This document shows positions 1 through 64,000 of a stretch of 64,000 nucleotides of DNA, one piece after another (within the stretch, counting starts at the first letter, position 1; each line of letters begins with the position of its first letter). The notes under the pieces were generated by a model, which did not search any database, was not told where the DNA came from, and saw nothing but the letters and a program-made list of their open reading frames with translations. This DNA is from an uncultured PS1 clade bacterium (GTDB taxonomy: Bacteria; Pseudomonadota; Alphaproteobacteria; MED-G09): the NCBI GenBank assembly GCA_902537725.1, contig CACBCD010000005.1, positions 279-64,278 of the forward strand, written 5' to 3'. The position numbers and the translations under genes are program-made.

Positions 1-483
1 TCTATTGAAGATAGCTATAACAGTAATCTTATCATTGCCTTAGATCAAGTAACAGACCCTCAAAATATTGGTGCAATAATGAGATCTGCTAAAGTTTTTG
101 GAGCTAAATCTATCATAACTACAAAAAAACATAGCCCTGGAGAAACTGGTTCTCTTGCAAAAGCGGCTTCAGGTGCTTTAGAATTTATTGATTTTATTGA
201 AGTTACAAATCTATCTTCAACATTGACAACTTTATCAAAAAAAGGTTTTTTAATCATAGGTCTTGATGAATTAGGTGAGTCTAATCTAAATGAAGTTAAA
301 ATTGATATTAATCAACCTAAGGTCTTGGTTATGGGCTCGGAGGGAAAAGGCTTGAGAAGATTAACAAAAACTAAATGTGATATTATGGCTTTTATTGAAA
401 ATAAAGCCGAAGATAATTTCTCCACTCTTAATGTTAGCGCTAGTGCAGCCATATCTTTATACCAACTTTCATCAAATAATTAA
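1..483 (+). CDS. rlmB: 23S rRNA 2'-O-methyltransferase RlmB-like, TrmH/SpoU family (5' end lies outside the window)
   Basis: The frame is open from base 1 (SIEDSYNSNLIIALDQVTDPQNIGAIMRSAKVFG...). Typical SpoU C-terminal motifs are present (QNIGAI, LVMGSEGKGL). Confidence 0.65.
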   Translation, partial: SIEDSYNSNLIIALDQVTDPQNIGAIMRSAKVFGAKSIITTKKHSPGETGSLAKAASGALEFIDFIEVTNLSSTLTTLSKKGFLIIGLDELGESNLNEVKIDINQPKVLVMGSEGKGLRRLTKTKCDIMAFIENKAEDNFSTLNVSASAAISLYQLSSNN

Positions 484-486
484 TGA

Positions 487-2229
487 ATGACCTTTAAATC
501 TTTAAATAAACTTTTTTTTGATAGAGCCGAACAATATAATGAAAAACCTTTTTTGTGGTCAAAAAAAAATAAAGAATGGATACCTCTAACTTGGAATGAG
601 ACATCTTTAAAAGTAAAAGAGTTTGCAGGGGGCTTACGCTCCCTTGGAATTCAGCCGGGGGATAAGGTTGTTATTATTTCGGAAAATAGACCAGAATGGA
701 TTATTGCTGACCTTGCAATAAACCTAGTTGGTGCCATAACTGTCCCAGCATACACAACAAATACTGAAGATGATCATCATTATATTTTAGAACATTCTGA
801 TGCAAAAGCTGTTATAGCCTCAAGCAATATTTTAGCTAACAGAGTTGCTCTTGCTACTACTAGAACTAATCTATGTAAAATATTGATAACATTAGAAAAT
901 TATAGCGGGTTTGAACCTGAAGATTTAAAAATTATTAAATTTGAAGAGGTTAGCGATTTTGGAAAAAATAACATTGGAGCAGCATTGGATCATTTTGAAG
1001 AAATTCAACCTGATGATGTCTCTTGCATTATATATACCTCTGGAACAGGAGGTAGGCCTAAAGGTGTAATGCTTACCCATAGAAATATATTTTCAAACTT
1101 ACAAGGCGCAGAAGATCTGCTTGAGATTATTGGCAAAAAAGATAATAAATATCTCTCATTAATTCCTTTATCACATTCCTATGAGCATACAGCTGGTTTG
1201 TATTTACAAATTGATCTTGGTTCTCAAATTTATTTTTGCGAAGGTCCTGATAGATTTTCTCAGAATCTAAATGAAGTCTCCCCCACTTTAACAACTGCCG
1301 TGCCAAGAATTTTTGAAGTGATTCACGATAGAATAAAAATCCAAATGAAAAACCAAAATCCTATTATTAAATTTATTTTTAATAGAGCTGTAGCGGTTGG
1401 TATTAAAAGACATCATCATGGTCTTAATTTAATAGAAAATATTGAATATAGGTCTTATACAAATTTAATTAGAAAAAAAATTAATAAACAGTTGGGTGGA
1501 AAATTAAGAGCCTTTGTGTCTGGGGGTGCAGCTTTAAATCCTGAAATTGGTGACTTTTTTATTGGCCTTGGTGTCAAAATACTTCAAGGATATGGCCAAA
1601 CTGAAGCTAGCCCATTAATAAGTGCAAATAGACCAGAAAAAATAAGAATTGAAACTGTTGGACCTGCTGTAAAGGGAGTAGAAGCTAAACTTACTGAAGA
1701 GGGTGAATTAATTGTTAAAGGTGACTGTGTAATGAAAGGTTATTGGAAAGATGAAAAATCTACTAACGAAACAATTATTGATGGCTGGCTTCATACTGGT
1801 GATATTGCAACAATTTCTGAGGATGGATTTATTACAATTACAGGAAGAAAAAAGGAATTAATTGTAAATTCAGGAGGTGATAATATAGCACCAGCTAGAC
1901 CTGAAGCAGCACTAACATTTCAAGAGACAATTTTCCAATCAATGGTTATTGGTGATAGACGCCCTTATCTTGTTGCTGTGATTGTTCCTGAAGTTGAAAA
2001 AATAAAAAACCTAGTTGATAAAGAAATAAATGAAATTATTTCATACGAAGTAAAAAAAGCAAATGAAGGTTTATCTTCAATCGAGAAAATAAGAAAATTT
2101 ATTATTGCAGAAGAACCTTTTTCTACTGAAAATGGTCTTTTAACTCCTACAATGAAAGTTAGACGCCATAAGGTTTTTGAAATCTATGGTGAAAAATTAG
2201 ATGATCTTTATGGATCAAAAACTCACTAA
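487..2229 (+). CDS. Long-chain fatty-acid--CoA ligase (AMP-dependent synthetase)
   Basis: AMP-binding P-loop YTSGTGGRPKGVMLTH and GYGQTE motif; 580 aa. Confidence 0.8.
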   Translation: MTFKSLNKLFFDRAEQYNEKPFLWSKKNKEWIPLTWNETSLKVKEFAGGLRSLGIQPGDKVVIISENRPEWIIADLAINLVGAITVPAYTTNTEDDHHYILEHSDAKAVIASSNILANRVALATTRTNLCKILITLENYSGFEPEDLKIIKFEEVSDFGKNNIGAALDHFEEIQPDDVSCIIYTSGTGGRPKGVMLTHRNIFSNLQGAEDLLEIIGKKDNKYLSLIPLSHSYEHTAGLYLQIDLGSQIYFCEGPDRFSQNLNEVSPTLTTAVPRIFEVIHDRIKIQMKNQNPIIKFIFNRAVAVGIKRHHHGLNLIENIEYRSYTNLIRKKINKQLGGKLRAFVSGGAALNPEIGDFFIGLGVKILQGYGQTEASPLISANRPEKIRIETVGPAVKGVEAKLTEEGELIVKGDCVMKGYWKDEKSTNETIIDGWLHTGDIATISEDGFITITGRKKELIVNSGGDNIAPARPEAALTFQETIFQSMVIGDRRPYLVAVIVPEVEKIKNLVDKEINEIISYEVKKANEGLSSIEKIRKFIIAEEPFSTENGLLTPTMKVRRHKVFEIYGEKLDDLYGSKTH

Positions 2230-2236
2230 AACAATA

Positions 2237-3620
2237 CTAATCTTCTTTTGAAAAATTGAGTATTAATTCTAATGCTCCAAGCATAATTCCAGGCTGATGC
2301 TCAAATTTAGTTTCAGGTGTAAAACTTATATTTTTAACCCTATCAAAAATTAAATTCCAAGTTATAACTTGCTCTAACCGAGAAATTCCATTTCCTGGAC
2401 ATGTTCTATGACCCTGAGAAAATGTTAAATGTCTTGTAAGAGCTTTTCTGTCAAGATCAATTTGATGCGGGCATTCAAAAACTTCCTCATCCATATTAGC
2501 TGCACCATATCTCAAATGTAAAATTGAGCCTGGCGGAACTTTAACACCTTGAAATTCTTCTTCTTGGGTTGTCATTCTGGTTGATAAACCTTGAGTTGGC
2601 GCTCTAACCCTAAGGGACTCCTCAACAAAAGCCCTTATTTTACTTCTATCATTTTTTTAATTCATCAAAGAGGTCTGGATTTTTGCATAATATTTGGGCC
2701 TGCTCTGAGATAGCATATTGAGTTGTTTCAAGACCCCCAATTATCATTGCATAAGCAACTCCAATAATTTCAGTATCTGTTAACTTTCTATCATAAGGCT
2801 CATAATTAACATCAATCAAAAAAGATAACATATCATCTTTTGGATTTTTCTTTTTTTCTTCTAACTGATCAATTACATACTCACCAAACTCTTTTAAAAG
2901 AATTTGTTGCTCATCAGACTGTTCTTTAGTAAGTAAATTTCTATGCCCTTGTCCATAAACAAACGGCATTACCATTGCATCACCCCATTTTTTCAAAGAA
3001 GGTATATCAGAAAGTGGAAAACCAATAACATTTGCCATTACAATTTGAGGCAAAGGTCTTGCAAATTCCGAAATAAATTCAACTTGATCATTATTAATCC
3101 ATTTATCAATTAATCCATTGGCAGATTCTGTAATCATTTCTTCATGTCTCTCTGCACCTGTTCCAACCCAAGGATCAGTTAATTGACGCTTATGAGCTTT
3201 CCATAATTCTTCATTGGGTCTTAGACTCATTATAGAAACTTGAAGAGCATTCATTAAGTTTGGATCATGCCTACTTACAACAGTACTGGCAGGAAGTATT
3301 TTTTTAGATGCTTCATCCTCATCATCAGAATTGAAGCCACTCACACCTGCTTTTTCAAGATCAGAACTTTTCATTACTGGAGGTGGAAATCTAAGAATAT
3401 CCTTTACTACAAAAGCTATGTCTTCGTATTTAGATAGAATAAAACCATCAGTATCAGGTGAAGTTCCCTCTCCGGGAATTCTATGAACTGGCGCCTCATT
3501 ATGAAGAATCTTATAGGAGTCATACCAATATTTTTGTGCCCCTGGAGCAAATAGATCAATCTCATCTAATGACATAGGACATTTGGCTTGATTGTTATTA
3601 TCGGTAATTTCTGAACTCAT
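2237..3620 (-). pseudogene. Cytochrome P450 split by a frameshift at an A7 homopolymer (2652-2658)
   Basis: ORF 2649-3620 carries the I-helix GGLETT. ORF 2237-2575 carries the heme loop FSQGHRTCPG. Reading upstream of 2575 in its frame gives IRAFVEESLRV (K-helix ExxR). Removing one A from the run fuses both into a single ~460 aa P450. Confidence 0.7.
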
Positions 3621-3685
3621 AAAACCCTCACACTAATTTCTTAAACAATAAGTTCTAGTATATTTTCAAATATAAAAACTTCAAG

Positions 3686-3724
3686 AAATAAAAAACGGCC
3701 CGAATAAATTAATATTCGAGCCGC
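3686..3724 (-). terminator. Rho-independent terminator downstream of the TonB-dependent receptor
   Basis: On the minus strand: hairpin CGGCTCGAATA...TATTCGGGCCG followed by TTTTTT. Confidence 0.4.
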
Positions 3725-3746
3725 TTAATAAAGTTACTTTTTACGC

Positions 3747-6032
3747 TTAATATGAAGCAGAAAAGGTAATACCGAGTGTTTGAGGTTCATTCCACCAACC
3801 GCGAGAAGTTAAGCCACCGATAGTTGCCCATCTTTGCTCTCTCTCATCAGTTAAGTTTCTACCCCAAATAGTTATGCTATAATTATCAATAGAATAATTA
3901 ATAGTCGCATTTAGATTCTCGATACTATCTAGGTCACCATAAGGATTATTTGATGAGTCAGAATTCATTTCATCTCTGAAACGATAGGAAATTCTTCCCT
4001 TCAATTCACCATCACCAACTTGAGTAGTGTAAGAAGTTGTAATACCAAATGTATTTTCAGGAGTATTACGTGGAATTAAACCTGAATTATCAGTGATAAC
4101 TCCATCACCAGTTAGGTCAGCAAGATAATCTTTATACTCTGCTTCAAGATATCCGTAAGTAACCATAAGATCCCAAGCTTCACTAACCTGATACATTAAC
4201 TCTAATTCTAAACCGTTCATCTCCATTGATGCAGCATTACGAATAACAGTAGCAACATTAGCTAGGTTAACCGGTATTAAGATTGATTCTTGCTTATCAT
4301 CATATTCAGATCTAAAGATAGCACCATTGAAAACCATTCTTCCATCTTGCAATGTTGATTTCCAACCAAACTCATAATTTTTTACATATTCTGGTTCATA
4401 ACCTGGATAAATATCGTAATTAGCTTGACGAGCAAAGAAACCACCACTTTTAAAACCTTCACTATAATTTGCGTAGTACATTAAATTGTCAGTTGGTTGA
4501 TATCTAACTCCAATTTTTGGAGTAGTCTCGTCCCATTTTGCTGAGTATGGTGTAGGATTATATATTCCTGGCCACGGCTCTCCTCTTAATGGGTAGTAAC
4601 CAGGCGCTGAAGCACCTCCAACAAAGTCTTTCTCCTCTTCAGTCCAACGGAAACCCGCAGTTATTGTCCATTGATCAGTAACAAACCAGTCTACTGAAGC
4701 AAACACAGCTATGGATTCTGTAAGTTGTGTTTGTCCATTATTTCCAGCAACATCATCTTCCCATACATCTACATCATCATAACCAGGAACACCTTTTCTA
4801 CCAAAAGGCCAAGGTGGAACTCCTAAACGTGATAATTGATAGAATAAATCATATACGTTCCATCTTTGAGCAAAATCTGCTTCCCAATCATAAACACCAG
4901 CAATGAATTGGAATTTATCAGAAAATTGTGAGGTTACTCTGAACTCATGACTTGTTTGTTCCCAGTCATTAAAGAAATTCATTCTCAATAGACGAGCCCT
5001 TGATCCATCAAAGTCTTGCATATTTTGTTCATCCATATCTCTTAAAGAATAGATATAAGTAAATAAGAAATTTTCAGTATCATAATTTGCTGTAATGATA
5101 GTTGATTCATACTCATTATCACTAAAATTTGTACCATCTGACTCTGTTATATCAGGACCATCATTGGCATCTTTTTCACAACCATTATATTGATCGAAAC
5201 CAATTTGAGTAATAGTACAAGCAAGTTCGCCTACTCTATTTCTATTTACATAAACACCTTGTTCACTTTTATCTTCCATAATTTCATGATGAAGTTTTAA
5301 GCTGAAATTATCATTTGGCTCCCAAAGTAATGCAAAGCCATAATTTAACTTATCATCGCCACCAACGTCAGTTTTAAGAGTTGTATTATAAACATGGCCA
5401 TCATGCTGAATACTTGCAGCAAAAACTTTTAGTCCGAGTGTATCTTCAATTATTGGTAACTGGACAACAGCCTTAACATCTTGTCTACCAAAGTCACCTA
5501 CTGTTAAACTTAGATCAGCACCCATTTCATTTAATGAAACAGGTGTACGAATTACATTTAAAATACCACCAGTTGTATTTTTACCAAATAAAGTTCCCTG
5601 AGGACCACGAAGAACCTCAATTCTCTCTATATCAAAATTATCAAGAAGAACACCACTTGATGTACCAAGGAACATACCGTCCATAACAACACCAATTGAT
5701 GGCTCATAACTTTTATCGCTCTCTAAAGATGCCACACCTCTAATTGTTATAGCAGCACCGCTGGCAATACCAGGTGTTCTATTAATAAATAGATTTGGTG
5801 CAAAAGCCTGTATATCCTCTATTCTTCGAACACTACTTTCACGAAGTTGCTCGGTAATAGCAGTAACTGCCATTGGAACGTCTTGAATAGACTCATCCTT
5901 TTTTCTAGCTGTAACAATAATTTCTTCAATTCCAAGGGTTGGAGCACTATCCTGAGCTGAAACTGAGAAACTTATTGGAATAGCCATAACTAAAGAAATA
6001 GTTAGTGTAAGAAATTTTTGAAATAATTTCAT
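3747..6032 (-). CDS. TonB-dependent outer-membrane receptor
   Basis: Signal peptide, TonB-box-like EEIIVTA, plug domain, 761 aa, and C-terminal beta-barrel ending ...ITFSASY. Confidence 0.85.
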   Translation of the reverse strand: MKLFQKFLTLTISLVMAIPISFSVSAQDSAPTLGIEEIIVTARKKDESIQDVPMAVTAITEQLRESSVRRIEDIQAFAPNLFINRTPGIASGAAITIRGVASLESDKSYEPSIGVVMDGMFLGTSSGVLLDNFDIERIEVLRGPQGTLFGKNTTGGILNVIRTPVSLNEMGADLSLTVGDFGRQDVKAVVQLPIIEDTLGLKVFAASIQHDGHVYNTTLKTDVGGDDKLNYGFALLWEPNDNFSLKLHHEIMEDKSEQGVYVNRNRVGELACTITQIGFDQYNGCEKDANDGPDITESDGTNFSDNEYESTIITANYDTENFLFTYIYSLRDMDEQNMQDFDGSRARLLRMNFFNDWEQTSHEFRVTSQFSDKFQFIAGVYDWEADFAQRWNVYDLFYQLSRLGVPPWPFGRKGVPGYDDVDVWEDDVAGNNGQTQLTESIAVFASVDWFVTDQWTITAGFRWTEEEKDFVGGASAPGYYPLRGEPWPGIYNPTPYSAKWDETTPKIGVRYQPTDNLMYYANYSEGFKSGGFFARQANYDIYPGYEPEYVKNYEFGWKSTLQDGRMVFNGAIFRSEYDDKQESILIPVNLANVATVIRNAASMEMNGLELELMYQVSEAWDLMVTYGYLEAEYKDYLADLTGDGVITDNSGLIPRNTPENTFGITTSYTTQVGDGELKGRISYRFRDEMNSDSSNNPYGDLDSIENLNATINYSIDNYSITIWGRNLTDEREQRWATIGGLTSRGWWNEPQTLGITFSASY

Positions 6033-6214
6033 TTATACCTCCCCCATAAGAATAAAAAATAAAATAATTTTACTTAATTTATTAATTAAATATTTATTTA
6101 TAGAATAAATATTATTTATTAATACAATAAATATTGAAAAAAATCATAAAGTCAAACTATTAGATAAAACCTTTGAAATTTTGGTAAATAAATGTATAAA
6201 CCTCTGATGAAATT

Positions 6215-6290
6215 GCCGACGTAGCTCAACTGGTAGAGCACCTGATTTGTAATCAGGGGGTTGGGGGTTCAAGTCCCTCCGTCGGCACCA
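6215..6290 (+). tRNA. tRNA-Thr (anticodon UGU)
   Basis: Cloverleaf folded by hand. Acceptor stem GCCGACG/CGTCGGC, anticodon loop TTTGTAA, T-loop TTCAAGT, encoded CCA. Confidence 0.9.
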
Positions 6291-6291
6291 T
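6221..6291 (+). repeat. Direct repeat copy 1 (attL core), corresponding to the 3' 70 nt of tRNA-Thr
   Basis: Identical 71-bp string GTAGCTCAACTGGTAGAGCACCTGATTTGTAATCAGGGGGTTGGGGGTTCAAGTCCCTCCGTCGGCACCAT is found again at 19459-19529. Confidence 0.85.
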
Positions 6292-6388
6292 TAAATTTTC
6301 TTAATAGCGAAACCCTGCCCTTTTCTAATATTCACTGTGTGTAAGCCTCAATGAATAATTGCAAGATTTGCCCTCTTTTACAAGCGCA

Positions 6389-6410
6389 TTGTGCCAATAC
6401 TGTGCCAAGA
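6389..6410 (+). promoter_or_regulatory. GTGCCA-N5-GTGCCAAGA motif (putative integrase arm-type site), left island end
   Basis: TTGTGCCAATACTGTGCCAAGA lies ~100 bp inside the repeat. A near-identical motif lies at 19359-19380. Confidence 0.35.
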
Positions 6411-6597
6411 ATCATGGAGGTATGGGCCACTGCCCCTATGGGGGATATCTATAAACAATAAAGACAGAAAATGTGTGCTTTAGATGTTAACCAGTTTTAA
6501 GACTCATAGAGAATCACAGGGAGGGATTATTATTTAAGGAGTCTAGGAGATTCAAAAAGTTTAAATGAGTCTGAGTGAGTCTGTATGAGCCTTAAAT

Positions 6598-7332
6598 TCA
6601 CCTTGTTATCCTTGTAATACATTGATTTGGGTTATCTTCATCAAAGTAATCACTTTCAACTTTTTTAATCACTTTAAAACCTGTTCCATCTGACTGATAG
6701 GTTATTACTGTGGAAGTACAGACATCACTACTAACCCTACTCGTAAGTGTTTTTTGTTCTATATCAATTTCTGCATTACCTTGAAAAGAAATAGTAGGAA
6801 TAGCTTCATACACGTTATCTATTTTTTCTAATTCATAAATTTGATATTTTTGATAACCCCGATTCCCACCAAAGGTTCCAATAATGATTTCATCATCACC
6901 ATCAAAATCAATATCAAATATTCTTATGGGTTCGTACTTTGATAAATCTGGATCTGGTTTATTTAATTTAATTGGGAAATTAATGCGGCATGTATCTTTA
7001 GATTGATCGCTATACCACTCCAAACATTTATATTGTAATGGTGGTAAGGCAAAATCTTTATCAATTTGAATATTTATATGTATTCCTAACTCAGATGATA
7101 TAAATCGTATGTCAGCCTTTCCTGTAATGTGATTTAAAATATCCCCAACCACAAGAATTTCAAAAGTGCCAACCACCATTATGTCTTCAAAACCCTGAGT
7201 GTAACTAAAATTAAGTTGTACTGGGGGATTTTCTTCAACTGGATGTTTTAGGATTTTAAAAACAGAGGCATTACTTTGTCCCTCAAAACAAAGAAGAAAA
7301 ATTAAAACTAATAAAAACTTAAACAACTTCAT
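6598..7332 (-). CDS. Secreted hypothetical protein (FG-GAP/VCBS-like DxDxDGDDE segment)
   Basis: Signal peptide MKLFKFLLVLIFLLCFEGQSNA. Translationally coupled to the upstream gene. Confidence 0.5.
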   Translation of the reverse strand: MKLFKFLLVLIFLLCFEGQSNASVFKILKHPVEENPPVQLNFSYTQGFEDIMVVGTFEILVVGDILNHITGKADIRFISSELGIHINIQIDKDFALPPLQYKCLEWYSDQSKDTCRINFPIKLNKPDPDLSKYEPIRIFDIDFDGDDEIIIGTFGGNRGYQKYQIYELEKIDNVYEAIPTISFQGNAEIDIEQKTLTSRVSSDVCTSTVITYQSDGTGFKVIKKVESDYFDEDNPNQCITRITR

Positions 7333-8075
7333 TCCTCAATGACCATAATATTATTATCTTTAAATTTTGTAATAATTCTTGAAACCTTAATGGTGTCCTC
7401 TAAGGGGTCATACTTACTTTTATAGTGTCCGATCACAATATCATTACCGTCTAATTTTAAAAATTTTTCATTATAGCCAACACTTATTTCTCCAACTTTA
7501 TAAACAAGGTGTCTTTCACGTCCATCTAAATAAAGGTTATATTCATCCTCATCATTCTCACTTTTAGATGATGTAGAATAATCTATATCAAGACCAAAAT
7601 CTTTTACGATACGAACAAACATAATTGTTCTTGAGGTTAGACTGCCTCCGCCATTTTCAAATATACGATATACATGAATATCATTATGTATGGTGCCTAC
7701 ATAACTATAAGAAAAAAAAGCTCTAGTATCGCCATATTCGCTTCGTTCAGAATAAGTTATACAATTCTTTTTTTCTTCATTATCGCCACAATAAATTCTA
7801 TCACCTCCTATGAAGAACCTATTGCGATCAAATTGTTTATCAAGCTGTATAGCTACAATATCATCGAAGTTAGTAGTGTCTGATATCCATACTGATAATT
7901 TCTCTAATATTAGAGGATTAATTTCTTTTGGATCTATTTTATTTTCGGCATGTAAATTATGGGAACAAAACATGAATATAGCGCTTAAAAACACGAAATT
8001 TAGAAAATATTTATTTGGCTTAATTCCGCCCTTAATACTGGTTAACAGCCATTTTAGGGGCTTGTAATTTGACAA
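7329..8075 (-). CDS. Membrane-anchored or secreted hypothetical protein
   Basis: N-terminal hydrophobic segment; 4-nt overlap with the downstream gene. Confidence 0.45.
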   Translation of the reverse strand: MSNYKPLKWLLTSIKGGIKPNKYFLNFVFLSAIFMFCSHNLHAENKIDPKEINPLILEKLSVWISDTTNFDDIVAIQLDKQFDRNRFFIGGDRIYCGDNEEKKNCITYSERSEYGDTRAFFSYSYVGTIHNDIHVYRIFENGGGSLTSRTIMFVRIVKDFGLDIDYSTSSKSENDEDEYNLYLDGRERHLVYKVGEISVGYNEKFLKLDGNDIVIGHYKSKYDPLEDTIKVSRIITKFKDNNIMVIEE

Positions 8076-8221
8076 ATTGAAACTCCTTCATTAGACTGGT
8101 GTCACTATCCCGCCGGGGATTATATATATAGTATATCTATTACCCTAATCTATTCCCTATTAAGTATATATTAAGTACCCAAGCAGGTGATTACCTATTA
8201 TTTTATATGATTCTATAAGGT

Positions 8222-8722
8222 TTACCTCTTATTAGAGTTATTCCTTCTCCATTCCCATGGTTTTATAAACTTACTTCTCCATAACCCTCTTTTATTCTCT
8301 TTAGCTAACTCTTCTTCATCAATATAATCTTTAGAATACTTTCTATATGCTAGAGCATATCCCTCTCTAACCATAATACTTCCTATATCCATACGATTAT
8401 CATCTTTAAAGATATAGCATCGAGCTAATATTCTTTTATAGCGATCTTGTCCTAGTTCCTTACAATCAAATCCATCTGTTCCATGCAATTGCTCAAGATA
8501 TAAAGCCGCTGCTAATCCACATTCCCAATCCCGATTATTAAGGGTACAGATTTGATTAATCTCTGGTGCATCCATACCCTCTAGGCGATAACGAATACCA
8601 TTGCGTTTTAGAGTATCGCCATCAGTGATAGAATAGGTTTGAGGATTCCAATCCTTAGCTTGAACATTTAGGGTTAAAAAAAGAAAGGTAAGAAGAGTAT
8701 AAAAAATATATTTAATATTCAT
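8222..8722 (-). CDS. Secreted thermonuclease (staphylococcal-nuclease-like, SNc) family protein
   Basis: Signal peptide and SNase motifs DGDTL...RLEGMDAPE. Confidence 0.6.
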   Translation of the reverse strand: MNIKYIFYTLLTFLFLTLNVQAKDWNPQTYSITDGDTLKRNGIRYRLEGMDAPEINQICTLNNRDWECGLAAALYLEQLHGTDGFDCKELGQDRYKRILARCYIFKDDNRMDIGSIMVREGYALAYRKYSKDYIDEEELAKENKRGLWRSKFIKPWEWRRNNSNKR

Positions 8723-8736
8723 ACGCTATAAGAATT

Positions 8737-9141
8737 TTATTCATTTGTTTTATTTTCAAGATTATTACTTATTATTTTTCCATCTTTCACAGAATAATAA
8801 AAAGATCCAAATCCAGAGAAATATATCAATAAATCAGTAATTAGACTTTGTTTTATATTATTGAAAATAATTGAATCAATTATAAGAAATAAAAAAAATA
8901 AAGATGGTATAATTAAAATTAACTTTGGATCGTAATTTTTATAAATATTAGTTAAAATCTCTCCAGTTAAGCCTGATGCTATAGATGAACCAACCACAAG
9001 CATAAATGACATAACAAAAAACCAATCCATTAGTTCTTCATTAATTAATAATGGGATAAACATTGAGAATAATAAAAAAATAATAAAATAGATTGGAGGG
9101 TACAAGGCAGATATCATTACTGTAAAAATTTTATTTTTCAT
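8737..9141 (-). CDS. Small polytopic membrane protein
   Basis: About four hydrophobic helices; 134 aa. Confidence 0.4.
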   Translation of the reverse strand: MKNKIFTVMISALYPPIYFIIFLLFSMFIPLLINEELMDWFFVMSFMLVVGSSIASGLTGEILTNIYKNYDPKLILIIPSLFFLFLIIDSIIFNNIKQSLITDLLIYFSGFGSFYYSVKDGKIISNNLENKTNE

Positions 9142-9178
9142 AATTAGACCTTAGACTAAATTATATAGTTTTTTAATT

Positions 9179-9973
9179 TTAATTATTCGCTAAATTTAAT
9201 AAAGGGTGAGTTTTATAAAATTCTTCACTCCAATACCCTTCTCTTAATAACTCATTCTCTATTTCTTTTGCGTGATTTTTAGATAGTTTAAAGGTTCTGT
9301 ATTTATTAAATAAATCTATTCCATAGCTATTAGGATTTATAGCAAAAATATGATACCAAAAATTTAAAACTGGTGACATCCAATTTTGTTTAGGACTATA
9401 GCTAGAATACAAAACCCTATTATTTTCATGTAGATACCCTCTAATCATTCCATCAGTTTCTTTCTTGTATAAAAGATCCCTCTCTGTTGCCATTTTGTTA
9501 GTAACATCAACAAGTTGATAATTTATGACTGAATAAATCTTTGTAATTAATCCATAACCAGCATTAGGACCCCATTTACGACCATGGCTTCCAACTACTG
9601 CTGTAACCTCACATACACCATCATTATTAAGGTCTAAAATATTGATTTCTCTATGGAAACCAAGATGTGCTAATTTAGCTGGTTCACTATCACCATATTT
9701 ATCTGGGTTCCCTTTTTCTATGAATGTTAGACCATGGCTTCTAGCCGTGCCTGTACCTCCAGTCTTAACGATATAAAAATCATGATACCCTTCATGTGGA
9801 TACTGATTTTTTGGATCAAGACACCAGTATAATCTAAAACCATGAAGTTCTTTTGCAGAAATCCAATTACCAGCCTTATCTGATGTTACAACATATGCTT
9901 TTACCTCAGTTGAGAGGGTAAAAATGCTTATGCATAGAGCTAAACAAATCTTATATATTGAACTAGTGCTCAA
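9179..9973 (-). CDS. Secreted hypothetical protein
   Basis: Signal peptide ending TEVKA; 11-nt overlap with the upstream MORN gene. Confidence 0.5.
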   Translation of the reverse strand: MSTSSIYKICLALCISIFTLSTEVKAYVVTSDKAGNWISAKELHGFRLYWCLDPKNQYPHEGYHDFYIVKTGGTGTARSHGLTFIEKGNPDKYGDSEPAKLAHLGFHREINILDLNNDGVCEVTAVVGSHGRKWGPNAGYGLITKIYSVINYQLVDVTNKMATERDLLYKKETDGMIRGYLHENNRVLYSSYSPKQNWMSPVLNFWYHIFAINPNSYGIDLFNKYRTFKLSKNHAKEIENELLREGYWSEEFYKTHPLLNLANN

Positions 9974-10643
9974 ATTTACGTTCTCCTAAAAAATCATCAG
10001 GATCAATATCGTTAAGTATTTCTCCGTCCTCATTCCAGAATGTGTATTCGGAAGAAATTTCACCATTGATATATTTTATTTCAGCCATAATTTGGCCATT
10101 TGCATACCATCGTCTCTCTAAACCATGAAGGACACCATCAAGAAACTCTCCCTCAATTTTCTTTTTTCCATCTGAATAATACTGCGTCTCTAATCCATTT
10201 TGATGCCCATCTTTAAAATTTCCCACAGCTTTTAAATTTCCATTAGGCCACCAGGCTTTAGAAATCCCTGTATGATGATCATCTTTAAACTCAGCAAAGC
10301 CTAAATATGATCCATCCTCATACCAAGACTCCATTGATCCATTTTTAACACCACCTTTATATTGAATTTTTGCTTTTAATTGGCCATTAGGAAAATAGTA
10401 GATTTCAAATCCTTCCTGAATATCATTAATAAAGACTAACTCTTTTTCAATATTACCATCACTATCATAGTGAATTTCTTTTCTTTGCTTATTCCAAAAT
10501 TTATTAGAGCTAACTACTTCAATCTGGCCAGTGGAGGTTTTTATAATTTCTTTTTGTTCATTTGAATAAATAAAATATCCAACTAAAAATAAAGCTACAA
10601 CAAAGATAAATAAAAATTTTATTTTCTTATTTTTCATTTTCAT
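9963..10643 (-). CDS. MORN-repeat (YwqK-like) protein, membrane-anchored or secreted
   Basis: Repeated YxxNGxL(K/E)...G motifs and an N-terminal hydrophobic anchor. Confidence 0.6.
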   Translation of the reverse strand: MKMKNKKIKFLFIFVVALFLVGYFIYSNEQKEIIKTSTGQIEVVSSNKFWNKQRKEIHYDSDGNIEKELVFINDIQEGFEIYYFPNGQLKAKIQYKGGVKNGSMESWYEDGSYLGFAEFKDDHHTGISKAWWPNGNLKAVGNFKDGHQNGLETQYYSDGKKKIEGEFLDGVLHGLERRWYANGQIMAEIKYINGEISSEYTFWNEDGEILNDIDPDDFLGERKFEH

Positions 10644-11868
10644 CCAGATCTAATGTTTTTAAAAACGAAGCTATTTGACTGACCTCTTTATCGTTTAAAT
10701 ATTGCACAATTTCGTTTGTATCATTCTTTGCAAGATACTTATTATACTGATGCCTTTGCAGTGGTGTCATTTTTTTTGCATCAAAAAATTGCAGTGGATC
10801 AAAGTGATATTGTATTGTTTCATCTAATGACATTACTGCCCCAGAATGGCTGTATGGTCGTGTTTTGGAGACATTATGTAGAGAGGGGGTACGAAATTTA
10901 TATTGATCCTCGGGATTGAACGTAGAATTATAAAGTCCATAATCAATACCAAACCCATTTTTTCCAAATCCTAATTGAGGAAAAGGAACAGTATAAAAAT
11001 TAAAATCTGAAAAGTATGGTCCACTATGACATGACACACATCCACCTTTTCCATAAAATAGTAAGCCTCCATTTAACTCATCTTCATTAAGAGAAGTTTC
11101 ACCTTCAATAAACTTACTGAATTTTGATGGTCTCAATTTAAATTCTGAACGTATAAAATGTGCAAGCGCTGTTGCAATATTAATAAATTCTATCTCTTCA
11201 AAATTCACGCCAATTTCTTTTGCTAGTTTTTTCATTAAAGCAGGTTCTTTAACAATTAAATTTTCAACAACTCTTTTATAAATTTCATCCGCTGCACTTG
11301 TTGTTTCTTTTTTAAAGCTTTTTACCACATAGTCCTCTTGAAGAGTTTCCCTTATCTCCACAACAGGAAGGTGAACAGCTGTAATAAGGAGGTCTTCACT
11401 TGGTGTATCTTTTCCAAATTGACTTGTAATAGTTTCACCAGATCTACTTACTCTTCCATCCCAGAAAAAAGTTGAGAAACCTTTTCCTCCTACTCCCCAT
11501 AGGGCAAGGGTATTTCTAGGAACAACCTTACCACCAGCTTTATAACGAGATATTCCTTCACCATCTCCTCCTATCCCTATAGCATTTGGTAATCCATCAC
11601 CGGAGGCAGCCTTATCAAAATGACAGCTAACACAGGCAACTCCTCCATTTAAGCTAAGATTTTCACTTTCAAAAAGATCTTTGCCAATGGCTGCCATATT
11701 TTCATCTACTGGAATATGTGTTGATGAAGGTAAGTCATAACCTGATGCTTTGGCTCTCTCTTTAATAATGGACTCTTTGTAAACATTGCTGGCCTGAGCC
11801 TTCAAATTGCCATAAAAATTAAAAAGGAAAATTAAGCAAAAAATAAAAGTTTTAATATTTAAATTCAT
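10627..11868 (-). CDS. Di-heme cytochrome c peroxidase / MauG-like enzyme
   Basis: Signal peptide and two CxxCH motifs (CVSCHFDK and CVSCHSGPYF), with CCP/MauG architecture. Confidence 0.8.
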   Translation of the reverse strand: MNLNIKTFIFCLIFLFNFYGNLKAQASNVYKESIIKERAKASGYDLPSSTHIPVDENMAAIGKDLFESENLSLNGGVACVSCHFDKAASGDGLPNAIGIGGDGEGISRYKAGGKVVPRNTLALWGVGGKGFSTFFWDGRVSRSGETITSQFGKDTPSEDLLITAVHLPVVEIRETLQEDYVVKSFKKETTSAADEIYKRVVENLIVKEPALMKKLAKEIGVNFEEIEFINIATALAHFIRSEFKLRPSKFSKFIEGETSLNEDELNGGLLFYGKGGCVSCHSGPYFSDFNFYTVPFPQLGFGKNGFGIDYGLYNSTFNPEDQYKFRTPSLHNVSKTRPYSHSGAVMSLDETIQYHFDPLQFFDAKKMTPLQRHQYNKYLAKNDTNEIVQYLNDKEVSQIASFLKTLDLDENEK

Positions 11869-12247
11869 GGGTCTCTATAAATGTATCTATATGTGTATTG
11901 TTTTCTTCTATGGCTTCAAGACCTAATTTAGATAGATCATTAGGACTAACCCCCCACGAAATCATAAATTTTCTTAGTTTATCATAGTCATGACAATGTA
12001 CTAATCCCACTTCAGACATTTCTAATGCTTTCAAAGATTCCATAGATTTTTCAACTGTAACTCTATTCTTTGCTATTAAATGATTGCGCATAGCACTATC
12101 ACAGATAAACATTTTTTCTTTATATTCTTCTCCATAAAAATTATTTACGGCATAAGGTGCTACAATAAATTTTACTGCAAGGGCCAAACAGGATAAGCCA
12201 GCAACAACATTGATTAATACAAGAAATTTTTCAGATTTTTTCAACAT
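11852..12247 (-). CDS. Small membrane-anchored hypothetical protein
   Basis: N-terminal transmembrane helix; overlaps both neighbours. Confidence 0.4.
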   Translation of the reverse strand: MLKKSEKFLVLINVVAGLSCLALAVKFIVAPYAVNNFYGEEYKEKMFICDSAMRNHLIAKNRVTVEKSMESLKALEMSEVGLVHCHDYDKLRKFMISWGVSPNDLSKLGLEAIEENNTHIDTFIETHEFKY

Positions 12248-12642
12248 TGTAATAACTCTCTTGTTTTTTCATCAATTATTCCCGATGGATTTAAATTATT
12301 ATTATATTGAAAGTACAATGTTTCAACCAGAACCTCATGACTGGTTATGTCTTCGATATTGGCAAAGTTATGGCCTTGATCATTCATCTTCACCAAACAC
12401 CCAATCATCCATGGTGCATCTTTTTTTATTCTCTCTTTGCGCTCTTGCTCAAGGGCGACTGCAGGATTAGCAGGTAACACAAAAGTCCTAGGTGTACTTC
12501 CCTCGTTTCTTCCTCCTTCAATCTCAACTTGAATTGGGGCTTTAAACAAATCTTTTGCATATAATAAAAATCCAAATGGAGTAATTGTTACAAGATAAAG
12601 AAGTGTTAAAGAAAAAATTAAAATAAAATTTCGCTCAGACAT
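12241..12642 (-). CDS. Small membrane-anchored hypothetical protein
   Basis: N-terminal transmembrane helix; immediately downstream of hxsC. Confidence 0.4.
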   Translation of the reverse strand: MSERNFILIFSLTLLYLVTITPFGFLLYAKDLFKAPIQVEIEGGRNEGSTPRTFVLPANPAVALEQERKERIKKDAPWMIGCLVKMNDQGHNFANIEDITSHEVLVETLYFQYNNNLNPSGIIDEKTRELLQC

Positions 12643-13812
12643 TTATGAAAAAGCCTTTATATGATCACTATGTTTATAAAGAATTTGAGATGAGAAAAAA
12701 CCACCACATTCATGCTTACGCGAACATTTATTGCATTCATCTAAATATTCATTTTTCCAGTCACTGATTGAGTGAACATAATTATCTTCAACATCTGGGT
12801 TAACAGTGCATAACTGATGATTATAAACAGAATTATTTATTTTACTTCTGTTTAAGACAGCAACGGCCTGACTTAGAGTATCTTTATAGTCATAAGGATC
12901 AATCCATAAATCAGGTAAATTTGCCCGTGTAAATCCAGTTATTTCAAGTCCCATCAAAGCAACATGATCAACGAATAGAAGGTTACGAGAAATATATTCA
13001 CAGGTCTCAACAAGTCGTCCTATTGTTTGCTGATGAATGACAATCCTAATTTCTACTTTTTGATTCAAAGCTTTTAAATTTAAAATACCCTGAATTGTTT
13101 CATCAAATGCATCTTCAGATTGAACAACATAATTATGAATTTCAGGTACATCTGAATAAATTGGAATACAGATCATACAATTAGGATGATCTATTTTATG
13201 TAAAAGTCTTGCATATTCAGGATCGGAGAATGCTCTACCATTAGATAATATATCAATAGCGGTTTGTGGAAGGTAACCTCGACACTTCTCTACTAAGTCA
13301 ATTAACTTTTCTTTATAAATAGTAGGCTCACCACCAGAAAATCCCATACGTACTGTGTCACGAGGAATTAACTCTATGGCTTCCATAGCTCTCTCCAGCA
13401 ACCATGAGTCTTCTTTAGATTTTGGTGGTTGAGAACACATTAAACAATAATGATTACAGCGTTCGGTTAATAAAAAAGTATTGTATTTTGCATTACTTCT
13501 AAAGATTGCCCAAATACTTCCATCATCTTTAAAGTTAATAATATCCCCAGCTTCCATATAATCCATATATTGAGGAATATGGAACCAATTCTTATGCTTA
13601 GAAGTACTAAAAACTGATGCATTTTGCGATATATAAGCACCAAAACCATCTGGTAAATTAGTATCTATGTTTTCTTTAAGAATGTAAGCATACTTTTCAC
13701 GAAGGGGAAAAGGTAAGCTACTATCATCAGAAATAATAAGCATTTTGTGACCGATAAAGTCACAATGAAAATCTTTTGTGGATCCTCTTAATTGAAGCAT
13801 TAGTTTATCCAA
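12643..13812 (-). CDS. hxsC: Radical SAM maturase, His-Xaa-Ser system HxsC-like
   Basis: CxxxCxxC motif (CNHYCLMC); paired with the second rSAM; lies in an operon with the HXS-repeat precursor. Confidence 0.6.
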   Translation of the reverse strand: MDKLMLQLRGSTKDFHCDFIGHKMLIISDDSSLPFPLREKYAYILKENIDTNLPDGFGAYISQNASVFSTSKHKNWFHIPQYMDYMEAGDIINFKDDGSIWAIFRSNAKYNTFLLTERCNHYCLMCSQPPKSKEDSWLLERAMEAIELIPRDTVRMGFSGGEPTIYKEKLIDLVEKCRGYLPQTAIDILSNGRAFSDPEYARLLHKIDHPNCMICIPIYSDVPEIHNYVVQSEDAFDETIQGILNLKALNQKVEIRIVIHQQTIGRLVETCEYISRNLLFVDHVALMGLEITGFTRANLPDLWIDPYDYKDTLSQAVAVLNRSKINNSVYNHQLCTVNPDVEDNYVHSISDWKNEYLDECNKCSRKHECGGFFSSQILYKHSDHIKAFS

Positions 13813-15281
13813 CTTTCAAAAATAGAACGGGTTTCCAAATTGGAATCATAGGTATCCAACAAATGACTAAAAGTATTATAATTTCTGTAGCAAAAATCTG
13901 ATTCTGCTTTTTTCCCTAAAAAATCCCCTGTAGTAGCATAATGAAATACAGGATCTGCTCCGCAATATTGCTCAAAAGCACATTCACTACAACGCGGTGC
14001 GCTTGTTGTCATAGATTGTTCAAGAGGATCGAGAAGTTTATCGCTTAAAAATACATCTTTAAAATTATCTGTCGCAAGATTTCCAATTTCAAAAGTATTA
14101 TCACCCATTTCGGCAAGCATTCTTCCTTCATCAGAGGCAAATATCTTGCCATCATAATTATATACTATACCACCAATACCAATCCCTGCTGGGGATCGAA
14201 GGTCAACATAACCGGGGTCTTTGAGTGTAAGTATTTTTTTCAAAATTGTAGCAGAATAGAATTCTCTAAAATGAACACCTGATTTATTTATTTCTAATAT
14301 ATATTCTAAACCAGTCTTATAAAATTCAAACCACTTCTTACTTCCATAGGCATTGTATTTTTTAGTTTTAATAGCAAATCCGTAAGGTGATAAAGGTCTT
14401 AAAAAAATTCCAGAGAATCCCTGTTTTAAATATTCATCAATTATTATTCTTGGATCATCTAAGCTCTTATCTGTTGTTGTCATTAGGGCATTCACTTTAT
14501 CAAAGCCAAGCTTTTCTCTAACTTTTTTTATTCCTTCAGTTGCCAACTCATAACTGTTGTTGCCAGGTCTTGGCCTATTGTGATTATGTAAAGATGCTGG
14601 CCCGTCTAATGATGTGGAAATCTCTATATCATGAAGTTTACAATAATCTAAAATTTCATCAGTAATAACAGCTAGATTTGTTGCAATTACAAAAGATAAA
14701 TCCTTCCCAATAGCCTCATTTTTTTCTTTAGCATCATGAACAATGAATTTAAGAGTATCAAAATTTAATAAGGGTTCACCACCTTGAAATTCTATCTTTA
14801 TTCTTGGCGATGGTCCTGACAGTGCAAAATCAACAGCTTTTGAAGCAGTTTCATAGGACATATCAAAGGCAAGCTTATCATCAGATTGTCTTGAAACCTG
14901 ACAATAAGGACAACTATGTTCACACCGAAGAGAGATTACAAACATATGAAGAGATGTAAGATTGGAATAATTTGAGAGCTTTGTTCGTGTTTTTATTCCT
15001 AATAATTGTTTAGCCGATTGTGTTTGGTCGTCACAAATAAAATGTAAGGATCTAAGATTTAAATAATCATCAGAATCATTTGGAAGGGTTCCATCAACTA
15101 AACTCTTTAGAACCTCATCTTTCGTAAAGAAATATTCTCCTACTAAATTTGTAAGTAAAACTCTTCCATTGATACGTGCAAAACGAAAGGGAAGAAGCTC
15201 ATAACTTTCATTAGTATTTTGAAAAAAATTTTGCTTTTGAAACTTAGTCATTATCAGAAAGTCCAGATTTTGAAAAAGCAA
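13800..15281 (-). CDS. hxsB: Radical SAM/SPASM maturase, His-Xaa-Ser system HxsB-like
   Basis: CEHSCPYC rSAM motif, plus a C-terminal SPASM-like CSECAFEQYC. The true start may be the internal Met at 15251. Confidence 0.65.
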   Translation of the reverse strand: MLFQNLDFLIMTKFQKQNFFQNTNESYELLPFRFARINGRVLLTNLVGEYFFTKDEVLKSLVDGTLPNDSDDYLNLRSLHFICDDQTQSAKQLLGIKTRTKLSNYSNLTSLHMFVISLRCEHSCPYCQVSRQSDDKLAFDMSYETASKAVDFALSGPSPRIKIEFQGGEPLLNFDTLKFIVHDAKEKNEAIGKDLSFVIATNLAVITDEILDYCKLHDIEISTSLDGPASLHNHNRPRPGNNSYELATEGIKKVREKLGFDKVNALMTTTDKSLDDPRIIIDEYLKQGFSGIFLRPLSPYGFAIKTKKYNAYGSKKWFEFYKTGLEYILEINKSGVHFREFYSATILKKILTLKDPGYVDLRSPAGIGIGGIVYNYDGKIFASDEGRMLAEMGDNTFEIGNLATDNFKDVFLSDKLLDPLEQSMTTSAPRCSECAFEQYCGADPVFHYATTGDFLGKKAESDFCYRNYNTFSHLLDTYDSNLETRSIFESWIN

Positions 15282-15543
15282 AGGCTAGAATTAAATTTTT
15301 AACTCCATCTGTTTTATTTGCTATTTCAATTCTTAACTCTTGATCTAAAACTTCATTACGAAATTCAATTTCAAAGTCTTCATAATTATCAATTGTAGAA
15401 TCTTTTTTAGGAATTATCTTACAGATATAACTGCTTTCATCTTCAGAAATATCTAATGCACATCTATCAGAAAAAACATAAGCAGCTTTCTTAATTGCTT
15501 CTAGACTAGTGCACTGACTATCAAAGTTCAGTGATGACGACAA
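15244..15543 (-). CDS. hxsD: His-Xaa-Ser system protein HxsD-like
   Basis: 99 aa acidic protein with VLDQELRIE, which resembles the HxsD LLNDYxLRE signature. Lies between the precursor and the rSAM genes. Confidence 0.5.
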   Translation of the reverse strand: MSSSLNFDSQCTSLEAIKKAAYVFSDRCALDISEDESSYICKIIPKKDSTIDNYEDFEIEFRNEVLDQELRIEIANKTDGVKNLILAFAFSKSGLSDND

Positions 15544-15545
15544 TT

Positions 15546-15809
15546 TTAGTAACCAGAGCTGTGAGAAGAATGTGAGCCGTGAGAGCCGTGAGAGCCGTGA
15601 GAACTATGAGAGCTATGGCCAGCGGACTGGATAGCATCATTATCATTTCCATTATTTTCCATCAAAAGTTCAGATAATATTGGATTATCAATTTGAAGTT
15701 TTTTACCAGTTTGTTCTTCATATACATTACTAGCATGACTAGTTATTGCTCCTGCAGCGACTACTGCAACCGCTGAACTTAAACCTATTAAAAATTTCTT
15801 TTTTGACAT
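15546..15809 (-). CDS. hxsA: His-Xaa-Ser repeat precursor peptide HxsA-like with Sec signal peptide
   Basis: MSKKKFLIGLSSAVAVVAAGAITSHA signal peptide. C-terminus HSSHSSHGSHGSHGSHSSHSSGY, i.e. seven H-x-S repeats. Confidence 0.65.
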   Translation of the reverse strand: MSKKKFLIGLSSAVAVVAAGAITSHASNVYEEQTGKKLQIDNPILSELLMENNGNDNDAIQSAGHSSHSSHGSHGSHGSHSSHSSGY

Positions 15810-16429
15810 AATAATTTTTCACTAATTGATAAAACACTAACGATTCTTCTTAAGCCTGTCAAATTATTGTATTTATTAATAAAAAACTTTAAATTTTTTT
15901 AAATTAGATTACCATATTTATTAGTACAGGGAGGTATTTGATTTCATAGTAGAATTAGCAGCGATAGTTTTTTTATTACTTACGGCACCATTTTGGTTTC
16001 CACTCTTACTAGGACTTTTGCAATTCTCTCTAGTTATAATAATTCCTCTTTTATTCATTTTAGGCCTTGTAGCGATAATCGCTGTAATTGCCTGATATAG
16101 TTTAATCATTTGGAGGAAATATGACATTAGACACATTCACATCAGTAATATCCATTAGCGTCGTAGGGCTAATTATTTTTGGAATTGCTTTTTTATTAAT
16201 AGTAAAAATTTCTCCTTTTTCTGTAAAAAAAGAGATTGAAGAAGATCAAAATACATCACTTGGAATACTTATCGGAAGTATTTTTATCTCTTTAGCAATT
16301 ATAATAAGTGCTGCTATCAGCTAATTATTAAAACCTAAACGAGAATAAAAAAATAACTAGTATTGTGACTTGGTTACTTCCAAAAATATTTTCCCTTTAC
16401 TAAAAAGATTTATTTAGTATTTTAAAAGA

Positions 16430-16577
16430 ACATCATGAGAGAGTGTAAACTCCGCCAACCAGCCTTAATCGGGCAACGGTGGTCCAACGATGTGGTTTTA
16501 GGATAAGACCTTGATAAAGGCACCAAAACAACAATACGATTGAGGCTCTTACGATGTTTTTCGTAGGGGCTTTTTTT
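16430..16577 (+). ncRNA. GC-rich structured leader or small RNA ending in an intrinsic terminator
   Basis: Local GC is far above its surroundings. Ends with hairpin GAGGCTCTTACG/CGTAGGGGC plus a T7 run at 16542-16577, directly upstream of ORF 16599. No riboswitch class could be assigned by eye. Confidence 0.3.
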
Positions 16578-16598
16578 ATGTCTCTACTTAATTATTAA

Positions 16599-16793
16599 AT
16601 GGAGACAAAAATGAATAAAAAAAATGATATGGATCTCATTAATCAATTAATGAAAGAAAGAAGAGATGCTATACATAGCTATGGCTTTGATTCTGAAAAC
16701 TTTAAAAAAATTGATGCAAAGTTTCAAAAATTATTAAATAAATATAACCTTATTCACACTGAACTAACTTTGGGATGGAAACAAAATAAGTAA
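16599..16793 (+). CDS. Small hypothetical protein (64 aa)
   Basis: ORF immediately after the terminator-containing leader. No recognisable domain. Confidence 0.3.
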   Translation: METKMNKKNDMDLINQLMKERRDAIHSYGFDSENFKKIDAKFQKLLNKYNLIHTELTLGWKQNK

Positions 16794-18069
16794 AGTAATT
16801 AATATTGATAATAAGTTTACCTTTATAGATTTATTTGCAGGTTGCGGGGGTCTCTCCCTTGGTATGGAAAAAGCTGGTTTTTTTCCATTATATGTAAATG
16901 AACTGAATAACGATGCTCTTGAAACTTACTTAGTAAATAGAGAAAAGTTTTTTCCTCACTTAAGGAATAAATATAATTCAAATGATATAAAAGATGTAAT
17001 TTCTGATAAAAATTTTTTTAATAATTTATTTAAAAATTTAAAAAACGATTTCAATAGAGATTTTAAAAAAAATTCTATCGATTTAATAACTGGAGGACCT
17101 CCCTGCCAAGGTTTTTCAGGTATGGGAATAAGAAGATCTTACTCAGTTGAAAAAAAACAGCTTCCATCAAATCATCTCTATCAGGATATGGCTTTTTTCA
17201 TACATCAGATTAGACCAAAAATATTTTTATTTGAGAATGTTGAAGGCCTAATAAGATCAAGATGGACAAAAAATGGAGAAAAAGGTGAGATATTTAATGA
17301 TGTATTAACAACATTCAGAAATATTCCAAATTACAATGTAAAATATAAACTTATCTATGCAAAAGATTATGGTGTTCCTCAAAATAGACCTCGAGTTTTA
17401 ATTGTAGGAATTCGTAAAGATTTCTCAAATAATTTTTTAGATGATGATGCTGTTTTAGCGGAATTTCTTCCTTTTCCTACATCAGATTATCCGGATATAG
17501 AGGAAATTTTTTCAGATATTATTGATGATAATTTTGTTTACGGGGAATCAACAAATATATATAAAAATGATCCCTTAAATAAATGGCAGGAGAACATTAG
17601 ATTTAATCCATTTACTAAGCAGATCTTAAAGAAAAATGATCCACTTACAGATCAACAATATAGTAGGCATTCTTTAAAGGTAATTGAAAAATTTACTTAT
17701 ATGATAAAAAATAATGGAGAAATTCCAGAGCATTTAAAAACTAAAAAATTTTCTCAAAGAGTTCTTCCAAGTAAGTGGGGTAATAAAGGACCCACTATAA
17801 CAGCATGTTCATTACCCGATGATTTCGTTCATTACAGTCAGCCAAGATCATTAACAGTTAGAGAATGGGCAAGACTACAAACTTTTCCTGACTGGTATGA
17901 ATTTAAAGGAAAAAGGACCACAGGCGGAATAAGAAGAGCAGGTAATCCAAGAAAGTCTATTTTTGATAGGGAGGTTCCAAAATACACTCAAATTGGTAAC
18001 GCTGTTCCAGTTAAACTAGCTTTTGAAATAGGCAAACATTTTGTTAAAATTTTAAAAAATTATAACTAA
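16786..18069 (+). CDS. DNA (cytosine-5)-methyltransferase, Type II R-M
   Basis: Motif IV GGPPCQGFS, ENV motif FLFENVEG, motif X QIGNAVPV. Motif I FIDLFAGCGGLSLG is encoded upstream of the first ATG at 16864, which implies a non-ATG start (ATA 16786 or ATT 16798). Confidence 0.8.
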   Translation: MSKVINIDNKFTFIDLFAGCGGLSLGMEKAGFFPLYVNELNNDALETYLVNREKFFPHLRNKYNSNDIKDVISDKNFFNNLFKNLKNDFNRDFKKNSIDLITGGPPCQGFSGMGIRRSYSVEKKQLPSNHLYQDMAFFIHQIRPKIFLFENVEGLIRSRWTKNGEKGEIFNDVLTTFRNIPNYNVKYKLIYAKDYGVPQNRPRVLIVGIRKDFSNNFLDDDAVLAEFLPFPTSDYPDIEEIFSDIIDDNFVYGESTNIYKNDPLNKWQENIRFNPFTKQILKKNDPLTDQQYSRHSLKVIEKFTYMIKNNGEIPEHLKTKKFSQRVLPSKWGNKGPTITACSLPDDFVHYSQPRSLTVREWARLQTFPDWYEFKGKRTTGGIRRAGNPRKSIFDREVPKYTQIGNAVPVKLAFEIGKHFVKILKNYN

Positions 18070-18085
18070 AGAAATTTATAATTAG

Positions 18086-19264
18086 ATGCTAATAAATGCA
18101 AATATTGATATTCTAGAAACTCTGTCCGCCTTTAGAGCCGAAGGGTTAAGGGTGGCTTTTTTAGTACCCACAGAAACCGGTTTAAAAAAATCAATAATGG
18201 ATGCAACTCAACAGTTTAGGGAGTTCCTCTCCAATGAAGATATTCATAATTTTGATAATCAAAATCAAGGAACTGCTAATAAAAAACTGATAGAAACTAT
18301 TTTAATATCCAAAAATAATTACTTCCAAACCAAAACATCTCTATATAGACCAGAAACAAAAAAGGGGGACCCAAGAATATGGGTGTATGAGTTAGGCCAA
18401 CATGCTTCAGAGGGTGATCTCCTAGCATTTTTATCTTCTAAAGAACAGTTAGTCGTAATCAATTGTAGTAACTGCAACCTTAAGGATTTATTTGAATCCA
18501 TAAAATTAAAGATACCCAATATTCTATCTTTTGAGACTTCATCAATATCAGACGAATTACTTAATAAAATGAAAGGAATATCTAATAAAGGTTTCATTAA
18601 ATCTCTTAAGACAGGAGATACTGGCGTGGGATTTACCCTAGAAACTCTTTTGGGTATCCAAGCAAATTCATCAAAAACACCTGATTATAAAGGAATTGAA
18701 ATTAAATCAATTAGACGTAGAAATCCGAAAGGAACTTTTTTTAGTATGGCGCCTGACTGGAAAAAAAGTAACCTTACAGATATAGAGCTTATTGAAAAAA
18801 GGGGATACTACACTGAAAAATTTGGTCCTCTAAAATCTCTTCACCAAACACTATCAACCAAAAAGAACAAACGTAATTTAAAATTATTATTAGAAGAAAA
18901 AGATATCTATGGTGGTTTAGAGAGTAATAATATTTTTGAAAAAGATGTTTATTGGTCTTTGGAAGAGTTGCAAAAAAGAATAACTGCCAAGCACAAAGAA
19001 ACATTTTGGATTGATGTAGAGACAAAAGGATCAGGTATTAATGAAGAATTTAAATATAGATCAATAACCCATACCTCTGATGTAGACATCGGGGTGGTTC
19101 CATTATTATTGGAACAAGGGATGATTACTCTTGATTACGTACTTTGGGAAAAAGGAAAAAATTGGAAAAGTTATACTAAAAAAAGTGGCTATGATTATTT
19201 ATGGAAAATTAAAAAAAAGAACCTTGATACCTTATTTAAGTATATAAAAATATACGATTTATGA
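18086..19264 (+). CDS. Putative Type II restriction endonuclease, partner of the C5-MTase
   Basis: Co-oriented, 16 nt after the MTase. Possible PD-(D/E)xK-like segment PDYKGIEIKS. No other homology recognised. Confidence 0.45.
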   Translation: MLINANIDILETLSAFRAEGLRVAFLVPTETGLKKSIMDATQQFREFLSNEDIHNFDNQNQGTANKKLIETILISKNNYFQTKTSLYRPETKKGDPRIWVYELGQHASEGDLLAFLSSKEQLVVINCSNCNLKDLFESIKLKIPNILSFETSSISDELLNKMKGISNKGFIKSLKTGDTGVGFTLETLLGIQANSSKTPDYKGIEIKSIRRRNPKGTFFSMAPDWKKSNLTDIELIEKRGYYTEKFGPLKSLHQTLSTKKNKRNLKLLLEEKDIYGGLESNNIFEKDVYWSLEELQKRITAKHKETFWIDVETKGSGINEEFKYRSITHTSDVDIGVVPLLLEQGMITLDYVLWEKGKNWKSYTKKSGYDYLWKIKKKNLDTLFKYIKIYDL

Positions 19265-19347
19265 ACTTTATGTTTATAAAGGTAAGGCGTACCATTTTTA
19301 TTATCTTGTGCTCGCCACTTGTTTTGTCGTTTTGTAATACTAGCCAT
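19265..19347 (-). pseudogene. Remnant of a tyrosine integrase N-terminus (arm-binding domain)
   Basis: Minus-strand ATG at 19347 gives MASITKRQNKWRAQDNKNGTPYLYKHKV, which resembles MASIRKRGNSWQAQ-type integrase N-termini. The reading frame then runs into the 3' end of the REase gene. Confidence 0.3.
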
Positions 19348-19358
19348 GTCTTCCTCCC

Positions 19359-19380
19359 GTGCCATAATTGTGCCAAGAGG
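19359..19380 (+). promoter_or_regulatory. GTGCCA-N5-GTGCCAAGA motif (putative arm-type site or int promoter), right island end
   Basis: CGTGCCATAATTGTGCCAAGAGG, just upstream of the int remnant and 79 bp from the attR repeat. Confidence 0.35.
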
Positions 19381-19458
19381 CTTATCAACGTAATGAATAA
19401 AAGTTTGCCTATTGCTTTAAAACCGCTTCCATACTAAATAATGAGTATGAGAAATGGT

Positions 19459-19529
19459 GTAGCTCAACTGGTAGAGCACCTGATTTGTAATCAGGGGGTT
19501 GGGGGTTCAAGTCCCTCCGTCGGCACCAT
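19459..19529 (+). repeat. Direct repeat copy 2 (attR), a truncated tRNA-Thr 3' fragment
   Basis: Identical 71 bp to 6221-6291. Its 5' flank AATGGTG cannot pair with CGTCGGC, so it is not a functional tRNA. Confidence 0.85.
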
Positions 19530-19560
19530 AAATATTTTTTAAAATTTTGGTATCAATCAT

Positions 19561-20481
19561 ATGCAATCATTTAAAGATAAAGTCGCAGTCATAACGGGGG
19601 CTGGATCGGGAATGGGTCAACAACTGGCTATTAATCTCGCAAAAGAAAATTGTAATCTTGTTATTTGCGATATTAACAAAAAAACAATCCAAGAAACTGA
19701 GGAAATTATAAGAAATTATAATGTCTCATGTACTGCATTAAATTTAGATTTAAGAGATGATAAAAATATCAAAACACTTTTAGAAACAACACTTAAAAAT
19801 TATAATAAGGTTGATTTATTATTTAATAATGCAGGTGTAGTTGCTCCATCATCTTTTCTAAATTTATCGGTAGAGGTTTGGGATTGGTGTAATGATATAA
19901 ATTATAATGCACTTGTAAAACTATCCAGGATTTTTTTACCACATCTAATAAAAAGTGATGAAGGCGCGTTAATAAATACCTCTTCAATTTTTGGTATTAT
20001 AACAACTCCAAACAATACAGTTTATCACTCTTCAAAATTTGCAGTTAGAGGTTTTACCGAAAGTCTGGCAATGGAATTAAGAGATGAAAAAATTCAGATT
20101 CACTCAGTTTATCCAGGTCATATTGGAACTAATATCGTTTTAGATGCAAAATTTGATAAAGATTTTTTGACAGCAGAAAATGAAAATAAAAACAATCCTG
20201 ATGGTAACCCTATAACAATTCAAGAGTTTGGTTCAACTTTTAAAGATACAGGCATGAATCCCAATAAAGCTGCAAAAATTATTTTAAAAGGAGTAAAAAG
20301 AAATAAAAAAAGAATTTTTGTAGGCTTGGATGCAAAAGTTATGGAAATTGCCCAAAGATTAGCACCTTCGCACTTCATGAAATTAATACCATTTTTAAAT
20401 CTTCTTATTTTTCCTTATTTTATTAAAAGATTAAAAATGACAAGAGTATTAATCTCGATTGCTAAAGGCAGAAAAAGTTAA
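19561..20481 (+). CDS. Short-chain dehydrogenase/reductase (SDR)
   Basis: TGAGSGMG Rossmann motif and YxxxK active site. Confidence 0.75.
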   Translation: MQSFKDKVAVITGAGSGMGQQLAINLAKENCNLVICDINKKTIQETEEIIRNYNVSCTALNLDLRDDKNIKTLLETTLKNYNKVDLLFNNAGVVAPSSFLNLSVEVWDWCNDINYNALVKLSRIFLPHLIKSDEGALINTSSIFGIITTPNNTVYHSSKFAVRGFTESLAMELRDEKIQIHSVYPGHIGTNIVLDAKFDKDFLTAENENKNNPDGNPITIQEFGSTFKDTGMNPNKAAKIILKGVKRNKKRIFVGLDAKVMEIAQRLAPSHFMKLIPFLNLLIFPYFIKRLKMTRVLISIAKGRKS

Positions 20482-21455
20482 CTATTTAAAAATCTGCCAA
20501 GTCTATTGTTAATGATTTCCTCAGATTCTGACATAATTTGATCAATTAATTCTTTGCATGTTGGAATATCATTAATCAACCCAGCGACCATTCCGCATGA
20601 CCAAGCACCAGATTCTGGTTCACCATCATTCATAACCTTTGGATAAACACCAGCTACCTCATCAATGATATCTTCAAATTTTAAATCAGCACCTAAATCC
20701 TTCTCTTTTTGAAGTAATTTCTCAACAGCTGGATTATTTAATACACGTTCGGTATTTCTTAACGGTCTCATAACTAGTCTAGTATCAAGTTCACTTGCAT
20801 TTAAAATTGCCTGCTTTACATTTTCATGAACAGGAGCTTCTTTTGTAGCAATAAATCTAGTACCCATATTCATACCCTCTGCACCCATGGATAAAGCTCC
20901 AACCAAACTTCTTGCATCAGCCATTCCACCTGATGCTACAAAGGGTATTTCTAGTTCTTCAGCAGCCCTAGGAAGAAGAATAAAATTCGGAACATCATCC
21001 TCACCTGGATGTCCACCGCATTCAAAACCATCTACAGAAACAGCATCACAGCCAATCGACTGGGCTTTTAGGGAGTGACGAACAGAAGTACATTTATGAA
21101 TAACTTTAATACCAGCGTCCTTAAGCATTGGCAGATATTGTGCAGGATTATTTCCTGCTGTTTCCACTACTTTAATGCCAGCATCGATAATTACTTCAAA
21201 TAAAGCAGGGTAATCCGGTGGATTAAGTGTAGGAAGAAAAGTCATATTAACACCAATTGGTTTATCAGTCATTTCTTTACATCTGGCGATTTCTGCAGCT
21301 AATTTTTCTGGAGTGCCCTGAGTTAATCCTGTTATTATTCCCAGTCCGCCTGCATTTGATACCGCAGCAGCCATTTCTGCCAATCCAACAAAATGCATTC
21401 CACCTTGAATAATTGGGTGCTCAATCTCAAAAAGCTCTGTGATACGTGTTTTCAT
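20478..21455 (-). CDS. Nitronate monooxygenase / FMN-dependent enoyl reductase family protein
   Basis: NMO family signature GGMHFVGLAEMAAAVSNAGGLG. Confidence 0.7.
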   Translation of the reverse strand: MKTRITELFEIEHPIIQGGMHFVGLAEMAAAVSNAGGLGIITGLTQGTPEKLAAEIARCKEMTDKPIGVNMTFLPTLNPPDYPALFEVIIDAGIKVVETAGNNPAQYLPMLKDAGIKVIHKCTSVRHSLKAQSIGCDAVSVDGFECGGHPGEDDVPNFILLPRAAEELEIPFVASGGMADARSLVGALSMGAEGMNMGTRFIATKEAPVHENVKQAILNASELDTRLVMRPLRNTERVLNNPAVEKLLQKEKDLGADLKFEDIIDEVAGVYPKVMNDGEPESGAWSCGMVAGLINDIPTCKELIDQIMSESEEIINNRLGRFLNS

Positions 21456-21469
21456 TGTTTTTTCCTTTA

Positions 21470-22669
21470 TTAATCAAATAGTGATGGAAGATCTTTATCA
21501 GATGTATTCAAAATTTTATCAACCCAGCCATGGAAACATTGACCACCGCCTTCATTTTTTCCAAACATTACATCCTTAATCATACCTGTTTTGAGTGATT
21601 TTTGTAATTTAATTCCCGTTGAATAATCTTCCTCTCTCACAACATATTCAAGAAGATCAAATTGTTTTTCTGCTTCAATCTCCTGTTCTTTTGTTGGTTT
21701 TTTTTCCATTAAGTAATATTGCGTTGTATATGAGTCTTCAGGTGTTTCTCCAGGCATAAGTTGGGATAGCATGATTGAACGACCTCCACCTCTAAATGAG
21801 GCAATTGATACATTTGGAAATATTGTCCAAACCCCTGCCATAAGCATATCCATCGGCCAATCTTCAATAGGTAATTCTGGATCAGCCTCAAGAACTCCTC
21901 CTTCTTCTGAAGATGATATTCTTGCAAGCGGTGAAACAACTCTTTGATGAGGTCCCCACTCATAATAATTTGCTTTATTAGAAATTTCTTTACCGAAAGT
22001 TTCGCTATGTAAAATAGGAAGATGATATAAATCTAAATACCCATCATATGCAACTTTCCAGTTAGGTCCTTTTAAAACACGTGTACTAAAAACATGCCAA
22101 TTCTTTAAATCAAATAAATCTAACATTTCATCGTAACCGGATAGAAATTTTTCCATATTTACATTTGATTCGGAATTTAAGATAACCCATATAATTCCAG
22201 CTTTCTCTAAAACTGGAAGAGATACTAAGCTATTACAATCCTTTTCTAAATTACCGAAGTCCTCTTGAGATGTAATACCTATAAGAGAGCCATCTTCATT
22301 ATATGTCCATCCATGGTAGGGACAGCTGAACCTTTTTTTATTACCAATTCCTTCCTCAACCAAAGCAGCCCCCCTGTGAACACATGCATTGAGGTAAGCT
22401 TTAACTTCATTTTTTGAATTCCTAACAATTAAAACTGGGACACCCAATGCCTCTATAGCTTTATAATCGCCGGCATTTGGAATTTCTTGTGATACCCCCA
22501 AAACTAGAGGTAATCTTTTAAAAATAAGATTAACCTCTTTATTCCATCTCTCTTGATCAAAATAATTAGATGCAGGTATTTTAACGATATTTTCGACTAA
22601 CTCCATTGTACCAGCATCGGCATGCCTTTTATTATTTAAGGCCATATCTAAAAGCTTTTCTTTACTCAT
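21470..22669 (-). CDS. Rieske [2Fe-2S] aromatic-ring-hydroxylating oxygenase alpha subunit
   Basis: CVHRG...CPYHGW Rieske motif plus a catalytic domain. Confidence 0.75.
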   Translation of the reverse strand: MSKEKLLDMALNNKRHADAGTMELVENIVKIPASNYFDQERWNKEVNLIFKRLPLVLGVSQEIPNAGDYKAIEALGVPVLIVRNSKNEVKAYLNACVHRGAALVEEGIGNKKRFSCPYHGWTYNEDGSLIGITSQEDFGNLEKDCNSLVSLPVLEKAGIIWVILNSESNVNMEKFLSGYDEMLDLFDLKNWHVFSTRVLKGPNWKVAYDGYLDLYHLPILHSETFGKEISNKANYYEWGPHQRVVSPLARISSSEEGGVLEADPELPIEDWPMDMLMAGVWTIFPNVSIASFRGGGRSIMLSQLMPGETPEDSYTTQYYLMEKKPTKEQEIEAEKQFDLLEYVVREEDYSTGIKLQKSLKTGMIKDVMFGKNEGGGQCFHGWVDKILNTSDKDLPSLFD

Positions 22670-22742
22670 TTAACTCTCCACAAATAGTAATAAATACAAA
22701 AAAAACAACATAATCAATGTTAAAAAATTTATAATTATAATT

Positions 22743-23522
22743 TTATGCCCTTTTTATTGTTAAACCTCCGTCTACAGCTAAAACAGCTCCGGTAATAAAT
22801 GATGATGAAGGAAGACAAAAATTTAATGTAGCATGGGCAACCTCTTCAGGGTCACCATATCTTCTTAACGGAACTCTTCTTTTTGAATAAACTTCTTTAT
22901 CTTTATCAGGTATTTTTTCTGTCATAGCTGTATTTATTGGACCAGGGCAAATACAATTTACTGTTATACCTTTTTTACCTAATTCAACCGCTAAAGAACG
23001 AGTTAAGCCTATAACACCATGCTTAGCAGATGTATATGGAGAGTGCATTGGTGAAGCACCTAAACCCTCTGTTGAGGAAATATTTACAATTCTTGGTGTA
23101 TTAGACTTTTCTATAAATGGAAGGCACTCTCTAATAAGAACTGCTTGACCTTTAAGTAAAACATTATGAGTTTTATCCCAATATACTTCAAAATCGTCAT
23201 TATCAATTGAGGTTGGAAGTGCTATTCCAGCGTTATTAATTAAAATATCAATCAGACCATATTTATTAGTTATTTTTTTAACTACATCCTGAATATTTTT
23301 TTTGTCAGAAATATCTAAAACATAGCCCTCTGCATCACTTTCATTTTTTTTAATTTTATCTACAACATTATCGACTGAATATTGATTAAGATCAGAGACT
23401 ATTACGACCGCCCCTTCATCTGAAAAAAGCTCAGCTGTAGCCCTACCCATTCCACTAGCAGCACCAGTAACCAAAACAATTTTTCCTTTTATTGAACGAG
23501 AAAACTTTGATAAACGACTCAT
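22743..23522 (-). CDS. SDR family oxidoreductase
   Basis: VTGAASGMG, NNAG, YxxxK. Confidence 0.75.
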   Translation of the reverse strand: MSRLSKFSRSIKGKIVLVTGAASGMGRATAELFSDEGAVVIVSDLNQYSVDNVVDKIKKNESDAEGYVLDISDKKNIQDVVKKITNKYGLIDILINNAGIALPTSIDNDDFEVYWDKTHNVLLKGQAVLIRECLPFIEKSNTPRIVNISSTEGLGASPMHSPYTSAKHGVIGLTRSLAVELGKKGITVNCICPGPINTAMTEKIPDKDKEVYSKRRVPLRRYGDPEEVAHATLNFCLPSSSFITGAVLAVDGGLTIKRA

Positions 23523-23665
23523 TTTCCATCCAACTTATCTAAAACCTTTACCACTGCAAAAAGAATGCCTATTGCAACTAAAACACCAAACATCGATAGT
23601 AAAAAACCAAACAAAGAAATCTCCTAAAATTAAGATTACTAGAGAATTTTTGTCATATCAAATGT

Positions 23666-24802
23666 TTAACTAGCTAATTTTAGTATTTGAATTATGTCGT
23701 CCTTTTTATTAATTGGCTTTGGGTTGGACTGAACTGTAGGATGATTAAGACCATATTCCGCTATTTTATCCCATTGACTTTCCTTGATGCCAACCTCTTC
23801 AAGCGTTTTTGGTAAGCCAAGATCCGAAATCAATTCACTTACAGCCTCAGAAGCTGATAGATTTGGCCTGCCTAGAGCATTTGCAATCCATTTTTGTTTT
23901 TCTTTATTATGACTTTCGTTCCATTTTAAAACTGCAGGTAACATTACACATGATGTGTGTCCATGAGGTACAGATCCAATTGAGCCAAGAAGATAACCAA
24001 TTCCATGACTAGCTCCCATAGGAGTATTCCCTAAATTTTTTGCAATCATCCACACTGCTTTTTGTGATAAGGACCTAGAAATAATATCATCTCTATCTTT
24101 ATAAGTACCTCTTAATGAACTTCCAAATAATTGAAGTGAATTAAGAGCCATTGGTGGTATAAGTGGATTTGTAGAGTTTGCACAAAGTCCCTCAACGGCA
24201 TGGTCCACAGATCTAATAGCTGTTGATAACCAAAGCCAGTCAGGTGTATGAAGGGTTATTGCAGGATCAAGTATAACTACTTGAGGGCATATGTCATCAC
24301 CTGAATATCTCTCTTTAAGCTGAATTTTTGAATCCATAGCACCACCAATAATAGAGTATTCTCCTCCAGACAAAGTTGTTGGAATAGCAATTTGTCTAAT
24401 TTTTGATTTAATTTTTTGATGCTTATTAGATATTTTTTTTAATTCATCGACGGAATTTATCCCAAGAGAATAACATAATTGAACAACTTTTACTGTATCT
24501 ATTGGCGTACCTCCACCAACAGTAATTATTATATCGGGTGAATATTTTTGTACTTTATTTGCGCATTCAATAACATTCTCTAAAGGTGAGTGCGCAATGC
24601 AATTATCAAATAAACCAACAAATTTTTTACCCAAATTATCTATTACTTTACTAATTTCGTCAGTTTTTTTTGATAGTGTAGATGAAGAAACAATAAAAAC
24701 TTTTTTAGCATTTAATCTTTCTATCTCGCTTTCAATTGCTTCCAGAGATGGAGTATCCCAAATTACTCTATCTAAGGGACTATATGTGTAAACATTATTC
24801 AT
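23666..24802 (-). CDS. Iron-containing alcohol dehydrogenase
   Basis: Fe-ADH fold motifs GGGTPIDT and the His cluster. Confidence 0.7.
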   Translation of the reverse strand: MNNVYTYSPLDRVIWDTPSLEAIESEIERLNAKKVFIVSSSTLSKKTDEISKVIDNLGKKFVGLFDNCIAHSPLENVIECANKVQKYSPDIIITVGGGTPIDTVKVVQLCYSLGINSVDELKKISNKHQKIKSKIRQIAIPTTLSGGEYSIIGGAMDSKIQLKERYSGDDICPQVVILDPAITLHTPDWLWLSTAIRSVDHAVEGLCANSTNPLIPPMALNSLQLFGSSLRGTYKDRDDIISRSLSQKAVWMIAKNLGNTPMGASHGIGYLLGSIGSVPHGHTSCVMLPAVLKWNESHNKEKQKWIANALGRPNLSASEAVSELISDLGLPKTLEEVGIKESQWDKIAEYGLNHPTVQSNPKPINKKDDIIQILKLAS

Positions 24803-24827
24803 ATCTTTTTGCTGGTATACAAATCAT

Positions 24828-25916
24828 TTATTTATCTGAAATAAATAAACCAATTTTATCAATTGCCTCATTAGCCTCAGGAAGAAAAGGTGCATAACCA
24901 TGAAAAACGTGTACCATATCGTCCCATATTTCTAAAGTTACATCACAACCATAAGATTTCGCCCTTTCTTCTATTTTTTTAGAGTCATCTAGTAAAACTT
25001 CTCTTGAGCCAACCTGAATCAAAATAGGCGGAAATCCATCAAAATTTCCATAAACAGGTGATGCGTAAGGATTCTTTAATTCTGACTCATCATTAATATA
25101 GATATCCCTAAAAGCTGAAATAGCCTCTTTTGTTATGTATGGATCTAGGGATTTATTTACCTCATATGAACTAGAAACAGGATCTAATTCTGCCCAAGGA
25201 GATAGAGGAATTACAGCATTTGGCAGTGCCATATTGCTGTCTTTCAATGCCAAAGTAACTCCTAAAGCTAAACCACCACCAGCAGAGTCACCACATATAA
25301 AAGATTTTTTCGCATTTTGTTTTCCATCAGGACCATTTTCTAACATCCAATTAAATGCCTTTTTTGAGTCTTCAATAGCTGCTGGAAACTTATTTTCTGG
25401 AGCCAAACTATAGTCTATAACCAAAACAGAGCAATCAGTAGCTTTTGCTATTTGACTAGTTAGGGATAAATAACCTCTTATTGAGCCAATCGCATAACCA
25501 CCACCATGTAAGTACAAAATTCTTTTATCTGGATCTGAATTTTCAGTAGTAACCCATTGCGCATAAATACCGTCAGCAACAACTGGTGAATTTTTTCCAA
25601 TTTTTTTAATACTATCATCGGCTGAAAAATAGTCATCATTAGTATAACGAAAGTGCTTCATTCCAATGCTTTCATCATTTATTGAGAAAAAGGTTTTTAC
25701 AAGATTCTCTTGATGGCTATAAACTATTTTACTCTGTAAAGAGCTACTTTTTCTCTGTTGTGCAACAGGATAACCCCTATACAATCGACCTTTTTTATTT
25801 TTATTTTCAGAGTTATTTTCGCTTCTAATAAATATAATTATTACTGCAATAGCAGTGGATGAAAGTATAAATGCACAACTCCATCCAAAAATTAAACCCA
25901 CCATTATTAAGTCCAT
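24828..25916 (-). CDS. Alpha/beta-hydrolase esterase/lipase (HSL family), membrane-anchored
   Basis: HGGGY oxyanion motif, GDSAGG nucleophile elbow, N-terminal transmembrane segment. Confidence 0.75.
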   Translation of the reverse strand: MDLIMVGLIFGWSCAFILSSTAIAVIIIFIRSENNSENKNKKGRLYRGYPVAQQRKSSSLQSKIVYSHQENLVKTFFSINDESIGMKHFRYTNDDYFSADDSIKKIGKNSPVVADGIYAQWVTTENSDPDKRILYLHGGGYAIGSIRGYLSLTSQIAKATDCSVLVIDYSLAPENKFPAAIEDSKKAFNWMLENGPDGKQNAKKSFICGDSAGGGLALGVTLALKDSNMALPNAVIPLSPWAELDPVSSSYEVNKSLDPYITKEAISAFRDIYINDESELKNPYASPVYGNFDGFPPILIQVGSREVLLDDSKKIEERAKSYGCDVTLEIWDDMVHVFHGYAPFLPEANEAIDKIGLFISDK

Positions 25917-25942
25917 TGCTCTCTCCTTAAATCTTTTTTATA

Positions 25943-26671
25943 TTATGATAGACTCATACCGCCATCCACTGTTAACATTTGACCTGTTACATAAGAAGCC
26001 TCTTCACTACTTAAAAAACAACATACTTCTCCCATATCTTCAGGAGAACCCCACCTTCGTAATGGTATACTCTTTAGAGAATTCTCATATCTTTTTTCAT
26101 TGCCAAAAGTAACCTCTGTAAGTTTTGTTGCAACATAACCAGGGGCAATACCATTTACTCTAATTCCATCCCTAGCCCATGCTTCAGCAAGGGTTTTAAT
26201 AAGAGTCAAAAGCCCTCCCTTTGATGCAGAATATGCGGGATTTCCTCTAACAGCATGAAAACTCGCACCAGAACCTATAATAACAATAGAACCATTATTT
26301 TTTGATAAATTTTGATGAAAAAATGTACATGATGCCATCACTGAATTTAAATTAAGATCAACAACTTTCTTAAAAGTCTCCATTTCAAATTCCTTTTGAT
26401 TATAAGCAACAATTCCCTGCGAACAGACTAAAGTATTTATATCATTGAATGGTAAAGATAGCTTTTCTAAATTTTCATGTTCAGATAAATCCAATTTTTT
26501 ATAGATACATTTTTTAATATTATCAGATATTTCCTCATCATAATCATTTATGCTATCTCTTGTGCCAGTAATGCATACATTTGCACCTTTATCGATATAG
26601 GAAGAAGCTATACCCCTTCCTATTCCACTACTTCCTCCAATGACAATTATATTTTTATTTTTATAATTCAT
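25943..26671 (-). CDS. SDR family oxidoreductase
   Basis: IVIGGSSGIGRG. The longest ORF (to 26737) overlaps the upstream gene by 56 nt, so the start is more likely the internal Met at MNYKNKNIIVIGG. Confidence 0.65.
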   Translation of the reverse strand: MNYKNKNIIVIGGSSGIGRGIASSYIDKGANVCITGTRDSINDYDEEISDNIKKCIYKKLDLSEHENLEKLSLPFNDINTLVCSQGIVAYNQKEFEMETFKKVVDLNLNSVMASCTFFHQNLSKNNGSIVIIGSGASFHAVRGNPAYSASKGGLLTLIKTLAEAWARDGIRVNGIAPGYVATKLTEVTFGNEKRYENSLKSIPLRRWGSPEDMGEVCCFLSSEEASYVTGQMLTVDGGMSLS

Positions 26672-26681
26672 TTTATTTCCA

Positions 26682-27446
26682 TTACGCCGAATAACCTCCA
26701 TCGACTGGTAAAGATTGACCACTAATATATCCAGCATTTTTGGATGCTAAAAATACTACTGTATCAAATAGTTCTTCTGGAGCACCAGCTCTTCCAAGAG
26801 GAACTTGATTCATCCATTGATCTAAAATTCCACCTGGAGGGGAGTCAATTTCTTGTGAAAGTCCAACAGCTATTAACCCAACGGCTACACAATTAGCCCT
26901 TATACCATGGTGACCTTCTTCTCTGGCTATTGCTGTACACAAATGTTGAACTCCAGATTTAGGAATGGAGGATAGCCCATCTGTACTGATATATCTATGA
27001 ATTGCGGCTGTTGTTAAAGCTGTTATGGACCCGCCTCCACCTTCTTTAAGGATTGGAACTACTGCTTTAAGAACATGATAAAAACCTTTAATATCAGCAT
27101 CTAAAGTATAATAAACATCCTCAGGTTTTGCCTCTAAAACTGGCATAATATGCAAAAAAGGACCTGTTGCAAAAATTACTGAATGAATTTTTCCAAATTT
27201 ATCTTTTGCTTGATTAGAGAATTTTTCAACAGCTTTTAAATCAAGAAGATCAACGCTTCCAATTAATCCATCTCTTCCTATTTTTTGTATATTAGTTAAA
27301 TTACTTTCGGCGCTTTCTTTATTTTTAAAATATGTAAATGCTACATCGCTTCCACTCTCAGCAAGCAGATTTACAATCCCTGTGCCAAGGCCACCAGAGC
27401 CTCCAAAAACCAATGCGGCCCCATCAGAAAATCTATATTTCGTCAT
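26682..27446 (-). CDS. SDR family oxidoreductase
   Basis: GGSGGLG Rossmann motif. Confidence 0.7.
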   Translation of the reverse strand: MTKYRFSDGAALVFGGSGGLGTGIVNLLAESGSDVAFTYFKNKESAESNLTNIQKIGRDGLIGSVDLLDLKAVEKFSNQAKDKFGKIHSVIFATGPFLHIMPVLEAKPEDVYYTLDADIKGFYHVLKAVVPILKEGGGGSITALTTAAIHRYISTDGLSSIPKSGVQHLCTAIAREEGHHGIRANCVAVGLIAVGLSQEIDSPPGGILDQWMNQVPLGRAGAPEELFDTVVFLASKNAGYISGQSLPVDGGYSA

Positions 27447-27508
27447 TTATTTCTCCCTTTTCACAATGTAATAAAATCATAAAAAACCTATGCTTAAAAG
27501 CATTAAAT

Positions 27509-28543
27509 CTAAGAAACAATTATATCATTTGGATTGGTCTCAAATGAATTCATTAAAACCTCTTTTATTGCAGGAGCGGCTAAAATTTTCTCTTCTGCAT
27601 CTTTTGAAACAGCATTACCCTGATGAAACCTGTTTTCTATACCTTTGAGAATACAGAAAAGCTTTATTAGTGAAAATATGCATGCATTTCTTAGTAAATG
27701 AATATCTACTTCTTTTTTATATGAATTTTCATACCATAATAAAAAATCACTTGCCGATGGCAGACCGTTCTCCTTCCAGTCTCCTCCTATCCCATACAAA
27801 ATTCCAGATGGTATCAACCAGTTTATAATTTGAAAACTTATGTCAACTAGAGGTTCACCAAACGAAGATAATTCCCAATCAAGAACAGCCTTACATTTCT
27901 TATCATGACCAATAATGGTATTGTCTAACTTAAAGTCGCCATGTAAAAGAGATAAATCACCATCTGAAGGTAATTTAGTTAAAATATTCTTATAAATTTT
28001 TTCAATTTCTTTATCTTTTATAGACTCATCATGAAAAATTTGATCATACCAAAGTGATAAATTTCTTTTCATAAATCCATGATTTTTTTTAAAAGGAAGA
28101 TTCAATTCGTTAATATCATAACTATGAAGTTTTCCTAAAACTTCAGCTAGAGATTTGTATATTTTTTTTTTATTTTCAAGGTTTTCATTCGGTAGAAAAG
28201 GATCAAAATTAATATCACCATCTTCGAAGTTCATCACGTAAAACATTCTTCCAATTAACTCTGAATTATCACATAAAACAAAGGGTTCCGGAGCCTCAAA
28301 ACTTTCATTTGATAATGCCTTTAGGACAAAATATTCTCGATCAACTCTATGAGCACCTCTGGCTAAATTACCAGTTGGTTGAGTTCTTAATACCTTAAAA
28401 TTATTTTCATTGTCTCTTATCAAGAAGGTAGGGTTAGATTGTCCATCGCCTATTGACTTAGGACTAAAATTTTTATCTACAAAAAAATTTTCTAATGACA
28501 AAAATTCAATGATTTTTTCAAAGTCACTTTGATCAAGATCCAT
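27509..28543 (-). CDS. Phosphotransferase (APH/choline-kinase-like) family protein
   Basis: HGDFKLDN catalytic loop. Confidence 0.65.
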   Translation of the reverse strand: MDLDQSDFEKIIEFLSLENFFVDKNFSPKSIGDGQSNPTFLIRDNENNFKVLRTQPTGNLARGAHRVDREYFVLKALSNESFEAPEPFVLCDNSELIGRMFYVMNFEDGDINFDPFLPNENLENKKKIYKSLAEVLGKLHSYDINELNLPFKKNHGFMKRNLSLWYDQIFHDESIKDKEIEKIYKNILTKLPSDGDLSLLHGDFKLDNTIIGHDKKCKAVLDWELSSFGEPLVDISFQIINWLIPSGILYGIGGDWKENGLPSASDFLLWYENSYKKEVDIHLLRNACIFSLIKLFCILKGIENRFHQGNAVSKDAEEKILAAPAIKEVLMNSFETNPNDIIVS

Positions 28544-29039
28544 TATTGTTTATCTCTAAATATTGATTTTCAGCATTTAAAAACATTAATTCATAAAGAT
28601 TCTCGAACATCTGAGTCATTTCTACAGGGGAAGAACTCTTATCAATCCAATTACTTGAAATAGAAGATTCGGTCTGTTTTTGGGAAACTTCTCTAAATTC
28701 GATGTTAGCTATATAATTTTTAACGGGAAGACATGAAGTATCTACAATAGAATATACAAAAAAACTTTCGTCATACATTGCTTCAAGTCTCTCTATAATC
28801 TCTCCTGGATATTTTTGTTTTTTTCCAAGAGTTAAATATCGCAATGAACCTATATCGTTGCTCTCACATTTTACTTCATCTATTATTGGAGGGGGAAGAA
28901 GAGAGCCAATATTTTTAAAATCAGTCATTCTTTTCCATAAATAACTTTTAGGAACATTAACAATTCTTTTGTGATTTACGGATTTAATAATCATAGTCAT
29001 AGAGCTCCATTTAAAAATATTGCAAGTTATATTACCCAT
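28533..29039 (-). CDS. SRPBCC (polyketide cyclase/START-like) hypothetical protein
   Basis: Weak resemblance to Bet v1-like fold proteins; 168 aa. Confidence 0.35.
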   Translation of the reverse strand: MGNITCNIFKWSSMTMIIKSVNHKRIVNVPKSYLWKRMTDFKNIGSLLPPPIIDEVKCESNDIGSLRYLTLGKKQKYPGEIIERLEAMYDESFFVYSIVDTSCLPVKNYIANIEFREVSQKQTESSISSNWIDKSSSPVEMTQMFENLYELMFLNAENQYLEINNNGS

Positions 29040-29097
29040 GATATGTTATTTATTATTTAAAAAAAATAATAATAATAAAAATTTTGGGGATGATAAA

Positions 29098-30705
29098 TTG
29101 GGTACAAAAGTCGATTATGATGCGATTATTGTTGGGGCAGGTTTTGCAGGATTAGCATTAATTCATCATCTTAAAAAATTAGGTATTTCATTAAAGGTTT
29201 TTGACAAAGCATCTGGAATTGGAGGAACTTGGAATTGGAATAAATATCCAGGAGCAGCTACTGATAGTGAAGGTTATTATTACTGCCTATCCTTTTCAAA
29301 AGAAATTATGCAAGAATGGACTTGGTCAGAGCGATATCCAGGTTGGGAAGAAACAAATCGATATCTTCATTTTGTAGCTGATAAATGCAATATGTGGCCA
29401 GATATTCAGCTTAACACTGAAATTATAAGCGCTGAATTCAGTAATGATGAGAAAATTTGGATTGTAACTACAAATAACGGTGAAAAATTAAGCTGTAAAT
29501 ACTTTATAAGCGCTATGGGAATGATATCTCAACCAGTAATTCCAAATATAAAGGGTAGGGAAAAATTTGAGGGTCCATGTTTTCACTCGTCTAGGTGGCC
29601 ACAAGAAGGACTTAATTATGAAGGTAAAAAAATTGGTATAATTGGATGTGGCGCATCAACTGTTCAAATGTTGCCAATAATGGCTAAAACCGCAGAAAGT
29701 GTTACAGTTTTTCAAAGAACTCCAAATTTTGTATTACCAGCAATGCAAAGACCAATGACGCCAGAATGGGAAAAAGAAATTAAAGATAATTATGATGAAA
29801 TTATTCAAAAGTGCAGAAACCATGTTTTTGGTATGGCTTTTGATAGTCCTGTAGGACGTAATGCGGTTGATACGCCACCCGAGGAACGTGAAAAAATATT
29901 TGAAGAAAACTGGAAAGGAAGTTTCCGATGGGTTTTTGAAACATTCGATGATCTTTTGGCGGATCCAGAGGCCAACAAAATGGCAGCTGATTTTGTTATC
30001 AAAAAAATGAAAGAAAAAGTCAAAGATCCAATTACTGCTGATCTTCTTACCCCAAAAGGTTATCCTTTATTTGCTAAAAGACCTCCACTAGATCATGGAT
30101 TTTATGAAGCGTTTAATAGAGAAAATGTTAATCTTGTCGATATAAAAAATAATGAACCAATATCAGAAATTACTGAAAAAGGGGTTAAAACAACGAAAAA
30201 TAATTACTCTTTTGATATAATCATTTTGGCAACAGGTTTTCAAGCATACACAGGTGCTCTTGAGGCTTTTGATATCAAAGGAATTAGTGGTTCAACTATC
30301 AGAGATAAATGGGAAAAAGAGTCTAAATCAATCATGGGTGTATGTATTTCAGATTTTCCAAATTTGTTTACTGTTACCGGGCCACAGGCACCTTTTGCCA
30401 ATCTACCCACTTCAATAGAACAGAATGCACTTTGGATTTCTGATTGCATAAAAAAAATGGAGGAAGAAGGTCACACATTGTGCCAACCTCTTCAAGAAGC
30501 AGAAAATGAATGGTCTGCACATGTATCCGAAATTCATAAACAAACATTAATGGATGTTGGTGATCAAGTTCACTCTTGGATGATGGGTGCTAACATCGAG
30601 AATAAAAATGCAAGAGTTTTGATTTATTTTGGTGGTGCAGGAGTTTATTATGACAGGTTAAGAGAGTCTGTTGATAAAGGTTTTCCAGAGCTAGCATTCA
30701 GCTAA
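29098..30705 (+). CDS. Baeyer-Villiger (flavin-containing) monooxygenase
   Basis: GAGFAGL FAD site and the BVMO fingerprint FEGPCFHSSRWP. A likely TTG start at 29098 is preceded by GGGGA; the longest ORF begins at 29020. Confidence 0.75.
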   Translation: MGTKVDYDAIIVGAGFAGLALIHHLKKLGISLKVFDKASGIGGTWNWNKYPGAATDSEGYYYCLSFSKEIMQEWTWSERYPGWEETNRYLHFVADKCNMWPDIQLNTEIISAEFSNDEKIWIVTTNNGEKLSCKYFISAMGMISQPVIPNIKGREKFEGPCFHSSRWPQEGLNYEGKKIGIIGCGASTVQMLPIMAKTAESVTVFQRTPNFVLPAMQRPMTPEWEKEIKDNYDEIIQKCRNHVFGMAFDSPVGRNAVDTPPEEREKIFEENWKGSFRWVFETFDDLLADPEANKMAADFVIKKMKEKVKDPITADLLTPKGYPLFAKRPPLDHGFYEAFNRENVNLVDIKNNEPISEITEKGVKTTKNNYSFDIIILATGFQAYTGALEAFDIKGISGSTIRDKWEKESKSIMGVCISDFPNLFTVTGPQAPFANLPTSIEQNALWISDCIKKMEEEGHTLCQPLQEAENEWSAHVSEIHKQTLMDVGDQVHSWMMGANIENKNARVLIYFGGAGVYYDRLRESVDKGFPELAFS

Positions 30706-31186
30706 TTTTATTCTTAAAATCGCCTGACCAAAAAAGGAGTGGTTTTTTATTTTTGTTCAAAATTTCAAAATTACTCACACTACCTATTATAATTGAATGA
30801 TCTCCGGATGGAATAATTTCTTTTCTTGAGCATGCTATCCAGCCTAATGAATTTTTAAGTATAAGGCCAAATTCATGATCAATAAATTCTATATCATCTA
30901 AAGAATGATTGCTTTTCATTGACAACAGTTTAGCGATACTTAATTGATCTTCAGAGAGAAAATTAAAAATATATTTATCTTTATCAATAATTTCCTCATA
31001 AACGTCTGAGCCATTATCAATACACCACAATGCTAGAGGTGGATTTAGAGAAACCGATGCAAATGAATTTACAGTAATTCCTCTGGGTTTTTTATCCTTA
31101 CCATAAAAAGAAATTGCACAAACACCTGTAGCAAATTTTCCAAAAATATCTCTTAAGTTACGATTTTGAGGATTTTCAGATTTCAT
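30698..31186 (-). CDS. Flavin reductase domain protein
   Basis: Flavin_Reduct-like sequence; 162 aa; adjacent to a P450 and the BVMO. Confidence 0.6.
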   Translation of the reverse strand: MKSENPQNRNLRDIFGKFATGVCAISFYGKDKKPRGITVNSFASVSLNPPLALWCIDNGSDVYEEIIDKDKYIFNFLSEDQLSIAKLLSMKSNHSLDDIEFIDHEFGLILKNSLGWIACSRKEIIPSGDHSIIIGSVSNFEILNKNKKPLLFWSGDFKNKIS

Positions 31187-31217
31187 TTTTTGTCTTTTAG
31201 ATAAAAATTATACTGAC

Positions 31218-32480
31218 TTAGTCAGTTATTTTAACTGGAAGAGAGAGATAGCCTTTTACAAATGAGGAGTTTACGCGTTCAGGCTCAGCTAATACTTCAA
31301 TATTATTAAATCTTTTCATAATTTCTTCCCATAATATCTCTAGTTGCATATCAGCTAAACGGTTACCAACACACCTATGAATTCCAAAACCAAAAGAAAG
31401 ATGAGTTCTTGGCCTTTCTCTATCTATTATAAATGAATTCGGATTATCAATAACCTCTTCATCTCTGTTCCCAGATACATACCACATTACAACTTTATCA
31501 CCTTTTTTAATTTTTTTTCCTCTTATTTCTGTATCCTCTAGAGCAGTTCTTCGCATATAAGCTAAAGGTGTTTGCCAACGAATAATTTCTGGCACCATTG
31601 AGTAAATCAAGTCATGATTATTTCTTAATTTGTCATACTGGTCAGGGTTTTCATTTAAAGCAACTATACCGCCTGTCATTGAATTTCTGGTTGTATCATT
31701 ACCTCCTACAATTAAAAGTATTAGGTTACCAAGATACTCCATTGGCTCCATATTTCTAGTCAAAGGATTATGAGCAAGCATTGAAATTAAATCAGTTTTA
31801 GGTTCGGAATTAACTCTCTCATTCCATAATTTAGTAAAGTATTCCAAACACTCATATAATTCACTATATCTTTGCTCATCAGTCTCGATAACTCCGTCTC
31901 CTGGTCTAGCTGTAGCTACGTCTGACCACCTTGTTAATTTGTATCTATCCTCAAACGGAAAATCGAATAATGTGGCAAGCATTTGTGTTGTTAACTCAAT
32001 AGAAACACTTTTCACCCAATCAAAAGACTCATTTTTAGGCAAACTATCAAGAACATTTTGTGTTCTTTCCCGAATTAGACCTTCCATGTTTTTTAAATTG
32101 CTCGGCGCTACAACAGGATTTACAGCTTTTCGTTGAATATCATGTTTTGGAGGATCCATGGCAATAAACATAGGTGTAGTAAATTCTTCACGCGGATCAA
32201 AGAGAGTTATAGCAGGTTCAGAAGAAAAAATTTTATGATTTGTATCAACATCCATAATATCATTATATTTAGTAATTGACCAATAAGGACCAATTTCTTC
32301 ATCAAGAAATTCACCCATACCCAAATCAAAAGGTCTTTCACAGTAATGAACAGGATCTTCTTTTCTTAAGCGTTCAAAATAAGACCACATTACGTTATTT
32401 TTAAAAAGAGCTGGTTCAGCTGGGTGAATCTTATCCAAAGGAACAGAATATGCGTCAGGTATTTCTATTTTTTTATCCAT
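31218..32480 (-). CDS. Cytochrome P450
   Basis: Heme loop FGFGIHRCVGNRLA; ExxR; I-helix GGNDTT. Confidence 0.85.
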   Translation of the reverse strand: MDKKIEIPDAYSVPLDKIHPAEPALFKNNVMWSYFERLRKEDPVHYCERPFDLGMGEFLDEEIGPYWSITKYNDIMDVDTNHKIFSSEPAITLFDPREEFTTPMFIAMDPPKHDIQRKAVNPVVAPSNLKNMEGLIRERTQNVLDSLPKNESFDWVKSVSIELTTQMLATLFDFPFEDRYKLTRWSDVATARPGDGVIETDEQRYSELYECLEYFTKLWNERVNSEPKTDLISMLAHNPLTRNMEPMEYLGNLILLIVGGNDTTRNSMTGGIVALNENPDQYDKLRNNHDLIYSMVPEIIRWQTPLAYMRRTALEDTEIRGKKIKKGDKVVMWYVSGNRDEEVIDNPNSFIIDRERPRTHLSFGFGIHRCVGNRLADMQLEILWEEIMKRFNNIEVLAEPERVNSSFVKGYLSLPVKITD

Positions 32481-32542
32481 ATTAACTCTTTTTTAAGACA
32501 GTAACTTAACAATACATAAAAAAAAATTTACGTCTATGTATA

Positions 32543-34855
32543 TTAATTATTATTAATAATTTTCCATACCTTCATTGGGGTAATTGGCATATCAAGCTCT
32601 TTAAAATCATATTCAGATAAAGCATCATAAACAGCATTAACATAAGCAGTAGTTGAAGCTACAGTTCCAGCTTCACCACAACCTTTAGCCCCTAGCATAT
32701 TTGTTGTACATTCTGCTTCCTCGTTAAAATCTAAGTCAAGATGAGGAAATTCATCCGCTCTTGGCATATGATAATCCATATATGAACCATTAATTAACTG
32801 CCCAGATTCCTCTTCAAAAATAGCATGCTCTCCCATAGCCTGTCCTAAACCTTGAACGATACCTCCATGAACTTGGCCTGCTACGAGAAGAGGATTAATT
32901 ATTTTCCCAAAGTCATCAGTTGCTGAATAATTATCAATTTCTATTCTTCCAGTTTCTTTATCGATAGATACCTCGCAAACATGACAGCCATTTGGAAAAG
33001 TAGGATCTTTATGTTCATAAGCACTCTCACCATCAAGAATCTGAGTATTGGATTGACCTTCTGCTAATCTAGCAACTGAGAATAAATCAATATTTCTATT
33101 TGTTCCTTTTACCTCAAATAAAGGGCCAGCATTTGTAGTATACTCTATATCGTCAACAGATGCTTCAAGCTCATTTGCGGCTATTTCAATACCTTTTTTT
33201 AACATAGCCTCAGAAGCATCATTGATAGCTCCTGCAGCCATATACAATGACTTTGATCCACCTGTACCACCTCCACCAGGCAAATCATCACTGTCACCAA
33301 AATGAACGGAAACATCTTCAGGATTTACACCTAATTTTTCGACCAAAATTTGCGTCCATGCTGTTTCATGTCCTTGGCCAGTGGCCATAGTACCGGCGTA
33401 AACCTTTACGGATCCATCACTAGAAACCACCACTCTAGAATTTTCAGAGCCTTCTCCTTGAGTTCTTTCAACATAATAAGAAACGCCAATACCTTTCAAA
33501 TATTTACTCTTGTCAGCAGATTTTTTTCTATTAACGAAATCACTATATGACGAATTTACTATCGACATTTCTGTTGTTTTTTGGAAATCACAGCTATCAA
33601 ATGGAAGAATAGATCCTTCATTTTTGCCAATTTCATCTGGTTGAACAAAATTTTTCATTCTTAATTCTAAAGGATCAATTCCTAAGTCATCGGCAGCTTT
33701 ATCAACCAATCGTTCAATAACATAACTTGCCTCAGGCCGCCCAGCTCCTCTATAGGCATCCACTGGAACAGTATTTGTATAAACAACATTAACTTTATTA
33801 TATAAGGTAGGTATTTTATATACGCCAACATGCATTCCTGCGCCTGCAAGTGTAGGTATAAAAATCCCATACTGAGACAAATAAGCCCCTACAGCTGCAA
33901 CTGTATCAACTTTTACTCCCAGAAAATGACCATCTTTATCCATAGCTATAGAGGCTTTCGTTACATGGTCTCTTCCGTGAGAGTCACTCAAAAAAGCTTC
34001 AGATCTTGTAGAGGTCCACTTCACAGGCCTATTCAAAGATCTGCTAGCAAACATTGTAGCGATGTATTCAGGAAAACACATCATTTTTAATCCAAACCCT
34101 CCGCCAACATCATTTGTTACAACCTTAACCTGTTTTTCCTCTACTCCAAGAGAAGCGGCTAGCCTCTCTCTCATGGCATGAGGTCCTTGACTTTCTACAT
34201 AAACGGTAAAGTGATCATCATCTTTATTGAAGTCTGATGTAGCAGACCTTGGTTCAATTGGATTTACAACAATTCTATTATTAACCAAGGTTACTTCTGA
34301 AACGTGCTCAGCTTTATCTTTTACATCATTCCACTCTTGCTCAGAGCCAAGCTCCCAATCAACAGCAGAATTTGAACCAAATTCATCAAAAAGTAATGGT
34401 GATTGAGGATCTAATGCTTTTGCTGTATCTGTTACGCAAGGAAGCTCCTCGTAATCAACCTCAATAAATTCAGAAGCGTCAAGTGCCTGATTTGTAGTTT
34501 CAGCAACAATAAAGGCAACTGGGTCGCCAACATGTCTAACTTTACCTACAGCAAGAATAGGTCTTTTGCTTGCATTCATAGGAGATCCGTCTTTATTTTG
34601 TAAAAAATCTATCACGGACATATGAGATAAGCCCTCTTCTTGTAATCTTTCTCCAGTAAAAATATCTATAACACCAGGCATTTTTCTTGCTTCATCAATA
34701 TTAATTGAAATAATTTTTGCATGAGCATAAGGAGATCTTGCAAAAACACCATGTACCATTCCTGGTAACTTTTGATCATCAGTAAACTTACCCTGACCCG
34801 TAATAAGTCTCGTATCTTCAATTCTAGTTACTGGTTGTCCAACCGCAAATTTCAT
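32543..34855 (-). CDS. Molybdopterin-binding large subunit of the xanthine dehydrogenase/CO dehydrogenase (CoxL-like) family
   Basis: 770 aa with aldehyde oxidase/xanthine dehydrogenase Mo-binding domains. No small or medium subunit genes adjacent. Confidence 0.75.
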   Translation of the reverse strand: MKFAVGQPVTRIEDTRLITGQGKFTDDQKLPGMVHGVFARSPYAHAKIISINIDEARKMPGVIDIFTGERLQEEGLSHMSVIDFLQNKDGSPMNASKRPILAVGKVRHVGDPVAFIVAETTNQALDASEFIEVDYEELPCVTDTAKALDPQSPLLFDEFGSNSAVDWELGSEQEWNDVKDKAEHVSEVTLVNNRIVVNPIEPRSATSDFNKDDDHFTVYVESQGPHAMRERLAASLGVEEKQVKVVTNDVGGGFGLKMMCFPEYIATMFASRSLNRPVKWTSTRSEAFLSDSHGRDHVTKASIAMDKDGHFLGVKVDTVAAVGAYLSQYGIFIPTLAGAGMHVGVYKIPTLYNKVNVVYTNTVPVDAYRGAGRPEASYVIERLVDKAADDLGIDPLELRMKNFVQPDEIGKNEGSILPFDSCDFQKTTEMSIVNSSYSDFVNRKKSADKSKYLKGIGVSYYVERTQGEGSENSRVVVSSDGSVKVYAGTMATGQGHETAWTQILVEKLGVNPEDVSVHFGDSDDLPGGGGTGGSKSLYMAAGAINDASEAMLKKGIEIAANELEASVDDIEYTTNAGPLFEVKGTNRNIDLFSVARLAEGQSNTQILDGESAYEHKDPTFPNGCHVCEVSIDKETGRIEIDNYSATDDFGKIINPLLVAGQVHGGIVQGLGQAMGEHAIFEEESGQLINGSYMDYHMPRADEFPHLDLDFNEEAECTTNMLGAKGCGEAGTVASTTAYVNAVYDALSEYDFKELDMPITPMKVWKIINNN

Positions 34856-34869
34856 AAAAATCTCCTTTT

Positions 34870-35625
34870 TTATTCTTTATAACTAATATCTATCTTATCA
34901 AGCTTTCTTATAAGTGCTGGCCATGCCAAGTTACCTATTCCTTGCTCAGAGGCCATTTGTCCTTGATCTGTAACTAACTCAATAACGTCATCAGGGACCA
35001 TATTTAATTTTGAACCACCTGATAGAGCTTTAATTTGCATTGTGCATGCTCTTTCGAGAAAAAATAACCGTAACCATGCATCGGCACAAGTTGCACCTGT
35101 GGCTAGTAATCCATGATTCCTTAAAATCATACAATGTTTATCACCCAAATCATTGAGTAATCTCTCTCTTTCATCATGATTAAGGGCTATTCCCTCGTAA
35201 TCATGATAGGCACATTCATTTCTAATAACCATTGCGGTCTGTGAAATTGGTAAAAGCCCATGTTCTTGTGCAGAAACCGCAACTCCGTCATTTGAATGAG
35301 TATGAATTACCGCATGGTTATGTTGCCCATTTCCATGAACAGCTGAGTGTATAGTAAATCCTGCGGCATTAACAAAATATTCTGTTTCAGAAACTATGTT
35401 TCCATCAAGATCTATTTTTACCAAATCAGAAGCTTTTATTTCCTCAAAGAGAAGGCCATAAGGATTTAACAAAAAATGATTATCCTCGCCAGGAACCCTT
35501 GCAGAAATATGAGTAAAAACTAAATCATCCCAACCATAAAGTGCAACAAGTCGATATAAAGCAGCTAGATCAACTCTTGTTTGCCACTCTTCAGTAGAGA
35601 CTGAATCCTTAATTGCATTACCCAT
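34870..35625 (-). CDS. Class II aldolase/adducin family protein
   Basis: His-rich metal site HTHS...H...H; 251 aa. Confidence 0.65.
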   Translation of the reverse strand: MGNAIKDSVSTEEWQTRVDLAALYRLVALYGWDDLVFTHISARVPGEDNHFLLNPYGLLFEEIKASDLVKIDLDGNIVSETEYFVNAAGFTIHSAVHGNGQHNHAVIHTHSNDGVAVSAQEHGLLPISQTAMVIRNECAYHDYEGIALNHDERERLLNDLGDKHCMILRNHGLLATGATCADAWLRLFFLERACTMQIKALSGGSKLNMVPDDVIELVTDQGQMASEQGIGNLAWPALIRKLDKIDISYKE

Positions 35626-35696
35626 GCTTAATAACCTTTCTAGAATTATTTAATATTAATATATCAAATAATTTAATATTGTCTTTATTAATAAAT

Positions 35697-37190
35697 TTAA
35701 TCAGCCATTTCTATAGTCTTTTGAACTGCATTATGCCAATCTTCAATAATTTTTTTTCTTAAATTTTTATCAATAGTTGATTGCAATTTATTACTCATAT
35801 TAGTTAAAGATTTTATATTATCAAACCCTTTATAGTATCCAATACCTATACCTGAAACCAATGAGGCGCCTAATGCTGTAGATTCTTTTGTGTAAGCTTT
35901 AAGGATATTAAAATTTGTAATATCTGCTAAATTTTTTACAAACCAATCGTTCTCTATCATTCCACCGTCAATGCTTAGAAAATTAGATAAAGAGATTCTA
36001 TTGCTTTCAAAATCTTCTCTAAAAGCTTCTAATAAATCATATGTTTGAAGGGAAATTGCCTGCAAAGAAGAATGTATTAATTCACCTCTACCTGTATCTT
36101 GAGTAATTCCATAAATTGCCCCCTTTGAATTAGGAGACCAATGGGGTGCTCCTAATCCAGAAAATGCTGGTACTATTATTACATTTGATGACGGGTTTAC
36201 AGATGAGGCTAACTTTGATGTCTCTGAAATATTTTTAAATAACTTTAAATTGGACTGCATCCAATTCATTAATCCTCCAGCCATAAAAATTGAACCTTCT
36301 AGAGCATAACTTACATCATTATTAATTTTGCAGGAAATAGTTGTTAGTAATTTTTTATTTGAATAAATTATTTTATTCCCAGTATTTGCTAAAACAAAGC
36401 AACCAGTCCCATATGTTGACTTCAAGTCACCCTCTTCAAAGCAAAATTGTCCTATAGCTGAGGACTGCTGATCACCAATTACACCCGTAATTTTTATAGA
36501 TCTACTTAGAATTTCTGTATCACCATAATAATCATCACAAGCTTTTACCTCTGGTAAACAATGAAATGGAATTTTAAATATGTCTAAAAGTTCCCTATCC
36601 CATTGCATTTCCTTAATATTAAATAAACTTGTTCTCGAAGCATTTGTTACATCTGTTGCAAAAATTTTACCATTTGTTAACTTCCAGATTAACCAAGTAT
36701 CTATTGTTCCAAAGCAAACCTGTCCGTTTTTAGCTTTTTTTCTAACACCATCGACATTATCCAAAATCCAAGCAATTTTTGTAGCAGAGAAATATGGATC
36801 AAGAAGCAGTCCTGTTTTTTTATTTATAATTTCTTCAAGCCCATCATTTTTTAAATTATTACATAATTCTGATGTTCTTTTATCTTGCCAAACTATTGCA
36901 TTATAAAGAGGTTTTCCTGTTTTATTATCCCAAACTACAATTGTTTCTCTTTGATTGGTTATGCCAATTGATAGTATTTTTTTAGAATTTCTGCCTTTTA
37001 AAATTTTTTCACAGCATGAAACTACGCTCTCAAAAATTTCATTTGGATTATGTTCTACCCATGATTCATTTAAATAAATTTGCTTAAGTTTTTTTTGAAA
37101 AACATCAATAACATTAAATTTTTCGTCAAATAATAATGCTCTACTTGATGAAGTACCCTGATCAATTGTAAGAAACAAAAAAACCCCCAT
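35697..37190 (-). CDS. glpK: Glycerol kinase (FGGY family)
   Basis: N-terminus IDQGTSSSRALLFD, with FGGY N- and C-terminal domains. Confidence 0.75.
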   Translation of the reverse strand: MGVFLFLTIDQGTSSSRALLFDEKFNVIDVFQKKLKQIYLNESWVEHNPNEIFESVVSCCEKILKGRNSKKILSIGITNQRETIVVWDNKTGKPLYNAIVWQDKRTSELCNNLKNDGLEEIINKKTGLLLDPYFSATKIAWILDNVDGVRKKAKNGQVCFGTIDTWLIWKLTNGKIFATDVTNASRTSLFNIKEMQWDRELLDIFKIPFHCLPEVKACDDYYGDTEILSRSIKITGVIGDQQSSAIGQFCFEEGDLKSTYGTGCFVLANTGNKIIYSNKKLLTTISCKINNDVSYALEGSIFMAGGLMNWMQSNLKLFKNISETSKLASSVNPSSNVIIVPAFSGLGAPHWSPNSKGAIYGITQDTGRGELIHSSLQAISLQTYDLLEAFREDFESNRISLSNFLSIDGGMIENDWFVKNLADITNFNILKAYTKESTALGASLVSGIGIGYYKGFDNIKSLTNMSNKLQSTIDKNLRKKIIEDWHNAVQKTIEMAD

Positions 37191-37255
37191 AGATAAATAT
37201 AACTATTCATAGTAAAACAAATGACAAATAACAATTATTATGGAAGAATTTTTTT

Positions 37256-38020
37256 ATGAGTGAAATAAAAATACATATAGTATCAAGCAACAATGCTGAA
37301 GCAAAAAAAGCAAAAAGAGATTTAGCTAAATTATATAAGAGTTATCCAATAAATAAGGCTAACACTATTGTTGCATTAGGTGGTGACGGACTAATGCTCC
37401 AAACTCTTCATGATAATATAAATAGGGATTTACCAATTTACGGAATGAACAGAGGATCTATTGGTTTCTTAATGAATAAATATAATGAAAAAAATCTTTT
37501 AAAGAGAATTGAGAAATCTATATCGGCTGAACTTCACCCTCTTAAAATGAAGACTAAAAGTAAGAATAAAATTTTTACAGCAAAAGCTATTAACGAAGTT
37601 TCTCTTCTTCGAGAAACATATCAAGCTGCGAAAGTTAAAATTTATGTTGATGGAAAAGAGAGACTTAAAGAGTTAATATGTGATGGTTTACTTTTATGCA
37701 CACCTGCAGGTAGTACAGCTTATAATCTATCAGCCCATGGCCCTATTCTTCCATTAACTTCTAACTTATTGGCCTTAACACCTATCTCTGCATTTAGACC
37801 AAGAAGGTGGAAAGGAGCTCTTTTGCCGAGAAACGCAAAAGTAAGAATAAATATTTTAGAGAAAAAGAAAAGACCAGTTAGTGTTGTTGCTGATAACTCA
37901 GAATTTAGAGATATTGAATATGTAGAAATTTCAGAAGATAAAGATATTCAATTAAGAATGTTATTTGATCCTAAAACAAATCTTGAAGAAAGAATAATTA
38001 ACGAACAATTTATTTATTAA
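37256..38020 (+). CDS. nadK: NAD+ kinase
   Basis: GGDGLML motif and NEVS/DGL motifs. Confidence 0.8.
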
Positions 38021-38022
38021 TT

Positions 38023-38811
38023 TTATAGATTTTTTAGAGGTTCTTTTATTAAGCCATATCCGGCTTTTTCTGGAATTGTTAAAAAAGCCTCTCCTTCAAT
38101 CTTACTTATTGATGGGGTAACTGTAGCTATTTTTGAATTTCTTGCATTTTCTAAGGCTTCTTCAACTGTATTTGATTTACTAAGCTTTTCTAGATTTAGT
38201 CTTGTTGGAAAAATAATTGTTCTTTTTTTTGAATAGCAATCATCTAGAGCTTGTTGCGGACTTATCCATATAGAATCAACGGATTCAGTTCCATCATGCT
38301 CACCTTCATGGTCTTTGGGGGCTTCTGCAATATAGAATCTAGTATCAAATCTTTTTGGCATTTTTTTAGGGGTAATCCAATGAGCAAATGGTATAAGACT
38401 TTTTGTAGAAAAAATTAAATCTTCATTTGAAGCAAAATCTATCATTGATGCATGGTTGTCATTAAATTTTTCTCTCCAATTAGATAAATTTTTAAGTCTT
38501 TTTAAGCTTATATGAGATTTACTACTCTTATCATTAGCATACAAAACATTTGCTTCTTCAAAACTTTCTCTAATTGCAGCAATTTTAAATGGAAGGGTTT
38601 CAGAGTTATCAGTTTCATCAACATATGATAAATTTTTTAATTTCTTGTCATAATCATTTTTATCTACCTTGCCTCCTGGGAATACAAGAGCCCCTGAAGC
38701 AAAATCAATTTCATGATGTCTTACTACCATAAAAACTTCTAAGCCTATTTTACCATCTCGAATTATTAAAACAGTTGATGCAGGAATTAATTTATTTTCA
38801 CTATCGTTCAT
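38023..38811 (-). CDS. NUDIX hydrolase
   Basis: Nudix-box-like AIRESFEEANV. A start at the internal Met (MNDSEN) is more likely than the longest ORF, which begins at 38844. Confidence 0.55.
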   Translation of the reverse strand: MNDSENKLIPASTVLIIRDGKIGLEVFMVVRHHEIDFASGALVFPGGKVDKNDYDKKLKNLSYVDETDNSETLPFKIAAIRESFEEANVLYANDKSSKSHISLKRLKNLSNWREKFNDNHASMIDFASNEDLIFSTKSLIPFAHWITPKKMPKRFDTRFYIAEAPKDHEGEHDGTESVDSIWISPQQALDDCYSKKRTIIFPTRLNLEKLSKSNTVEEALENARNSKIATVTPSISKIEGEAFLTIPEKAGYGLIKEPLKNL

Positions 38812-38880
38812 GCAATAATGATATATCATAATAATAATAATCACAGTTTATTATCTTAAATAATTTTCAATGGGGTTGAA

Positions 38881-40098
38881 ATGCTTGAAGGACTAAAAGT
38901 TATTGAAATGGCTACTTATGTTGCAGCACCGGCAGCTGGAGCTATGTTAAGGGATTGGGGTGCTGAAGTTATAAAAGTAGAACCTTTGAATGGTTGTCCA
39001 ATGAGAAGATTCTTTGAAGGAATGAAGTCAAATGTTCCGATTGAGGGTAACCCTATATTCACATTAGATAATAGAGGAAAAAAAGGTATCTCAATAAATA
39101 CTAGCGATGAAAAGGGTGCTGATATTGTAAGAGAGTTAATAAAAGATGCAGATATTTTCTTAACAAATGTAAGACCGCGATCTCTTGAAAGCGCAAAACT
39201 TGATCATGAATCCCTACTTAAAGTAAACCCTAAATTAATATATTGCTCATTAACTGGTTATGGTCTTGAGGGTGAAGAAAAAAATAGACCTGGCTTTGAT
39301 GTTGCAGCTTATTGGTCGAGATCAGGGATGGCACATTTAACTCAAAGAAAAGGAGAAGAACCTCTTCCTATAAGAACAGCCTCTGGTGATCATATAACAG
39401 CAATTTCTACTGTGAGCGGAATTTTAGCTGCAGTTTATGAAAGAACAAAAACAGGAAAAGGAAAAGTTGTTGAGACATCACTTTTGAGAACAGGTATATA
39501 CTCTCTCAGCTCGGACATGGCTTTGCAATTAAAATTTGGAAGAGTACCCTCTACTAAAAAGAGAGATGAACAAATTAATCCTATATTTAATTTTTTTAAA
39601 ACTAAAGATGATAGATGGATTTGTCTTAGTCCAAGAGCAGGTGGAGATTATGATTTGCCTAAAGTTGTAAGAGCTCTTGGAAAAGAGGAATGGCTAAAAA
39701 ACGAAAAATTCAATACAAATCAAGCAAGAAGAGAAAATGCAAAAGAGTTTATCGACGAAATGGATAGAGCATTTAGCCAATATACAATGTCTGAGTGGGG
39801 TGAAAAACTTGATGAGCAGGATTTAATTTGGTCCCCTGTTCAAAACCTTAAAGAGGTATCAAAAGATAAGCAAGCCATTGATAGTGGTGCCTTTTCAGAG
39901 GTTGAGGACCAAGACTGTGACGAAAATTATAGTACAGTCTCTTCTCCAGTTAGGTTTCATAATTCAGATGACGGTCCAAAAGGACCAGCTCCAAAACTTG
40001 GTCAAGATAATTTTGAAGTTCTTAAGAGTATTGGAATTAACGAAGATCAAATAAATGAGCTTATTGTTAGAGGGATAGTTGGAAACTCTCAAAAATAA
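38881..40098 (+). CDS. CoA-transferase family III (CaiB/BaiF) protein
   Basis: Family III CoA-transferase architecture; 405 aa. Confidence 0.7.
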   Translation: MLEGLKVIEMATYVAAPAAGAMLRDWGAEVIKVEPLNGCPMRRFFEGMKSNVPIEGNPIFTLDNRGKKGISINTSDEKGADIVRELIKDADIFLTNVRPRSLESAKLDHESLLKVNPKLIYCSLTGYGLEGEEKNRPGFDVAAYWSRSGMAHLTQRKGEEPLPIRTASGDHITAISTVSGILAAVYERTKTGKGKVVETSLLRTGIYSLSSDMALQLKFGRVPSTKKRDEQINPIFNFFKTKDDRWICLSPRAGGDYDLPKVVRALGKEEWLKNEKFNTNQARRENAKEFIDEMDRAFSQYTMSEWGEKLDEQDLIWSPVQNLKEVSKDKQAIDSGAFSEVEDQDCDENYSTVSSPVRFHNSDDGPKGPAPKLGQDNFEVLKSIGINEDQINELIVRGIVGNSQK

Positions 40099-40099
40099 A

Positions 40100-42013
40100 T
40101 TATTTAATATCGGGCGGAAGAGACTCTAGTCTTATTTGCTCAATACATTCGTCAACATTCATAGTTTTCTGCTCTTTAGAGCCTAGGCGACGAATAGTAA
40201 TTGTATTTTCTTCCACTTCTCTATCACCTAAAACAAGAATGAAGGGCACTTTATTAACTGAATGTTCTCTGACTTTATAATTAATTTTTTCATTTCTTAA
40301 ATCAATTAAAGATCTAATGCCATTATCACGAAGCTTTTCGATGATTCTCTCTGCTGCTTGATTTGATCCAGATGTTATTGTTGTTATTGCAGCTTGAACA
40401 GGCGAAAGCCAAAGAGGGAATTTTCCTTCATAATTTTCAATTAAAATACCTAAAAACCTCTCCAAACTTCCAAGTATTGCCCTATGAAGCATAATTGGGA
40501 TATGTTTATTATTATCCTCTCCAATATAAGATGCTCCTAAACGATTGGGTAAATTAAAATCAACTTGAAGAGTTCCACACTGCCAGACCCTACCAATTGC
40601 ATCATGAAGGTAAAAATCTAGTTTTGGTCCATAAAATGCTCCATCACCTTTATTCTCTTCAAAAGGTAGGCCAGTTGCTTTAGTAGCTTTTAACAGAGCA
40701 CCTTCAGCTTTATCCCAAATAGCATCATCGCCAACTCTTTTCTCAGGTCTATCGGCAAACATAATTGAAACCTTATCAAAACCTAGTTCTTCATAAACTT
40801 CCTTTAAAAGGTTACAAAATAAAATTGTCTCAGATTCAATTTGATCTTCAGTACAAAAAATATGAGCATCATCTTGTACAAAATTTCGTACCCTCATTAA
40901 ACCATGAAGGGCACCTGATGGTTCATATCTATGACACGAACCAAATTCAGACATTCTTAGAGGAAGGTCTCTGTAGCTTTTTATTCCTTGATTAAAAACT
41001 TGAATATGACCCGGGCAATTCATTGGTTTCAACGCCAGTTCTCTCTCATCAGCCTCAGAGGTATACATATGTTCCGAGTATTTATCCCAATGACCAGACT
41101 GCTCCCAAAGTTTTTTATCAATTAACTGAGGTGTTTTAATTTCTTGATAGCCACCTTTCGTAATTTTTCTTCTAATATATTCCTCTAACTCTCTATATAT
41201 ACTCCAGCCTTTGGGATGCCAAAACACCATACCTACAGCTTCATCTTGAAAATGGAATAAATCTAACTCTCTTCCAAGCTTCCTATGGTCTCTCTTTTCA
41301 GCCTCTTCTAATAAAATAAGATGTTTTTTTAAATCTTTATCATTAGACCAAGCTGTACCATAAATTCTTTGAAGCATTTTATTGTCAGAATTACCTCTCC
41401 AATAAGCTCCAGCTATTTTCATTAATTTAAATGAACGAAGATGTCTTGTTGATGTTACATGAGGTCCGCGGCACATGTCCGTATACTCATTATGATGATA
41501 CAAAGCAATTATTTCATTATCGGGAATTTCATTAATAATCTCAATTTTATAATCTTCATTTCTATCTTTAAATGCTTTTAAAGCCTGCTCTCTATCAACC
41601 ACGTTCCTAACAACATCATAATCAGTATTTGCTAATTCTTTCATTCTGGCTTCTATTAACTCAAGATCCTTATCATTAAGAGAAACATCCAAATCAATAT
41701 CATAGTAAAATCCATTATCAATAGTAGGACCTATAGCCATTTTTGCTTTAGGATACATTTGCTTTATAGCATGACCAAATAAATGAGCGCATGAGTGTCT
41801 AATAATTTCTAAACCCTCAGGATCAGAATTTGTTACAATAATTACATCTGAATCCTCAGTAATCTTTTCTGATGCATCAACTAGAATTCCATTAATTTTT
41901 CCAGCAACTGTTGCTTTTGCAAGACCTGCACCTATTGAGTTAGATAGTTCATCAATAGTTATAGATTTTTCAAATTCTTTTTTTGACCCATCTGGTAGTG
42001 TAACTATTGGCAT
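40100..42013 (-). CDS. thrS: Threonine--tRNA ligase
   Basis: TGS domain at the N-terminus, class II motifs, 637 aa. Confidence 0.9.
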
Positions 42014-42017
42014 AACC

Positions 42018-42272
42018 TTAAAAATCCTTTTTTATTTTTTTTATCTCTTCAAAATTTGGTACTGGATCATAACCATGACCACCCCACGGATGACAACGTA
42101 TAATCCTTTTCACGGTTAATTTCAAACCAATCATAAATCCAAATCTCTTAAATGCCTCCAATGAGTATGACGAACAAGTGGGTTCAAATCGACAAGATTT
42201 CATCAAAAAAGGAGAAATTAATTTTTTATATAAATTTATCAAAAATATAGAAAATTTTACAGGAGGACTCAA
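42018..42272 (-). CDS. yidD: Membrane protein insertion efficiency factor YidD
   Basis: [10 protein letters not shown]...[14 protein letters not shown] signature. Confidence 0.8.
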
Positions 42273-42724
42273 AGTAATTCACCGCTTGGTTTTTGGGATT
42301 TCGATAAATATTGATTTATACAATCTTCGACAGCATCAAAAGTTAATAAAACTGATGAGTGTCTCCCTTTGTAATCTTTAACTGGTTGTAAAACCTCTAA
42401 ATCAGACCACTTACCTGATGGTGGGGGGCCATCATGTTTCAACATTTCTTTCATTCTAATTTTAAGATCTAATAACTCATTAATATCAGTACCTATTATT
42501 TTTTTCGCCATTACTGATGAAGATGCTTGACCTAGGGCGCATGCTTTTACAACATGCGAAAAGTTATTAATTTTATTTCCTGAAATTTCAATATCGACTG
42601 TAACCTTTGAACCACATAATCTGCTTATAGCCTCAGAGGAAAATTCAGCATTCTCCAATCTTCCTACTTTTGATAAAGTAGCAGCCAATTCTAAAATTCT
42701 TTCATTATATAAGTTTTCAACCAT
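42269..42724 (-). CDS. NifU/IscU-like Fe-S cluster assembly scaffold family protein
   Basis: NifU N-terminal-like domain; 151 aa. Confidence 0.5.
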
Positions 42725-42741
42725 AATTATATTATTATCAC

Positions 42742-44067
42742 TTAAGTATCATTTATTTCTACACCTAAACCCAAAAGAATCTCTCTGAGCTTATCTGACT
42801 CTTTATAGTCTTTGTTTTGACGCGCAATTTCTCTTTGCTTAATAAGACTTTTAATTTCTTTTGTTATTTTTTGTTTGGGCATTTTATCTATTGATTTGTG
42901 TTTTAATAATCCTATTAAATTTGCAGATCCAACTAAAGACCTAACTAAATCGTCTTTATTTTTTGATTTTGAGATATTTTTTGAAATCGAAAAAATTTCA
43001 GCAAGGGCTTTTGGAGTGTTTAAATCATCATGAAGCGCCTCTAGAACTTTATCATCAGGTTTACAGTTATTTATATCTATATTGCTGTCTAGATCTTTAA
43101 TAGAATTATATAAATTATTAATCGTTTTTTTTGATTGAGAAATTAAATCATCACTCCATATTAAGGGCTGTCTATAATGAGAGCCCAACATTGCAAGGCG
43201 TATTATCTCTCCATCATAATCTTTCAAAAGATCCTTCATGAGAACAAAGTTTTTCATAGATTTAGACATTTTATTATTATTAACCCTTAAAAGACCATTA
43301 TGAACCCAAAAGTTAGAGAGATTCTTTTTATTACAGCATTTTGACTGAGCCAACTCATTTTCGTGATGAGGAAATGTTAAATCTTCCCCTCCTCCATGAA
43401 TATCAATTGTTTCTCCTAAGTGTTTTTTTATCATAGTTGAGCACTCTAAATGCCAACCTGGTCTTCCTCTGCCCCAAGGACTTTCCCAACCTATTTCATT
43501 CTCTTTAGATGGCTTCCATAAAATAAAATCTGATGATCCTTTTTTATAGCTCGCTACCTGTATTCTTGACCCAGGTATCATATCTTCAACCTTTCTTCCT
43601 GATAAGGATCCATACTCAGAAAAAGTAGAAACATCAAAAAGAACGTTAGAATCAGAAATGTATGCATTTTTATTTGAAATAAGCTCATTAATAAAGCTTA
43701 TCATTTCATTAATGTGGTCAGTTGCAAATGGTTCAATATCAGGAGGAAGAACATTTAATCGCTCAAAATCTTTATGATATTGTTTTGTATATTTATCTGT
43801 AATTTCTGATACAGAGATACCCTCATCCTTTGAAGCTGTTATTATTTTATCGTCTACATCTGTAATATTTCTTGCATAAATAACTTTTTCATATTTATAC
43901 CTAAGTAATCTCGTTAATGTATCAAAAACAATTGCCGACCTTCCATTGCCGATGTGACCTGGACCATAAACAGTTGGTCCGCAAGCATAAATCGTAACTC
44001 TTTTATCATTTATAGGAGTGAAGAGTTCTTTTTTACGAGTGTAAGAGTTATATAAAGTTAATTTCAT
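42742..44067 (-). CDS. cysS: Cysteine--tRNA ligase
   Basis: HIGN and KMSKS class I motifs. Confidence 0.9.
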   Translation of the reverse strand: MKLTLYNSYTRKKELFTPINDKRVTIYACGPTVYGPGHIGNGRSAIVFDTLTRLLRYKYEKVIYARNITDVDDKIITASKDEGISVSEITDKYTKQYHKDFERLNVLPPDIEPFATDHINEMISFINELISNKNAYISDSNVLFDVSTFSEYGSLSGRKVEDMIPGSRIQVASYKKGSSDFILWKPSKENEIGWESPWGRGRPGWHLECSTMIKKHLGETIDIHGGGEDLTFPHHENELAQSKCCNKKNLSNFWVHNGLLRVNNNKMSKSMKNFVLMKDLLKDYDGEIIRLAMLGSHYRQPLIWSDDLISQSKKTINNLYNSIKDLDSNIDINNCKPDDKVLEALHDDLNTPKALAEIFSISKNISKSKNKDDLVRSLVGSANLIGLLKHKSIDKMPKQKITKEIKSLIKQREIARQNKDYKESDKLREILLGLGVEINDT

Positions 44068-44198
44068 TTTTAATTAATTCTATTAATAAATTGATAGTTT
44101 ATATATGGAAAAAACTAAATAATTAAATAAAAACAAAAAAATATTGCTCTAATGCCTTTAGAATTGTACATGTATAGTACTTATAAAGGAGATTACTG

Positions 44199-44822
44199 AT
44201 GGATAAAAAAGTTTCTGATGAAATTATTCATACTGAATCAACAAAACTAAATAAAAATAAACCCTCCAGAAAAGAAGCAATGGAAGCGGTAAAGACGTTA
44301 ATATCTTGGGCTGGAGATGATCCTTCGAGAGAAGGTTTAATTGAGACACCCAAAAGAGTTGTTAACGCCTATGAAGAATTTTTTGCAGGGTATGAAATGG
44401 ATGCATCAAAAGTTTTAGGTAAAACATTTGAAGATGTTAATGGATATGATGATTTAGTTTTCCTTAGAGATATAAATATTGAAACTCACTGCGAACATCA
44501 CATGGTTCCAATTTTAGGAAAGGCCCACGTAGCATATCTTCCTAATAAGAAAATTGTGGGTATTTCAAAACTAGCAAGAGTTGTAGAAATTTTTGCTAAA
44601 CGTCTTCAAACCCAAGAAACAATGACAATGCAAGTTATCAATACTATTGATAATGTTCTTGAGCCATTTGGTACAGCAGTAATGATTGATGCAAAACATC
44701 AATGCATGACGACAAGAGGTATTAACAAACCAAATGTTTCAACCGTTACTACTAAATTTTCAGGCTTATTTTCTGAGGACCCTGAATTAAGAAATAGATT
44801 TATGCAGTTAATCAGGGAATAA
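44199..44822 (+). CDS. folE: GTP cyclohydrolase I
   Basis: CEHHMVP zinc-site motif. Confidence 0.85.
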   Translation: MDKKVSDEIIHTESTKLNKNKPSRKEAMEAVKTLISWAGDDPSREGLIETPKRVVNAYEEFFAGYEMDASKVLGKTFEDVNGYDDLVFLRDINIETHCEHHMVPILGKAHVAYLPNKKIVGISKLARVVEIFAKRLQTQETMTMQVINTIDNVLEPFGTAVMIDAKHQCMTTRGINKPNVSTVTTKFSGLFSEDPELRNRFMQLIRE

Positions 44823-44824
44823 AT

Positions 44825-45313
44825 TTGTCAGAAGATTATCAAAAAAAATTTCACAAAAGATTATCGGTTGAAGAAGTTGAAGAAGGTAATACACTTTCTC
44901 CAAAATTTGATGAAAATGGTCTTATTCCATGTGTAACTACTGACAGTAAAACAAATGAAGTACTTATGATTGGATACATGAATGCGGAAGCATTGGTAAA
45001 AACAATTGAGTCTGGCGAAGCATTTTATTTTAGCAGAAGTAGGCAGACTGTATGGCACAAAGGGCAAACCTCTGGCCTTACTCAAAAAGTTAAAGAAATA
45101 AGAATTGACGACGATCAAGATTCAATTTGGCTTACAGTAGATGTAGGTGGTTCAGGTGCGAGTTGTCATGTAGGTTATAAATCATGCTTTTACAGATCTA
45201 TTCCATCAGAAAATCAAATAAATTTAGATTTAGAATTAAAGTGGGAAGAAAAAGAAAAAGTTTTTGACCCTATTGAGGTTTATGGTGATACACCAAACCC
45301 TACAAAATTATAA
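44825..45313 (+). CDS. hisI: Phosphoribosyl-AMP cyclohydrolase
   Basis: PRA-CH domain; 162 aa. Confidence 0.75.
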   Translation: MSEDYQKKFHKRLSVEEVEEGNTLSPKFDENGLIPCVTTDSKTNEVLMIGYMNAEALVKTIESGEAFYFSRSRQTVWHKGQTSGLTQKVKEIRIDDDQDSIWLTVDVGGSGASCHVGYKSCFYRSIPSENQINLDLELKWEEKEKVFDPIEVYGDTPNPTKL

Positions 45314-45676
45314 TTAATTAGGAAACTTTCCAAAAGGAAATGGTTTTTCTTTATCTGCCTGAAAGGAAAAATCCAAACACTCTGACATATAAACTGATAA
45401 TCTTTTAGTAAAGTTCTTGAGGTCTTCAGGATGATCTGATCCTACTGCTCTTACAATAAATCCAAGTATAGCAAGAACTACAATTATCCAAAAAGCTAAA
45501 TAAGCCAGGACAATAAAGAAAATACTGAAGAGAATATCAACTATGAAACTCATAATAGTTAGAGCAATCTTATCATCAGAAGACTCTATATTATCTTTAG
45601 AAACTTTATTTTTTTTTGAAGTATCTTTTTCTACCATAATAATCACTTTGATAAATGAAATAACTTTATTTAGCAA
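45314..45676 (-). CDS. Small membrane hypothetical protein
   Basis: Two transmembrane helices; 120 aa. Confidence 0.4.
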   Translation of the reverse strand: MLNKVISFIKVIIMVEKDTSKKNKVSKDNIESSDDKIALTIMSFIVDILFSIFFIVLAYLAFWIIVVLAILGFIVRAVGSDHPEDLKNFTKRLSVYMSECLDFSFQADKEKPFPFGKFPN

Positions 45677-45681
45677 TAAAA

Positions 45682-47430
45682 TTAACTAGGCTGTCTAATT
45701 TTATTAACTAGATTTCTTATTTCATCTGGAGGTGGTTTAGTTGTAAAGGATATTATAATCGCAAAGAAAAAATTAATTAGCATCCCCACCACACCAATAC
45801 CCTCTGGCGAAATACCTAAAAACCAATGATCTGGGGAATTAAGTTCTGGAGAAATAAATTTAAAAAATACAATATAACTCAAAGTAAAGATTAATCCTGA
45901 AACCATCCCAGATACTGCACCAAAAGAATTAATTCTTTTTGAGAAAATTCCCATTATTAAAACTGGAAAAATTGATGACGCGGCTAGACCAAATGCAAAG
46001 GCCACAACCTGAGCAACAAATGCTGGTGGATAAATTCCAAAAATACCTGCGATAGCTATAGCAATAGCAGCAGACAGTCTTGCATAGAATAATTCCTGTT
46101 TATCATTAATTGACGGACGAAAAATTTTTTTCATCAAATCATGACTTATTGCAGAAGAAATTACTAATAATAAACCAGCTGCAGTTGATAAAGCTGCAGC
46201 CAATGCTCCAGCAGCTACAAGAGCAATGACCCAATTAGGTAAAGCTGCGATTTCAGGATTAGCAAGAACCATAATATCTCTATCAATATAAATTTCATTA
46301 TTATTATCTGAAGGTTTATTCAAAACAACTCTCTCGCCATTCTCTCCCCTTTGATTAGAAAAAATTGGTTTAGTATTTTCTAGGGCTTTACCAGGCCCAT
46401 ATTGAATTATTCCATCTTTATTTTTATCTAACCATGAAATTAATCCAATATTTTCCCAATTTTTGAACCATTGTGGAGTAGTTTGATATTCAGAATTATG
46501 AATAGTATCGATAAAATTTAACCTTGAAAAAGAAGAAACTGCTGGAGCAGTCGTATACAAAATTGCAATAAACAATAAAGCCCAACCAGCAGATGTTCTT
46601 GCATCTCTTACCCTTGGTACCGTAAAAAATCTAACTATTACATGGGGCAATCCTGCAGTGCCTGCCATAAGGGCTGCTGTAATGCAAAAAACATCTATTT
46701 TTGATTTAGTCGATCCAGTGTAATCATTGAAGCCTAAATCATTTAAGACAAGGTTTAACTTATCAAGTAAATAAATATCTTCATTTAAAATTTTTGAACC
46801 AAAACCCAATTGAGGAACTGGATTTCCAGTAATTAAAATAGAAATAAAAATTGCCGGCACCATATATGCAAAAATTAAAACACAATATTGTGCAACCTGG
46901 GTATATGTGATTCCTTTCATACCGCCTAAAACAGCATAAATAAAAACTATTATCATTCCAACTATCACACCGGTGTTGATATCAACCTCTAAGAATCTAG
47001 AAAAAACAATTCCTACTCCTCTCATTTGTCCAGCTATATAGGTAAATGAAATAAATATCAGGCAAAGTACTGCCACAAATCTAGCAATCTTTGAATAATA
47101 CCTTTCACCAATAAAATCAGGTACTGTATATTTACCAAACTTTCTTAAATACGGGGCCAATAATAGAGCGAGTAAAACATAGCCACCAGTCCAACCCATA
47201 AGATAAACTGCTCCATCCCTTCCCATAAAAGATATAATCCCTGCCATAGAAATAAATGATGCTGCTGACATCCAGTCGGCTGCAGTAGCCATACCATTTG
47301 CTACAGGATGTACTCCTCCCCCAGCTATATAAAATTCATTTGTAGAAGATGCTTTCGACCATAATGCAATACCAATATACAAAGCAAAAGATGCGCCTGC
47401 TATCAAATATGTAAGAAACTGAAGATCCAA
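45682..47430 (-). CDS. Sodium:solute symporter (SSS family)
   Basis: About 13 transmembrane helices; 582 aa; preceded by its DUF4212 small subunit. Confidence 0.8.
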   Translation of the reverse strand: MDLQFLTYLIAGASFALYIGIALWSKASSTNEFYIAGGGVHPVANGMATAADWMSAASFISMAGIISFMGRDGAVYLMGWTGGYVLLALLLAPYLRKFGKYTVPDFIGERYYSKIARFVAVLCLIFISFTYIAGQMRGVGIVFSRFLEVDINTGVIVGMIIVFIYAVLGGMKGITYTQVAQYCVLIFAYMVPAIFISILITGNPVPQLGFGSKILNEDIYLLDKLNLVLNDLGFNDYTGSTKSKIDVFCITAALMAGTAGLPHVIVRFFTVPRVRDARTSAGWALLFIAILYTTAPAVSSFSRLNFIDTIHNSEYQTTPQWFKNWENIGLISWLDKNKDGIIQYGPGKALENTKPIFSNQRGENGERVVLNKPSDNNNEIYIDRDIMVLANPEIAALPNWVIALVAAGALAAALSTAAGLLLVISSAISHDLMKKIFRPSINDKQELFYARLSAAIAIAIAGIFGIYPPAFVAQVVAFAFGLAASSIFPVLIMGIFSKRINSFGAVSGMVSGLIFTLSYIVFFKFISPELNSPDHWFLGISPEGIGVVGMLINFFFAIIISFTTKPPPDEIRNLVNKIRQPS

Positions 47431-47682
47431 TTATTCCTCCTCAGAATTATATATTTTATCTAATCTATTCATAAGAAAGCAATAAAGAATAATTATTAAA
47501 ACAAAAGTTATGATAGAGCCTTGTTGAGAAAACCAAAATCCAAGCTTAAAACCACCAATTTGAAATTTATCAAGATATTCCGTAAATAATATCCCTGCAC
47601 CGAAAGAAGATAGAAACCAAATAGAGAGAAGAAAAATAACTATCAGTATATTTGCACTCCAATAACTTAGCTTAATTTTCAT
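47431..47682 (-). CDS. DUF4212 small membrane subunit associated with the SSS transporter
   Basis: 83 aa, two transmembrane helices, abutting the symporter gene. Confidence 0.65.
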   Translation of the reverse strand: MKIKLSYWSANILIVIFLLSIWFLSSFGAGILFTEYLDKFQIGGFKLGFWFSQQGSIITFVLIIILYCFLMNRLDKIYNSEEE

Positions 47683-47683
47683 A

Positions 47684-48289
47684 TCAAAAATTTCCCAAAA
47701 TTTTTTCTTTCACTAATTGTAAACGGTCATTACCAAAATACATGTCATTTTCATTAATAAAAATTGTGGGAGAGCCAAACCCTCCTCTTTCCATTAAATT
47801 ATTTGTATTTTTTCTTAACTGATCCTTAATAGCTTGAGTTTTAATTTCATTCATAAAAAAATCTTTTTCAATACCATTAGCAACGGCTATTTCAGATAAA
47901 ATATCTAAATTAGAAATATCCATTCCTTTTGACCAATACAATTCGAAACAGGAATAACTGAAAGGTACAAGTTTATTATACTTATCAGCTACTATTACAC
48001 CTCGCATTACATTCACTGCGTTCAAAGGAAATAAATCTGGCCAATTAATTGTAATATTGTATAGAGCCGACCAATCTTTTAGGTCTTTTCTGGAATATTT
48101 AAATTTTAAAGGATTGGGGTTTTTTCTTGTTTCATATATATCTTGATTTACGGAATTAAAAACACCACCAACAAGAATAGGTCTCCACTCTACTTGAATT
48201 TTATTATTTTTAATAATTTCTTGAAAACCATGAAAAGCTAGATAGGTCCAAGGAGAGGAACAATCAAAAAAAAATTCTATTTTGCTCAT
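47684..48289 (-). CDS. 2-hydroxychromene-2-carboxylate isomerase / DsbA-like thioredoxin-fold protein
   Basis: N-terminal FFDCSSPWTY motif. Confidence 0.65.
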   Translation of the reverse strand: MSKIEFFFDCSSPWTYLAFHGFQEIIKNNKIQVEWRPILVGGVFNSVNQDIYETRKNPNPLKFKYSRKDLKDWSALYNITINWPDLFPLNAVNVMRGVIVADKYNKLVPFSYSCFELYWSKGMDISNLDILSEIAVANGIEKDFFMNEIKTQAIKDQLRKNTNNLMERGGFGSPTIFINENDMYFGNDRLQLVKEKILGNF

Positions 48290-48295
48290 AAGTGG

Positions 48296-49084
48296 TTACT
48301 TGCCAGTCCAATTTGGTTTCCTTTTTTCAGAAAAAGCCAAAGGTCCTTCAATAAAATCCTCACTTTTAAATAAATTTATAACTGACTCATATTTTGCAGA
48401 CATTGCGTCTTCTATATTAGCATGTGATAAACCTGACATTGCAACATCTTTAGTTGTCCTAATTGATGTTGGAGAACAATCTAAAATTAATTGTGCCCAA
48501 TTTTCAGCAGTTTTCATTAATTCTTCGATTTTTGTAACCTCATTAACAAAACCTAAATTTAAGCCTTCTTCAGCACTTACAGTTCTTCCAGTAAGCATCA
48601 TACTCATTGCTCTTTTCATTCCAATCTGTCTGGGTAATCGGTGCATTCCACCAGCTAAAGCAGCAAGACCTACTTTTGGTTCGGGTAGTGCAAATGTAGC
48701 ATTTTCGGAGGCTATTATTAAATCACAAGCCAAAGCAATTTCAAATCCTCCTCCCATTGCAACCCCATTAACTGCAGCAATAAGTGGTTTATTTAAGTTA
48801 AATCGTGATGTTAAGCCCGCAAAACCTGTATCGTTTCTCTCCATTTTTCCGCCTTCTGCCTGATACCTCAGATCATTACCTGCACAAAAAGCTCTTTCAC
48901 CTTCTCCAGTAATTATTGCTACCCATGCATTTTCGTCATTTGAAAAATCATTAAAAATTTTCTCTAACTCAAAATGAGCCGGTGAATGAAGAGCATTCAT
49001 TCTCTCAGGTCTATTTAAAGTAATAATCCATAATTTTTCTTTTTTCTCTAATTTTGAAAATTCATAATCCATTTTAGTCCCCAT
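48296..49084 (-). CDS. Enoyl-CoA hydratase/isomerase (crotonase family)
   Basis: Crotonase fold motifs AAVNGVAMGGG. Confidence 0.8.
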   Translation of the reverse strand: MGTKMDYEFSKLEKKEKLWIITLNRPERMNALHSPAHFELEKIFNDFSNDENAWVAIITGEGERAFCAGNDLRYQAEGGKMERNDTGFAGLTSRFNLNKPLIAAVNGVAMGGGFEIALACDLIIASENATFALPEPKVGLAALAGGMHRLPRQIGMKRAMSMMLTGRTVSAEEGLNLGFVNEVTKIEELMKTAENWAQLILDCSPTSIRTTKDVAMSGLSHANIEDAMSAKYESVINLFKSEDFIEGPLAFSEKRKPNWTGK

Positions 49085-49610
49085 CTATTAATTTTAGTGT
49101 TTTTGAAAAACGATTCCAATTTTCATTATAATGATCAGCCGATGCTTTCAAAAAAAGCTCCATATCTCTATCAATTGACTTAATCACTCTTCCTGGAATT
49201 CCCACAACCATTGAATTATCTGGAATAATTTTACCCTCAGGAATAAGAGCTTTTGATCCTATTAAACAGTTTTTACCAATTTTTGCACCATTTAGAATAA
49301 CCGCTCCAATTCCAATAAGTGAATTATCACCAATGTTGCAGCCATGAAGCATTACTTGATGACCTACAGTTACATCTTCTCCAATAATTAAAGGATATCC
49401 GTAATCATTATGAAGAACACTACTATCTTGAATATTAGAATTTTTACCAATTATTATTTTTTCACAATCACCTCTTACAACAGTATTAAACCATATACTT
49501 GCACCCTCATGAACCTCAACATCTCCAATAACAGAAGCATTTGAAGCAACCCAATAAGATCCTTTTTTCGGTAATTTTGGTTTTTTATTATCTAATTCGT
49601 ATATTGCCAT
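49074..49610 (-). CDS. Gamma-carbonic-anhydrase-like hexapeptide-repeat protein
   Basis: Left-handed beta-helix repeats; YrdA/PaaY-like. Confidence 0.7.
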   Translation of the reverse strand: MAIYELDNKKPKLPKKGSYWVASNASVIGDVEVHEGASIWFNTVVRGDCEKIIIGKNSNIQDSSVLHNDYGYPLIIGEDVTVGHQVMLHGCNIGDNSLIGIGAVILNGAKIGKNCLIGSKALIPEGKIIPDNSMVVGIPGRVIKSIDRDMELFLKASADHYNENWNRFSKTLKLIDGD

Positions 49611-49619
49611 TTTTCTAAA

Positions 49620-50027
49620 TTATAAATCAAAATCTAAGATAGACATTGTAAAGGTATATGATGCGTCATCATTTTTATAGACAATACCAATATATTCATC
49701 ATCCTCGGCTCTTTTTAAATAAACCTCTTGAGAATCATCAATAGACCCCCTGCCTGTTAAAAAAATTTTATCCGTACCTAAAAGATTTATTAAATATTGT
49801 TGATGAGAAATATTGTTTTCTCCTGATAAAGATATAGGGATGCTAACTGTATAAGTTACTTCTTTGTCATCTGGATCAATATCTCTAAAAATGTTACCAA
49901 TGCGGGAGTTATTAATGAAAATACTGTTTAAGTCATCTCCATTTTCGGACTTTCTAATTTGAATTTCTTCATTGCCAAAAGTTATTCTTAAATAATCCTG
50001 AACAATTAAAATTTCATCATTTTTCAT
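49620..50027 (-). CDS. Hypothetical protein
   Basis: 135 aa; no recognisable domain. Confidence 0.35.
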   Translation of the reverse strand: MKNDEILIVQDYLRITFGNEEIQIRKSENGDDLNSIFINNSRIGNIFRDIDPDDKEVTYTVSIPISLSGENNISHQQYLINLLGTDKIFLTGRGSIDDSQEVYLKRAEDDEYIGIVYKNDDASYTFTMSILDFDL

Positions 50028-50038
50028 CTAAACTCGCT

Positions 50039-50791
50039 TTATTGTTTCTTAATTTTTGCTGGAACACCCACAGCTGTACAGTTTGCAGGTAAATCTTCAA
50101 GAACAAGTGAACTAGCTCCAATTTTTACATTATCCCCAATCTTAATATTTCCTAAAATTGAAACATTAGCAGATATAGTTACATTTTTTCCTACTTTTGG
50201 ATGTCTATCTCCAGTTTGGCTACCCGTTGCACCCAATGTTACATCATGAAAAATTGAACAGCCATCACCCACAGATGCTGTCTCGCCAATTACCAAGCCA
50301 GTCGCATGATCCATTAAAACACCTTTTCCAATAACAGCAGCAGGATGAATATCTATATCAAATATTTGAGAAGCTCTTGATTGAAGATAAAAAGCAGTAG
50401 CTTTATTACCCTTTTTCCAATAGTGATTTGCTGCTCTGTAAACTTGAAGGGATTGAAAACCTTTGAAGAACAATATTGGTTGATAATAAGTAATACATGC
50501 CGGATCTCTATCGAATACAGTATTGATATCTGTTATAATTTTTTCATAAGCATTTTTTTCGGAAATAAATGCATTATAAATTATTGATTGTGTTTTTTCT
50601 AAATCAAAACCATTTTGTTGAAGTTGATTAGCTAAAACATATGAAATTGATGACTCAATATCAGAAAAGTTTAGAATCGATTTTGCAAAAAACTCCTCAA
50701 GATCTGGTTCATGCTTTACAGTATCATTAACCTCAGCTGTGAGCTTTTCCCAAAGAGGGCAATCTCTATTAATTTTTTCTATCGAAGACAT
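50039..50791 (-). CDS. cysE: Serine O-acetyltransferase
   Basis: SATase N-terminal domain plus hexapeptide repeats. Confidence 0.75.
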   Translation of the reverse strand: MSSIEKINRDCPLWEKLTAEVNDTVKHEPDLEEFFAKSILNFSDIESSISYVLANQLQQNGFDLEKTQSIIYNAFISEKNAYEKIITDINTVFDRDPACITYYQPILFFKGFQSLQVYRAANHYWKKGNKATAFYLQSRASQIFDIDIHPAAVIGKGVLMDHATGLVIGETASVGDGCSIFHDVTLGATGSQTGDRHPKVGKNVTISANVSILGNIKIGDNVKIGASSLVLEDLPANCTAVGVPAKIKKQ

Positions 50792-50906
50792 TTGACCCCA
50801 AATAATTATTTTAAAAAAATAAAAAATGATTTGTTATTATTTTTTAGTTTTTTATAAATAGTTTAAATTAAATAATATAATTTCGTATATAACAAAATTT
50901 TAAAGG

Positions 50907-51692
50907 ATGCACATGGAAAATAAAGATAAAGTGGCAATAATTACTGGATCATCAGCTGGTTTAGGAGCTTCAGTAGCAATAGGCCTTGCTCAAAAAGGAA
51001 TTAATATTGTTATAAATTATTCTAAAAGTAAGGAAAAAGCTGAGGAAATAGAAAAAATTTGTAAAAAATATCAAGTCGAAACCTTATGTGTTAAAGGTGA
51101 TGTTGCTGCAGATGATAATTGTGTGCATCTTGTTAATGAAACAATAAAAAAATTTAAAAAAGTTGATATATTAGTAAATAATGCTGGAACTACTAAATTT
51201 GCCAATCATCAAAAACTTGATGCATTAACTGATCAAGATTTTATAGATATTTACAAAGTAAATGTTGTTGGTCCATACCAAATGATAAGAGCTGTTGAGC
51301 CTTATATGAAAAAGCAAAAATTTGGAAGCGTCGTTAATGTATCTTCAATAGCAGGTAAAACTGGTATTGGATCATCAATTGCCTATGCAGCATCAAAAGG
51401 GGCACTAAACACAATGACACTCTCTTTAGCTAAAGCCTTGGGACCAGAAATTAGAGTAAATACTGTATGTCCTGGTTTTATTGGTACTGGTTGGTTTTTA
51501 GATAGATTTGGAGAAGAAACATTTAACAGAATTGTTAAAGATCAAGAGGATATAACTCCTTTAAAAAGAGCTGGAACACCTGACGATATTGCAAAGTCAG
51601 TTATCTTTTTTTGTTTAGAGGGTGGAGAGCATATTACCGGTGAGACATTAATTTCTGATGCTGGTATGCATTTGTCTTTACCTAAACAATAA
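50907..51692 (+). CDS. SDR family oxidoreductase (FabG-like)
   Basis: ITGSSAGLG, NNAG, YAASK. Confidence 0.75.
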   Translation: MHMENKDKVAIITGSSAGLGASVAIGLAQKGINIVINYSKSKEKAEEIEKICKKYQVETLCVKGDVAADDNCVHLVNETIKKFKKVDILVNNAGTTKFANHQKLDALTDQDFIDIYKVNVVGPYQMIRAVEPYMKKQKFGSVVNVSSIAGKTGIGSSIAYAASKGALNTMTLSLAKALGPEIRVNTVCPGFIGTGWFLDRFGEETFNRIVKDQEDITPLKRAGTPDDIAKSVIFFCLEGGEHITGETLISDAGMHLSLPKQ

Positions 51693-51703
51693 GGAATCAA
51701 ATT

Positions 51704-51892
51704 ATGATAAGTACTGAGATACCAAAAATAACAAATGATAAAGGCCAGAAAACAATTAAGATTAAGTTTAAAGAATTTAATTGCTTGGGAGCAAAACCAC
51801 CCCATGACCATCCTCATATTTTTCTTAACTTTGGAAGAAAAAAAGAAATTGTTTGCCCCTACTGCGGAACTTTATATAAATACTCTGGTTAA
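51704..51892 (+). CDS. zf-CHCC (NDUFS6-like) zinc-finger domain protein
   Basis: C-x-HP-x-IFL ... CPYCG pattern. Confidence 0.55.
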   Translation: MISTEIPKITNDKGQKTIKIKFKEFNCLGAKPPHDHPHIFLNFGRKKEIVCPYCGTLYKYSG

Positions 51893-51893
51893 A

Positions 51894-51982
51894 CTGGTGC
51901 GGCCACCCGGAGTCGAACCGGGACGGCATTATCTGCCGAGGGATTTTAAGTCCCTTGTGTCTACCTGTTCCACCATGGCCGC
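51894..51982 (-). tRNA. tRNA-Leu (anticodon UAA)
   Basis: Reverse complement gives GCGGCCA...anticodon loop CTTAAAA...long variable arm...TTCGACT T-loop...TGGCCGCACCA. Confidence 0.85.
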
Positions 51983-51989
51983 ATAAATA

Positions 51990-53309
51990 TCACTCCAAGA
52001 CTCTCTGAAAAATTTCTTCAATGTGCTTCAAGTGATAATTCAAATCAAAGATATCGTCAATTTCATCATTAGATAATATTGAACAAATTTCTTCATCTTT
52101 CTTTATTAATTCATAAAACGATCCTTCATCATTCCAAACTTTCATGGAATTTCTTTGAACCATTAAATAAGAGTCCTCCCTACTTATATTTTTTTGAGTA
52201 AGAGAGAGTAAAACTCTTTGAGAAAAAACAAGACCATTAAATTTTTCAAGATTTTTCATCATATTGTCTGGATATACAACCATATTTTCTATAACATTAT
52301 TTAGACGGTTTAATGCAAAATCTAGTGTAATAGTGGTGTCTGGACCAATAAATCTTTCAACACTAGAATGTGAAATATCTCTCTCATGCCATAAAGCAAT
52401 ATTCTCAAGCGCTGGCATAACTGAACTTCTCACAACCCTCGCAAGGCCTGTTAAATTTTCTGTTAAAACAGGATTGCGTTTATGCGGCATTGATGAAGAT
52501 CCCTTTTGTTTTGAAGAAAAATATTCTTCTACTTCTAAAACTTCTGAACGCTGAAGATGCCTAATTTCGGTAGCAAGCCTCTCAATTGAGCTAGCAATAA
52601 TTCCCATAGTTGAGAAGAAAGCTGCATGTCTATCTCTAGGAATTATTTGAGTAGATACAGGTTCAACATTTAATCCTAGAGCTTTTGCTACATGTTCCTC
52701 GACACTTGGATCAATATTTGCAAATGTACCCACAGATCCTGAAATAGCACAAGAGCTTATTTCCTCAACAGACAACTCAAGTCTTTTTCTGTTTCTAGAG
52801 AATTCAGCATAAGCTTGTAACATTTTTAATCCAAATGTTGTTGGTTCTGCGTGAATTCCATGACTTCTTCCTACACAAATTGTTTTCTTATGTTTTAAAG
52901 CTTGAGATTTTATAGAAGATAATAATAAATCCATATCTTTTAAAAGAAGCTCTCCGGCTCTTTTTAATTGAATGTTAAGACAAGTATCTAAAACATCTGA
53001 AGATGTCATTCCTTGGTGAATAAACCTTGCCTCAGGCCCAACAGATTCTGATATATTTGTTAAAAATGCTAAAATATCATGTTTAATCTCAGCTTCAATT
53101 TCATCAATTCTTCTAGAGTCAAACTTTGCATTTTTTCTAACTATTTCAGCAGTACCAACTGGAATAATACCAACTTTTTCCATACCCTCAAGAGCATGAA
53201 TTTCAATATCTAACCAAATTGAGTATTTAGAAATATCACTCCATATTTCTAACATTTCTTTTCTTGAATATCTTGGAACCATTTTTAACCTTTTAACTAT
53301 TTTAACCAA
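51990..53309 (-). CDS. purB: Adenylosuccinate lyase
   Basis: Fumarate-lyase signature SSSMPHKRNP. Confidence 0.85.
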   Translation of the reverse strand: MVKIVKRLKMVPRYSRKEMLEIWSDISKYSIWLDIEIHALEGMEKVGIIPVGTAEIVRKNAKFDSRRIDEIEAEIKHDILAFLTNISESVGPEARFIHQGMTSSDVLDTCLNIQLKRAGELLLKDMDLLLSSIKSQALKHKKTICVGRSHGIHAEPTTFGLKMLQAYAEFSRNRKRLELSVEEISSCAISGSVGTFANIDPSVEEHVAKALGLNVEPVSTQIIPRDRHAAFFSTMGIIASSIERLATEIRHLQRSEVLEVEEYFSSKQKGSSSMPHKRNPVLTENLTGLARVVRSSVMPALENIALWHERDISHSSVERFIGPDTTITLDFALNRLNNVIENMVVYPDNMMKNLEKFNGLVFSQRVLLSLTQKNISREDSYLMVQRNSMKVWNDEGSFYELIKKDEEICSILSNDEIDDIFDLNYHLKHIEEIFQRVLE

Positions 53310-53325
53310 ATAATCAATTATGGAA

Positions 53326-54066
53326 TTAATTTTCTATTGGATTAGCCCTTTTATTTAGAGATCTCGTGAAAATTTCAACTCCATCAGATGTAACACCTAT
53401 AGAATGCTCAAATTGTGCTGATAAACTTCTATCTCTTGTAACAGCAGTCCAACCATCAGATAAAATTTTACTTTCAGGTTTTCCAATATTAACCATTGGC
53501 TCTACAGTAAAAAACATACCTTCCTGAAGAGATAGTCCAGTATCCTCAACTCCATAATGCAAAATATTTGGTTCATCATGAAAAACTTTGCCTAAGCCAT
53601 GCCCACAAAACTCTTTAACAACAGAATAATTATTAGTTTCGGCATGATTCTGAATAACAAAACCTAAGTCACCTAATTTTACCCCTGGTTTGATAAGATT
53701 AATTCCCTTCATCATAGCTTCATAGGTATTATTTATTAAATTTCGAGCTTTAACAGATGGATTCCCTGCAGAGTACATTCTTGATGTATCACCATGCCAC
53801 CCATCAAGTATAAGCGTCACATCAATATTAACTATATCACCTTCATCTAAAACTCTATCGCCTGGTATACCGTGACATATAACGTGGTTTATAGATGTAC
53901 ATATTGATTTTTTAAAACCCCTGTAATTTAAGGGCGCTGGAATTGCTCCATTATCTTTTATAAATTCATAAGCAAAGCAATCTAAAGATTCTGTTGTTAT
54001 TCCAGGCTTTACTTCATCAACAAATAAATCCAATAATTGTGCAGCAAGTTTTCCAACTTTTCTCAT
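53326..54066 (-). CDS. map: Methionine aminopeptidase type I
   Basis: Pita-bread fold metal ligands; 246 aa. Confidence 0.85.
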   Translation of the reverse strand: MRKVGKLAAQLLDLFVDEVKPGITTESLDCFAYEFIKDNGAIPAPLNYRGFKKSICTSINHVICHGIPGDRVLDEGDIVNIDVTLILDGWHGDTSRMYSAGNPSVKARNLINNTYEAMMKGINLIKPGVKLGDLGFVIQNHAETNNYSVVKEFCGHGLGKVFHDEPNILHYGVEDTGLSLQEGMFFTVEPMVNIGKPESKILSDGWTAVTRDRSLSAQFEHSIGVTSDGVEIFTRSLNKRANPIEN

Positions 54067-54218
54067 TCCGCAGAATGCCTCTTCATTATGAATTTTTATA
54101 GAATTTGTGTTAATTTTAGTTTCCCCATCTTTTCATATTATATTTATATATTATAAAATTTTATACAGCTAGTCTATGAAGCTATTGTTGTAATTAACCT
54201 ATACTGATATAAAATTAT

Positions 54219-54971
54219 ATGATTAAAAAAGAAAAATATTCTGCTGCTATACTTGTTATTGGAGATGAAATTTTATCCGGAAGAACCCAAGATACAAACT
54301 CTAATTATATAGCCAAAGAGTTGGAAATGATGGGAATAACTACCAGTGAAATAAGAGTAATCCCAGATGAAAAAAATATAATTATTAAAAGTGTAAATGA
54401 ACTAAGGAATAAAAATAATTATTTGTTTACAACCGGTGGAATAGGTCCAACGCATGACGATATTACCGCAGATAGTGTTGCTGAAGCTTTTGGAGTTGAT
54501 TTAGAGGTAAATTCAAAAGCTTATGATATTTTAAAAAAATATTATAAAGCAATTGGATCAGAATTTAACGAAGTACGTCAAAGAATGGCAAGAATACCTA
54601 AAGGTGCAACATTAATAGAAAACTCAATTTCTGCTGCGCCAGGCTTTAAAATAAGTAATGTTTTTGTGTTTGCAGGTATTCCAAAAATTATGAAATCTAT
54701 GATGGATAATTCTTTAAGTTTTTTGAATAAAGGTAATCTAATTCATACTATAACAGTAAAAGTTGATGCCGTTGAAGGCGATATTGCTCCTGTATTAAAA
54801 TCTCTAAATGATGAAAACGAAAATATAAAAATTGGAAGCTATCCTTTTTTTAACTCAGATAAGGATTTTGGTGTAAACGTAGTCATAAGGTCACTTGATA
54901 AAGAATATCTAGCTCTAACTGAAGAGAAGTTCAAAAATTATTTATCAAAAAATTCATTTAATTACAATTAG
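54219..54971 (+). CDS. CinA-like molybdopterin-binding (MoCF_BD) domain protein
   Basis: ILVIGDEILSGRTQDTN...TTGGIGPTHDD. Confidence 0.7.
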   Translation: MIKKEKYSAAILVIGDEILSGRTQDTNSNYIAKELEMMGITTSEIRVIPDEKNIIIKSVNELRNKNNYLFTTGGIGPTHDDITADSVAEAFGVDLEVNSKAYDILKKYYKAIGSEFNEVRQRMARIPKGATLIENSISAAPGFKISNVFVFAGIPKIMKSMMDNSLSFLNKGNLIHTITVKVDAVEGDIAPVLKSLNDENENIKIGSYPFFNSDKDFGVNVVIRSLDKEYLALTEEKFKNYLSKNSFNYN

Positions 54972-54984
54972 TTAGAAAATAGTA

Positions 54985-55713
54985 ATGTCAAAAAAAATTT
55001 TATATGAAGGTAAGGCAAAGCAACTGTATGAAACAGAGAAGCCTTCAGAATTGATTCAATTCTTTAAGGATGATGCAACTGCCTTTAATAAAAAGAAACA
55101 CGAGATAATAGATAGAAAAGGTGTCTTAAATAATCTTATCAGTGAATATATTTTTATTTATCTTGGTCAGAATAATATTTCTAATCATTTCATAAAAAGA
55201 CTAAGTCCAAGAGAGCAACTAATTAAACGAGTAGAAATAATTCCAATTGAAGTAGTTATAAGAAATATTGCTGCAGGTACTTTTTCACAAAGATTTGGAA
55301 TTGATGAAGGAAAACACCTCCCAAAGACTTTGATAGAGTTTAATTTAAAAGATGATGATAATGATGATCCTCTTGTTTCCGAGGAACATTTGAAAGTTTT
55401 TGGATGGGCTAAGTCAGATGAGATCGAAATAATGAAAAAAAAAGCTCTCCAAATAAATATACTCCTCTCTGATCTTTTTAAAAAAATAAATATTACTCTT
55501 GTTGATTTTAAAATTGAATTTGGAAGATTTCACTCTAAGGATATTTCTGAAATTATACTTGCCGATGAAATAAGTCCGGATTCTTGTCGTCTTTGGGATA
55601 TGAACTCAAATGAAAAATTAGATAAAGATAGATTTAGAAGAAATATTGGTGGATTAATTGAGGCTTACAAAGAAGTAGCGACTCGTTTAAAAATAGATCT
55701 CTCAGATATATAA
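54985..55713 (+). CDS. purC: Phosphoribosylaminoimidazole-succinocarboxamide synthase
   Basis: SAICAR synthetase family; 242 aa. Confidence 0.8.
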   Translation: MSKKILYEGKAKQLYETEKPSELIQFFKDDATAFNKKKHEIIDRKGVLNNLISEYIFIYLGQNNISNHFIKRLSPREQLIKRVEIIPIEVVIRNIAAGTFSQRFGIDEGKHLPKTLIEFNLKDDDNDDPLVSEEHLKVFGWAKSDEIEIMKKKALQINILLSDLFKKINITLVDFKIEFGRFHSKDISEIILADEISPDSCRLWDMNSNEKLDKDRFRRNIGGLIEAYKEVATRLKIDLSDI

Positions 55714-55732
55714 ATAATTATTAAGAGATTTT

Positions 55733-55981
55733 ATGAAAGCACTTGTAAAAATAATGCCGAAAAAAGGTGTACTGGATCCTCAAGGAAAAGCAATAGAAAA
55801 ATCATTAAACCAATTAGGATTTTCTCAAATAAATAGTGTTATTCAAGGAAAACTAATCGAAATTGAAATAGATTCTATTAATGAAAACGATGCGCAAAAA
55901 ATTGTGGAAGATGCAAGCAAACAACTATTGGCTAACTTAGTAATTGAAGACTATGAAATTACTATTACAAAGGACGAATAA
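55733..55981 (+). CDS. purS: FGAM synthase PurS subunit
   Basis: 82 aa; sits between purC and purQ. Confidence 0.8.
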   Translation: MKALVKIMPKKGVLDPQGKAIEKSLNQLGFSQINSVIQGKLIEIEIDSINENDAQKIVEDASKQLLANLVIEDYEITITKDE

Positions 55982-56670
55982 TGGAAATATCAGTAATTGT
56001 TTTTCCTGGCTCTAATTGCGATAGAGATGTTGCTGTTTCTCTTAAACAAGTCTTCAAACGTAACCCCAAAATGGTATGGCATAAGGAACAAACCTTACCA
56101 AAAAGCGATTTAATTGTTTTGCCGGGAGGTTTCTCATATGGTGATTATTTAAGATGTGGATCAATGGCTGCTAATAGCCCAATAATGTCTGAAATAATTA
56201 AATGTGGTAAAAGCGGAACATTTATAATTGGTATCTGCAATGGTTTTCAAATTTTAACGGAGACAAATTTATTACCTGGCACTCTAATCAGGAATAAAGA
56301 CTTATCATTTATTTGTAAGAATTTACCATTGAAGGTAGAAAACTCTAAATCAAGATTTACACATAAATACTCAGCTAATGAAATAATTGAGATCCCAGTT
56401 GCACATAATGAAGGTAATTATTTCGCAGATCAAAAGACTATAAATAATATTGAAGATAAAGATCTTGTTGCCTTTAGATATTGTAACAAAGATGGAATTG
56501 TAAATGATGAAACAAATCCTAATGGTTCAAAAAACAACATTGCAGGAATAATAAATGAACAAGGTAATATTCTTGGGATGATGCCCCATCCTGAGAGAGC
56601 TTCAGATAAAGTAGCTGGTTTAATTGATGGAGAAAAATTCTTCATTTCAATCTTAGAGTCAATTCAATGA
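55981..56670 (+). CDS. purQ: FGAM synthase glutaminase subunit
   Basis: Class I GATase with Cys in GICNGFQ. Confidence 0.85.
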
Positions 56671-58859
56671 TCAAAATAACAAAAGAGCTTATAGATGAAC
56701 ACGGTATAAATGATAAAGAGTATAGTTTCATTCTCGAGTCCCTTGATAGAGAGCCAACTATTACGGAACTAGGAATTTTCTCTGCGATGTGGTCGGAACA
56801 TTGTTCATATAAATCTTCGAAAATATGGTTAAAAAAATTACCTACAAGTAACGATAAGGTTATTCAAGGGCCAGGTGAGAATGCAGGTGTCATAGATTTA
56901 GGTGATGGTGATGCAGCTGTTTTTAAAATGGAAAGTCATAACCATCCATCTTATATAGAACCCTATCAAGGGGCCGCAACTGGAGTTGGTGGAATTATGC
57001 GCGACGTCTTTACAATGGGTGCAAGACCAGTTGCTCTTCTTAATTCACTAAGGTTTGGTGATATCAATCACTCAAAAACAAAACATCTACTTACTGGGGT
57101 TGTCTCAGGTATCGGTGGTTATGGTAATTGCATGGGTGTCCCAACTGTAGGAGGAGAAGTTGAGTTTAATGCATGCTATAATGATAATATCTTAGTCAAC
57201 GCCATGTGTGTAGGAATTGCTAAAATTAACAAAATTTTTTATTCTAAAGCATCCGGAATTGGAAATTCGGTTGTTTATGTAGGGTCTAAAACTGGAAGAG
57301 ATGGAATTCACGGTGCAACAATGGCATCTGCTGAGTTCGATGACTCCTCTGATGAAAAAAGACCAACAGTTCAAGTTGGTGATCCTTTTGCTGAAAAACT
57401 TCTCCTTGAGGCATGCTTAGAATTAATGAAAGAAGATATTATTATTGCGATCCAAGATATGGGTGCCGCAGGATTAACATCATCTGCAGTTGAAATGGCT
57501 AGCAAGGGAAAGGTTGGTATTGATTTAAATTTAGATAAACTTCCTTGTAGAGAGACTTTAATGACTGCGTATGAAATGATGCTTTCAGAGAGTCAGGAAA
57601 GAATGCTCATGATTATCGAACCAGAAAAAGAAAAAGAAGCAAAATCTGTTTTTGATAAATGGGGCTTAGACTTTGCAACTATTGGGGTATTAACAGATAC
57701 TAATCATATTGTAGTGAAACATGAAAGTGAAAAAAAGGCTGATATACCTCTTAATATTTTAGAAAGTGGAGCTCCCTCTTATAAAAGACCTTATAAAATT
57801 GTTACTAATCCTGAAGTAAATCAATCTTACCTGTTAAAATCAGATAAAAAATTAATTGATATATTAAAGAAATTAATATCCTCGCCAAACTTATGTAGTA
57901 GAAGGTGGGTCTGGGAACAATATGATCACATGGTTATGAATGATACTATTCTAAGGCCAGGGGGTGACTCGGCAATTATAAGAATTCACGGAACAAATAA
58001 AGCACTTGCTGTTTGCTCTGACTCTACCCCGAGGTATTGTGCATCAGACCCAACAGAGGGAGGAAAACAAGCAGTTGCTGAATCGTGGAGAAATATAACA
58101 TCCGTAGGAGCAAAACCAATTGCAATTACTGACTGTATGAATTTTGGTAACCCTGAAAAAGAAGAAATAATGGGTCAATTTGCTGGTGTAATTAATGGAA
58201 TGATTGAGGCTTGTGAGATACTCGATTATCCTGTTGTTTCAGGAAATGTATCTTTATATAATGAAACAAATGGAAAAGGAATTAATCCCACTCCAGTAAT
58301 TGGAGGTGTTGGATTATTAGAAAGTCTTGATCATTTTTCTACACCAAATTTTAAAAGAACAAATGATAATATTATTATATTAGGTGATACAAAAGGGTAT
58401 TTGTGTCAGTCAGTCTTTGCCTATGAAATTTTTTCGGATAGTCAGGGTCTACCACCAAAAGTAGATCTTATTTTAGAGAAAAAAACTGGAGACCTAGTAA
58501 GAAATTTAGTTACAAATGTTAAAATTGATACTGTACATGATATTTCTGATGGAGGGCTTCTTATTGCGCTGACAGAAATGTCAATATCAGGAGAAATTGG
58601 TTTTCAATTAAATATAGACAAAAGTAACCTTAATTACAGCTTTCTTTTTGGAGAAGATCAAGGAAGATATATTATTTCAGTTGAAGATAAAAATTTAAAT
58701 GATGCTATTGAATATATTAAAAAAAGTAACATATCTTATTTAAATATTGGAAAAACAAACGGAAAAAAAATTAAAATTGATAGAGACAATGAAATAGATA
58801 TTGAGGAATTAAGAGATCTCTATGAGAATTGGTTTAAAAACTACCTAAAGAGTAATTAA
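56667..58859 (+). CDS. purL: FGAM synthase II
   Basis: AIR-synthase-related domains; 730 aa. Confidence 0.9.
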
Positions 58860-58860
58860 A

Positions 58861-59097
58861 ATGGGCATGACAAAAGATGAATTATTTGAGGTTTTAGATA
58901 ATGGTCTCTCTGAGTCAGTAATTGAAATTCAAGATTTGGCTGGAGATAACGATCATTATGCAGTAAAAATTATATCAAATAAATTTAAAGGATTAAGTAA
59001 AATTAATCAGCATAAGCTAGTTTATGATGTATTAGGAAAAAAGATGGGCTATACCCTTCATGCTCTATCAATAAAAACAGAGGTACCAAAGGAATAA
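58861..59097 (+). CDS. BolA family protein
   Basis: BolA fold; 78 aa. Confidence 0.7.
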   Translation: MGMTKDELFEVLDNGLSESVIEIQDLAGDNDHYAVKIISNKFKGLSKINQHKLVYDVLGKKMGYTLHALSIKTEVPKE

Positions 59098-59100
59098 CTA

Positions 59101-59427
59101 ATGGATAAAAGAATCAAAGAATCAATTGAGCAAGAAATTAACTCTAACGATGTTCATTTGTTTATGAAGGGAACACCTTTATTTCCACAATGTGGTTTCT
59201 CAAGTACAGTTGTTCAAATTTTAACCTATTTAGAGGTACCTTTTACGACTACAAATGTTCTTGATGATGAAGGTATAAGGGAAGGAATAAAAGAGTTTTC
59301 TAATTGGCCAACAATCCCTCAACTTTATGTTAAAGGCGAATTAATGGGAGGATGTGATATTATTAAAGAAATGTTTGAGAATGGTGAACTTAAAGAAATT
59401 TTAGAAAACGAAAATTTGTTAAGTTGA
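59101..59427 (+). CDS. grxD: Monothiol glutaredoxin (Grx4 family, CGFS)
   Basis: CGFS active site. Confidence 0.85.
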
Positions 59428-59431
59428 AAAT

Positions 59432-60052
59432 TTAGTTTCTTGAATAAAACTCAACTACAAGATTTGGCTCCATTTGAACAGGATAAGGTACCTCAGAAAG
59501 ATTTGGTATTCTGGTAATCTTTGCTGTCATTTTTTTACCATCAACCTCTATATAGTCAGGTATATCTCTTTCAGAGCTTTCAGTTCCTCTTAAAACAACC
59601 TCCAAACCTCTCGACTTGTCTTTAATTTCAATTATGTCAGTTGTCTTAACTCTATAAGATGGGATATTAACTCTTCTTCCATTTACTTTCACATGACCAT
59701 GATTAATAAACTGTCTAGCAGAAAAAACAGTAGGAACAAATTTAGCTCTGTAAACAATTGCATCTAAACGTCTTTCAAGAAGCCCAATTAAATTTTCTGA
59801 TGTATCACCTTTAATTCTCTCAGCTTCTTTAAAAATTCTTTTAAACTGTTTTTCAGTGATATTACCGTAATAACCTTTAAGCTTTTGTTTAGCTCTCATT
59901 TGAAGTCCAAAATCTGAAAGCTTACCTTTTCTGCCTTGACCATGTTGTCCAGGACCATAAGATCTTAGATTTATAGGGCTTTTTGGACGTCCCCAAATAT
60001 TCTCCCCCATACGTCTATCAATTTTATACTTAGCTTGTATTCTTTTAGTCAT
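59432..60052 (-). CDS. rpsD: 30S ribosomal protein S4
   Basis: S4 N-terminal and S4 RNA-binding domains. Confidence 0.9.
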
Positions 60053-60126
60053 TAATACCTCAAATTTTTAAAAGAAAATTAAATTTTTTTTTAAACGGGA
60101 TTTAGTAAAGATAATATAACATTAAG

Positions 60127-60948
60127 TCAATGTTCTTTATTATGTTTATTTAAACTTCCATCAGCAATTTTTTTAATTTTTTTGGTTTTTTCTTCATCTT
60201 TCTCATAACTTGGCCATCTTAATAACGCAGTAATAATACCTCTCAAGGTTTTTACCTCTTGGTCTGTAAGATTTGAACGATTGAAGATATTTTTTATATT
60301 CATCATCATTGTAGGTTTTTTTTCTTTGGGTTTTAAAAAACCAGTCTCGTCTAATGCCCTCTCCAAATGATTAAAGAAAGATATTAAATCTCTTTTATTA
60401 GCCGGAAAGCTATCAGGTATTACCATTTCCTCTTTAAAATAACTCACTTCCATACGATTTAATTCCGAAACAATTAAAATAACTGCTTGAGCAAGATTCA
60501 AGGAGGAAAAATCTTTGTTGGTGGGAATTTCAATAATTTCGTCAGTCAAAGAAATTTGATGGTTAGTTAAACCTGATTTCTCTCTACCAAAAATAAATGC
60601 TATTTTTTGATGCATTTTTAGTTTTTTAAATGTTTTTTCGGCCATTTTTTCTAACCCATTGACTTGCTTAACCATATCCCTTGGTCGAATTGTTGTTGAA
60701 AAAGCAAAATTAAAATCAGAAAGCGCTTCCTCAAGATTTTTAAAGATCTTTGCTCTATCAATAACTTTAATTGCCCCAGCAGCAGCTTTTATAGAATAGT
60801 CATTTGGCCAATCATCTCTTGGGTTAACTAAAATAAGGTTTTCAAACCCAAAATTAAGCATCGCCCTAGCAGTGGTACCAATATTTTCTCCTAGTTGCGG
60901 TTCTACAAGAATTATTGCTATATTACTTTTTAAAATATTTTTTTCCAT
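60127..60948 (-). CDS. TrmH-family RNA 2'-O-methyltransferase (TrmJ/LasT-like)
   Basis: SpoU methylase N-terminal fold; 273 aa. Confidence 0.65.
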   Translation of the reverse strand: MEKNILKSNIAIILVEPQLGENIGTTARAMLNFGFENLILVNPRDDWPNDYSIKAAAGAIKVIDRAKIFKNLEEALSDFNFAFSTTIRPRDMVKQVNGLEKMAEKTFKKLKMHQKIAFIFGREKSGLTNHQISLTDEIIEIPTNKDFSSLNLAQAVILIVSELNRMEVSYFKEEMVIPDSFPANKRDLISFFNHLERALDETGFLKPKEKKPTMMMNIKNIFNRSNLTDQEVKTLRGIITALLRWPSYEKDEEKTKKIKKIADGSLNKHNKEH

Positions 60949-61048
60949 TATCTAATTTTTATATTATTATTTTGTTAATGATGTTGAAATAACAAATCTA
61001 TGTGTTATTGAGTAACATTATTTAAATATTTATCTAGTGGAAATGTGA

Positions 61049-62269
61049 ATGTCTAAAATAAAAGTAGAAAATCCCGTAGTTGATTTAGACGGCGATGAAA
61101 TGACAAGAATTATATGGAAACTAATAAAAGAAAAATTAATTCTTCCATATTTAGACATAGATATTCAATATTATGATTTAGGCATACAAAGTCGTGATGA
61201 AACAGATGATCAAATCACAATAGATTCTGCTGAGGCAATAAAAAGATGCGGTGTTGGAATCAAGTGTGCAACAATTACTCCTGATGAAGATAGGGTTGAA
61301 GAATTTAATTTAAAAAAAATGTGGAAGTCTCCTAATGGTACCATAAGAAATATATTGGATGGTACAGTATTTAGAGAACCAATTCTCTGTCAGAATATTC
61401 CTCGATTGGTTCCAGGGTGGACCCAGCCAATTGTAGTCGGCCGGCATGCATTTGGTGATCAGTATAGAGCTACAGATTTTGTTGTTCCTTCTAAAGGAAG
61501 GCTCTCTATAAAATGGGAGTCTGAAGATGGAAAGCAATTAATTGAAGAGGATGTATATAATTTTCCAGGTGGTGGTATTGCTCTAGGAATGTATAACACA
61601 GATGAATCTATTAAGAATTTTGCTAGAGCCTGTATGAATTACGGTCTTATTAGAGAGTGGCCAGTATATTTATCAACAAAAAATACAATTTTGAAAGCAT
61701 ATGATGGACGTTTTAAAGATTTGTTTCAAAAAATCTTCGAGGAAGAATATGAAGATCAATTTAAAGAAAAAAATATAACTTATGAGCATAGATTAATTGA
61801 TGACATGGTAGCATGCGCTCTAAAATGGTCAGGTGCGTTTGTATGGGCTACAAAAAATTATGACGGAGATGTTCAATCAGATACAGTTGCACAAGGATTT
61901 GGTTCATTAGGATTAATGACAAGTGTATTAATGACTCCCGATGGTAAAACTGTTGAGGCAGAAGCTGCTCATGGAACGGTCACTCGCCATTATCGCTTAC
62001 ATCAAGAAGGTAAAGAAACTTCAACTAACTCTATTGCTTCAATTTTTGCATGGACACGGGGTTTACAGCACAGAGCAAAGTTAGATGACAATGCAAAATT
62101 AAAAGAATTTGCATTAAAATTAGAAAAAGTTTGTATTAAGACTGTTGAAAAAGGATCGATGACAAAAGATCTTGCTTTGTTAGTTGGTCCTCAACAGGAT
62201 TGGCTTACAACAGAGCAATTTTTAGATAAAGTTGATAGCAACTTACAAGACGAGATGGAAAAAAATTAA
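61049..62269 (+). CDS. icd: NADP-dependent isocitrate dehydrogenase (homodimeric, eukaryote-like type)
   Basis: 406 aa; IDH1/2-like sequence throughout. Confidence 0.85.
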
Positions 62270-62271
62270 TT

Positions 62272-64000
62272 TTAGTCTTTTATCTTATTAATTAAAATTT
62301 TCTTCGCATCATCAATCTTATTTAAATCAGTTCCTCCTGCCAAAGCCATATCTCTTCTTCCACCTCCACCTTTGCCCTTCATTGTTTCTGAAACAACATT
62401 CACCAACTCAACAGAGTCATATTCATCTATTATATCATTAGTAACACCTATAGCTATTGTTACTTTTTTTTCTTCAGAGCTAATTAAACAAATAATCGAT
62501 TTTTCATAATCCTTTTTACATTCATCAATTAAACTTCTTAAGCTTTTACCGCTAACATTTTTTAAGGAATCAAAAAACAAACTGACCTCACCTAATTTTA
62601 TAATTTCACCATCTAAGATTTTTTTAGAAATAGTCTCTTCTGTTTTTTTATTTGATTTTTTATCCTCTTTGATTTTCTTTTGCTTTAATATTTTTTCAAG
62701 AAGTGTCTCTGTTGAATTCACCATTTTACCCGTAACCGCTTCTAATCTTCTTATTCCAGATGCAACAGAGCTTTGAGCTATTAACTTAAATGAACCAATT
62801 TCTTCAAGGGTATCAACGTGAGTACCACCACATAACTCAGTTGAAAAATTATCTTTACCCATGGATAGAACTCTTACTGTATCATCATACTTTTCACCAA
62901 ATAATGCTAAAGCTCCTTTTTCAACAGCATCATCATATGATAAAATTTCCGTTCTTACTTTTGAATTACTTTTTATTTGTTGATTAATAATTTCTTCAAC
63001 TTTGAATAAATCATCATATTCTATTGGATTATTATGACTAAAATCAAAACGCAATTTTTTTGCGGTAACTTGTGACCCTTTTTGTGTTACATGCTCCCCA
63101 AGAACTTGTCTCAACGCTTCATGGAGAAGGTGTGTTGAGGAATGATTAAGCTTTACTTTATTTCTGTGAGTTTCATCAATGCACAAGTCTAAAACATCAT
63201 TTTTAAAAATTTTACCTCTTTTTAAAACACCAATATGTGCATGAATATTATTAATTTTTTTCTTTGTATCAGTCACTGTGAATTCGATTTCTTTACCAGA
63301 AATTAACCCTATATCTCCAACCTGACCCCCACTCTCAGCGTAAAAAGGAGTTTGATTAAAAATTAAAATTGCTTCTTCACCCTCCTCAATATTATCAACG
63401 AGTTTATTATCTGAAATTATTGAAACAACTTCTGCAGATATTTGATTTTTTTCATAACCAAGGAATTCAGTTTCTTTATTAATTTCAGAAACTTTAAACC
63501 ATATTTCTTCAGTCTTTTTTTCACCTGAGCCAAGCCAGGATTTCTTTGCATCTTCTTTTTGTTTTTCCATTGCAAGGTCGAATTGGTCTTTATTTAGCGA
63601 TAATTCTTTATCTCTTAATAAATCCTCGGTTAGATCAATTGGAAATCCATAAGTATCATATAATTTAAAAGCAGTTTTACCGTCAAAAATGTCACCGGGG
63701 ACTAATAACCTGGACTCCTCTTCAAGAATTTTTAAACCTCTAGATAAAGTTGATAGAAATTTATCTTCTTCGTTATGCAAGGTTACACTTATTAATTTCT
63801 GCGCTCTTTTAAGTTCATTATAAGGGTTGTCCATAAGATTTATAATAAGTTTAGATAGATCAAATAATACAGGCTTATTAAATCCTAGCTTATGGGAATG
63901 ACGCATTGCCCTTCGCATTATTCTTCTCAATACATAGCCCCTACCCTCATTTGAGGGAATAACTCCATCTGCGATAAGAAAAGAAATAGATCTTAAGTGA
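62272..64000 (-). CDS. alaS: Alanine--tRNA ligase (N-terminal part lies beyond the window end)
   Basis: The frame continues open past 63930 to the window edge (…PSNEGRGYVLRRIMRRAMRH). C-terminal editing and DHHA1 regions are present. Confidence 0.85.
   Translation of the reverse strand, partial: HLRSISFLIADGVIPSNEGRGYVLRRIMRRAMRHSHKLGFNKPVLFDLSKLIINLMDNPYNELKRAQKLISVTLHNEEDKFLSTLSRGLKILEEESRLLVPGDIFDGKTAFKLYDTYGFPIDLTEDLLRDKELSLNKDQFDLAMEKQKEDAKKSWLGSGEKKTEEIWFKVSEINKETEFLGYEKNQISAEVVSIISDNKLVDNIEEGEEAILIFNQTPFYAESGGQVGDIGLISGKEIEFTVTDTKKKINNIHAHIGVLKRGKIFKNDVLDLCIDETHRNKVKLNHSSTHLLHEALRQVLGEHVTQKGSQVTAKKLRFDFSHNNPIEYDDLFKVEEIINQQIKSNSKVRTEILSYDDAVEKGALALFGEKYDDTVRVLSMGKDNFSTELCGGTHVDTLEEIGSFKLIAQSSVASGIRRLEAVTGKMVNSTETLLEKILKQKKIKEDKKSNKKTEETISKKILDGEIIKLGEVSLFFDSLKNVSGKSLRSLIDECKKDYEKSIICLISSEEKKVTIAIGVTNDIIDEYDSVELVNVVSETMKGKGGGGRRDMALAGGTDLNKIDDAKKILINKIKD

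What the first reader, a model, noticed from the sequence alone, without database searches (positions are those of the whole stretch)
6215..19529. A ~13 kb genomic island inserted at tRNA-Thr(UGU), bounded by 71-bp direct repeats
The sequence from tRNA position 7 through CCA plus one base (71 bp) at 6221-6291 is repeated exactly at 19459-19529. Only the left copy has a matching 5' acceptor strand, so the right copy is an attR-type truncated duplicate. Between them, nearly all genes are accessory: secreted proteins, a nuclease, the Hxs operon and an R-M system. Flanking genes on both sides are core metabolic. This is the classic signature of site-specific integration into a tRNA gene.
Basis: seen in the sequence. 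Interest (0 to 1): 0.7.

Follow-up and report, generated by a model that had tools for sequence, protein, structure and literature searches.

The report
Integrase-less genomic island at tRNA-Thr
A 13.2-kb block of accessory genes was inserted into a threonine tRNA gene of a marine alphaproteobacterium by a site-specific integrase that has since been deleted; this is an ordinary kind of genomic island, but it carries a restriction-modification cassette with its own SAM-sensing riboswitch.

Summary
tRNA-Thr(UGU) lies at 6215-6290. Its positions 7-76 plus one base (6221-6291) recur exactly at 19459-19529, and this is the only significant repeat in the 64-kb window.

At least 16 contigs from related OCS116/PS1-clade genomes (94% and 86% nt identity in the flanks) have an empty site. 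In the closest relatives that site equals the window's left flank, the tRNA and the right flank, so the insertion is 13,238 bp with classical attL/attR.

The window has no integrase. Only codons 1-31 survive (19365-19273). A sister island on a metagenome contig (L089) sits at the same attR. It keeps an intact 327-aa tyrosine integrase and shares 9961-15912 at 97.8%. Each copy is a deletion derivative of a common ancestor. Integrases 69-71% identical occupy the same site in other genomes, one of them with different cargo.

The island is a mosaic:
- variable secreted proteins;
- a conserved His-Xaa-Ser (Hxs) module;
- a nested 2.9-kb type II R-M cassette.

That cassette starts with a SAM-I/IV riboswitch and recurs in at least two other genomic contexts.

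Verdict: a new member of a known kind, with modest interest. The riboswitch-led R-M cassette is the most novel part.

The parts
6215..6290 (+). Intact tRNA-Thr(UGU) gene; it contains attL
   Evidence: ARAGORN; Rfam RF00005 at 75.5 bits; identical to the tRNA at the empty sites
6221..6291 (.). attL core: the left copy of the 71-nt exact direct repeat
6292..6597 (.). Non-coding island arm next to attL. It holds a tandem TGTGCCAA pair with 11-nt spacing (6390-6397, 6401-6408), a candidate arm-type integrase binding site
   Evidence: Three of the five TGTGCCAA hits in 64 kb lie within ~120 nt of the two cores. The same 11-nt-spaced pair overlaps the integrase start in L089 and L131-L134. Their function is inferred.
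6598..9973 (-). Variable cargo block of five genes with signal-peptide or transmembrane-like N-termini: 6598-7332, 7329-8075, 8222-8722 (SNase-family nuclease), 8737-9141 (membrane protein) and 9179-9973
   Evidence: ORFs and translations; SNase PF00565 at 47.8 bits, no Pfam hit for the others. The sister island L089 has different genes here: glucosaminidase, a C14 caspase-domain protein, ECF sigma.
9963..16324 (-). His-Xaa-Ser (Hxs) module: MORN_2 protein 9963-10643, MauG-like di-haem protein 10627-11868, TIGR03982 protein 11852-12247, 133-aa ORF 12241-12642, HxsC 12643-13812, HxsB 13800-15281, HxsD 15244-15543, HxsA 15546-15809, and a divergent DUF350 gene at 16121-16324 (+)
   Evidence: NCBIfam bits against cutoff: HxsB 594.9/370, HxsC 387.3/267.9, HxsD 63.2/50, TIGR03982 103.5/40, TIGR03981 367.5/340. 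HxsA is below cutoff but its H-x-S repeats are visible. The block is 97.8% identical in L089 and ~72% identical in L090/L091.
16384..19271 (+). Nested R-M cassette, a discrete unit also found in other genomic contexts
   Evidence: 16430-19271 is 95.6% identical in L135-L137, inside a 3.26-kb tRNA-Glu-flanked mini-island. 16384-18904 is 98.4% identical in L148, in a TerB/Adhesin_E context. The right boundary 19271 coincides with the end of the REase remnant in L089.
16425..16545 (+). SAM-I/IV riboswitch aptamer at the head of the R-M cassette
   Evidence: Rfam RF01725 at 51.2 bits, above the gathering score of 41.1. It is conserved in L135-137 (48.2 bits), L140 (48.7) and L141/L143 (80.5). Five pairs show compensatory changes.
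16542..16580 (+). Intrinsic terminator of the riboswitch expression platform
   Evidence: 13-pair stem followed by a T-run. It is conserved in L135 and L140. In the minimum-energy fold the aptamer's P1 5' strand pairs with the terminator's 5' arm, forming an antiterminator.
16599..16793 (+). Small ORF of 60-64 aa; the likely start is the ATG at 16611, preceded by GGAG. It has no family match
   Evidence: homologues in L135 and L140 follow the riboswitch in each case; no Pfam, PHROG or PADLOC hit
16795..18069 (+). C5 cytosine DNA methyltransferase. Motif I (FIDLFAGCGG) lies upstream of the first ATG (16864). There is no ATG/GTG/TTG between the in-frame stop at 16765-16767 and 16864
   Evidence: PF00145 at 181 bits; PADLOC MTase_II at 266 bits; sequence read; N-termini of homologues
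18086..19264 (+). MvaI/BcnI-family type II restriction endonuclease
   Evidence: PF15515 at 166.4 bits; PADLOC REase_II at 68.4 bits
19273..19365 (-). Remnant of the tyrosine integrase gene. Codons 1-20 are near-identical to the L089 integrase. Codons 21-31 are only weakly similar
   Evidence: Alignment A2; tblastn aligns integrase residues 1-31 at 74% identity, E=2e-8, and finds no other integrase piece in the 64 kb
19358..19376 (.). attR-arm copy of the tandem motif (CGTGCCAT / TGTGCCAA), overlapping the start of the integrase gene
19459..19529 (.). attR core: a 5'-truncated tRNA-Thr copy, followed by the original chromosomal flank and the SDR gene (19561-20481)
   Evidence: the flank is identical to the empty-site flank in L080

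Best explanation
The segment 6292-19458, bounded by the 71-nt repeats, is a genomic island. It entered the chromosome by tyrosine-integrase-mediated site-specific recombination. The partners were an element-borne attP carrying a near-full-length copy of tRNA-Thr(UGU) (positions 7-76) and the chromosomal tRNA-Thr gene (attB). Integration rebuilt an intact tRNA at attL. It left the displaced 5'-truncated copy at attR, directly in front of the original downstream gene (SDR). The integrase gene sat at the attR end and read into the island. In this genome a ~1.5-kb deletion removed the integrase gene from about codon 21-32 onward, together with the adjacent MORN-repeat gene, so the island can no longer excise on its own. 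A related integrase supplied in trans might still act on it, because both cores and the candidate arm sites are intact. The island is a mosaic with three parts. The first is a variable block of secreted proteins. The second is a conserved Hxs peptide-maturation module. The third is a nested type II R-M cassette that moves as a unit and carries its own SAM-I/IV riboswitch leader. Shown: the repeat, the empty sites, the integrase remnant, the intact sister integrase, the deletions and the module boundaries. Inferred: that this integrase catalysed the event, the role of the arm sites, and that the event happened in this lineage rather than being imported with its flanks.
For: The exact 71-nt repeat is the only repeat in the window. 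Empty sites exist in 10 contigs at ~94% flank identity and 6 at ~86%, and in the closest ones (L080) attB = attL left flank + tRNA + attR right flank. The sister island L089 sits at the same attR and has an intact 327-aa integrase (PF00589 97.9 bits; phrog_1 165.7 bits). Its promoter and first 20 codons are ~97% identical to window 19304-19458. L089 keeps the last 149 nt of the REase gene at 100% identity, joined to the hxsA upstream region across a 6-nt microhomology (GTAATC). The window keeps only the integrase N-terminus. Both are therefore deletion derivatives of an ancestor carrying int, MORN, R-M and hxs. Integrases 69-71% identical occupy the same SDR/tRNA-Thr site in L131 and L133, and L131 carries different cargo: type I R-M, M48 peptidase, TerB. 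Tandem TGTGCCAW motifs are present in both arms. The dinucleotide signature is mildly atypical: delta* 38.6 against a maximum of 35.4 among 32 same-size control segments.
Against: There is no integrase, excisionase or any other mobility gene in the window copy, so mobility of this copy is not shown. GC contrast is negligible (0.314 against 0.325-0.333). No attP or circular form was found: the 70-nt tRNA segment has no exact match in viral contigs. The attL end of the sister island could not be retrieved. About 31 nt between the integrase remnant and the R-M cassette (19272-19303) are of unclear origin, at ~59% identity to integrase codons 21-31.
Confidence: 0.9

Rival explanations
1. The island was not integrated in this lineage by an integrase. 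It arrived already integrated, by homologous recombination in the conserved flanks (tRNA/TonB receptor on one side, SDR on the other), from a donor of the same clade. It may already have lacked the integrase at that point.
For: The island block is 97.8% identical between the window and L089. The few flank bases available for L089 carry a 4-nt indel and a substitution typical of the ~86% group, not of the window, so the island occurs in different host backgrounds. The window copy has no integrase. Composition is host-like.
Against: This explains only the last transfer step. The attL/attR structure, the integrase remnant and the intact sister integrase still require integrase-mediated integration originally. 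Only 57 nt of L089 flank are available.
Confidence: 0.2
2. The block is an ancient, fixed chromosomal region. The empty sites in relatives are secondary losses through recombination between the two tRNA repeats.
For: The weak compositional contrast. Recombination between 71-nt repeats would produce exactly the observed empty site.
Against: Empty sites occur in every one of the 16 related contigs sampled at two divergence levels. The same site holds different cargo behind a related integrase in L131. An integrase remnant lies at attR. The repeats are 100% identical, while the host flanks differ by 6% from the nearest relatives.
Confidence: 0.04
3. It is a decayed prophage or an integrative conjugative or mobilisable element.
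For: The integration site is a tRNA gene, the recombinase is a tyrosine integrase, and the best PHROG match of the sister integrase is the phage integrase family phrog_1.
Against: No capsid, tail, terminase, replication, relaxase or type IV secretion domain appears in any island ORF, here or in the 14 kb of L089. The 70-nt att segment has no match in 2.9 million viral contigs.
Confidence: 0.04

Closest known systems
tRNA-gene-targeting genomic islands with tyrosine (phage-type) integrases, as surveyed by Williams 2002 (Nucleic Acids Res 30:866) and seen in E. coli pathogenicity islands and the tRNA-flanked islands of Prochlorococcus (Coleman et al. 2006, Science 311:1768). Cited from my own knowledge, not read here.
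   Same: A direct repeat made of the 3' part of a tRNA gene; an intact tRNA at one end and a truncated copy at the other; an integrase gene next to one att site; accessory cargo; empty sites in relatives; one site reused by related integrases with different cargo.
   Different: The integrase is deleted in this copy. The identity block is unusually long (71-74 nt, almost the whole tRNA). The host is a streamlined low-GC marine OCS116/PS1 alphaproteobacterium, and the island shows almost no compositional contrast.
Integrase-less att-flanked elements: 'cis-mobilisable elements' (CIMEs) and other decayed islands. From my own knowledge.
   Same: Both att sites are intact but the element carries no recombinase. 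Mobilisation in trans by a related integrase is conceivable, since related integrases circulate in the same clade.
   Different: No evidence of trans-mobilisation was obtained. Here the loss is a demonstrable recent deletion, because the remnant is ~97% identical to an intact sister gene.
His-Xaa-Ser (Hxs) radical-SAM peptide maturation system: NCBIfam TIGR03976-03979, TIGR03981 and TIGR03982; described in silico by Haft and Basu 2011 (from my own knowledge).
   Same: HxsB, HxsC, HxsD, the MauG-like di-haem protein and the TIGR03982 protein all score above the curated cutoffs and lie in one operon with a His-x-Ser repeat peptide.
   Different: HxsA is short (87 aa) and scores below the HxsA cutoffs. 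Here the operon is cargo of a tRNA island and is linked to MORN_2 and DUF350 genes that are conserved with it in L090/L091.
Type IIP R-M systems of the MvaI/BcnI endonuclease family
   Same: The endonuclease matches PF15515 over the full profile, and an adjacent co-oriented DNA methyltransferase is present.
   Different: The endonuclease has a ~155-aa N-terminal extension. The methyltransferase is a C5 enzyme without a canonical start codon. The operon is preceded by a SAM-I/IV riboswitch, a terminator and a 60-aa ORF. Held-library searches returned no paper evidently about a riboswitch in front of an R-M system.

Membership tests
tRNA-integrated genomic island (tyrosine-integrase type) | Direct repeats that reproduce the 3' portion of a tRNA gene, with an intact tRNA at one end only | tested here: met
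   71-nt exact repeat covering tRNA positions 7-76 plus one base. The left copy is intact and the right copy lacks the 5' acceptor strand.
tRNA-integrated genomic island (tyrosine-integrase type) | An empty (unoccupied) attB in related genomes that equals left flank + tRNA + right flank | tested here: met
   L079-L088 (94% nt) and L073-L078 (86% nt) are empty; alignment A1 shows the junctions.
tRNA-integrated genomic island (tyrosine-integrase type) | An integrase gene adjacent to one att site | tested here: not met
   Only codons 1-31 remain in the window. The feature is met in the sister island L089, which has an intact 327-aa PF00589 protein. The window copy is therefore a degenerate member.
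tRNA-integrated genomic island (tyrosine-integrase type) | Accessory, variable gene content | tested here: met
   Absent from 16 related contigs. Cargo differs between the window, L089 and L131.
tRNA-integrated genomic island (tyrosine-integrase type) | Atypical base composition | tested here: inconclusive
   GC 0.314 against 0.325-0.333. Delta* is 38.6 against 21.4 +/- 6.3 (maximum 35.4) for control segments.
tRNA-integrated genomic island (tyrosine-integrase type) | Excision or a circular attP form | not testable with these tools
   No attP was found: the 70-nt att segment has no match in viral contigs. This needs PCR or read-level data.
Prophage / ICE / IME | Phage structural or replication genes, or relaxase/T4SS genes | tested here: not met
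   No such Pfam, PHROG or PADLOC hit in any island ORF or in L089.
His-Xaa-Ser (Hxs) system | Paired radical-SAM maturases HxsB and HxsC plus HxsD, above the curated cutoffs | tested here: met
   594.9/370, 387.3/267.9 and 63.2/50 bits.
His-Xaa-Ser (Hxs) system | HxsA precursor with His-Xaa-Ser repeats | tested here: inconclusive
   33 bits against a cutoff of 121.65, but the C-terminus reads HSSHSSHGSHGSHGSHSSHSS.
Type II restriction-modification system | Adjacent methyltransferase and endonuclease genes, both intact | tested here: inconclusive
   Both families were detected. The methyltransferase has no ATG/GTG/TTG upstream of motif I. This feature is conserved in the cassette copies in which the methyltransferase N-terminus was read (L135) and all 94-100% homologues are called at 401 aa, so it may be functional through an ATT start or translational coupling. 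Activity was not tested.
SAM-I/IV riboswitch (RF01725) | Score above the Rfam gathering threshold, with the aptamer helices kept | tested here: met
   51.2 bits against 41.1. Compensatory changes across four distinct copies. A terminator/antiterminator platform is present. Ligand binding was not tested.

The most novel reading that the evidence does not exclude
The nested 2.9-kb cassette (16384-19271) may be a self-contained, horizontally moving type II R-M unit whose transcription is gated by a SAM-I/IV riboswitch. If so, the cell would tune a restriction-modification system to the level of the methyl donor its methyltransferase needs. The predicted design is an OFF switch. With SAM bound, the terminator at 16542-16580 forms. 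With low SAM, the aptamer's P1 5' strand pairs with the terminator's 5' arm and transcription reads through into orf60, M and R. The methyltransferase would be translated by coupling to orf60, because it lacks a canonical start codon. The same link between riboswitch, small ORF and C5 methyltransferase recurs in three diverged cassette types with different endonuclease partners. Held-library searches returned no paper evidently about a riboswitch-controlled R-M system.
Probability: 0.4. Interest if true: 0.65.

Novelty: new member of a known kind. Interest (0 to 1): 0.35.

Why it matters
As a genomic island this is textbook biology, and its value is descriptive. It documents, with empty sites and a sister copy, that tRNA-Thr(UGU) is a recurrent integration hotspot in the abundant but poorly studied marine OCS116/PS1 clade. 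It also shows how such islands decay by reciprocal deletions, and that they carry defence systems and an Hxs peptide-maturation operon between streamlined genomes. The more interesting by-product is the riboswitch-led R-M cassette. If the SAM aptamer really controls the operon, that would be a new regulatory logic for R-M systems: cofactor sensing, rather than C proteins or antisense RNA. It would also give a small, easily testable construct.

Tried and rejected
- **attP search:** an exact search for the 70-nt tRNA/att segment in 2.9 million viral contigs found nothing. There is therefore no evidence for a phage or a circular attP form.
- **Exact-sequence look-ups:** the window's SDR protein and the 100%-identical methyltransferase P0255 are not on record. 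The source assembly and identical strains could not be inspected.
- **TonB-receptor scan of GTDB genomes:** most hits were paralogous loci without the tRNA. Only L013 was syntenic. It is not a clean empty site, because it carries an island-type flank and an IscS-like fragment.
- **GC content:** too weak to serve as evidence.
- **Prophage, ICE and IME readings:** rejected for lack of any diagnostic domain.
- **Site avoidance as a clue to R-M specificity:** CCWGG is 50 observed against 66.7 expected (ratio 0.75) and CCSGG is 11 against 10.7. This is too weak to call.
- **Viral-contig search with the methyltransferase:** two distant loci only, not followed up.
- **Literature searches:** queries combining SAM riboswitch, restriction-modification and DNA methyltransferase, and OCS116 with genomic island, listed nothing evidently relevant by title. 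The original SAM-I/IV paper does not discuss downstream genes in its main text.


Full report
**1. Observation.** ARAGORN finds tRNA-Thr(tgt) at 6215-6290 on the + strand. The repeat finder reports a direct repeat 6221-6304 / 19459-19542. Its first 71 nt are identical, covering tRNA position 7 through CCA plus one base. The right copy is preceded by AATGGT rather than GCCGAC. Rfam's tRNA model scores it 53.6 bits, against 75.5 for the left copy, and flags acceptor pairs as non-standard. A self-BLAST shows this is the only repeat in the 64-kb window.

**2. Host and empty sites.** The flanking TonB-dependent receptor gene places the window in the marine OCS116/PS1 clade of Alphaproteobacteria. 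The best genome hits are OCS116 and PS1 single-cell genomes.

- Homologues of the right-flank SDR protein are very abundant in marine metagenomes.
- Look-ups of two of them returned 16 contigs. Ten (L079-L088, several of them ~1.45 Mb) have flanks ~94% identical to window 1-6304 and 19459-25752. Six (L073-L078) are ~86% identical.
- In all of them the receptor gene, tRNA-Thr and the SDR gene are adjacent, with a gap of about 255-280 bp.
- Alignment A1 shows that the empty site of L080 equals the window's attL left flank, the tRNA and the attR right flank, including the identical string TAAATATTTTTTAAAATTTTGGTATCAATCATATG.

The window therefore carries a 13,238-bp insertion with classical attL/attR geometry.

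**3. The missing integrase.** No island ORF matches a recombinase. A minus-strand start at 19346-19365 encodes MA(R)EEDMASITKRQNKWRAQ. A metagenome scan with HxsB found contig Ga0222719_10002255 (L089), which carries a sister island at the same attR.

- L089 1-281 matches window 19581-19304 at about 97%. This covers the SDR start, the tRNA fragment and the integrase promoter plus its first 20 codons.
- L089 then continues into an intact 327-aa tyrosine integrase (PF00589 97.9 bits; phrog_1 165.7 bits), followed by a 180-aa MORN protein.
- Next in L089 come 149 nt that are 100% identical to the 3' end of the window's endonuclease gene (19123-19271). They are joined across a 6-nt microhomology (GTAATC) to the region upstream of hxsA (window 15912).
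- From there, L089 1945-7885 equals window 15912-9961 at 97.8%.

tblastn finds only integrase residues 1-31 in the window, and nothing else in the 64 kb. The two copies are therefore reciprocal deletion derivatives of an ancestor with the order attR, int, MORN, R, M, orf60, riboswitch, DUF350, hxs. The window lost about 1.5 kb (int plus MORN). L089 lost 3.2 kb (15913-19122). About 31 nt at 19272-19303 are of unclear origin.

**4. A recurrent hotspot.** The L089 integrase has 3,339 homologues at E<=1e-20, mostly marine.

- P0141 (71% identical; L131, from GCA_003281865.1) and P0148 (69%; L133) lie at the same place. They sit next to the SDR gene, behind a tRNA-Thr copy matching positions 3-76 whose first two acceptor pairs are mismatched.
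- L131 carries different cargo: a type I R-M system, a glucosaminidase, an M48 peptidase and TerB.
- A tandem TGTGCCAW pair with 11-nt spacing overlaps the integrase start in L089 and L131-L134.
- In the window the pair occurs in both arms, at 6390-6408 and 19358-19376. That accounts for 3 of the 5 occurrences in 64 kb. I read these as candidate arm-type integrase sites; this is an inference.
- L013, a more distant genome (85% nt), has after its tRNA the island-type junction TTAAATTTTCTTAAT..CGAAA and an IscS-like gene fragment, but no attR copy. It looks like the stump of an earlier occupant.

**5. Anatomy of the cargo.**

- *Block 6598-9973.* It encodes five proteins with signal-peptide or membrane-like N-termini, one of them an SNase-family nuclease. 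L089 has different genes here.
- *Block 9963-16324.* This is a complete His-Xaa-Ser system. HxsB, HxsC, HxsD, the MauG-like di-haem protein (TIGR03981) and the TIGR03982 protein all score above the NCBIfam cutoffs. HxsA is recognisable by its repeats. MORN_2 and DUF350 genes flank the operon. The whole block is conserved at ~72% in L091 (9961-16323) and from 12479 onward in the shorter contig L090.
- *Block 16384-19271.* This is a type II R-M cassette: a C5 methyltransferase (PF00145 181 bits) and an MvaI/BcnI-family endonuclease (PF15515 166 bits; PADLOC MTase_II and REase_II).

**6. Composition.** Island GC is 0.314, against 0.333 for the left flank and 0.325 for the right. The dinucleotide distance to the rest of the window is 38.6, against 21.4 +/- 6.3 (maximum 35.4) for 32 same-size control segments. 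The contrast is weak. That is what one expects if the island circulates among low-GC relatives.

**7. The R-M cassette and its riboswitch (noticed while annotating).** Rfam places a SAM-I/IV aptamer at 16425-16545 (51.2 bits; gathering score 41.1). It is followed by a strong intrinsic terminator at 16542-16580, a 60-aa ORF, the methyltransferase and the endonuclease, all on the + strand.

- The whole unit recurs at 95.6% identity in L135-L137. There it sits between 32-nt direct repeats of the 3' end of tRNA-Glu(UUC), forming a 3.26-kb mini-island without an integrase downstream of recJ.
- It also recurs at 98.4% identity in L148, next to TerB and Adhesin_E genes.
- More distant methyltransferase homologues keep the link. 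L141/L143 (72% identical, with an HNH-domain gene as the presumed endonuclease partner) have an aptamer scoring 80.5 bits upstream of a small ORF and the methyltransferase.
- In L140 (78% identical) the aptamer, the same terminator and an orf60 homologue lie after the M-R pair, a permuted order.
- L145 has no aptamer.
- Four distinct copies show five pairs with compensatory changes.
- In the minimum-energy fold of 16420-16600, the P1 5' strand (AAGAACAUC...UGAGA) pairs with the terminator's 5' arm and loop. This is the design of a SAM-OFF transcriptional switch.
- The methyltransferase has motif I upstream of its first ATG and no canonical start codon. Its frame opens inside the end of orf60. 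This holds in the L135 copy too, and all 94-100% homologues are called at 401 aa. That suggests translational coupling or a non-canonical start rather than a dead gene.
- Held-library searches returned no paper evidently about a riboswitch-controlled R-M system.

**8. Verdict.** It is a degenerate, integrase-less and mosaic member of a very well known class, so its novelty is low. The notable details are the reconstruction of its decay from a sister copy, the reuse of the same site by related integrases, and the nested riboswitch-led R-M cassette. The last of these deserves an experiment.

Noticed in passing
window 16425-16580: A SAM-I/IV riboswitch aptamer (RF01725, 51.2 bits) and an intrinsic terminator head the R-M operon. 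The same riboswitch, small-ORF and C5-methyltransferase link occurs in L135-137, L140 and L141/L143 (up to 80.5 bits). The predicted antiterminator pairing implies a SAM-OFF switch.
   Followed up: partly
window 16765-16866: The C5 methyltransferase has motif I (FIDLFAGCGG) upstream of its first ATG. There is no ATG/GTG/TTG in frame after the stop at 16765-16767, and the frame overlaps the end of orf60 (stop at 16791-16793). The same N-terminal reading was seen in L135, and all 94-100% homologues are called at 401 aa, whereas homologues at 67-78% start with ATG about 23 codons earlier. Possible explanations are an ATT/GTA start or termination-reinitiation coupling.
   Followed up: partly
L135 5450-5481 and 8713-8744 (also L136 1636-1667 and 4899-4930): The same R-M cassette sits between 32-nt direct repeats of the 3' end of tRNA-Glu(UUC), downstream of recJ. 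This forms a 3.26-kb att-flanked mini-island with no integrase at all.
   Followed up: partly
L013 590-960: OCS116 genome AG-390-I16 has, right after its tRNA-Thr, 22 nt matching the window's island-side attL flank. An 82-aa IscS/NifS C-terminal fragment follows, and there is no attR copy. This is probably the stump of a related island. The same genome has two tandem TonB-receptor paralogues.
   Followed up: partly
L134 4214-5360: An integrase 86% identical to that of L089 lies next to tRNA-His(GTG) instead of tRNA-Thr. By eye its catalytic C-terminal part is nearly identical to L089's while the first ~80 residues are diverged. This may be a domain swap linked to a change of target.
   Followed up: partly
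L140 268-3422: The cassette is arranged in permuted order: M, then R (an MvaI/BcnI-family homologue), then the SAM-I/IV aptamer with the same terminator, then orf52 and an orf60 homologue. A DUF1998-like zinc-ribbon C-terminus lies upstream, suggesting a defence island.
   Followed up: no
window ~29016-29024: Relatives at 94% identity carry a 411-aa Rieske oxygenase gene (L080 about 19290-20580) between the 153-aa ORF and the FMO gene. The window lacks these ~1.3 kb.
   Followed up: no
window 2237-3620: The cytochrome P450 gene is split into two ORFs (112 and 323 aa), whereas many relatives have an intact gene of 461-462 aa. This is either a pseudogene or an assembly error.
   Followed up: no
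window, whole: CCWGG, the MvaI-type site, is mildly under-represented (50 observed against 66.7 expected). CCSGG is not (11 against 10.7). This is too weak to assign the specificity of the R-M system.
   Followed up: partly
L089 1-57 against window 19530-19581 and L073: The short host flank of the sister island carries a 4-nt indel and a substitution typical of the ~86% group rather than of the window's lineage. The island itself is 97.8% identical. This hints at recent transfer between host lineages.
   Followed up: partly

What the first reader, a model, noticed from the sequence alone, without database searches (positions are those of the whole stretch)
9179..15809. The Hxs operon continues into a MauG-like di-heme peroxidase, two small membrane-anchored proteins, a MORN protein and a secreted protein
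From hxsA at 15809 down to 9179, nine minus-strand genes overlap or abut (4 to 38-nt overlaps) with no room for internal promoters. After the rSAM genes come two ~130-aa single-TM proteins. Next is a signal-peptide di-heme CCP/MauG-family enzyme with two CxxCH sites. Last are a MORN-repeat protein and a secreted 264-aa protein. MauG-type di-heme enzymes oxidatively modify protein side chains in the periplasm. Pairing a periplasmic protein-modifying di-heme enzyme with cytoplasmic rSAM maturases around a His-rich secreted peptide suggests two-compartment maturation. The product could be a metal-binding or redox-active peptide. A TonB-dependent receptor sits just outside the island next to the tRNA and could import such a peptide, but this link is pure speculation.
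Basis: inference. Interest (0 to 1): 0.85.

Follow-up and report, generated by a model that had tools for sequence, protein, structure and literature searches.

The report
HXS defence operon with di-haem module
This is a His-Xaa-Ser (HXS) radical-SAM operon of the database-curated but unstudied subtype that adds three or four cell-envelope proteins, including a di-haem enzyme; it sits on a 13-kb mobile island, and relatives of its core genes were recently shown to block phage DNA entry.

Summary
The interpretation needs trimming.

- **Conserved unit:** seven genes, hxsA(short)-hxsD-hxsB-hxsC-P5-TIGR03982-"MauG-like".
- **MORN gene:** follows only in the window's nearest clade.
- **264-aa protein:** strain-variable cargo, absent from a 98%-identical strain and from all 160 related loci.
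- **Prior knowledge:** the Hxs–di-haem link is already curated (NCBIfam TIGR03981/TIGR03982, both above cut-off; PGAP uses these names).
- **Function:** a 2026 paper showed that E. coli hxsDBCA is an anti-phage system blocking DNA entry in the periplasm. A metallophore reading is therefore unlikely.
- **TonB receptor:** it is a core gene outside a 13.2-kb tRNA-Thr island that ten near-identical genomes lack.

New observations here:
- P5 is the peptidoglycan-binding C-terminal part of canonical HxsA, so HxsA is split.
- P5 carries an N..STP...(V/I)LP motif seen only in di-haem-associated systems.
- The di-haem enzyme has an invariant His where MauG and MbnH have the axial Tyr that MauG/BthA mutants show is needed for bis-Fe(IV) chemistry.

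The best reading is a defence-type HXS variant with a second, periplasmic oxidative step. That function is inferred, not shown.

The parts
15546..15809 (-). hxsA, short form (87 aa): signal-peptide-like N-terminus, spacer, and seven C-terminal His-Xaa-Ser repeats ending SHSSGY
   Evidence: It matches TIGR03979 only over model positions 9-79 of 190 (33 bits, below cut-off). Short HxsA genes upstream of hxsD occur in 74 MauG-less and 24 MauG-bearing relatives.
15244..15543 (-). hxsD (99 aa), cytoplasmic partner of HxsC
   Evidence: TIGR03976, 63.2 bits against a cut-off of 50. Present in 80 of 80 genome loci.
13800..15251 (-). hxsB, radical SAM/SPASM maturase (483 aa from the ATG; CEHSCPYC cluster motif)
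   Evidence: TIGR03978, 594.9 bits against 370. Homologues are 483-485 aa.
12643..13800 (-). hxsC, second radical SAM maturase (CNHYCLMC motif; a TTG start at 13812 is also possible)
   Evidence: TIGR03977, 387.3 bits against 267.9.
12241..12642 (-). P5 (133 aa): membrane-anchored homologue of the C-terminal part of canonical HxsA. It has the RNEGSTPRTFVLPANPAVA motif and a divergent PG_binding_1-like domain, but no HxS repeats. No NCBIfam model covers it.
   Evidence: hhalign of P5 against long HxsA gives probability 99.5% and E 3.6e-22. PG_binding_1 is found in 20 of 20 family members, although the window's own copy scores only E 0.015. TIGR03979 hits 10 of 20 members. The motif is present in 27 of 27.
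11852..12247 (-). TIGR03982-family His-Xaa-Ser system protein (131 aa): N-terminal TM helix plus a helical periplasmic domain, with conserved C49/C85, M53, H56, Y88, H127, E128 and a C-terminal Tyr
   Evidence: TIGR03982, 103.5 bits against 40. Adjacent to the di-haem gene in 76 of 80 loci. Conservation. The AF2 model has pLDDT 87.6 and is all-helical. No PDB fold match; best E 0.7.
10627..11868 (-). Di-haem bCCP/MauG-superfamily enzyme (413 aa) with a signal peptide, two CxxCH motifs and an invariant His355 at the MauG Tyr294 / CCP Met position
   Evidence: TIGR03981, 367.5 bits against 340. Invariant residues across 41 sequences. PDB alignments. AF2 pLDDT 80; Foldseek finds bCCPs, BthA, MauG and MbnH, all near E 1e-10.
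9963..10643 (-). Membrane-anchored MORN_2-repeat protein (226 aa): a clade-specific eighth gene overlapping the di-haem stop codon
   Evidence: MORN_2, 8.6e-21. Present after the di-haem gene only in L081, L082, L085, L086, L088 and L101, with overlaps of 7-22 nt in the four intact clustered copies (L082, L085, L086, L101). It is frameshifted by a 1-nt deletion in L081.
9179..9973 (-). P9 (264 aa, secreted). NOT part of the conserved system: strain-variable cargo that abuts the operon
   Evidence: Synteny with the 97.8%-identical L081 ends at 9972. No hit in 160 loci. Only 8 related clusters among 1.84 billion representatives.
8222..8722 (-). Secreted staphylococcal-nuclease homologue: island backbone gene and possible recurrent Hxs neighbour
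   Evidence: SNase, 2.2e-12. Conserved in L081 beyond the variable cassette. Homologues lie next to Hxs genes in L026, L039, L112, L124 and L152.
6221..6304 (+). attL: tRNA-Thr (6215-6290) with the 84-nt direct repeat
   Evidence: Empty-site contigs join 6304 to 19459.
19459..19542 (+). attR: 84-nt repeat (95% identical) of the tRNA-Thr copy that lacks its first six bases. This is the end of the 13.2-kb island.

Best explanation
The locus is a His-Xaa-Ser (HXS) system of the di-haem-associated subtype. It is carried with a type II restriction-modification system on a 13.2-kb island inserted at tRNA-Thr.

**Shown by sequence and comparison**
- The conserved unit is seven genes: short hxsA, hxsD, hxsB, hxsC, P5, a TIGR03982 protein and a TIGR03981 di-haem enzyme.
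- A MORN gene is an eighth member only in the nearest clade.
- The 264-aa gene is unrelated cargo.
- HxsA is split. The 87-aa protein keeps the leader and the HxS repeats. P5 keeps the N..STP...VLP motif and the peptidoglycan-binding-type domain, on its own membrane anchor.

**Inferred mechanism**
- HxsB, HxsC and HxsD modify the HxS repeats of HxsA in the cytoplasm, as in the E. coli system, and HxsA is exported.
- In the periplasm, three proteins carry out a second, oxidative step: membrane-tethered P5, TIGR03982 and the secreted di-haem enzyme.
- The most likely target is the STP...VLP-bearing scaffold or HxsA docked on it. The step would fix or activate the effector at the cell wall.
- The product most likely acts as an envelope-level anti-phage barrier.
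- The di-haem enzyme has a predicted His/His electron-transfer haem. It should therefore work as a peroxidase-type oxidant rather than by MauG's Tyr-stabilised bis-Fe(IV) route.
For: - **Family membership:** above curated cut-offs for HxsB, HxsC, HxsD, TIGR03982 and TIGR03981.
- **Architecture:** the same hxsA-D-B-C-P5-TIGR03982-di-haem order occurs in Flavobacteriales, Pseudomonadota, Binatia and Nitrospira genomes and in about 25 metagenome loci.
- **Coupling:** the di-haem gene always has TIGR03982 directly upstream (76/80) and HxsC nearby (43/43 loci with enough sequence).
- **P5 is the HxsA C-terminal part:**
- **Motif distribution:** found in 27/27 P5 proteins, 28/29 long HxsA proteins of di-haem loci, and Tritonibacter. 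It is absent from all di-haem-less long HxsA proteins examined: Klebsiella, three Rhizobiaceae, and 12 long HxsA proteins on viral-contig loci of about 5 lineages.
- **Topology:**
- **Defence context:**
  - type II MTase 4e-68 and MvaI/BcnI REase 1.4e-48 lie next door;
  - the island is absent from 10 of 10 genomes that are 98-99.8% identical in the flanks;
  - a sister island variant carries an integrase and different cargo.
- **Published function:** E. coli hxsDBCA blocks phage DNA entry. Its periplasmic HxsA needs its peptidoglycan-binding domain and an rSAM-dependent +8 Da modification of the last repeat (PMC13128918).
- **His355 as axial ligand:** invariant in 41 sequences. It aligns to the MbnH Tyr, MauG residue 294 and the CCP Met.
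Against: - No experiment exists on any di-haem-associated or short-HxsA system.
- The window's HxsB and HxsC are only about 30-35% identical to the enterobacterial proteins, so the defence role is transferred by homology.
- Most close HxsB relatives (76 of 80) have a short HxsA with no P5 and no peptidoglycan-binding domain. That does not fit the published anchoring model and may mean this clade does something else.
- The window's own P5 matches PG_binding_1 only weakly (E 0.015).
- The substrate of the di-haem enzyme is unknown.
- The axial-ligand assignment rests on alignment, not on coordinates or spectra.
- Co-transcription is inferred from spacing only.
Confidence: 0.6

Rival explanations
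1. Partner-protein cofactor biogenesis, on the MauG/preMADH or MbnH/MbnP model. The di-haem enzyme would oxidise a residue of the adjacent TIGR03982 protein (or of P5) to create a protein-derived cofactor or metal site. The HxS peptide would be a separate or auxiliary product.
For: - TIGR03982 is always the immediate, overlapping upstream neighbour of the di-haem gene (76/80), like mbnP-mbnH.
- The best solved-structure sequence match is MbnH (6e1c, 2e-21).
- TIGR03982 has highly conserved C49/C85, M53, H56, Y88, H127, E128 and a terminal Tyr, which could form a metal or redox site.
- It has a fold with no solved relative.
- The TIGR03982/di-haem pair keeps 41-46% identity across backbones whose HxsB drops from 57% to 31%. 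This suggests a self-contained module.
Against: - The module was never seen without HxsB/HxsC and an HxsA-type scaffold.
- The STP...VLP motif on the HxsA/P5 scaffold, not TIGR03982 alone, co-varies with the module.
- The Tyr ligand needed for MauG/BthA-type bis-Fe(IV) chemistry is absent.
- No dehydrogenase or MbnP-like partner is present.
Confidence: 0.2
2. A secreted RiPP-like metal-binding or redox-active His-rich peptide is matured in two compartments and possibly re-imported by the neighbouring TonB-dependent receptor.
For: - The repeats are His-rich, and HxsB belongs to the rSAM/SPASM peptide maturases.
- The short HxsA has no anchoring domain.
- One Sphingobium plasmid Hxs locus lies near a TonB siderophore receptor and a PepSY protein.
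Against: - The receptor is outside the island and is a core gene in island-free strains.
- No receptor family recurs around 80 Hxs loci.
- The unit contains no exporter or leader peptidase.
- The only tested HXS system is an anti-phage system whose effector stays in the periplasm (PMC13128918).
- The P5 partner is membrane-anchored and peptidoglycan-binding-like.
Confidence: 0.1
3. The di-haem protein is an ordinary periplasmic peroxide-scavenging or peroxide-sensing cytochrome c peroxidase. It would protect or regulate the system rather than modify a protein.
For: - The fold is equally close to canonical bCCPs (1iqc, E 1.1e-11, is the top Foldseek hit).
- Tyr-to-His variants of BthA keep peroxidase turnover (PMC6405878).
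Against: - The obligate, translationally coupled linkage to TIGR03982 and Hxs is not expected for a housekeeping peroxidase.
- The Met ligand of bCCPs is also absent.
- It forms a distinct curated family.
Confidence: 0.1

Closest known systems
E. coli/Klebsiella HXS anti-phage system, hxsD-hxsB-hxsC-hxsA (Li et al., Nat Commun 2026, PMC13128918)
   Same: It has paired radical SAM enzymes HxsB and HxsC, the small HxsD, and an exported protein with HxS repeats ending in an SH(R/S)S-type last repeat. It is mobile and strain-variable.
   Different: - HxsB and HxsC are only about 30-35% identical to the window's.
- The gene order there is D-B-C-A.
- HxsA there is one 212-214-aa protein that carries both the repeats and the peptidoglycan-binding domain. 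It lacks the N..STP...VLP motif.
- It has no TIGR03982, di-haem or MORN genes.
- The paper reports that over 99.8% of systems have four proteins and does not mention haem proteins.
Curated 'His-Xaa-Ser system-associated MauG-like protein' loci (NCBIfam TIGR03981 + TIGR03982), e.g. Tritonibacter scottomollicae plasmid NZ_CP136707
   Same: It has the same TIGR03982/di-haem pair directly after the HxsA-type scaffold, and the same STP...VLP motif.
   Different: That type (also 30 marine metagenome loci) is hxsB-hxsC-long hxsA-TIGR03982-di-haem, with a single 180-216-aa HxsA. The window has a short hxsA before hxsD, a repeat-less P5 in the HxsA slot, and a MORN gene.
MauG (tryptophan tryptophylquinone biogenesis; PDB 3L4M)
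   Same: It is a periplasmic di-haem c-type enzyme of the same fold with two CxxCH motifs and an inter-haem Trp (W136 here). It acts on a protein substrate.
   Different: - TIGR03791 scores 66 bits against a cut-off of 444.
- The axial Tyr294 is His here.
- There are no mauA/mauB genes.
- The natural His resembles the Y294H variant, which cannot form bis-Fe(IV) (PMC6405878).
MbnH/MbnP (di-haem enzyme that makes kynurenine in its partner; PDB 6E1C)
   Same: It is the best PDB sequence match (2e-21). The gene is paired with an upstream partner gene.
   Different: - TIGR04039 scores 98 bits against a cut-off of 363.
- MbnH has Tyr where this family has His.
- The partner here is a 131-aa helical membrane protein, not MbnP.

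Membership tests
HXS (His-Xaa-Ser) system | HxsB radical SAM/SPASM maturase | tested here: met
   TIGR03978, 594.9 bits against 370. CxxxCxxC and C-terminal Cys motifs are read directly from the sequence.
HXS (His-Xaa-Ser) system | HxsC radical SAM maturase adjacent to HxsB | tested here: met
   TIGR03977, 387.3 bits against 267.9, with a 1-nt overlap with hxsB.
HXS (His-Xaa-Ser) system | HxsD small protein | tested here: met
   TIGR03976, 63.2 bits against 50.
HXS (His-Xaa-Ser) system | HxsA: exported protein with tandem His-Xaa-Ser repeats | tested here: met
   There are seven HxS repeats and an N-terminal hydrophobic leader. The score is below the TIGR03979 cut-off (33 against 121.65) because only the N-terminal part of the model is present.
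HXS (His-Xaa-Ser) system | Peptidoglycan-binding domain on the HxsA effector (required in E. coli) | tested here: not met
   HxsA ends right after the repeats. A PG_binding_1-like domain is on the separate protein P5, and the window's own copy is weak (E 0.015).
HXS (His-Xaa-Ser) system | Anti-phage activity by blocking DNA entry | not testable with these tools
   Only context supports this: a tRNA island, an adjacent type II R-M system, and strain variability.
TIGR03981 His-Xaa-Ser system-associated MauG-like protein | Score above the curated cut-off and location in an Hxs locus next to TIGR03982 | tested here: met
   367.5 bits against 340. The TIGR03982 neighbour scores 103.5 against 40. 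The linkage was confirmed in 76/80 and 43/43 loci.
MauG proper | His/Tyr axial ligation of the six-coordinate haem (Tyr294), needed for bis-Fe(IV) | tested here: not met
   His355 is invariant in 41 sequences. It aligns with MauG position 294 and the MbnH Tyr. The Y294H MauG entry scores higher than wild type. The role of the Tyr is taken from PMC6405878. This is based on alignment, not coordinates.
MauG proper | Two CxxCH haem sites and an inter-haem Trp | tested here: met
   C79/C82/H83 and C277/C280/H281 are invariant, and W136 is conserved in at least 90% of sequences.
MauG proper | mau cluster with methylamine dehydrogenase subunits; TIGR03791 equivalog score | tested here: not met
   66.2 bits against 443.85. 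No mauA/mauB-like genes are in the island.
Canonical bacterial cytochrome c peroxidase | His/Met ligation of the electron-transfer haem | tested here: not met
   His355 sits two residues past the end of the alignment to 1IQC residue 256, at the Met258 position as I recall it from the 1IQC literature. This is an ungapped extrapolation.
MbnH family | TIGR04039 score and an MbnP partner | tested here: not met
   98.2 bits against 362.85. The partner is TIGR03982, not MbnP.

The most novel reading that the evidence does not exclude
The TIGR03982/di-haem pair could be a portable periplasmic 'finishing' module for HXS effectors. It would recognise the N..STP...VLP motif on a peptidoglycan-bound HxsA-type scaffold. 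It would then use peroxide-driven haem chemistry with an unusual His/His electron-transfer haem to cross-link or oxidise the rSAM-modified HxS peptide onto that scaffold or onto the wall.

That would make an immune effector matured in two compartments by radical-SAM and then haem chemistry. In the window's subtype, the module would covalently re-join a split effector.
Probability: 0.15. Interest if true: 0.75.

Novelty: new variant of a known kind. Interest (0 to 1): 0.45.

Why it matters
HXS was only described in 2026 as the first defence system that stops phage DNA in the periplasm, and its chemistry is unresolved. Its authors treat it as a four-gene system.

The di-haem-associated subtypes are common in marine and soil metagenomes and are named in NCBI annotation. 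The searchable literature held here does not mention either family.

If the extra module acts on the effector, three things follow:
- It would show that the effector needs, or can receive, a second oxidative maturation outside the cytoplasm.
- It would give the bCCP/MauG superfamily a new substrate class and a natural His/His variant.
- It would provide a defined motif and a naturally split effector as experimental handles.

If the module does not act on the effector, the locus is an ordinary, already-annotated member of a curated family.

Tried and rejected
- **Promoter and terminator scans** over 6300-16900 were at shuffle level, so they say nothing about operon limits.
- **PADLOC (2023)** has no HXS models. 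HxsB and HxsC hit viperin models only weakly.
- **TIGR03982 fold search** against the PDB found nothing (best E 0.7).
- **Di-haem fold search** cannot separate MauG-like from CCP-like enzymes; all score near E 1e-10.
- **Recurrent accessory genes** around 80 close HxsB loci: no TonB receptor or exporter family turned up. The only finds were lineage synteny and a methyltransferase-like ORF of about 200 aa in 12 loci.
- **ASNVY peptide** shared by HxsA and the di-haem protein after their signal peptides: not conserved in relatives, so dismissed as coincidence.
- **P9, P12 and P13** are not paralogues of one another.
- **Haft & Basu 2011** (PMC3133131) is not held, so the original description could not be read.
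- **Empty-site search:** an exact look-up of the SDR flank protein found nothing. The neighbouring nitronate monooxygenase worked.

Full report

Yes. One search lists the nine minus-strand ORFs at the stated coordinates.
- HxsB: 594.9 bits (cut-off 370).
- HxsC: 387.3 (267.9).
- HxsD: 63.2 (50).
- A 131-aa TIGR03982 'His-Xaa-Ser system protein': 103.5 (40).
- A 413-aa TIGR03981 'His-Xaa-Ser system-associated MauG-like protein': 367.5 (340); Pfam CCP_MauG 1.9e-18.
- A MORN_2 protein: 8.6e-21.

HxsA (87 aa) has seven HxS repeats at its very C-terminus. P5 (133 aa) and P9 (264 aa) match no family.

Using starts supported by homologues, the junctions are a 2-nt gap, overlaps of 8 and 1 nt, an abutment, and then overlaps of 7, 17, 17 and 11 nt. 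Hydropathy puts HxsD, HxsB and HxsC in the cytoplasm. Every other product has an N-terminal signal or anchor.

The co-directional run continues past 9179 for four more genes, down to 6598. Consensus promoter and terminator scans were at chance level. Operon structure therefore rests on spacing alone.

**2. How much of the run is one system?**

I scanned one genome per species with an HxsB alignment and kept the 80 closest loci.
- All have hxsD and 79 have hxsC. Only four also have P5, TIGR03982 and the di-haem gene: a Flavobacteriales MAG, a Pseudomonadota MAG, a Binatia MAG and a Nitrospira MAG.
- In those four the three genes always form a trio directly after hxsC, with a short hxsA before hxsD, exactly as in the window.
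- None has the MORN gene or P9.

I then scanned metagenomes with a di-haem alignment.
- TIGR03982 lies directly upstream of the di-haem gene in 76 of 80 loci. The other four start at a contig end.
- HxsC is present in all 43 loci that have at least 2.5 kb upstream.

The link is already the definition of two curated NCBIfam families. PGAP already writes these names on records such as a Tritonibacter plasmid. No paper in the searchable library mentions either family.

**3. MORN and the 264-aa protein**

A MORN gene follows the di-haem gene only in L081, L082, L085, L086, L088 and L101.
- In the four intact clustered copies (L082, L085, L086, L101) it overlaps the di-haem stop codon by 7-22 nt.
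- These loci include the window's nearest relatives, with HxsB 61-99% identical where hxsB is on the contig.
- They are about 6 of the 57 loci that have room to show it.
- It is therefore a clade-specific addition.

In L081, a strain 97.8% identical across window 9972-15912, the MORN gene carries a 1-nt deletion. This is either decay or an assembly error.

Synteny with L081 stops at 9972, one base from the start of P9, and resumes at 8723, one base before the nuclease gene.
- Between those points the window has P9 and a membrane protein (1.25 kb).
- L081 instead has 7 kb with a glucosaminidase, a 914-aa caspase-domain protein and other genes.
- P9 has no relative in any of the 160 loci, and only eight related clusters among 1.84 billion representative proteins.
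- P9 is cargo, not a system member.

**4. The island and the TonB receptor**

An 84-nt direct repeat (95% identical) at 6221-6304 and 19459-19542 corresponds to tRNA-Thr without its first six bases.

Ten of ten contigs that carry the identical flanking nitronate monooxygenase lack everything between the repeats.
- In them the SDR gene, one tRNA-Thr and the TonB-dependent receptor are adjacent.
- The five aligned at nucleotide level are 98-99.8% identical in the flanks.
- The joint falls exactly at the repeat.

So the Hxs operon lies on a 13,238-bp insertion. The same insertion holds a type II C5-methyltransferase and an MvaI/BcnI-family endonuclease. The sister island in L081 has a tyrosine integrase instead.

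The exact flank protein is on 190 contigs, while the exact HxsB is on one. The host is a common marine lineage. Sources label its proteins Pseudomonadota, Hyphomicrobiales or Rhodobiaceae MAGs.

The receptor is a core gene outside the island. No receptor family recurs around 80 other Hxs loci.

**5. What is known about HXS**

Li et al. (PMC13128918) showed the following for the E. coli hxsD-hxsB-hxsC-hxsA system:
- It protects against 110 of 113 phages by stopping DNA entry.
- HxsA (214 aa) has a leader, five HxS repeats and a peptidoglycan-binding domain.
- HxsB, HxsC and HxsD are needed for N-terminal processing and for a +8 Da modification in the last repeat.
- The mature protein works in the periplasm.
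- The paper reports four-protein systems in over 99.8% of cases. It does not mention haem proteins.

**6. New point: HxsA is split here**

Di-haem loci come in two architectures.
- *Window type:* a short hxsA (78-126 aa) precedes hxsD, and P5 sits between hxsC and TIGR03982.
- *Second type:* HxsB is about 31% identical to the window's. A long hxsA (181-216 aa) sits in the P5 slot. This type covers 30 loci and the Tritonibacter plasmid.

Evidence that P5 is the C-terminal part of HxsA:
- Profile comparison of P5 with long HxsA gives probability 99.5% and E 3.6e-22 over the C-terminal 96 columns.
- PG_binding_1 is detected in 13 of 13 long HxsA proteins and 20 of 20 P5 proteins. The window's own P5 scores only E 0.015.
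- Ten of 20 P5 proteins hit the HxsA model TIGR03979.
- The window's short HxsA covers only positions 9-79 of that 190-position model.

P5 is therefore the repeat-less C-terminal part of HxsA on its own membrane anchor.

Between the two architectures, HxsB and HxsC identity to the window falls from 57/55% to 31/33%. The di-haem enzyme and TIGR03982 fall only from 49/52% to 46/41%. The pair behaves as a module that has moved between Hxs backbones.

**7. New point: a motif that tracks the module**

The most conserved part of P5 and of long HxsA in di-haem loci is N..ST(P)...(V/I)LP, usually RNExSTPRSFVLPATPAVA.
- It is present in 27 of 27 P5 proteins, 28 of 29 long HxsA proteins, and the Tritonibacter protein.
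- It is absent from every di-haem-less long HxsA I could read. These are:
  - Klebsiella;
  - three Rhizobiaceae plasmids;
  - 12 long HxsA proteins on viral-contig loci of about five lineages. One of those lineages keeps only a partial NSTSPR remnant.

The negative set is small and is not a census. Co-variation suggests the motif is what the periplasmic module reads or modifies. This is inference.

**8. New point: 'MauG-like' is only partly apt**

- The family has two invariant CxxCH sites and the inter-haem Trp.
- The AF2 model (pLDDT 80) matches bCCPs, BthA, MauG and MbnH about equally.
- His355 is invariant in 41 sequences. It aligns with the Tyr of MbnH and with position 294 of MauG. It falls two residues after the alignment to 1IQC ends at residue 256, which is where I recall the Met258 ligand lying.
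- The Y294H MauG entry scores better than wild type.
- Tyr/His ligation is needed for the bis-Fe(IV) state in MauG and BthA. The His variants of BthA keep peroxidase turnover (PMC6405878).

I therefore predict a His/His electron-transfer haem and peroxidase-type rather than MauG-type chemistry. This rests on alignment only.

TIGR03982 is predicted with confidence as a TM helix plus a small helical domain (pLDDT 87.6). It has no solved relative. It has highly conserved Cys, Met, His, Tyr and Glu residues.

**9. Verdict**

- The system is seven genes, eight in this clade, not nine.
- The di-haem link is real but already curated.
- The metallophore and TonB ideas are not supported.

The most likely function is an envelope-level anti-phage barrier with an added periplasmic oxidative step. 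That is transferred from proteins only about 30-35% identical. In addition, most close HxsB relatives lack any peptidoglycan-binding partner. I therefore put the whole explanation at 0.6 and the specific cross-linking idea at about 0.15.

Noticed in passing
window 16425-16573 (+), with downstream genes to 19264: A SAM-I/IV riboswitch aptamer (RF01725, 51.2 bits against gathering 41.1) is followed by a terminator hairpin and a T-run. It has an alternative antiterminator pairing (MFE z-score -3.9). It lies inside the island, in front of a 64-aa ORF, a C5 DNA methyltransferase and an MvaI/BcnI restriction enzyme. A SAM OFF-switch ahead of a restriction-modification operon is unusual. It might raise expression when SAM falls, for example when a phage SAM lyase depletes it.
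   Followed up: partly
window 16765-16866 (+): The methyltransferase's SAM-binding motif I (FIDLFAGCGG, 16822-16851) lies upstream of the first in-frame ATG (16864). There is no ATG, GTG or TTG between the preceding stop and the motif. Either translation starts at a non-canonical codon, or it is coupled or frameshifted from the 64-aa ORF that ends at 16793, or the gene is damaged.
   Followed up: partly
window 8222-8722 (-); L026 8815-9192, L039 3402-3779, L112 179-556, L124 8456-8839, L152 1931-2185: A secreted staphylococcal-nuclease homologue (PF00565, 2.2e-12) is kept in both island variants. Homologues (38-44% identical, E down to 1e-30) lie immediately beside Hxs genes in five otherwise unrelated loci, with or without the di-haem module. 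A periplasmic nuclease would make sense next to a system that stalls phage DNA in the periplasm.
   Followed up: partly
window 6305-19542; L167-L176 about 11900-12190: This is a 13,238-bp tRNA-Thr island with 84-nt att repeats. Empty sites occur in 10 of 10 near-identical marine contigs. The island in the window has no integrase. The L081 variant has an integrase and a second MORN protein in place of the R-M genes.
   Followed up: yes
window 8723-9972 versus L081 7875-14919: There is a replaceable cassette slot exactly between the MORN stop codon and the nuclease start codon. In the window it holds P9 and a 134-aa multi-pass membrane protein. In L081 it holds a glucosaminidase, small secreted repeat proteins, a 914-aa caspase-domain (Peptidase_C14) protein and a sigma/anti-sigma-like pair.
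   Followed up: partly
L005 508-2284; L113, L127, L139, L140, L143, L156, L160: Seven metagenome loci plus the L005 genome locus carry a second, more divergent di-haem paralogue (26% identical in L005), either downstream of or convergent with the TIGR03981 gene. In L005 it has its own small TIGR03982-like partner.
   Followed up: no
L013, L017, L028, L035, L036, L046, L053, L054, L059, L070, L074, L078: In di-haem-less relatives with a short HxsA, an ORF of about 200 aa resembling a SAM-dependent methyltransferase recurs near hxsC in 12 loci from several phyla. It may be another optional Hxs accessory.
   Followed up: no
L023 9022-9630, L125 1092-2039, L102 893-1497: Several loci encode two or three tandem short hxsA genes with different spacers but the same HxS C-terminus.
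   Followed up: no
window 16121-16324 (+): A 67-aa ORF matches only the first half of DUF350 (profile positions 3-66 of 133). It is probably a gene remnant between the Hxs promoter region and the riboswitch.
   Followed up: no

Follow-up and report, generated by a model that had tools for sequence, protein, structure and literature searches.

An integrase gene stub at the right border of a tRNA-Thr island in a marine OCS116 bacterium, very probably left by a deletion next to a resident restriction-modification cassette

How did a genomic island come to keep the first codons of an integrase gene (int) beside its attachment site, and is the restriction-modification (R-M) cassette that now abuts these codons responsible for the loss of the rest? 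In the 64,000-nucleotide stretch of DNA analyzed here (the window, which represents one assembly), a minus-strand ATG at 19347-19345 opens MASITKRQNKWRAQDNKNGTPYLYKHKV, as read from the sequence and just as the original prediction had described it. A ribosome-binding site, GGGAGG (19353..19358, minus strand), likewise read from the sequence, lies 5 nt 5' of this ATG, and the end of codon 28 of the stub, 19264, is also the final base of the stop codon of a plus-strand restriction endonuclease gene (18086-19264). The original prediction took the peptide for the arm-binding N terminus of a phage-type tyrosine integrase, placed it at the right end of an island, and suggested that the R-M module had been inserted into int or had replaced it, thereby immobilizing the island. 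We conclude that the feature is very probably the 5' stub of a lambda-type int in a 13.2-kb tRNA-Thr(TGT) island of OCS116, truncated by a single 1,488-bp deletion at a time when the R-M cassette was already present, and that the cassette was not the cause.

The identity of the stub rests on its opening motif and on intact cognate genes. Back-translated into a degenerate DNA pattern, the motif M-A-[S/T..]-I-x-K-R-x-N-x-W occurs once in the window (19315-19347, minus strand) and in 0 of 100 shuffles, with an analytic expectation of 3e-6 per window. A viral-contig collection contains 62 matches to the pattern, 58 of which start ORFs that either are long or continue past the end of the stored stretch; the other 4 start ORFs of 12-14 aa. 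When the 56 viral-contig ORFs of at least 200 aa were grouped at 70% identity, 21 of the 22 cluster representatives matched PF00589 (Phage_integrase), and many of the 22 also matched Arm-DNA-bind_4, Int_N or SAM-like domains. Since nearly all matches open long or run-off ORFs and nearly all representatives carry the integrase domain, the motif is diagnostic of tyrosine-integrase N termini. A metagenome scan with the degenerate MASITKRQNKWRA pattern then yielded two contigs, both marine, L081 (CEUJ01010764.1) and L082 (Ga0222719_10002255), each with an intact tyrosine integrase (322 and 321 aa, respectively) at the same site; these are longer homologs at tRNA-Thr of the kind that the original prediction had proposed to look for. 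Both proteins begin MASITKRQNKWRAQ[IV]RKQGYRYFSKTF, and window codons 1-14 (MASITKRQNKWRAQ; 19306..19347, minus strand) are identical to both genes at 42/42 nt. A tblastn comparison of the two integrases with the whole window aligns residues 1-25 to 19347-19273 at 72% identity (E = 1.4e-5), in agreement with the proposed integrase origin.

The same comparison, covering both sides of the R-M genes, places the remainder of the two proteins at E = 2 or worse, so that the rest of int is gone from the window, as had been proposed. The catalytic domain (R..K..H-x-x-R..H/W..Y) is accordingly absent, the cognate tblastn reaching residues 1-25 only and Pfam returning nothing for the ORF. Generic searches with the peptide were empty: Pfam scans of the 28- and 50-aa peptides (E up to 10), phmmer against the PDB (E up to 10), tblastn against phage genomes and a look-up of the exact N-terminal peptide in viral contigs gave no match, and a word-indexed protein search with the 56-aa ORF gave no candidates; a fragment of 14-28 residues is too short for such tools. 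Had the stub been judged by significant similarity in standard tools of this kind, as the original prediction proposed, its identity would have been wrongly rejected. The 56-aa ORF itself (19195..19365, minus strand) is a mechanical one that starts at an upstream ATG, comprises 50 aa when counted from the ATG at 19347 and stays open to 19195; past codon 25 it runs antisense to island-backbone sequence and to the 3' end of the restriction gene, it is no real gene, and an exact-product look-up found its product on record in no assembly. We regard the feature as an ordinary pseudogene remnant, the nonfunctional 5' part of int, and not as a member of the integrase family as a protein.

Similarity to the intact genes extends upstream of the stub. 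In the 113 nt preceding int, the window and L082 are identical at 108 positions, and past the int start L082 shares with the window the leader, the partial tRNA-Thr copy and the short-chain dehydrogenase/reductase (SDR) gene; the GGAGG core of the ribosome-binding site is kept in 5 of 6 intact int alleles and reads GGAGA in the sixth (L095). The L082 integrase matches PF00589 at 7e-28 and belongs to a family that is large in marine data, with P0121-P0135 being 67-96% identical to it over the full length and additional members at about 45%. A structural model of the family, built from 40 members (pLDDT 88), predicts strands at residues 3-7, 10-15 and 23-27 and a helix at 30-45, with core-binding and catalytic domains C-terminal to these elements. 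The predicted fold superimposes on full-length lambda Int over 345 columns (TM 0.68), and the family sequence profile matches lambda Int chains from residue 70 onward, so that a three-domain, lambda-Int-like fold is predicted and "arm-binding N terminus" is a fair description of the part encoded by the stub. Mapped onto this model, the window retains the motif and strands beta1 and beta2 (the 42/42-nt segment), beta3 being scrambled and the helix lost to the deletion; the arm-binding domain is therefore incomplete.

The scrambled segment is a 33-nt patch (19273..19305, minus strand) that stands in register with int codons 15-25 and reads DNKNGTPYLYK where the intact genes have V/I-RKQGYRYFSK, replacing V/I15, R16, Y20, R21, F23 and S24, residues that are invariant in functional members. 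Aligned in register, it still matches the intact gene at 21/33 nt, a score reached at 5 of 127,936 window positions (P ~4e-5); beyond codon 25, identity falls to chance level (7-11/30). Uniform decay cannot produce 12 changes in 33 nt beside none in 42, and a clean deletion does not predict scrambled codons 15-25 next to perfect codons 1-14. A divergent int allele is an unlikely source, as any two of the six intact alleles agree at 30-33 of the 33 nt of these codons, even where their proteins are only 70% identical. The patch may stem from error-prone repair at the junction or from an older recombination event.

The island that contains the stub is well delimited. Its 13.2 kb (6292..19458) are bounded on the left by an intact tRNA-Thr(TGT) gene (6215..6291, plus strand; also given as 6215-6290) that constitutes attL, with the direct repeat spanning 6221-6291, and on the right by attR, 71 nt that repeat the 3' part of this tRNA exactly (19459..19529, plus strand), lack the 5' acceptor arm and are scored as a tRNA by Rfam (53.6 bits), ARAGORN making no call. 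The int-like reading frame starts 111 nt inward of attR and is directed into the island; with 71-nt repeats at its borders, the region is indeed the right end of a tRNA-Thr island. We considered a third, internal att copy, as would be expected of tandem islands, and rejected it, the tRNA 3' end being present in two copies only in the window. An empty site is found in OCS116 AG-390-A19 (L001), where 36 nt separate the tRNA-Thr gene from the SDR gene downstream of it. The SDR gene on the right flank of the window (19561-20481) is 95% identical to that of the same OCS116 cluster bacterium. OCS116 is an alphaproteobacterial clade, incertae sedis, and the host is thus a marine OCS116 alphaproteobacterium and not SAR11, to whose islands this one had initially been likened.

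Both arms of the island contain tandem GTGCCA repeats spaced by 11 bp, at 19359-19364 and 19370-19375 on the right and at 6391..6407 (starts 6391 and 6402) on the left, all on the plus strand. Such pairs recur at both ends of L081 and of L096, islands with different cargo (the left-arm counterparts start at 28 and 39 in L081 and at 9226 and 9237 in L096), and in the right arm of L082. We take them to be probable arm-type Int-binding sites. Read on the other strand, TGGCAC-N5-TGGCAC could be mistaken for a sigma-54 promoter, an assignment we rejected since the same pair is present in the left arm and the right-arm pair lies too close to the ATG; no promoter call stood out above shuffles.

What, then, removed int? 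A blastn comparison of L082 with the window, with L082 genes assigned from ORFs and Pfam, shows that the two islands are near-identical over much of their cargo, L082 6855-12795 corresponding to window 9961-15912 at 97.8% identity, including a His-Xaa-Ser (Hxs) system. Two further blocks match at the right end. L082 12790-12938 is 100% identical to window 19123-19271 (plus strand), 149 nt made up of the C-terminal 47 codons of the restriction gene (R) and 7 nt of island backbone, and L082 14427-14739 matches window 19273-19581 at 93%, covering the 5' end of int, attR and the start of the SDR gene. Between these blocks L082 has 1,488 bp (12939-14426) that are absent from the window and contain a gene for a MORN-repeat protein (12947-13489) and int from codon 26 to the stop. 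The deletion junction in the window is thus at 19271..19272, its left end 7 nt past the R stop codon. L082 has suffered a loss of its own: it lacks window 15913-19122, about 3.2 kb with the DUF350, riboswitch, orf64 and methyltransferase sequences and most of R, and its junction shows 6-nt microhomology (GATTAC, window 15907-15912 and 19123-19128). Each island therefore keeps a remnant of a gene that is intact in the other.

This reciprocity hinges on the 149-nt piece in L082 being part of R. In the window, the MvaI/BcnI-type domain (PF15515, 1.4e-48) aligns residues 159-384 of the 392 in R to profile positions 1-227 of 227, and more than 100 homologs cover 100% of the protein; the 3' end thus belongs to R proper, and the piece in L082 is a genuine R relic. 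Its position in a row that reads last 47 R codons, MORN-repeat gene and intact int implies that the R-M genes and int once coexisted. We posit that the ancestral right end would have consisted of the cargo, a rightward riboswitch-orf64-M-R unit, leftward MORN-repeat and int genes, and attR; that in the lineage of the window a single 1,488-bp deletion would have removed the MORN-repeat gene and int from about codon 26, bringing what was left of int to within 7 nt of the R stop codon; and that L082 would independently have lost the ~3.2 kb with the R-M genes. The order of these events is one that we infer. No contig with complete R-M, MORN-repeat and int genes together was found in the metagenome, genome and viral-contig scans, and the predicted ancestral R/MORN junction had no match in viral contigs; the P0125 and P0131 contigs were considered as candidates for the ancestral arrangement and rejected as too short or of other context.

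The R-M genes form a unit of their own. The portable cassette (16388..19265, plus strand) is 88.5% identical over exactly the same span to a copy in L092 that stands in a different context, beside tRNA-Pro, with homology ending at the R stop codon. It opens with a SAM-I/IV riboswitch (RF01725, Rfam, 51.2 bits; 16425-16545, plus strand) and a terminator-like hairpin with a T-run (16542-16573, plus strand), which lies directly upstream of orf64 (16599-16793, plus strand), the C5 DNA methyltransferase gene M (16864-18069, plus strand; PF00145 at 5.2e-53) and the adjoining endonuclease gene R (18086-19264, plus strand). The riboswitch layout is the same in L092 (203-323, 52 bits), where the leader is ~94% identical, as compared with 88.5% for the whole cassette. 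Adjacent R (PF15515) and M (PF00145) genes are as in other MvaI/BcnI type II systems; the riboswitch that precedes them is unusual, and with respect to the stub the R-M system is a neighbor. An R-M operon controlled through SAM sensing would be out of the ordinary and is possibly the most novel feature of the region; a literature search for a SAM riboswitch linked to an R-M system found nothing relevant, as did one for OCS116 islands. Exact-product look-ups found neither the M nor the R protein of the window on record. R homologs with 83% identity (L083-L091) occur in a convergent R/M layout beside 487-aa P4-type integrases, which we do not count as the same island. To the left of the cassette, the island carries a complete HxsABCD peptide-maturation system (12643-15809, minus strand), whose genes are also present in L082 at 97.8% identity: HxsC (12643-13812, minus strand, 387 bits), HxsB (13800-15281, minus strand, 595 bits), HxsD (15244-15543, minus strand) and the repeat peptide HxsA (15546-15809, minus strand), the last a weak match below the family cutoff. 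A 67-aa DUF350 membrane protein (16121-16324, plus strand; 7.8e-11) is encoded inside the 3.2 kb lost by L082 and outside the R-M cassette.

Other islands at the tRNA-Thr/SDR site show what usually accompanies int. Next to it are found type I hsdM-hsdS-hsdR genes in L093/L094 (GCA_003281865.1), an HsdR-like gene with a fused M/S gene in L096, and genes for a 1337-aa Eco57I-like methylase and a 1111-aa SNF2/PLD helicase in L081; in L096, the tRNA copy next to int is partial, and the full tRNA lies at a distance of 7.2 kb. R-M genes beside int are thus the norm in this family, in other words normal cargo, and the OCS116 tRNA-Thr/SDR site is a hotspot at which one int/att backbone is combined with interchangeable, modification-based defense cargo. 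This island family was previously undescribed.

Against this background, it is improbable that arrival of the R-M cassette, by insertion into int or by replacement of it, truncated the gene. The proposal draws on real features of the locus, the cassette (16388-19265) being portable, as its 88.5% copy beside tRNA-Pro attests, and its right border lying 7 nt from the junction. It does not account, however, for the 100%-identical 3' stub of R in L082 beside intact MORN-repeat and int genes; a 3' int fragment, which a split gene would leave behind, is absent to the left of the cassette and from the rest of the window; and the siblings carry R-M genes beside int as a rule. This part of the original prediction is therefore set aside. 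The closeness of the deletion end to the cassette border, only 7 nt, could be a sign that the deletion was linked to cassette mobility.

Two further readings concern the stub rather than the cassette. That it was kept for a function, such as encoding a small peptide or letting the int promoter and arm sites drive antisense transcription that converges on the 3' end of R, would fit the retention of the ribosome-binding site, of 108/113 upstream nucleotides and of all 42 nucleotides of codons 1-14 beside 33 scrambled ones, and a frame that stays open for 50 codons across the R end; the same conservation is, however, expected from recency, the cargo being 97.8% identical, and with only two of three beta strands left, the helix lost, a product that is on record nowhere else and no promoter call above shuffles, we hold such a role to be very improbable. 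An ORF arising by chance in AT-rich DNA, or a chimeric assembly join, could be invoked on the grounds that peptide searches of Pfam, the PDB, phage and word-indexed proteins came back empty and that the truncated allele is seen in no other assembly. A 42/42-nt identity with intact genes at the same chromosomal site, a motif expected 3e-6 times per window and flanks that are both collinear with L082 make this hardly credible, and the chance reading is refuted. A single deletion in an island that already carried the R-M cassette remains, in our judgment, very probably the correct account of the stub.

Loss of int bears on the mobility of the island. Working integrases stand beside att in L081, L082, L093, L095 and L096, and the window has the stub only; with int gone, the island should therefore be unable to excise itself in cis. 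The immobilization originally proposed holds to this extent and not beyond it, as the island has kept both core repeats and arm-type sites intact, so that excision in trans by the integrase of a sibling island would be possible. A bolder version of this idea is that the island belongs, as a non-autonomous element, to an undescribed OCS116 tRNA-Thr "defense-cargo" family that swaps R-M systems beside an int/att backbone, that a sibling integrase could excise and transfer it in trans, and that the 5' region was kept by selection on the arm sites and not through recency; we would rate this combined reading as rather unlikely, and offer it tentatively.

Several known systems provide a frame for these observations. 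The intact relatives resemble heterobivalent tyrosine integrases of the lambda Int type in having PF00589, a lambda-like predicted fold and repeats in both arms, whereas the window keeps codons 1-14 and 11 scrambled codons, without a core-binding or catalytic domain. Islands inserted at tRNA genes and "anchored" there by a decayed or truncated integrase are well known from pathogenicity islands. The present island shares with them the tRNA 3' repeat at both borders, a sister genome in which the site is unoccupied, cargo that varies and an int remnant by att, and departs from them in its host, an uncultured marine OCS116 bacterium, in its R-M and Hxs cargo and in having one clean deletion instead of scattered frameshifts. 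Cis-mobilizable elements (CIMEs), described in Streptococcus, are flanked by att sites, lack a recombinase of their own and are excised by the integrase of a related element. Intact att core repeats and arm sites, a missing integrase and siblings with cognate integrases at the same site make the island similar to CIMEs; unlike in their case, the window holds no co-resident helper island, and mobilization in trans is hypothetical here.

A truncated integrase at an island border is a familiar sign of lost self-excision, and the stub itself matters little. Its value lies in fixing the borders and the history of the island, in correcting the tempting but wrong story of an R-M insertion that killed int, and in exposing an undescribed hotspot, with a riboswitch-preceded R-M cassette among its cargoes, in an abundant uncultured marine lineage.

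Three minor observations concern traffic at tRNA genes. In OCS116 AG-390-I16 (L005, 9627-10001), the tRNA-Thr and SDR genes are ~370 bp apart, and the interval, in which a second tRNA copy is absent, contains an 82-aa ORF resembling a C-terminal fragment of a cysteine desulfurase, which may be another relic of past traffic at the tRNA-Thr site. ARAGORN calls the int-proximal tRNA-Thr copy complete in L093 and L095 (9838-9913), and the window, L082 and L096 have a partial one; island variants may differ from one another in repeat length or in the polarity of att duplication. Finally, the L092 cassette begins at the 3' end of tRNA-Pro(GGG) (90-166) and is followed by an inverted, partial tRNA-Pro-like sequence (3160-3220), and may represent a minimal tRNA-associated element without an integrase on a 3.4-kb contig.
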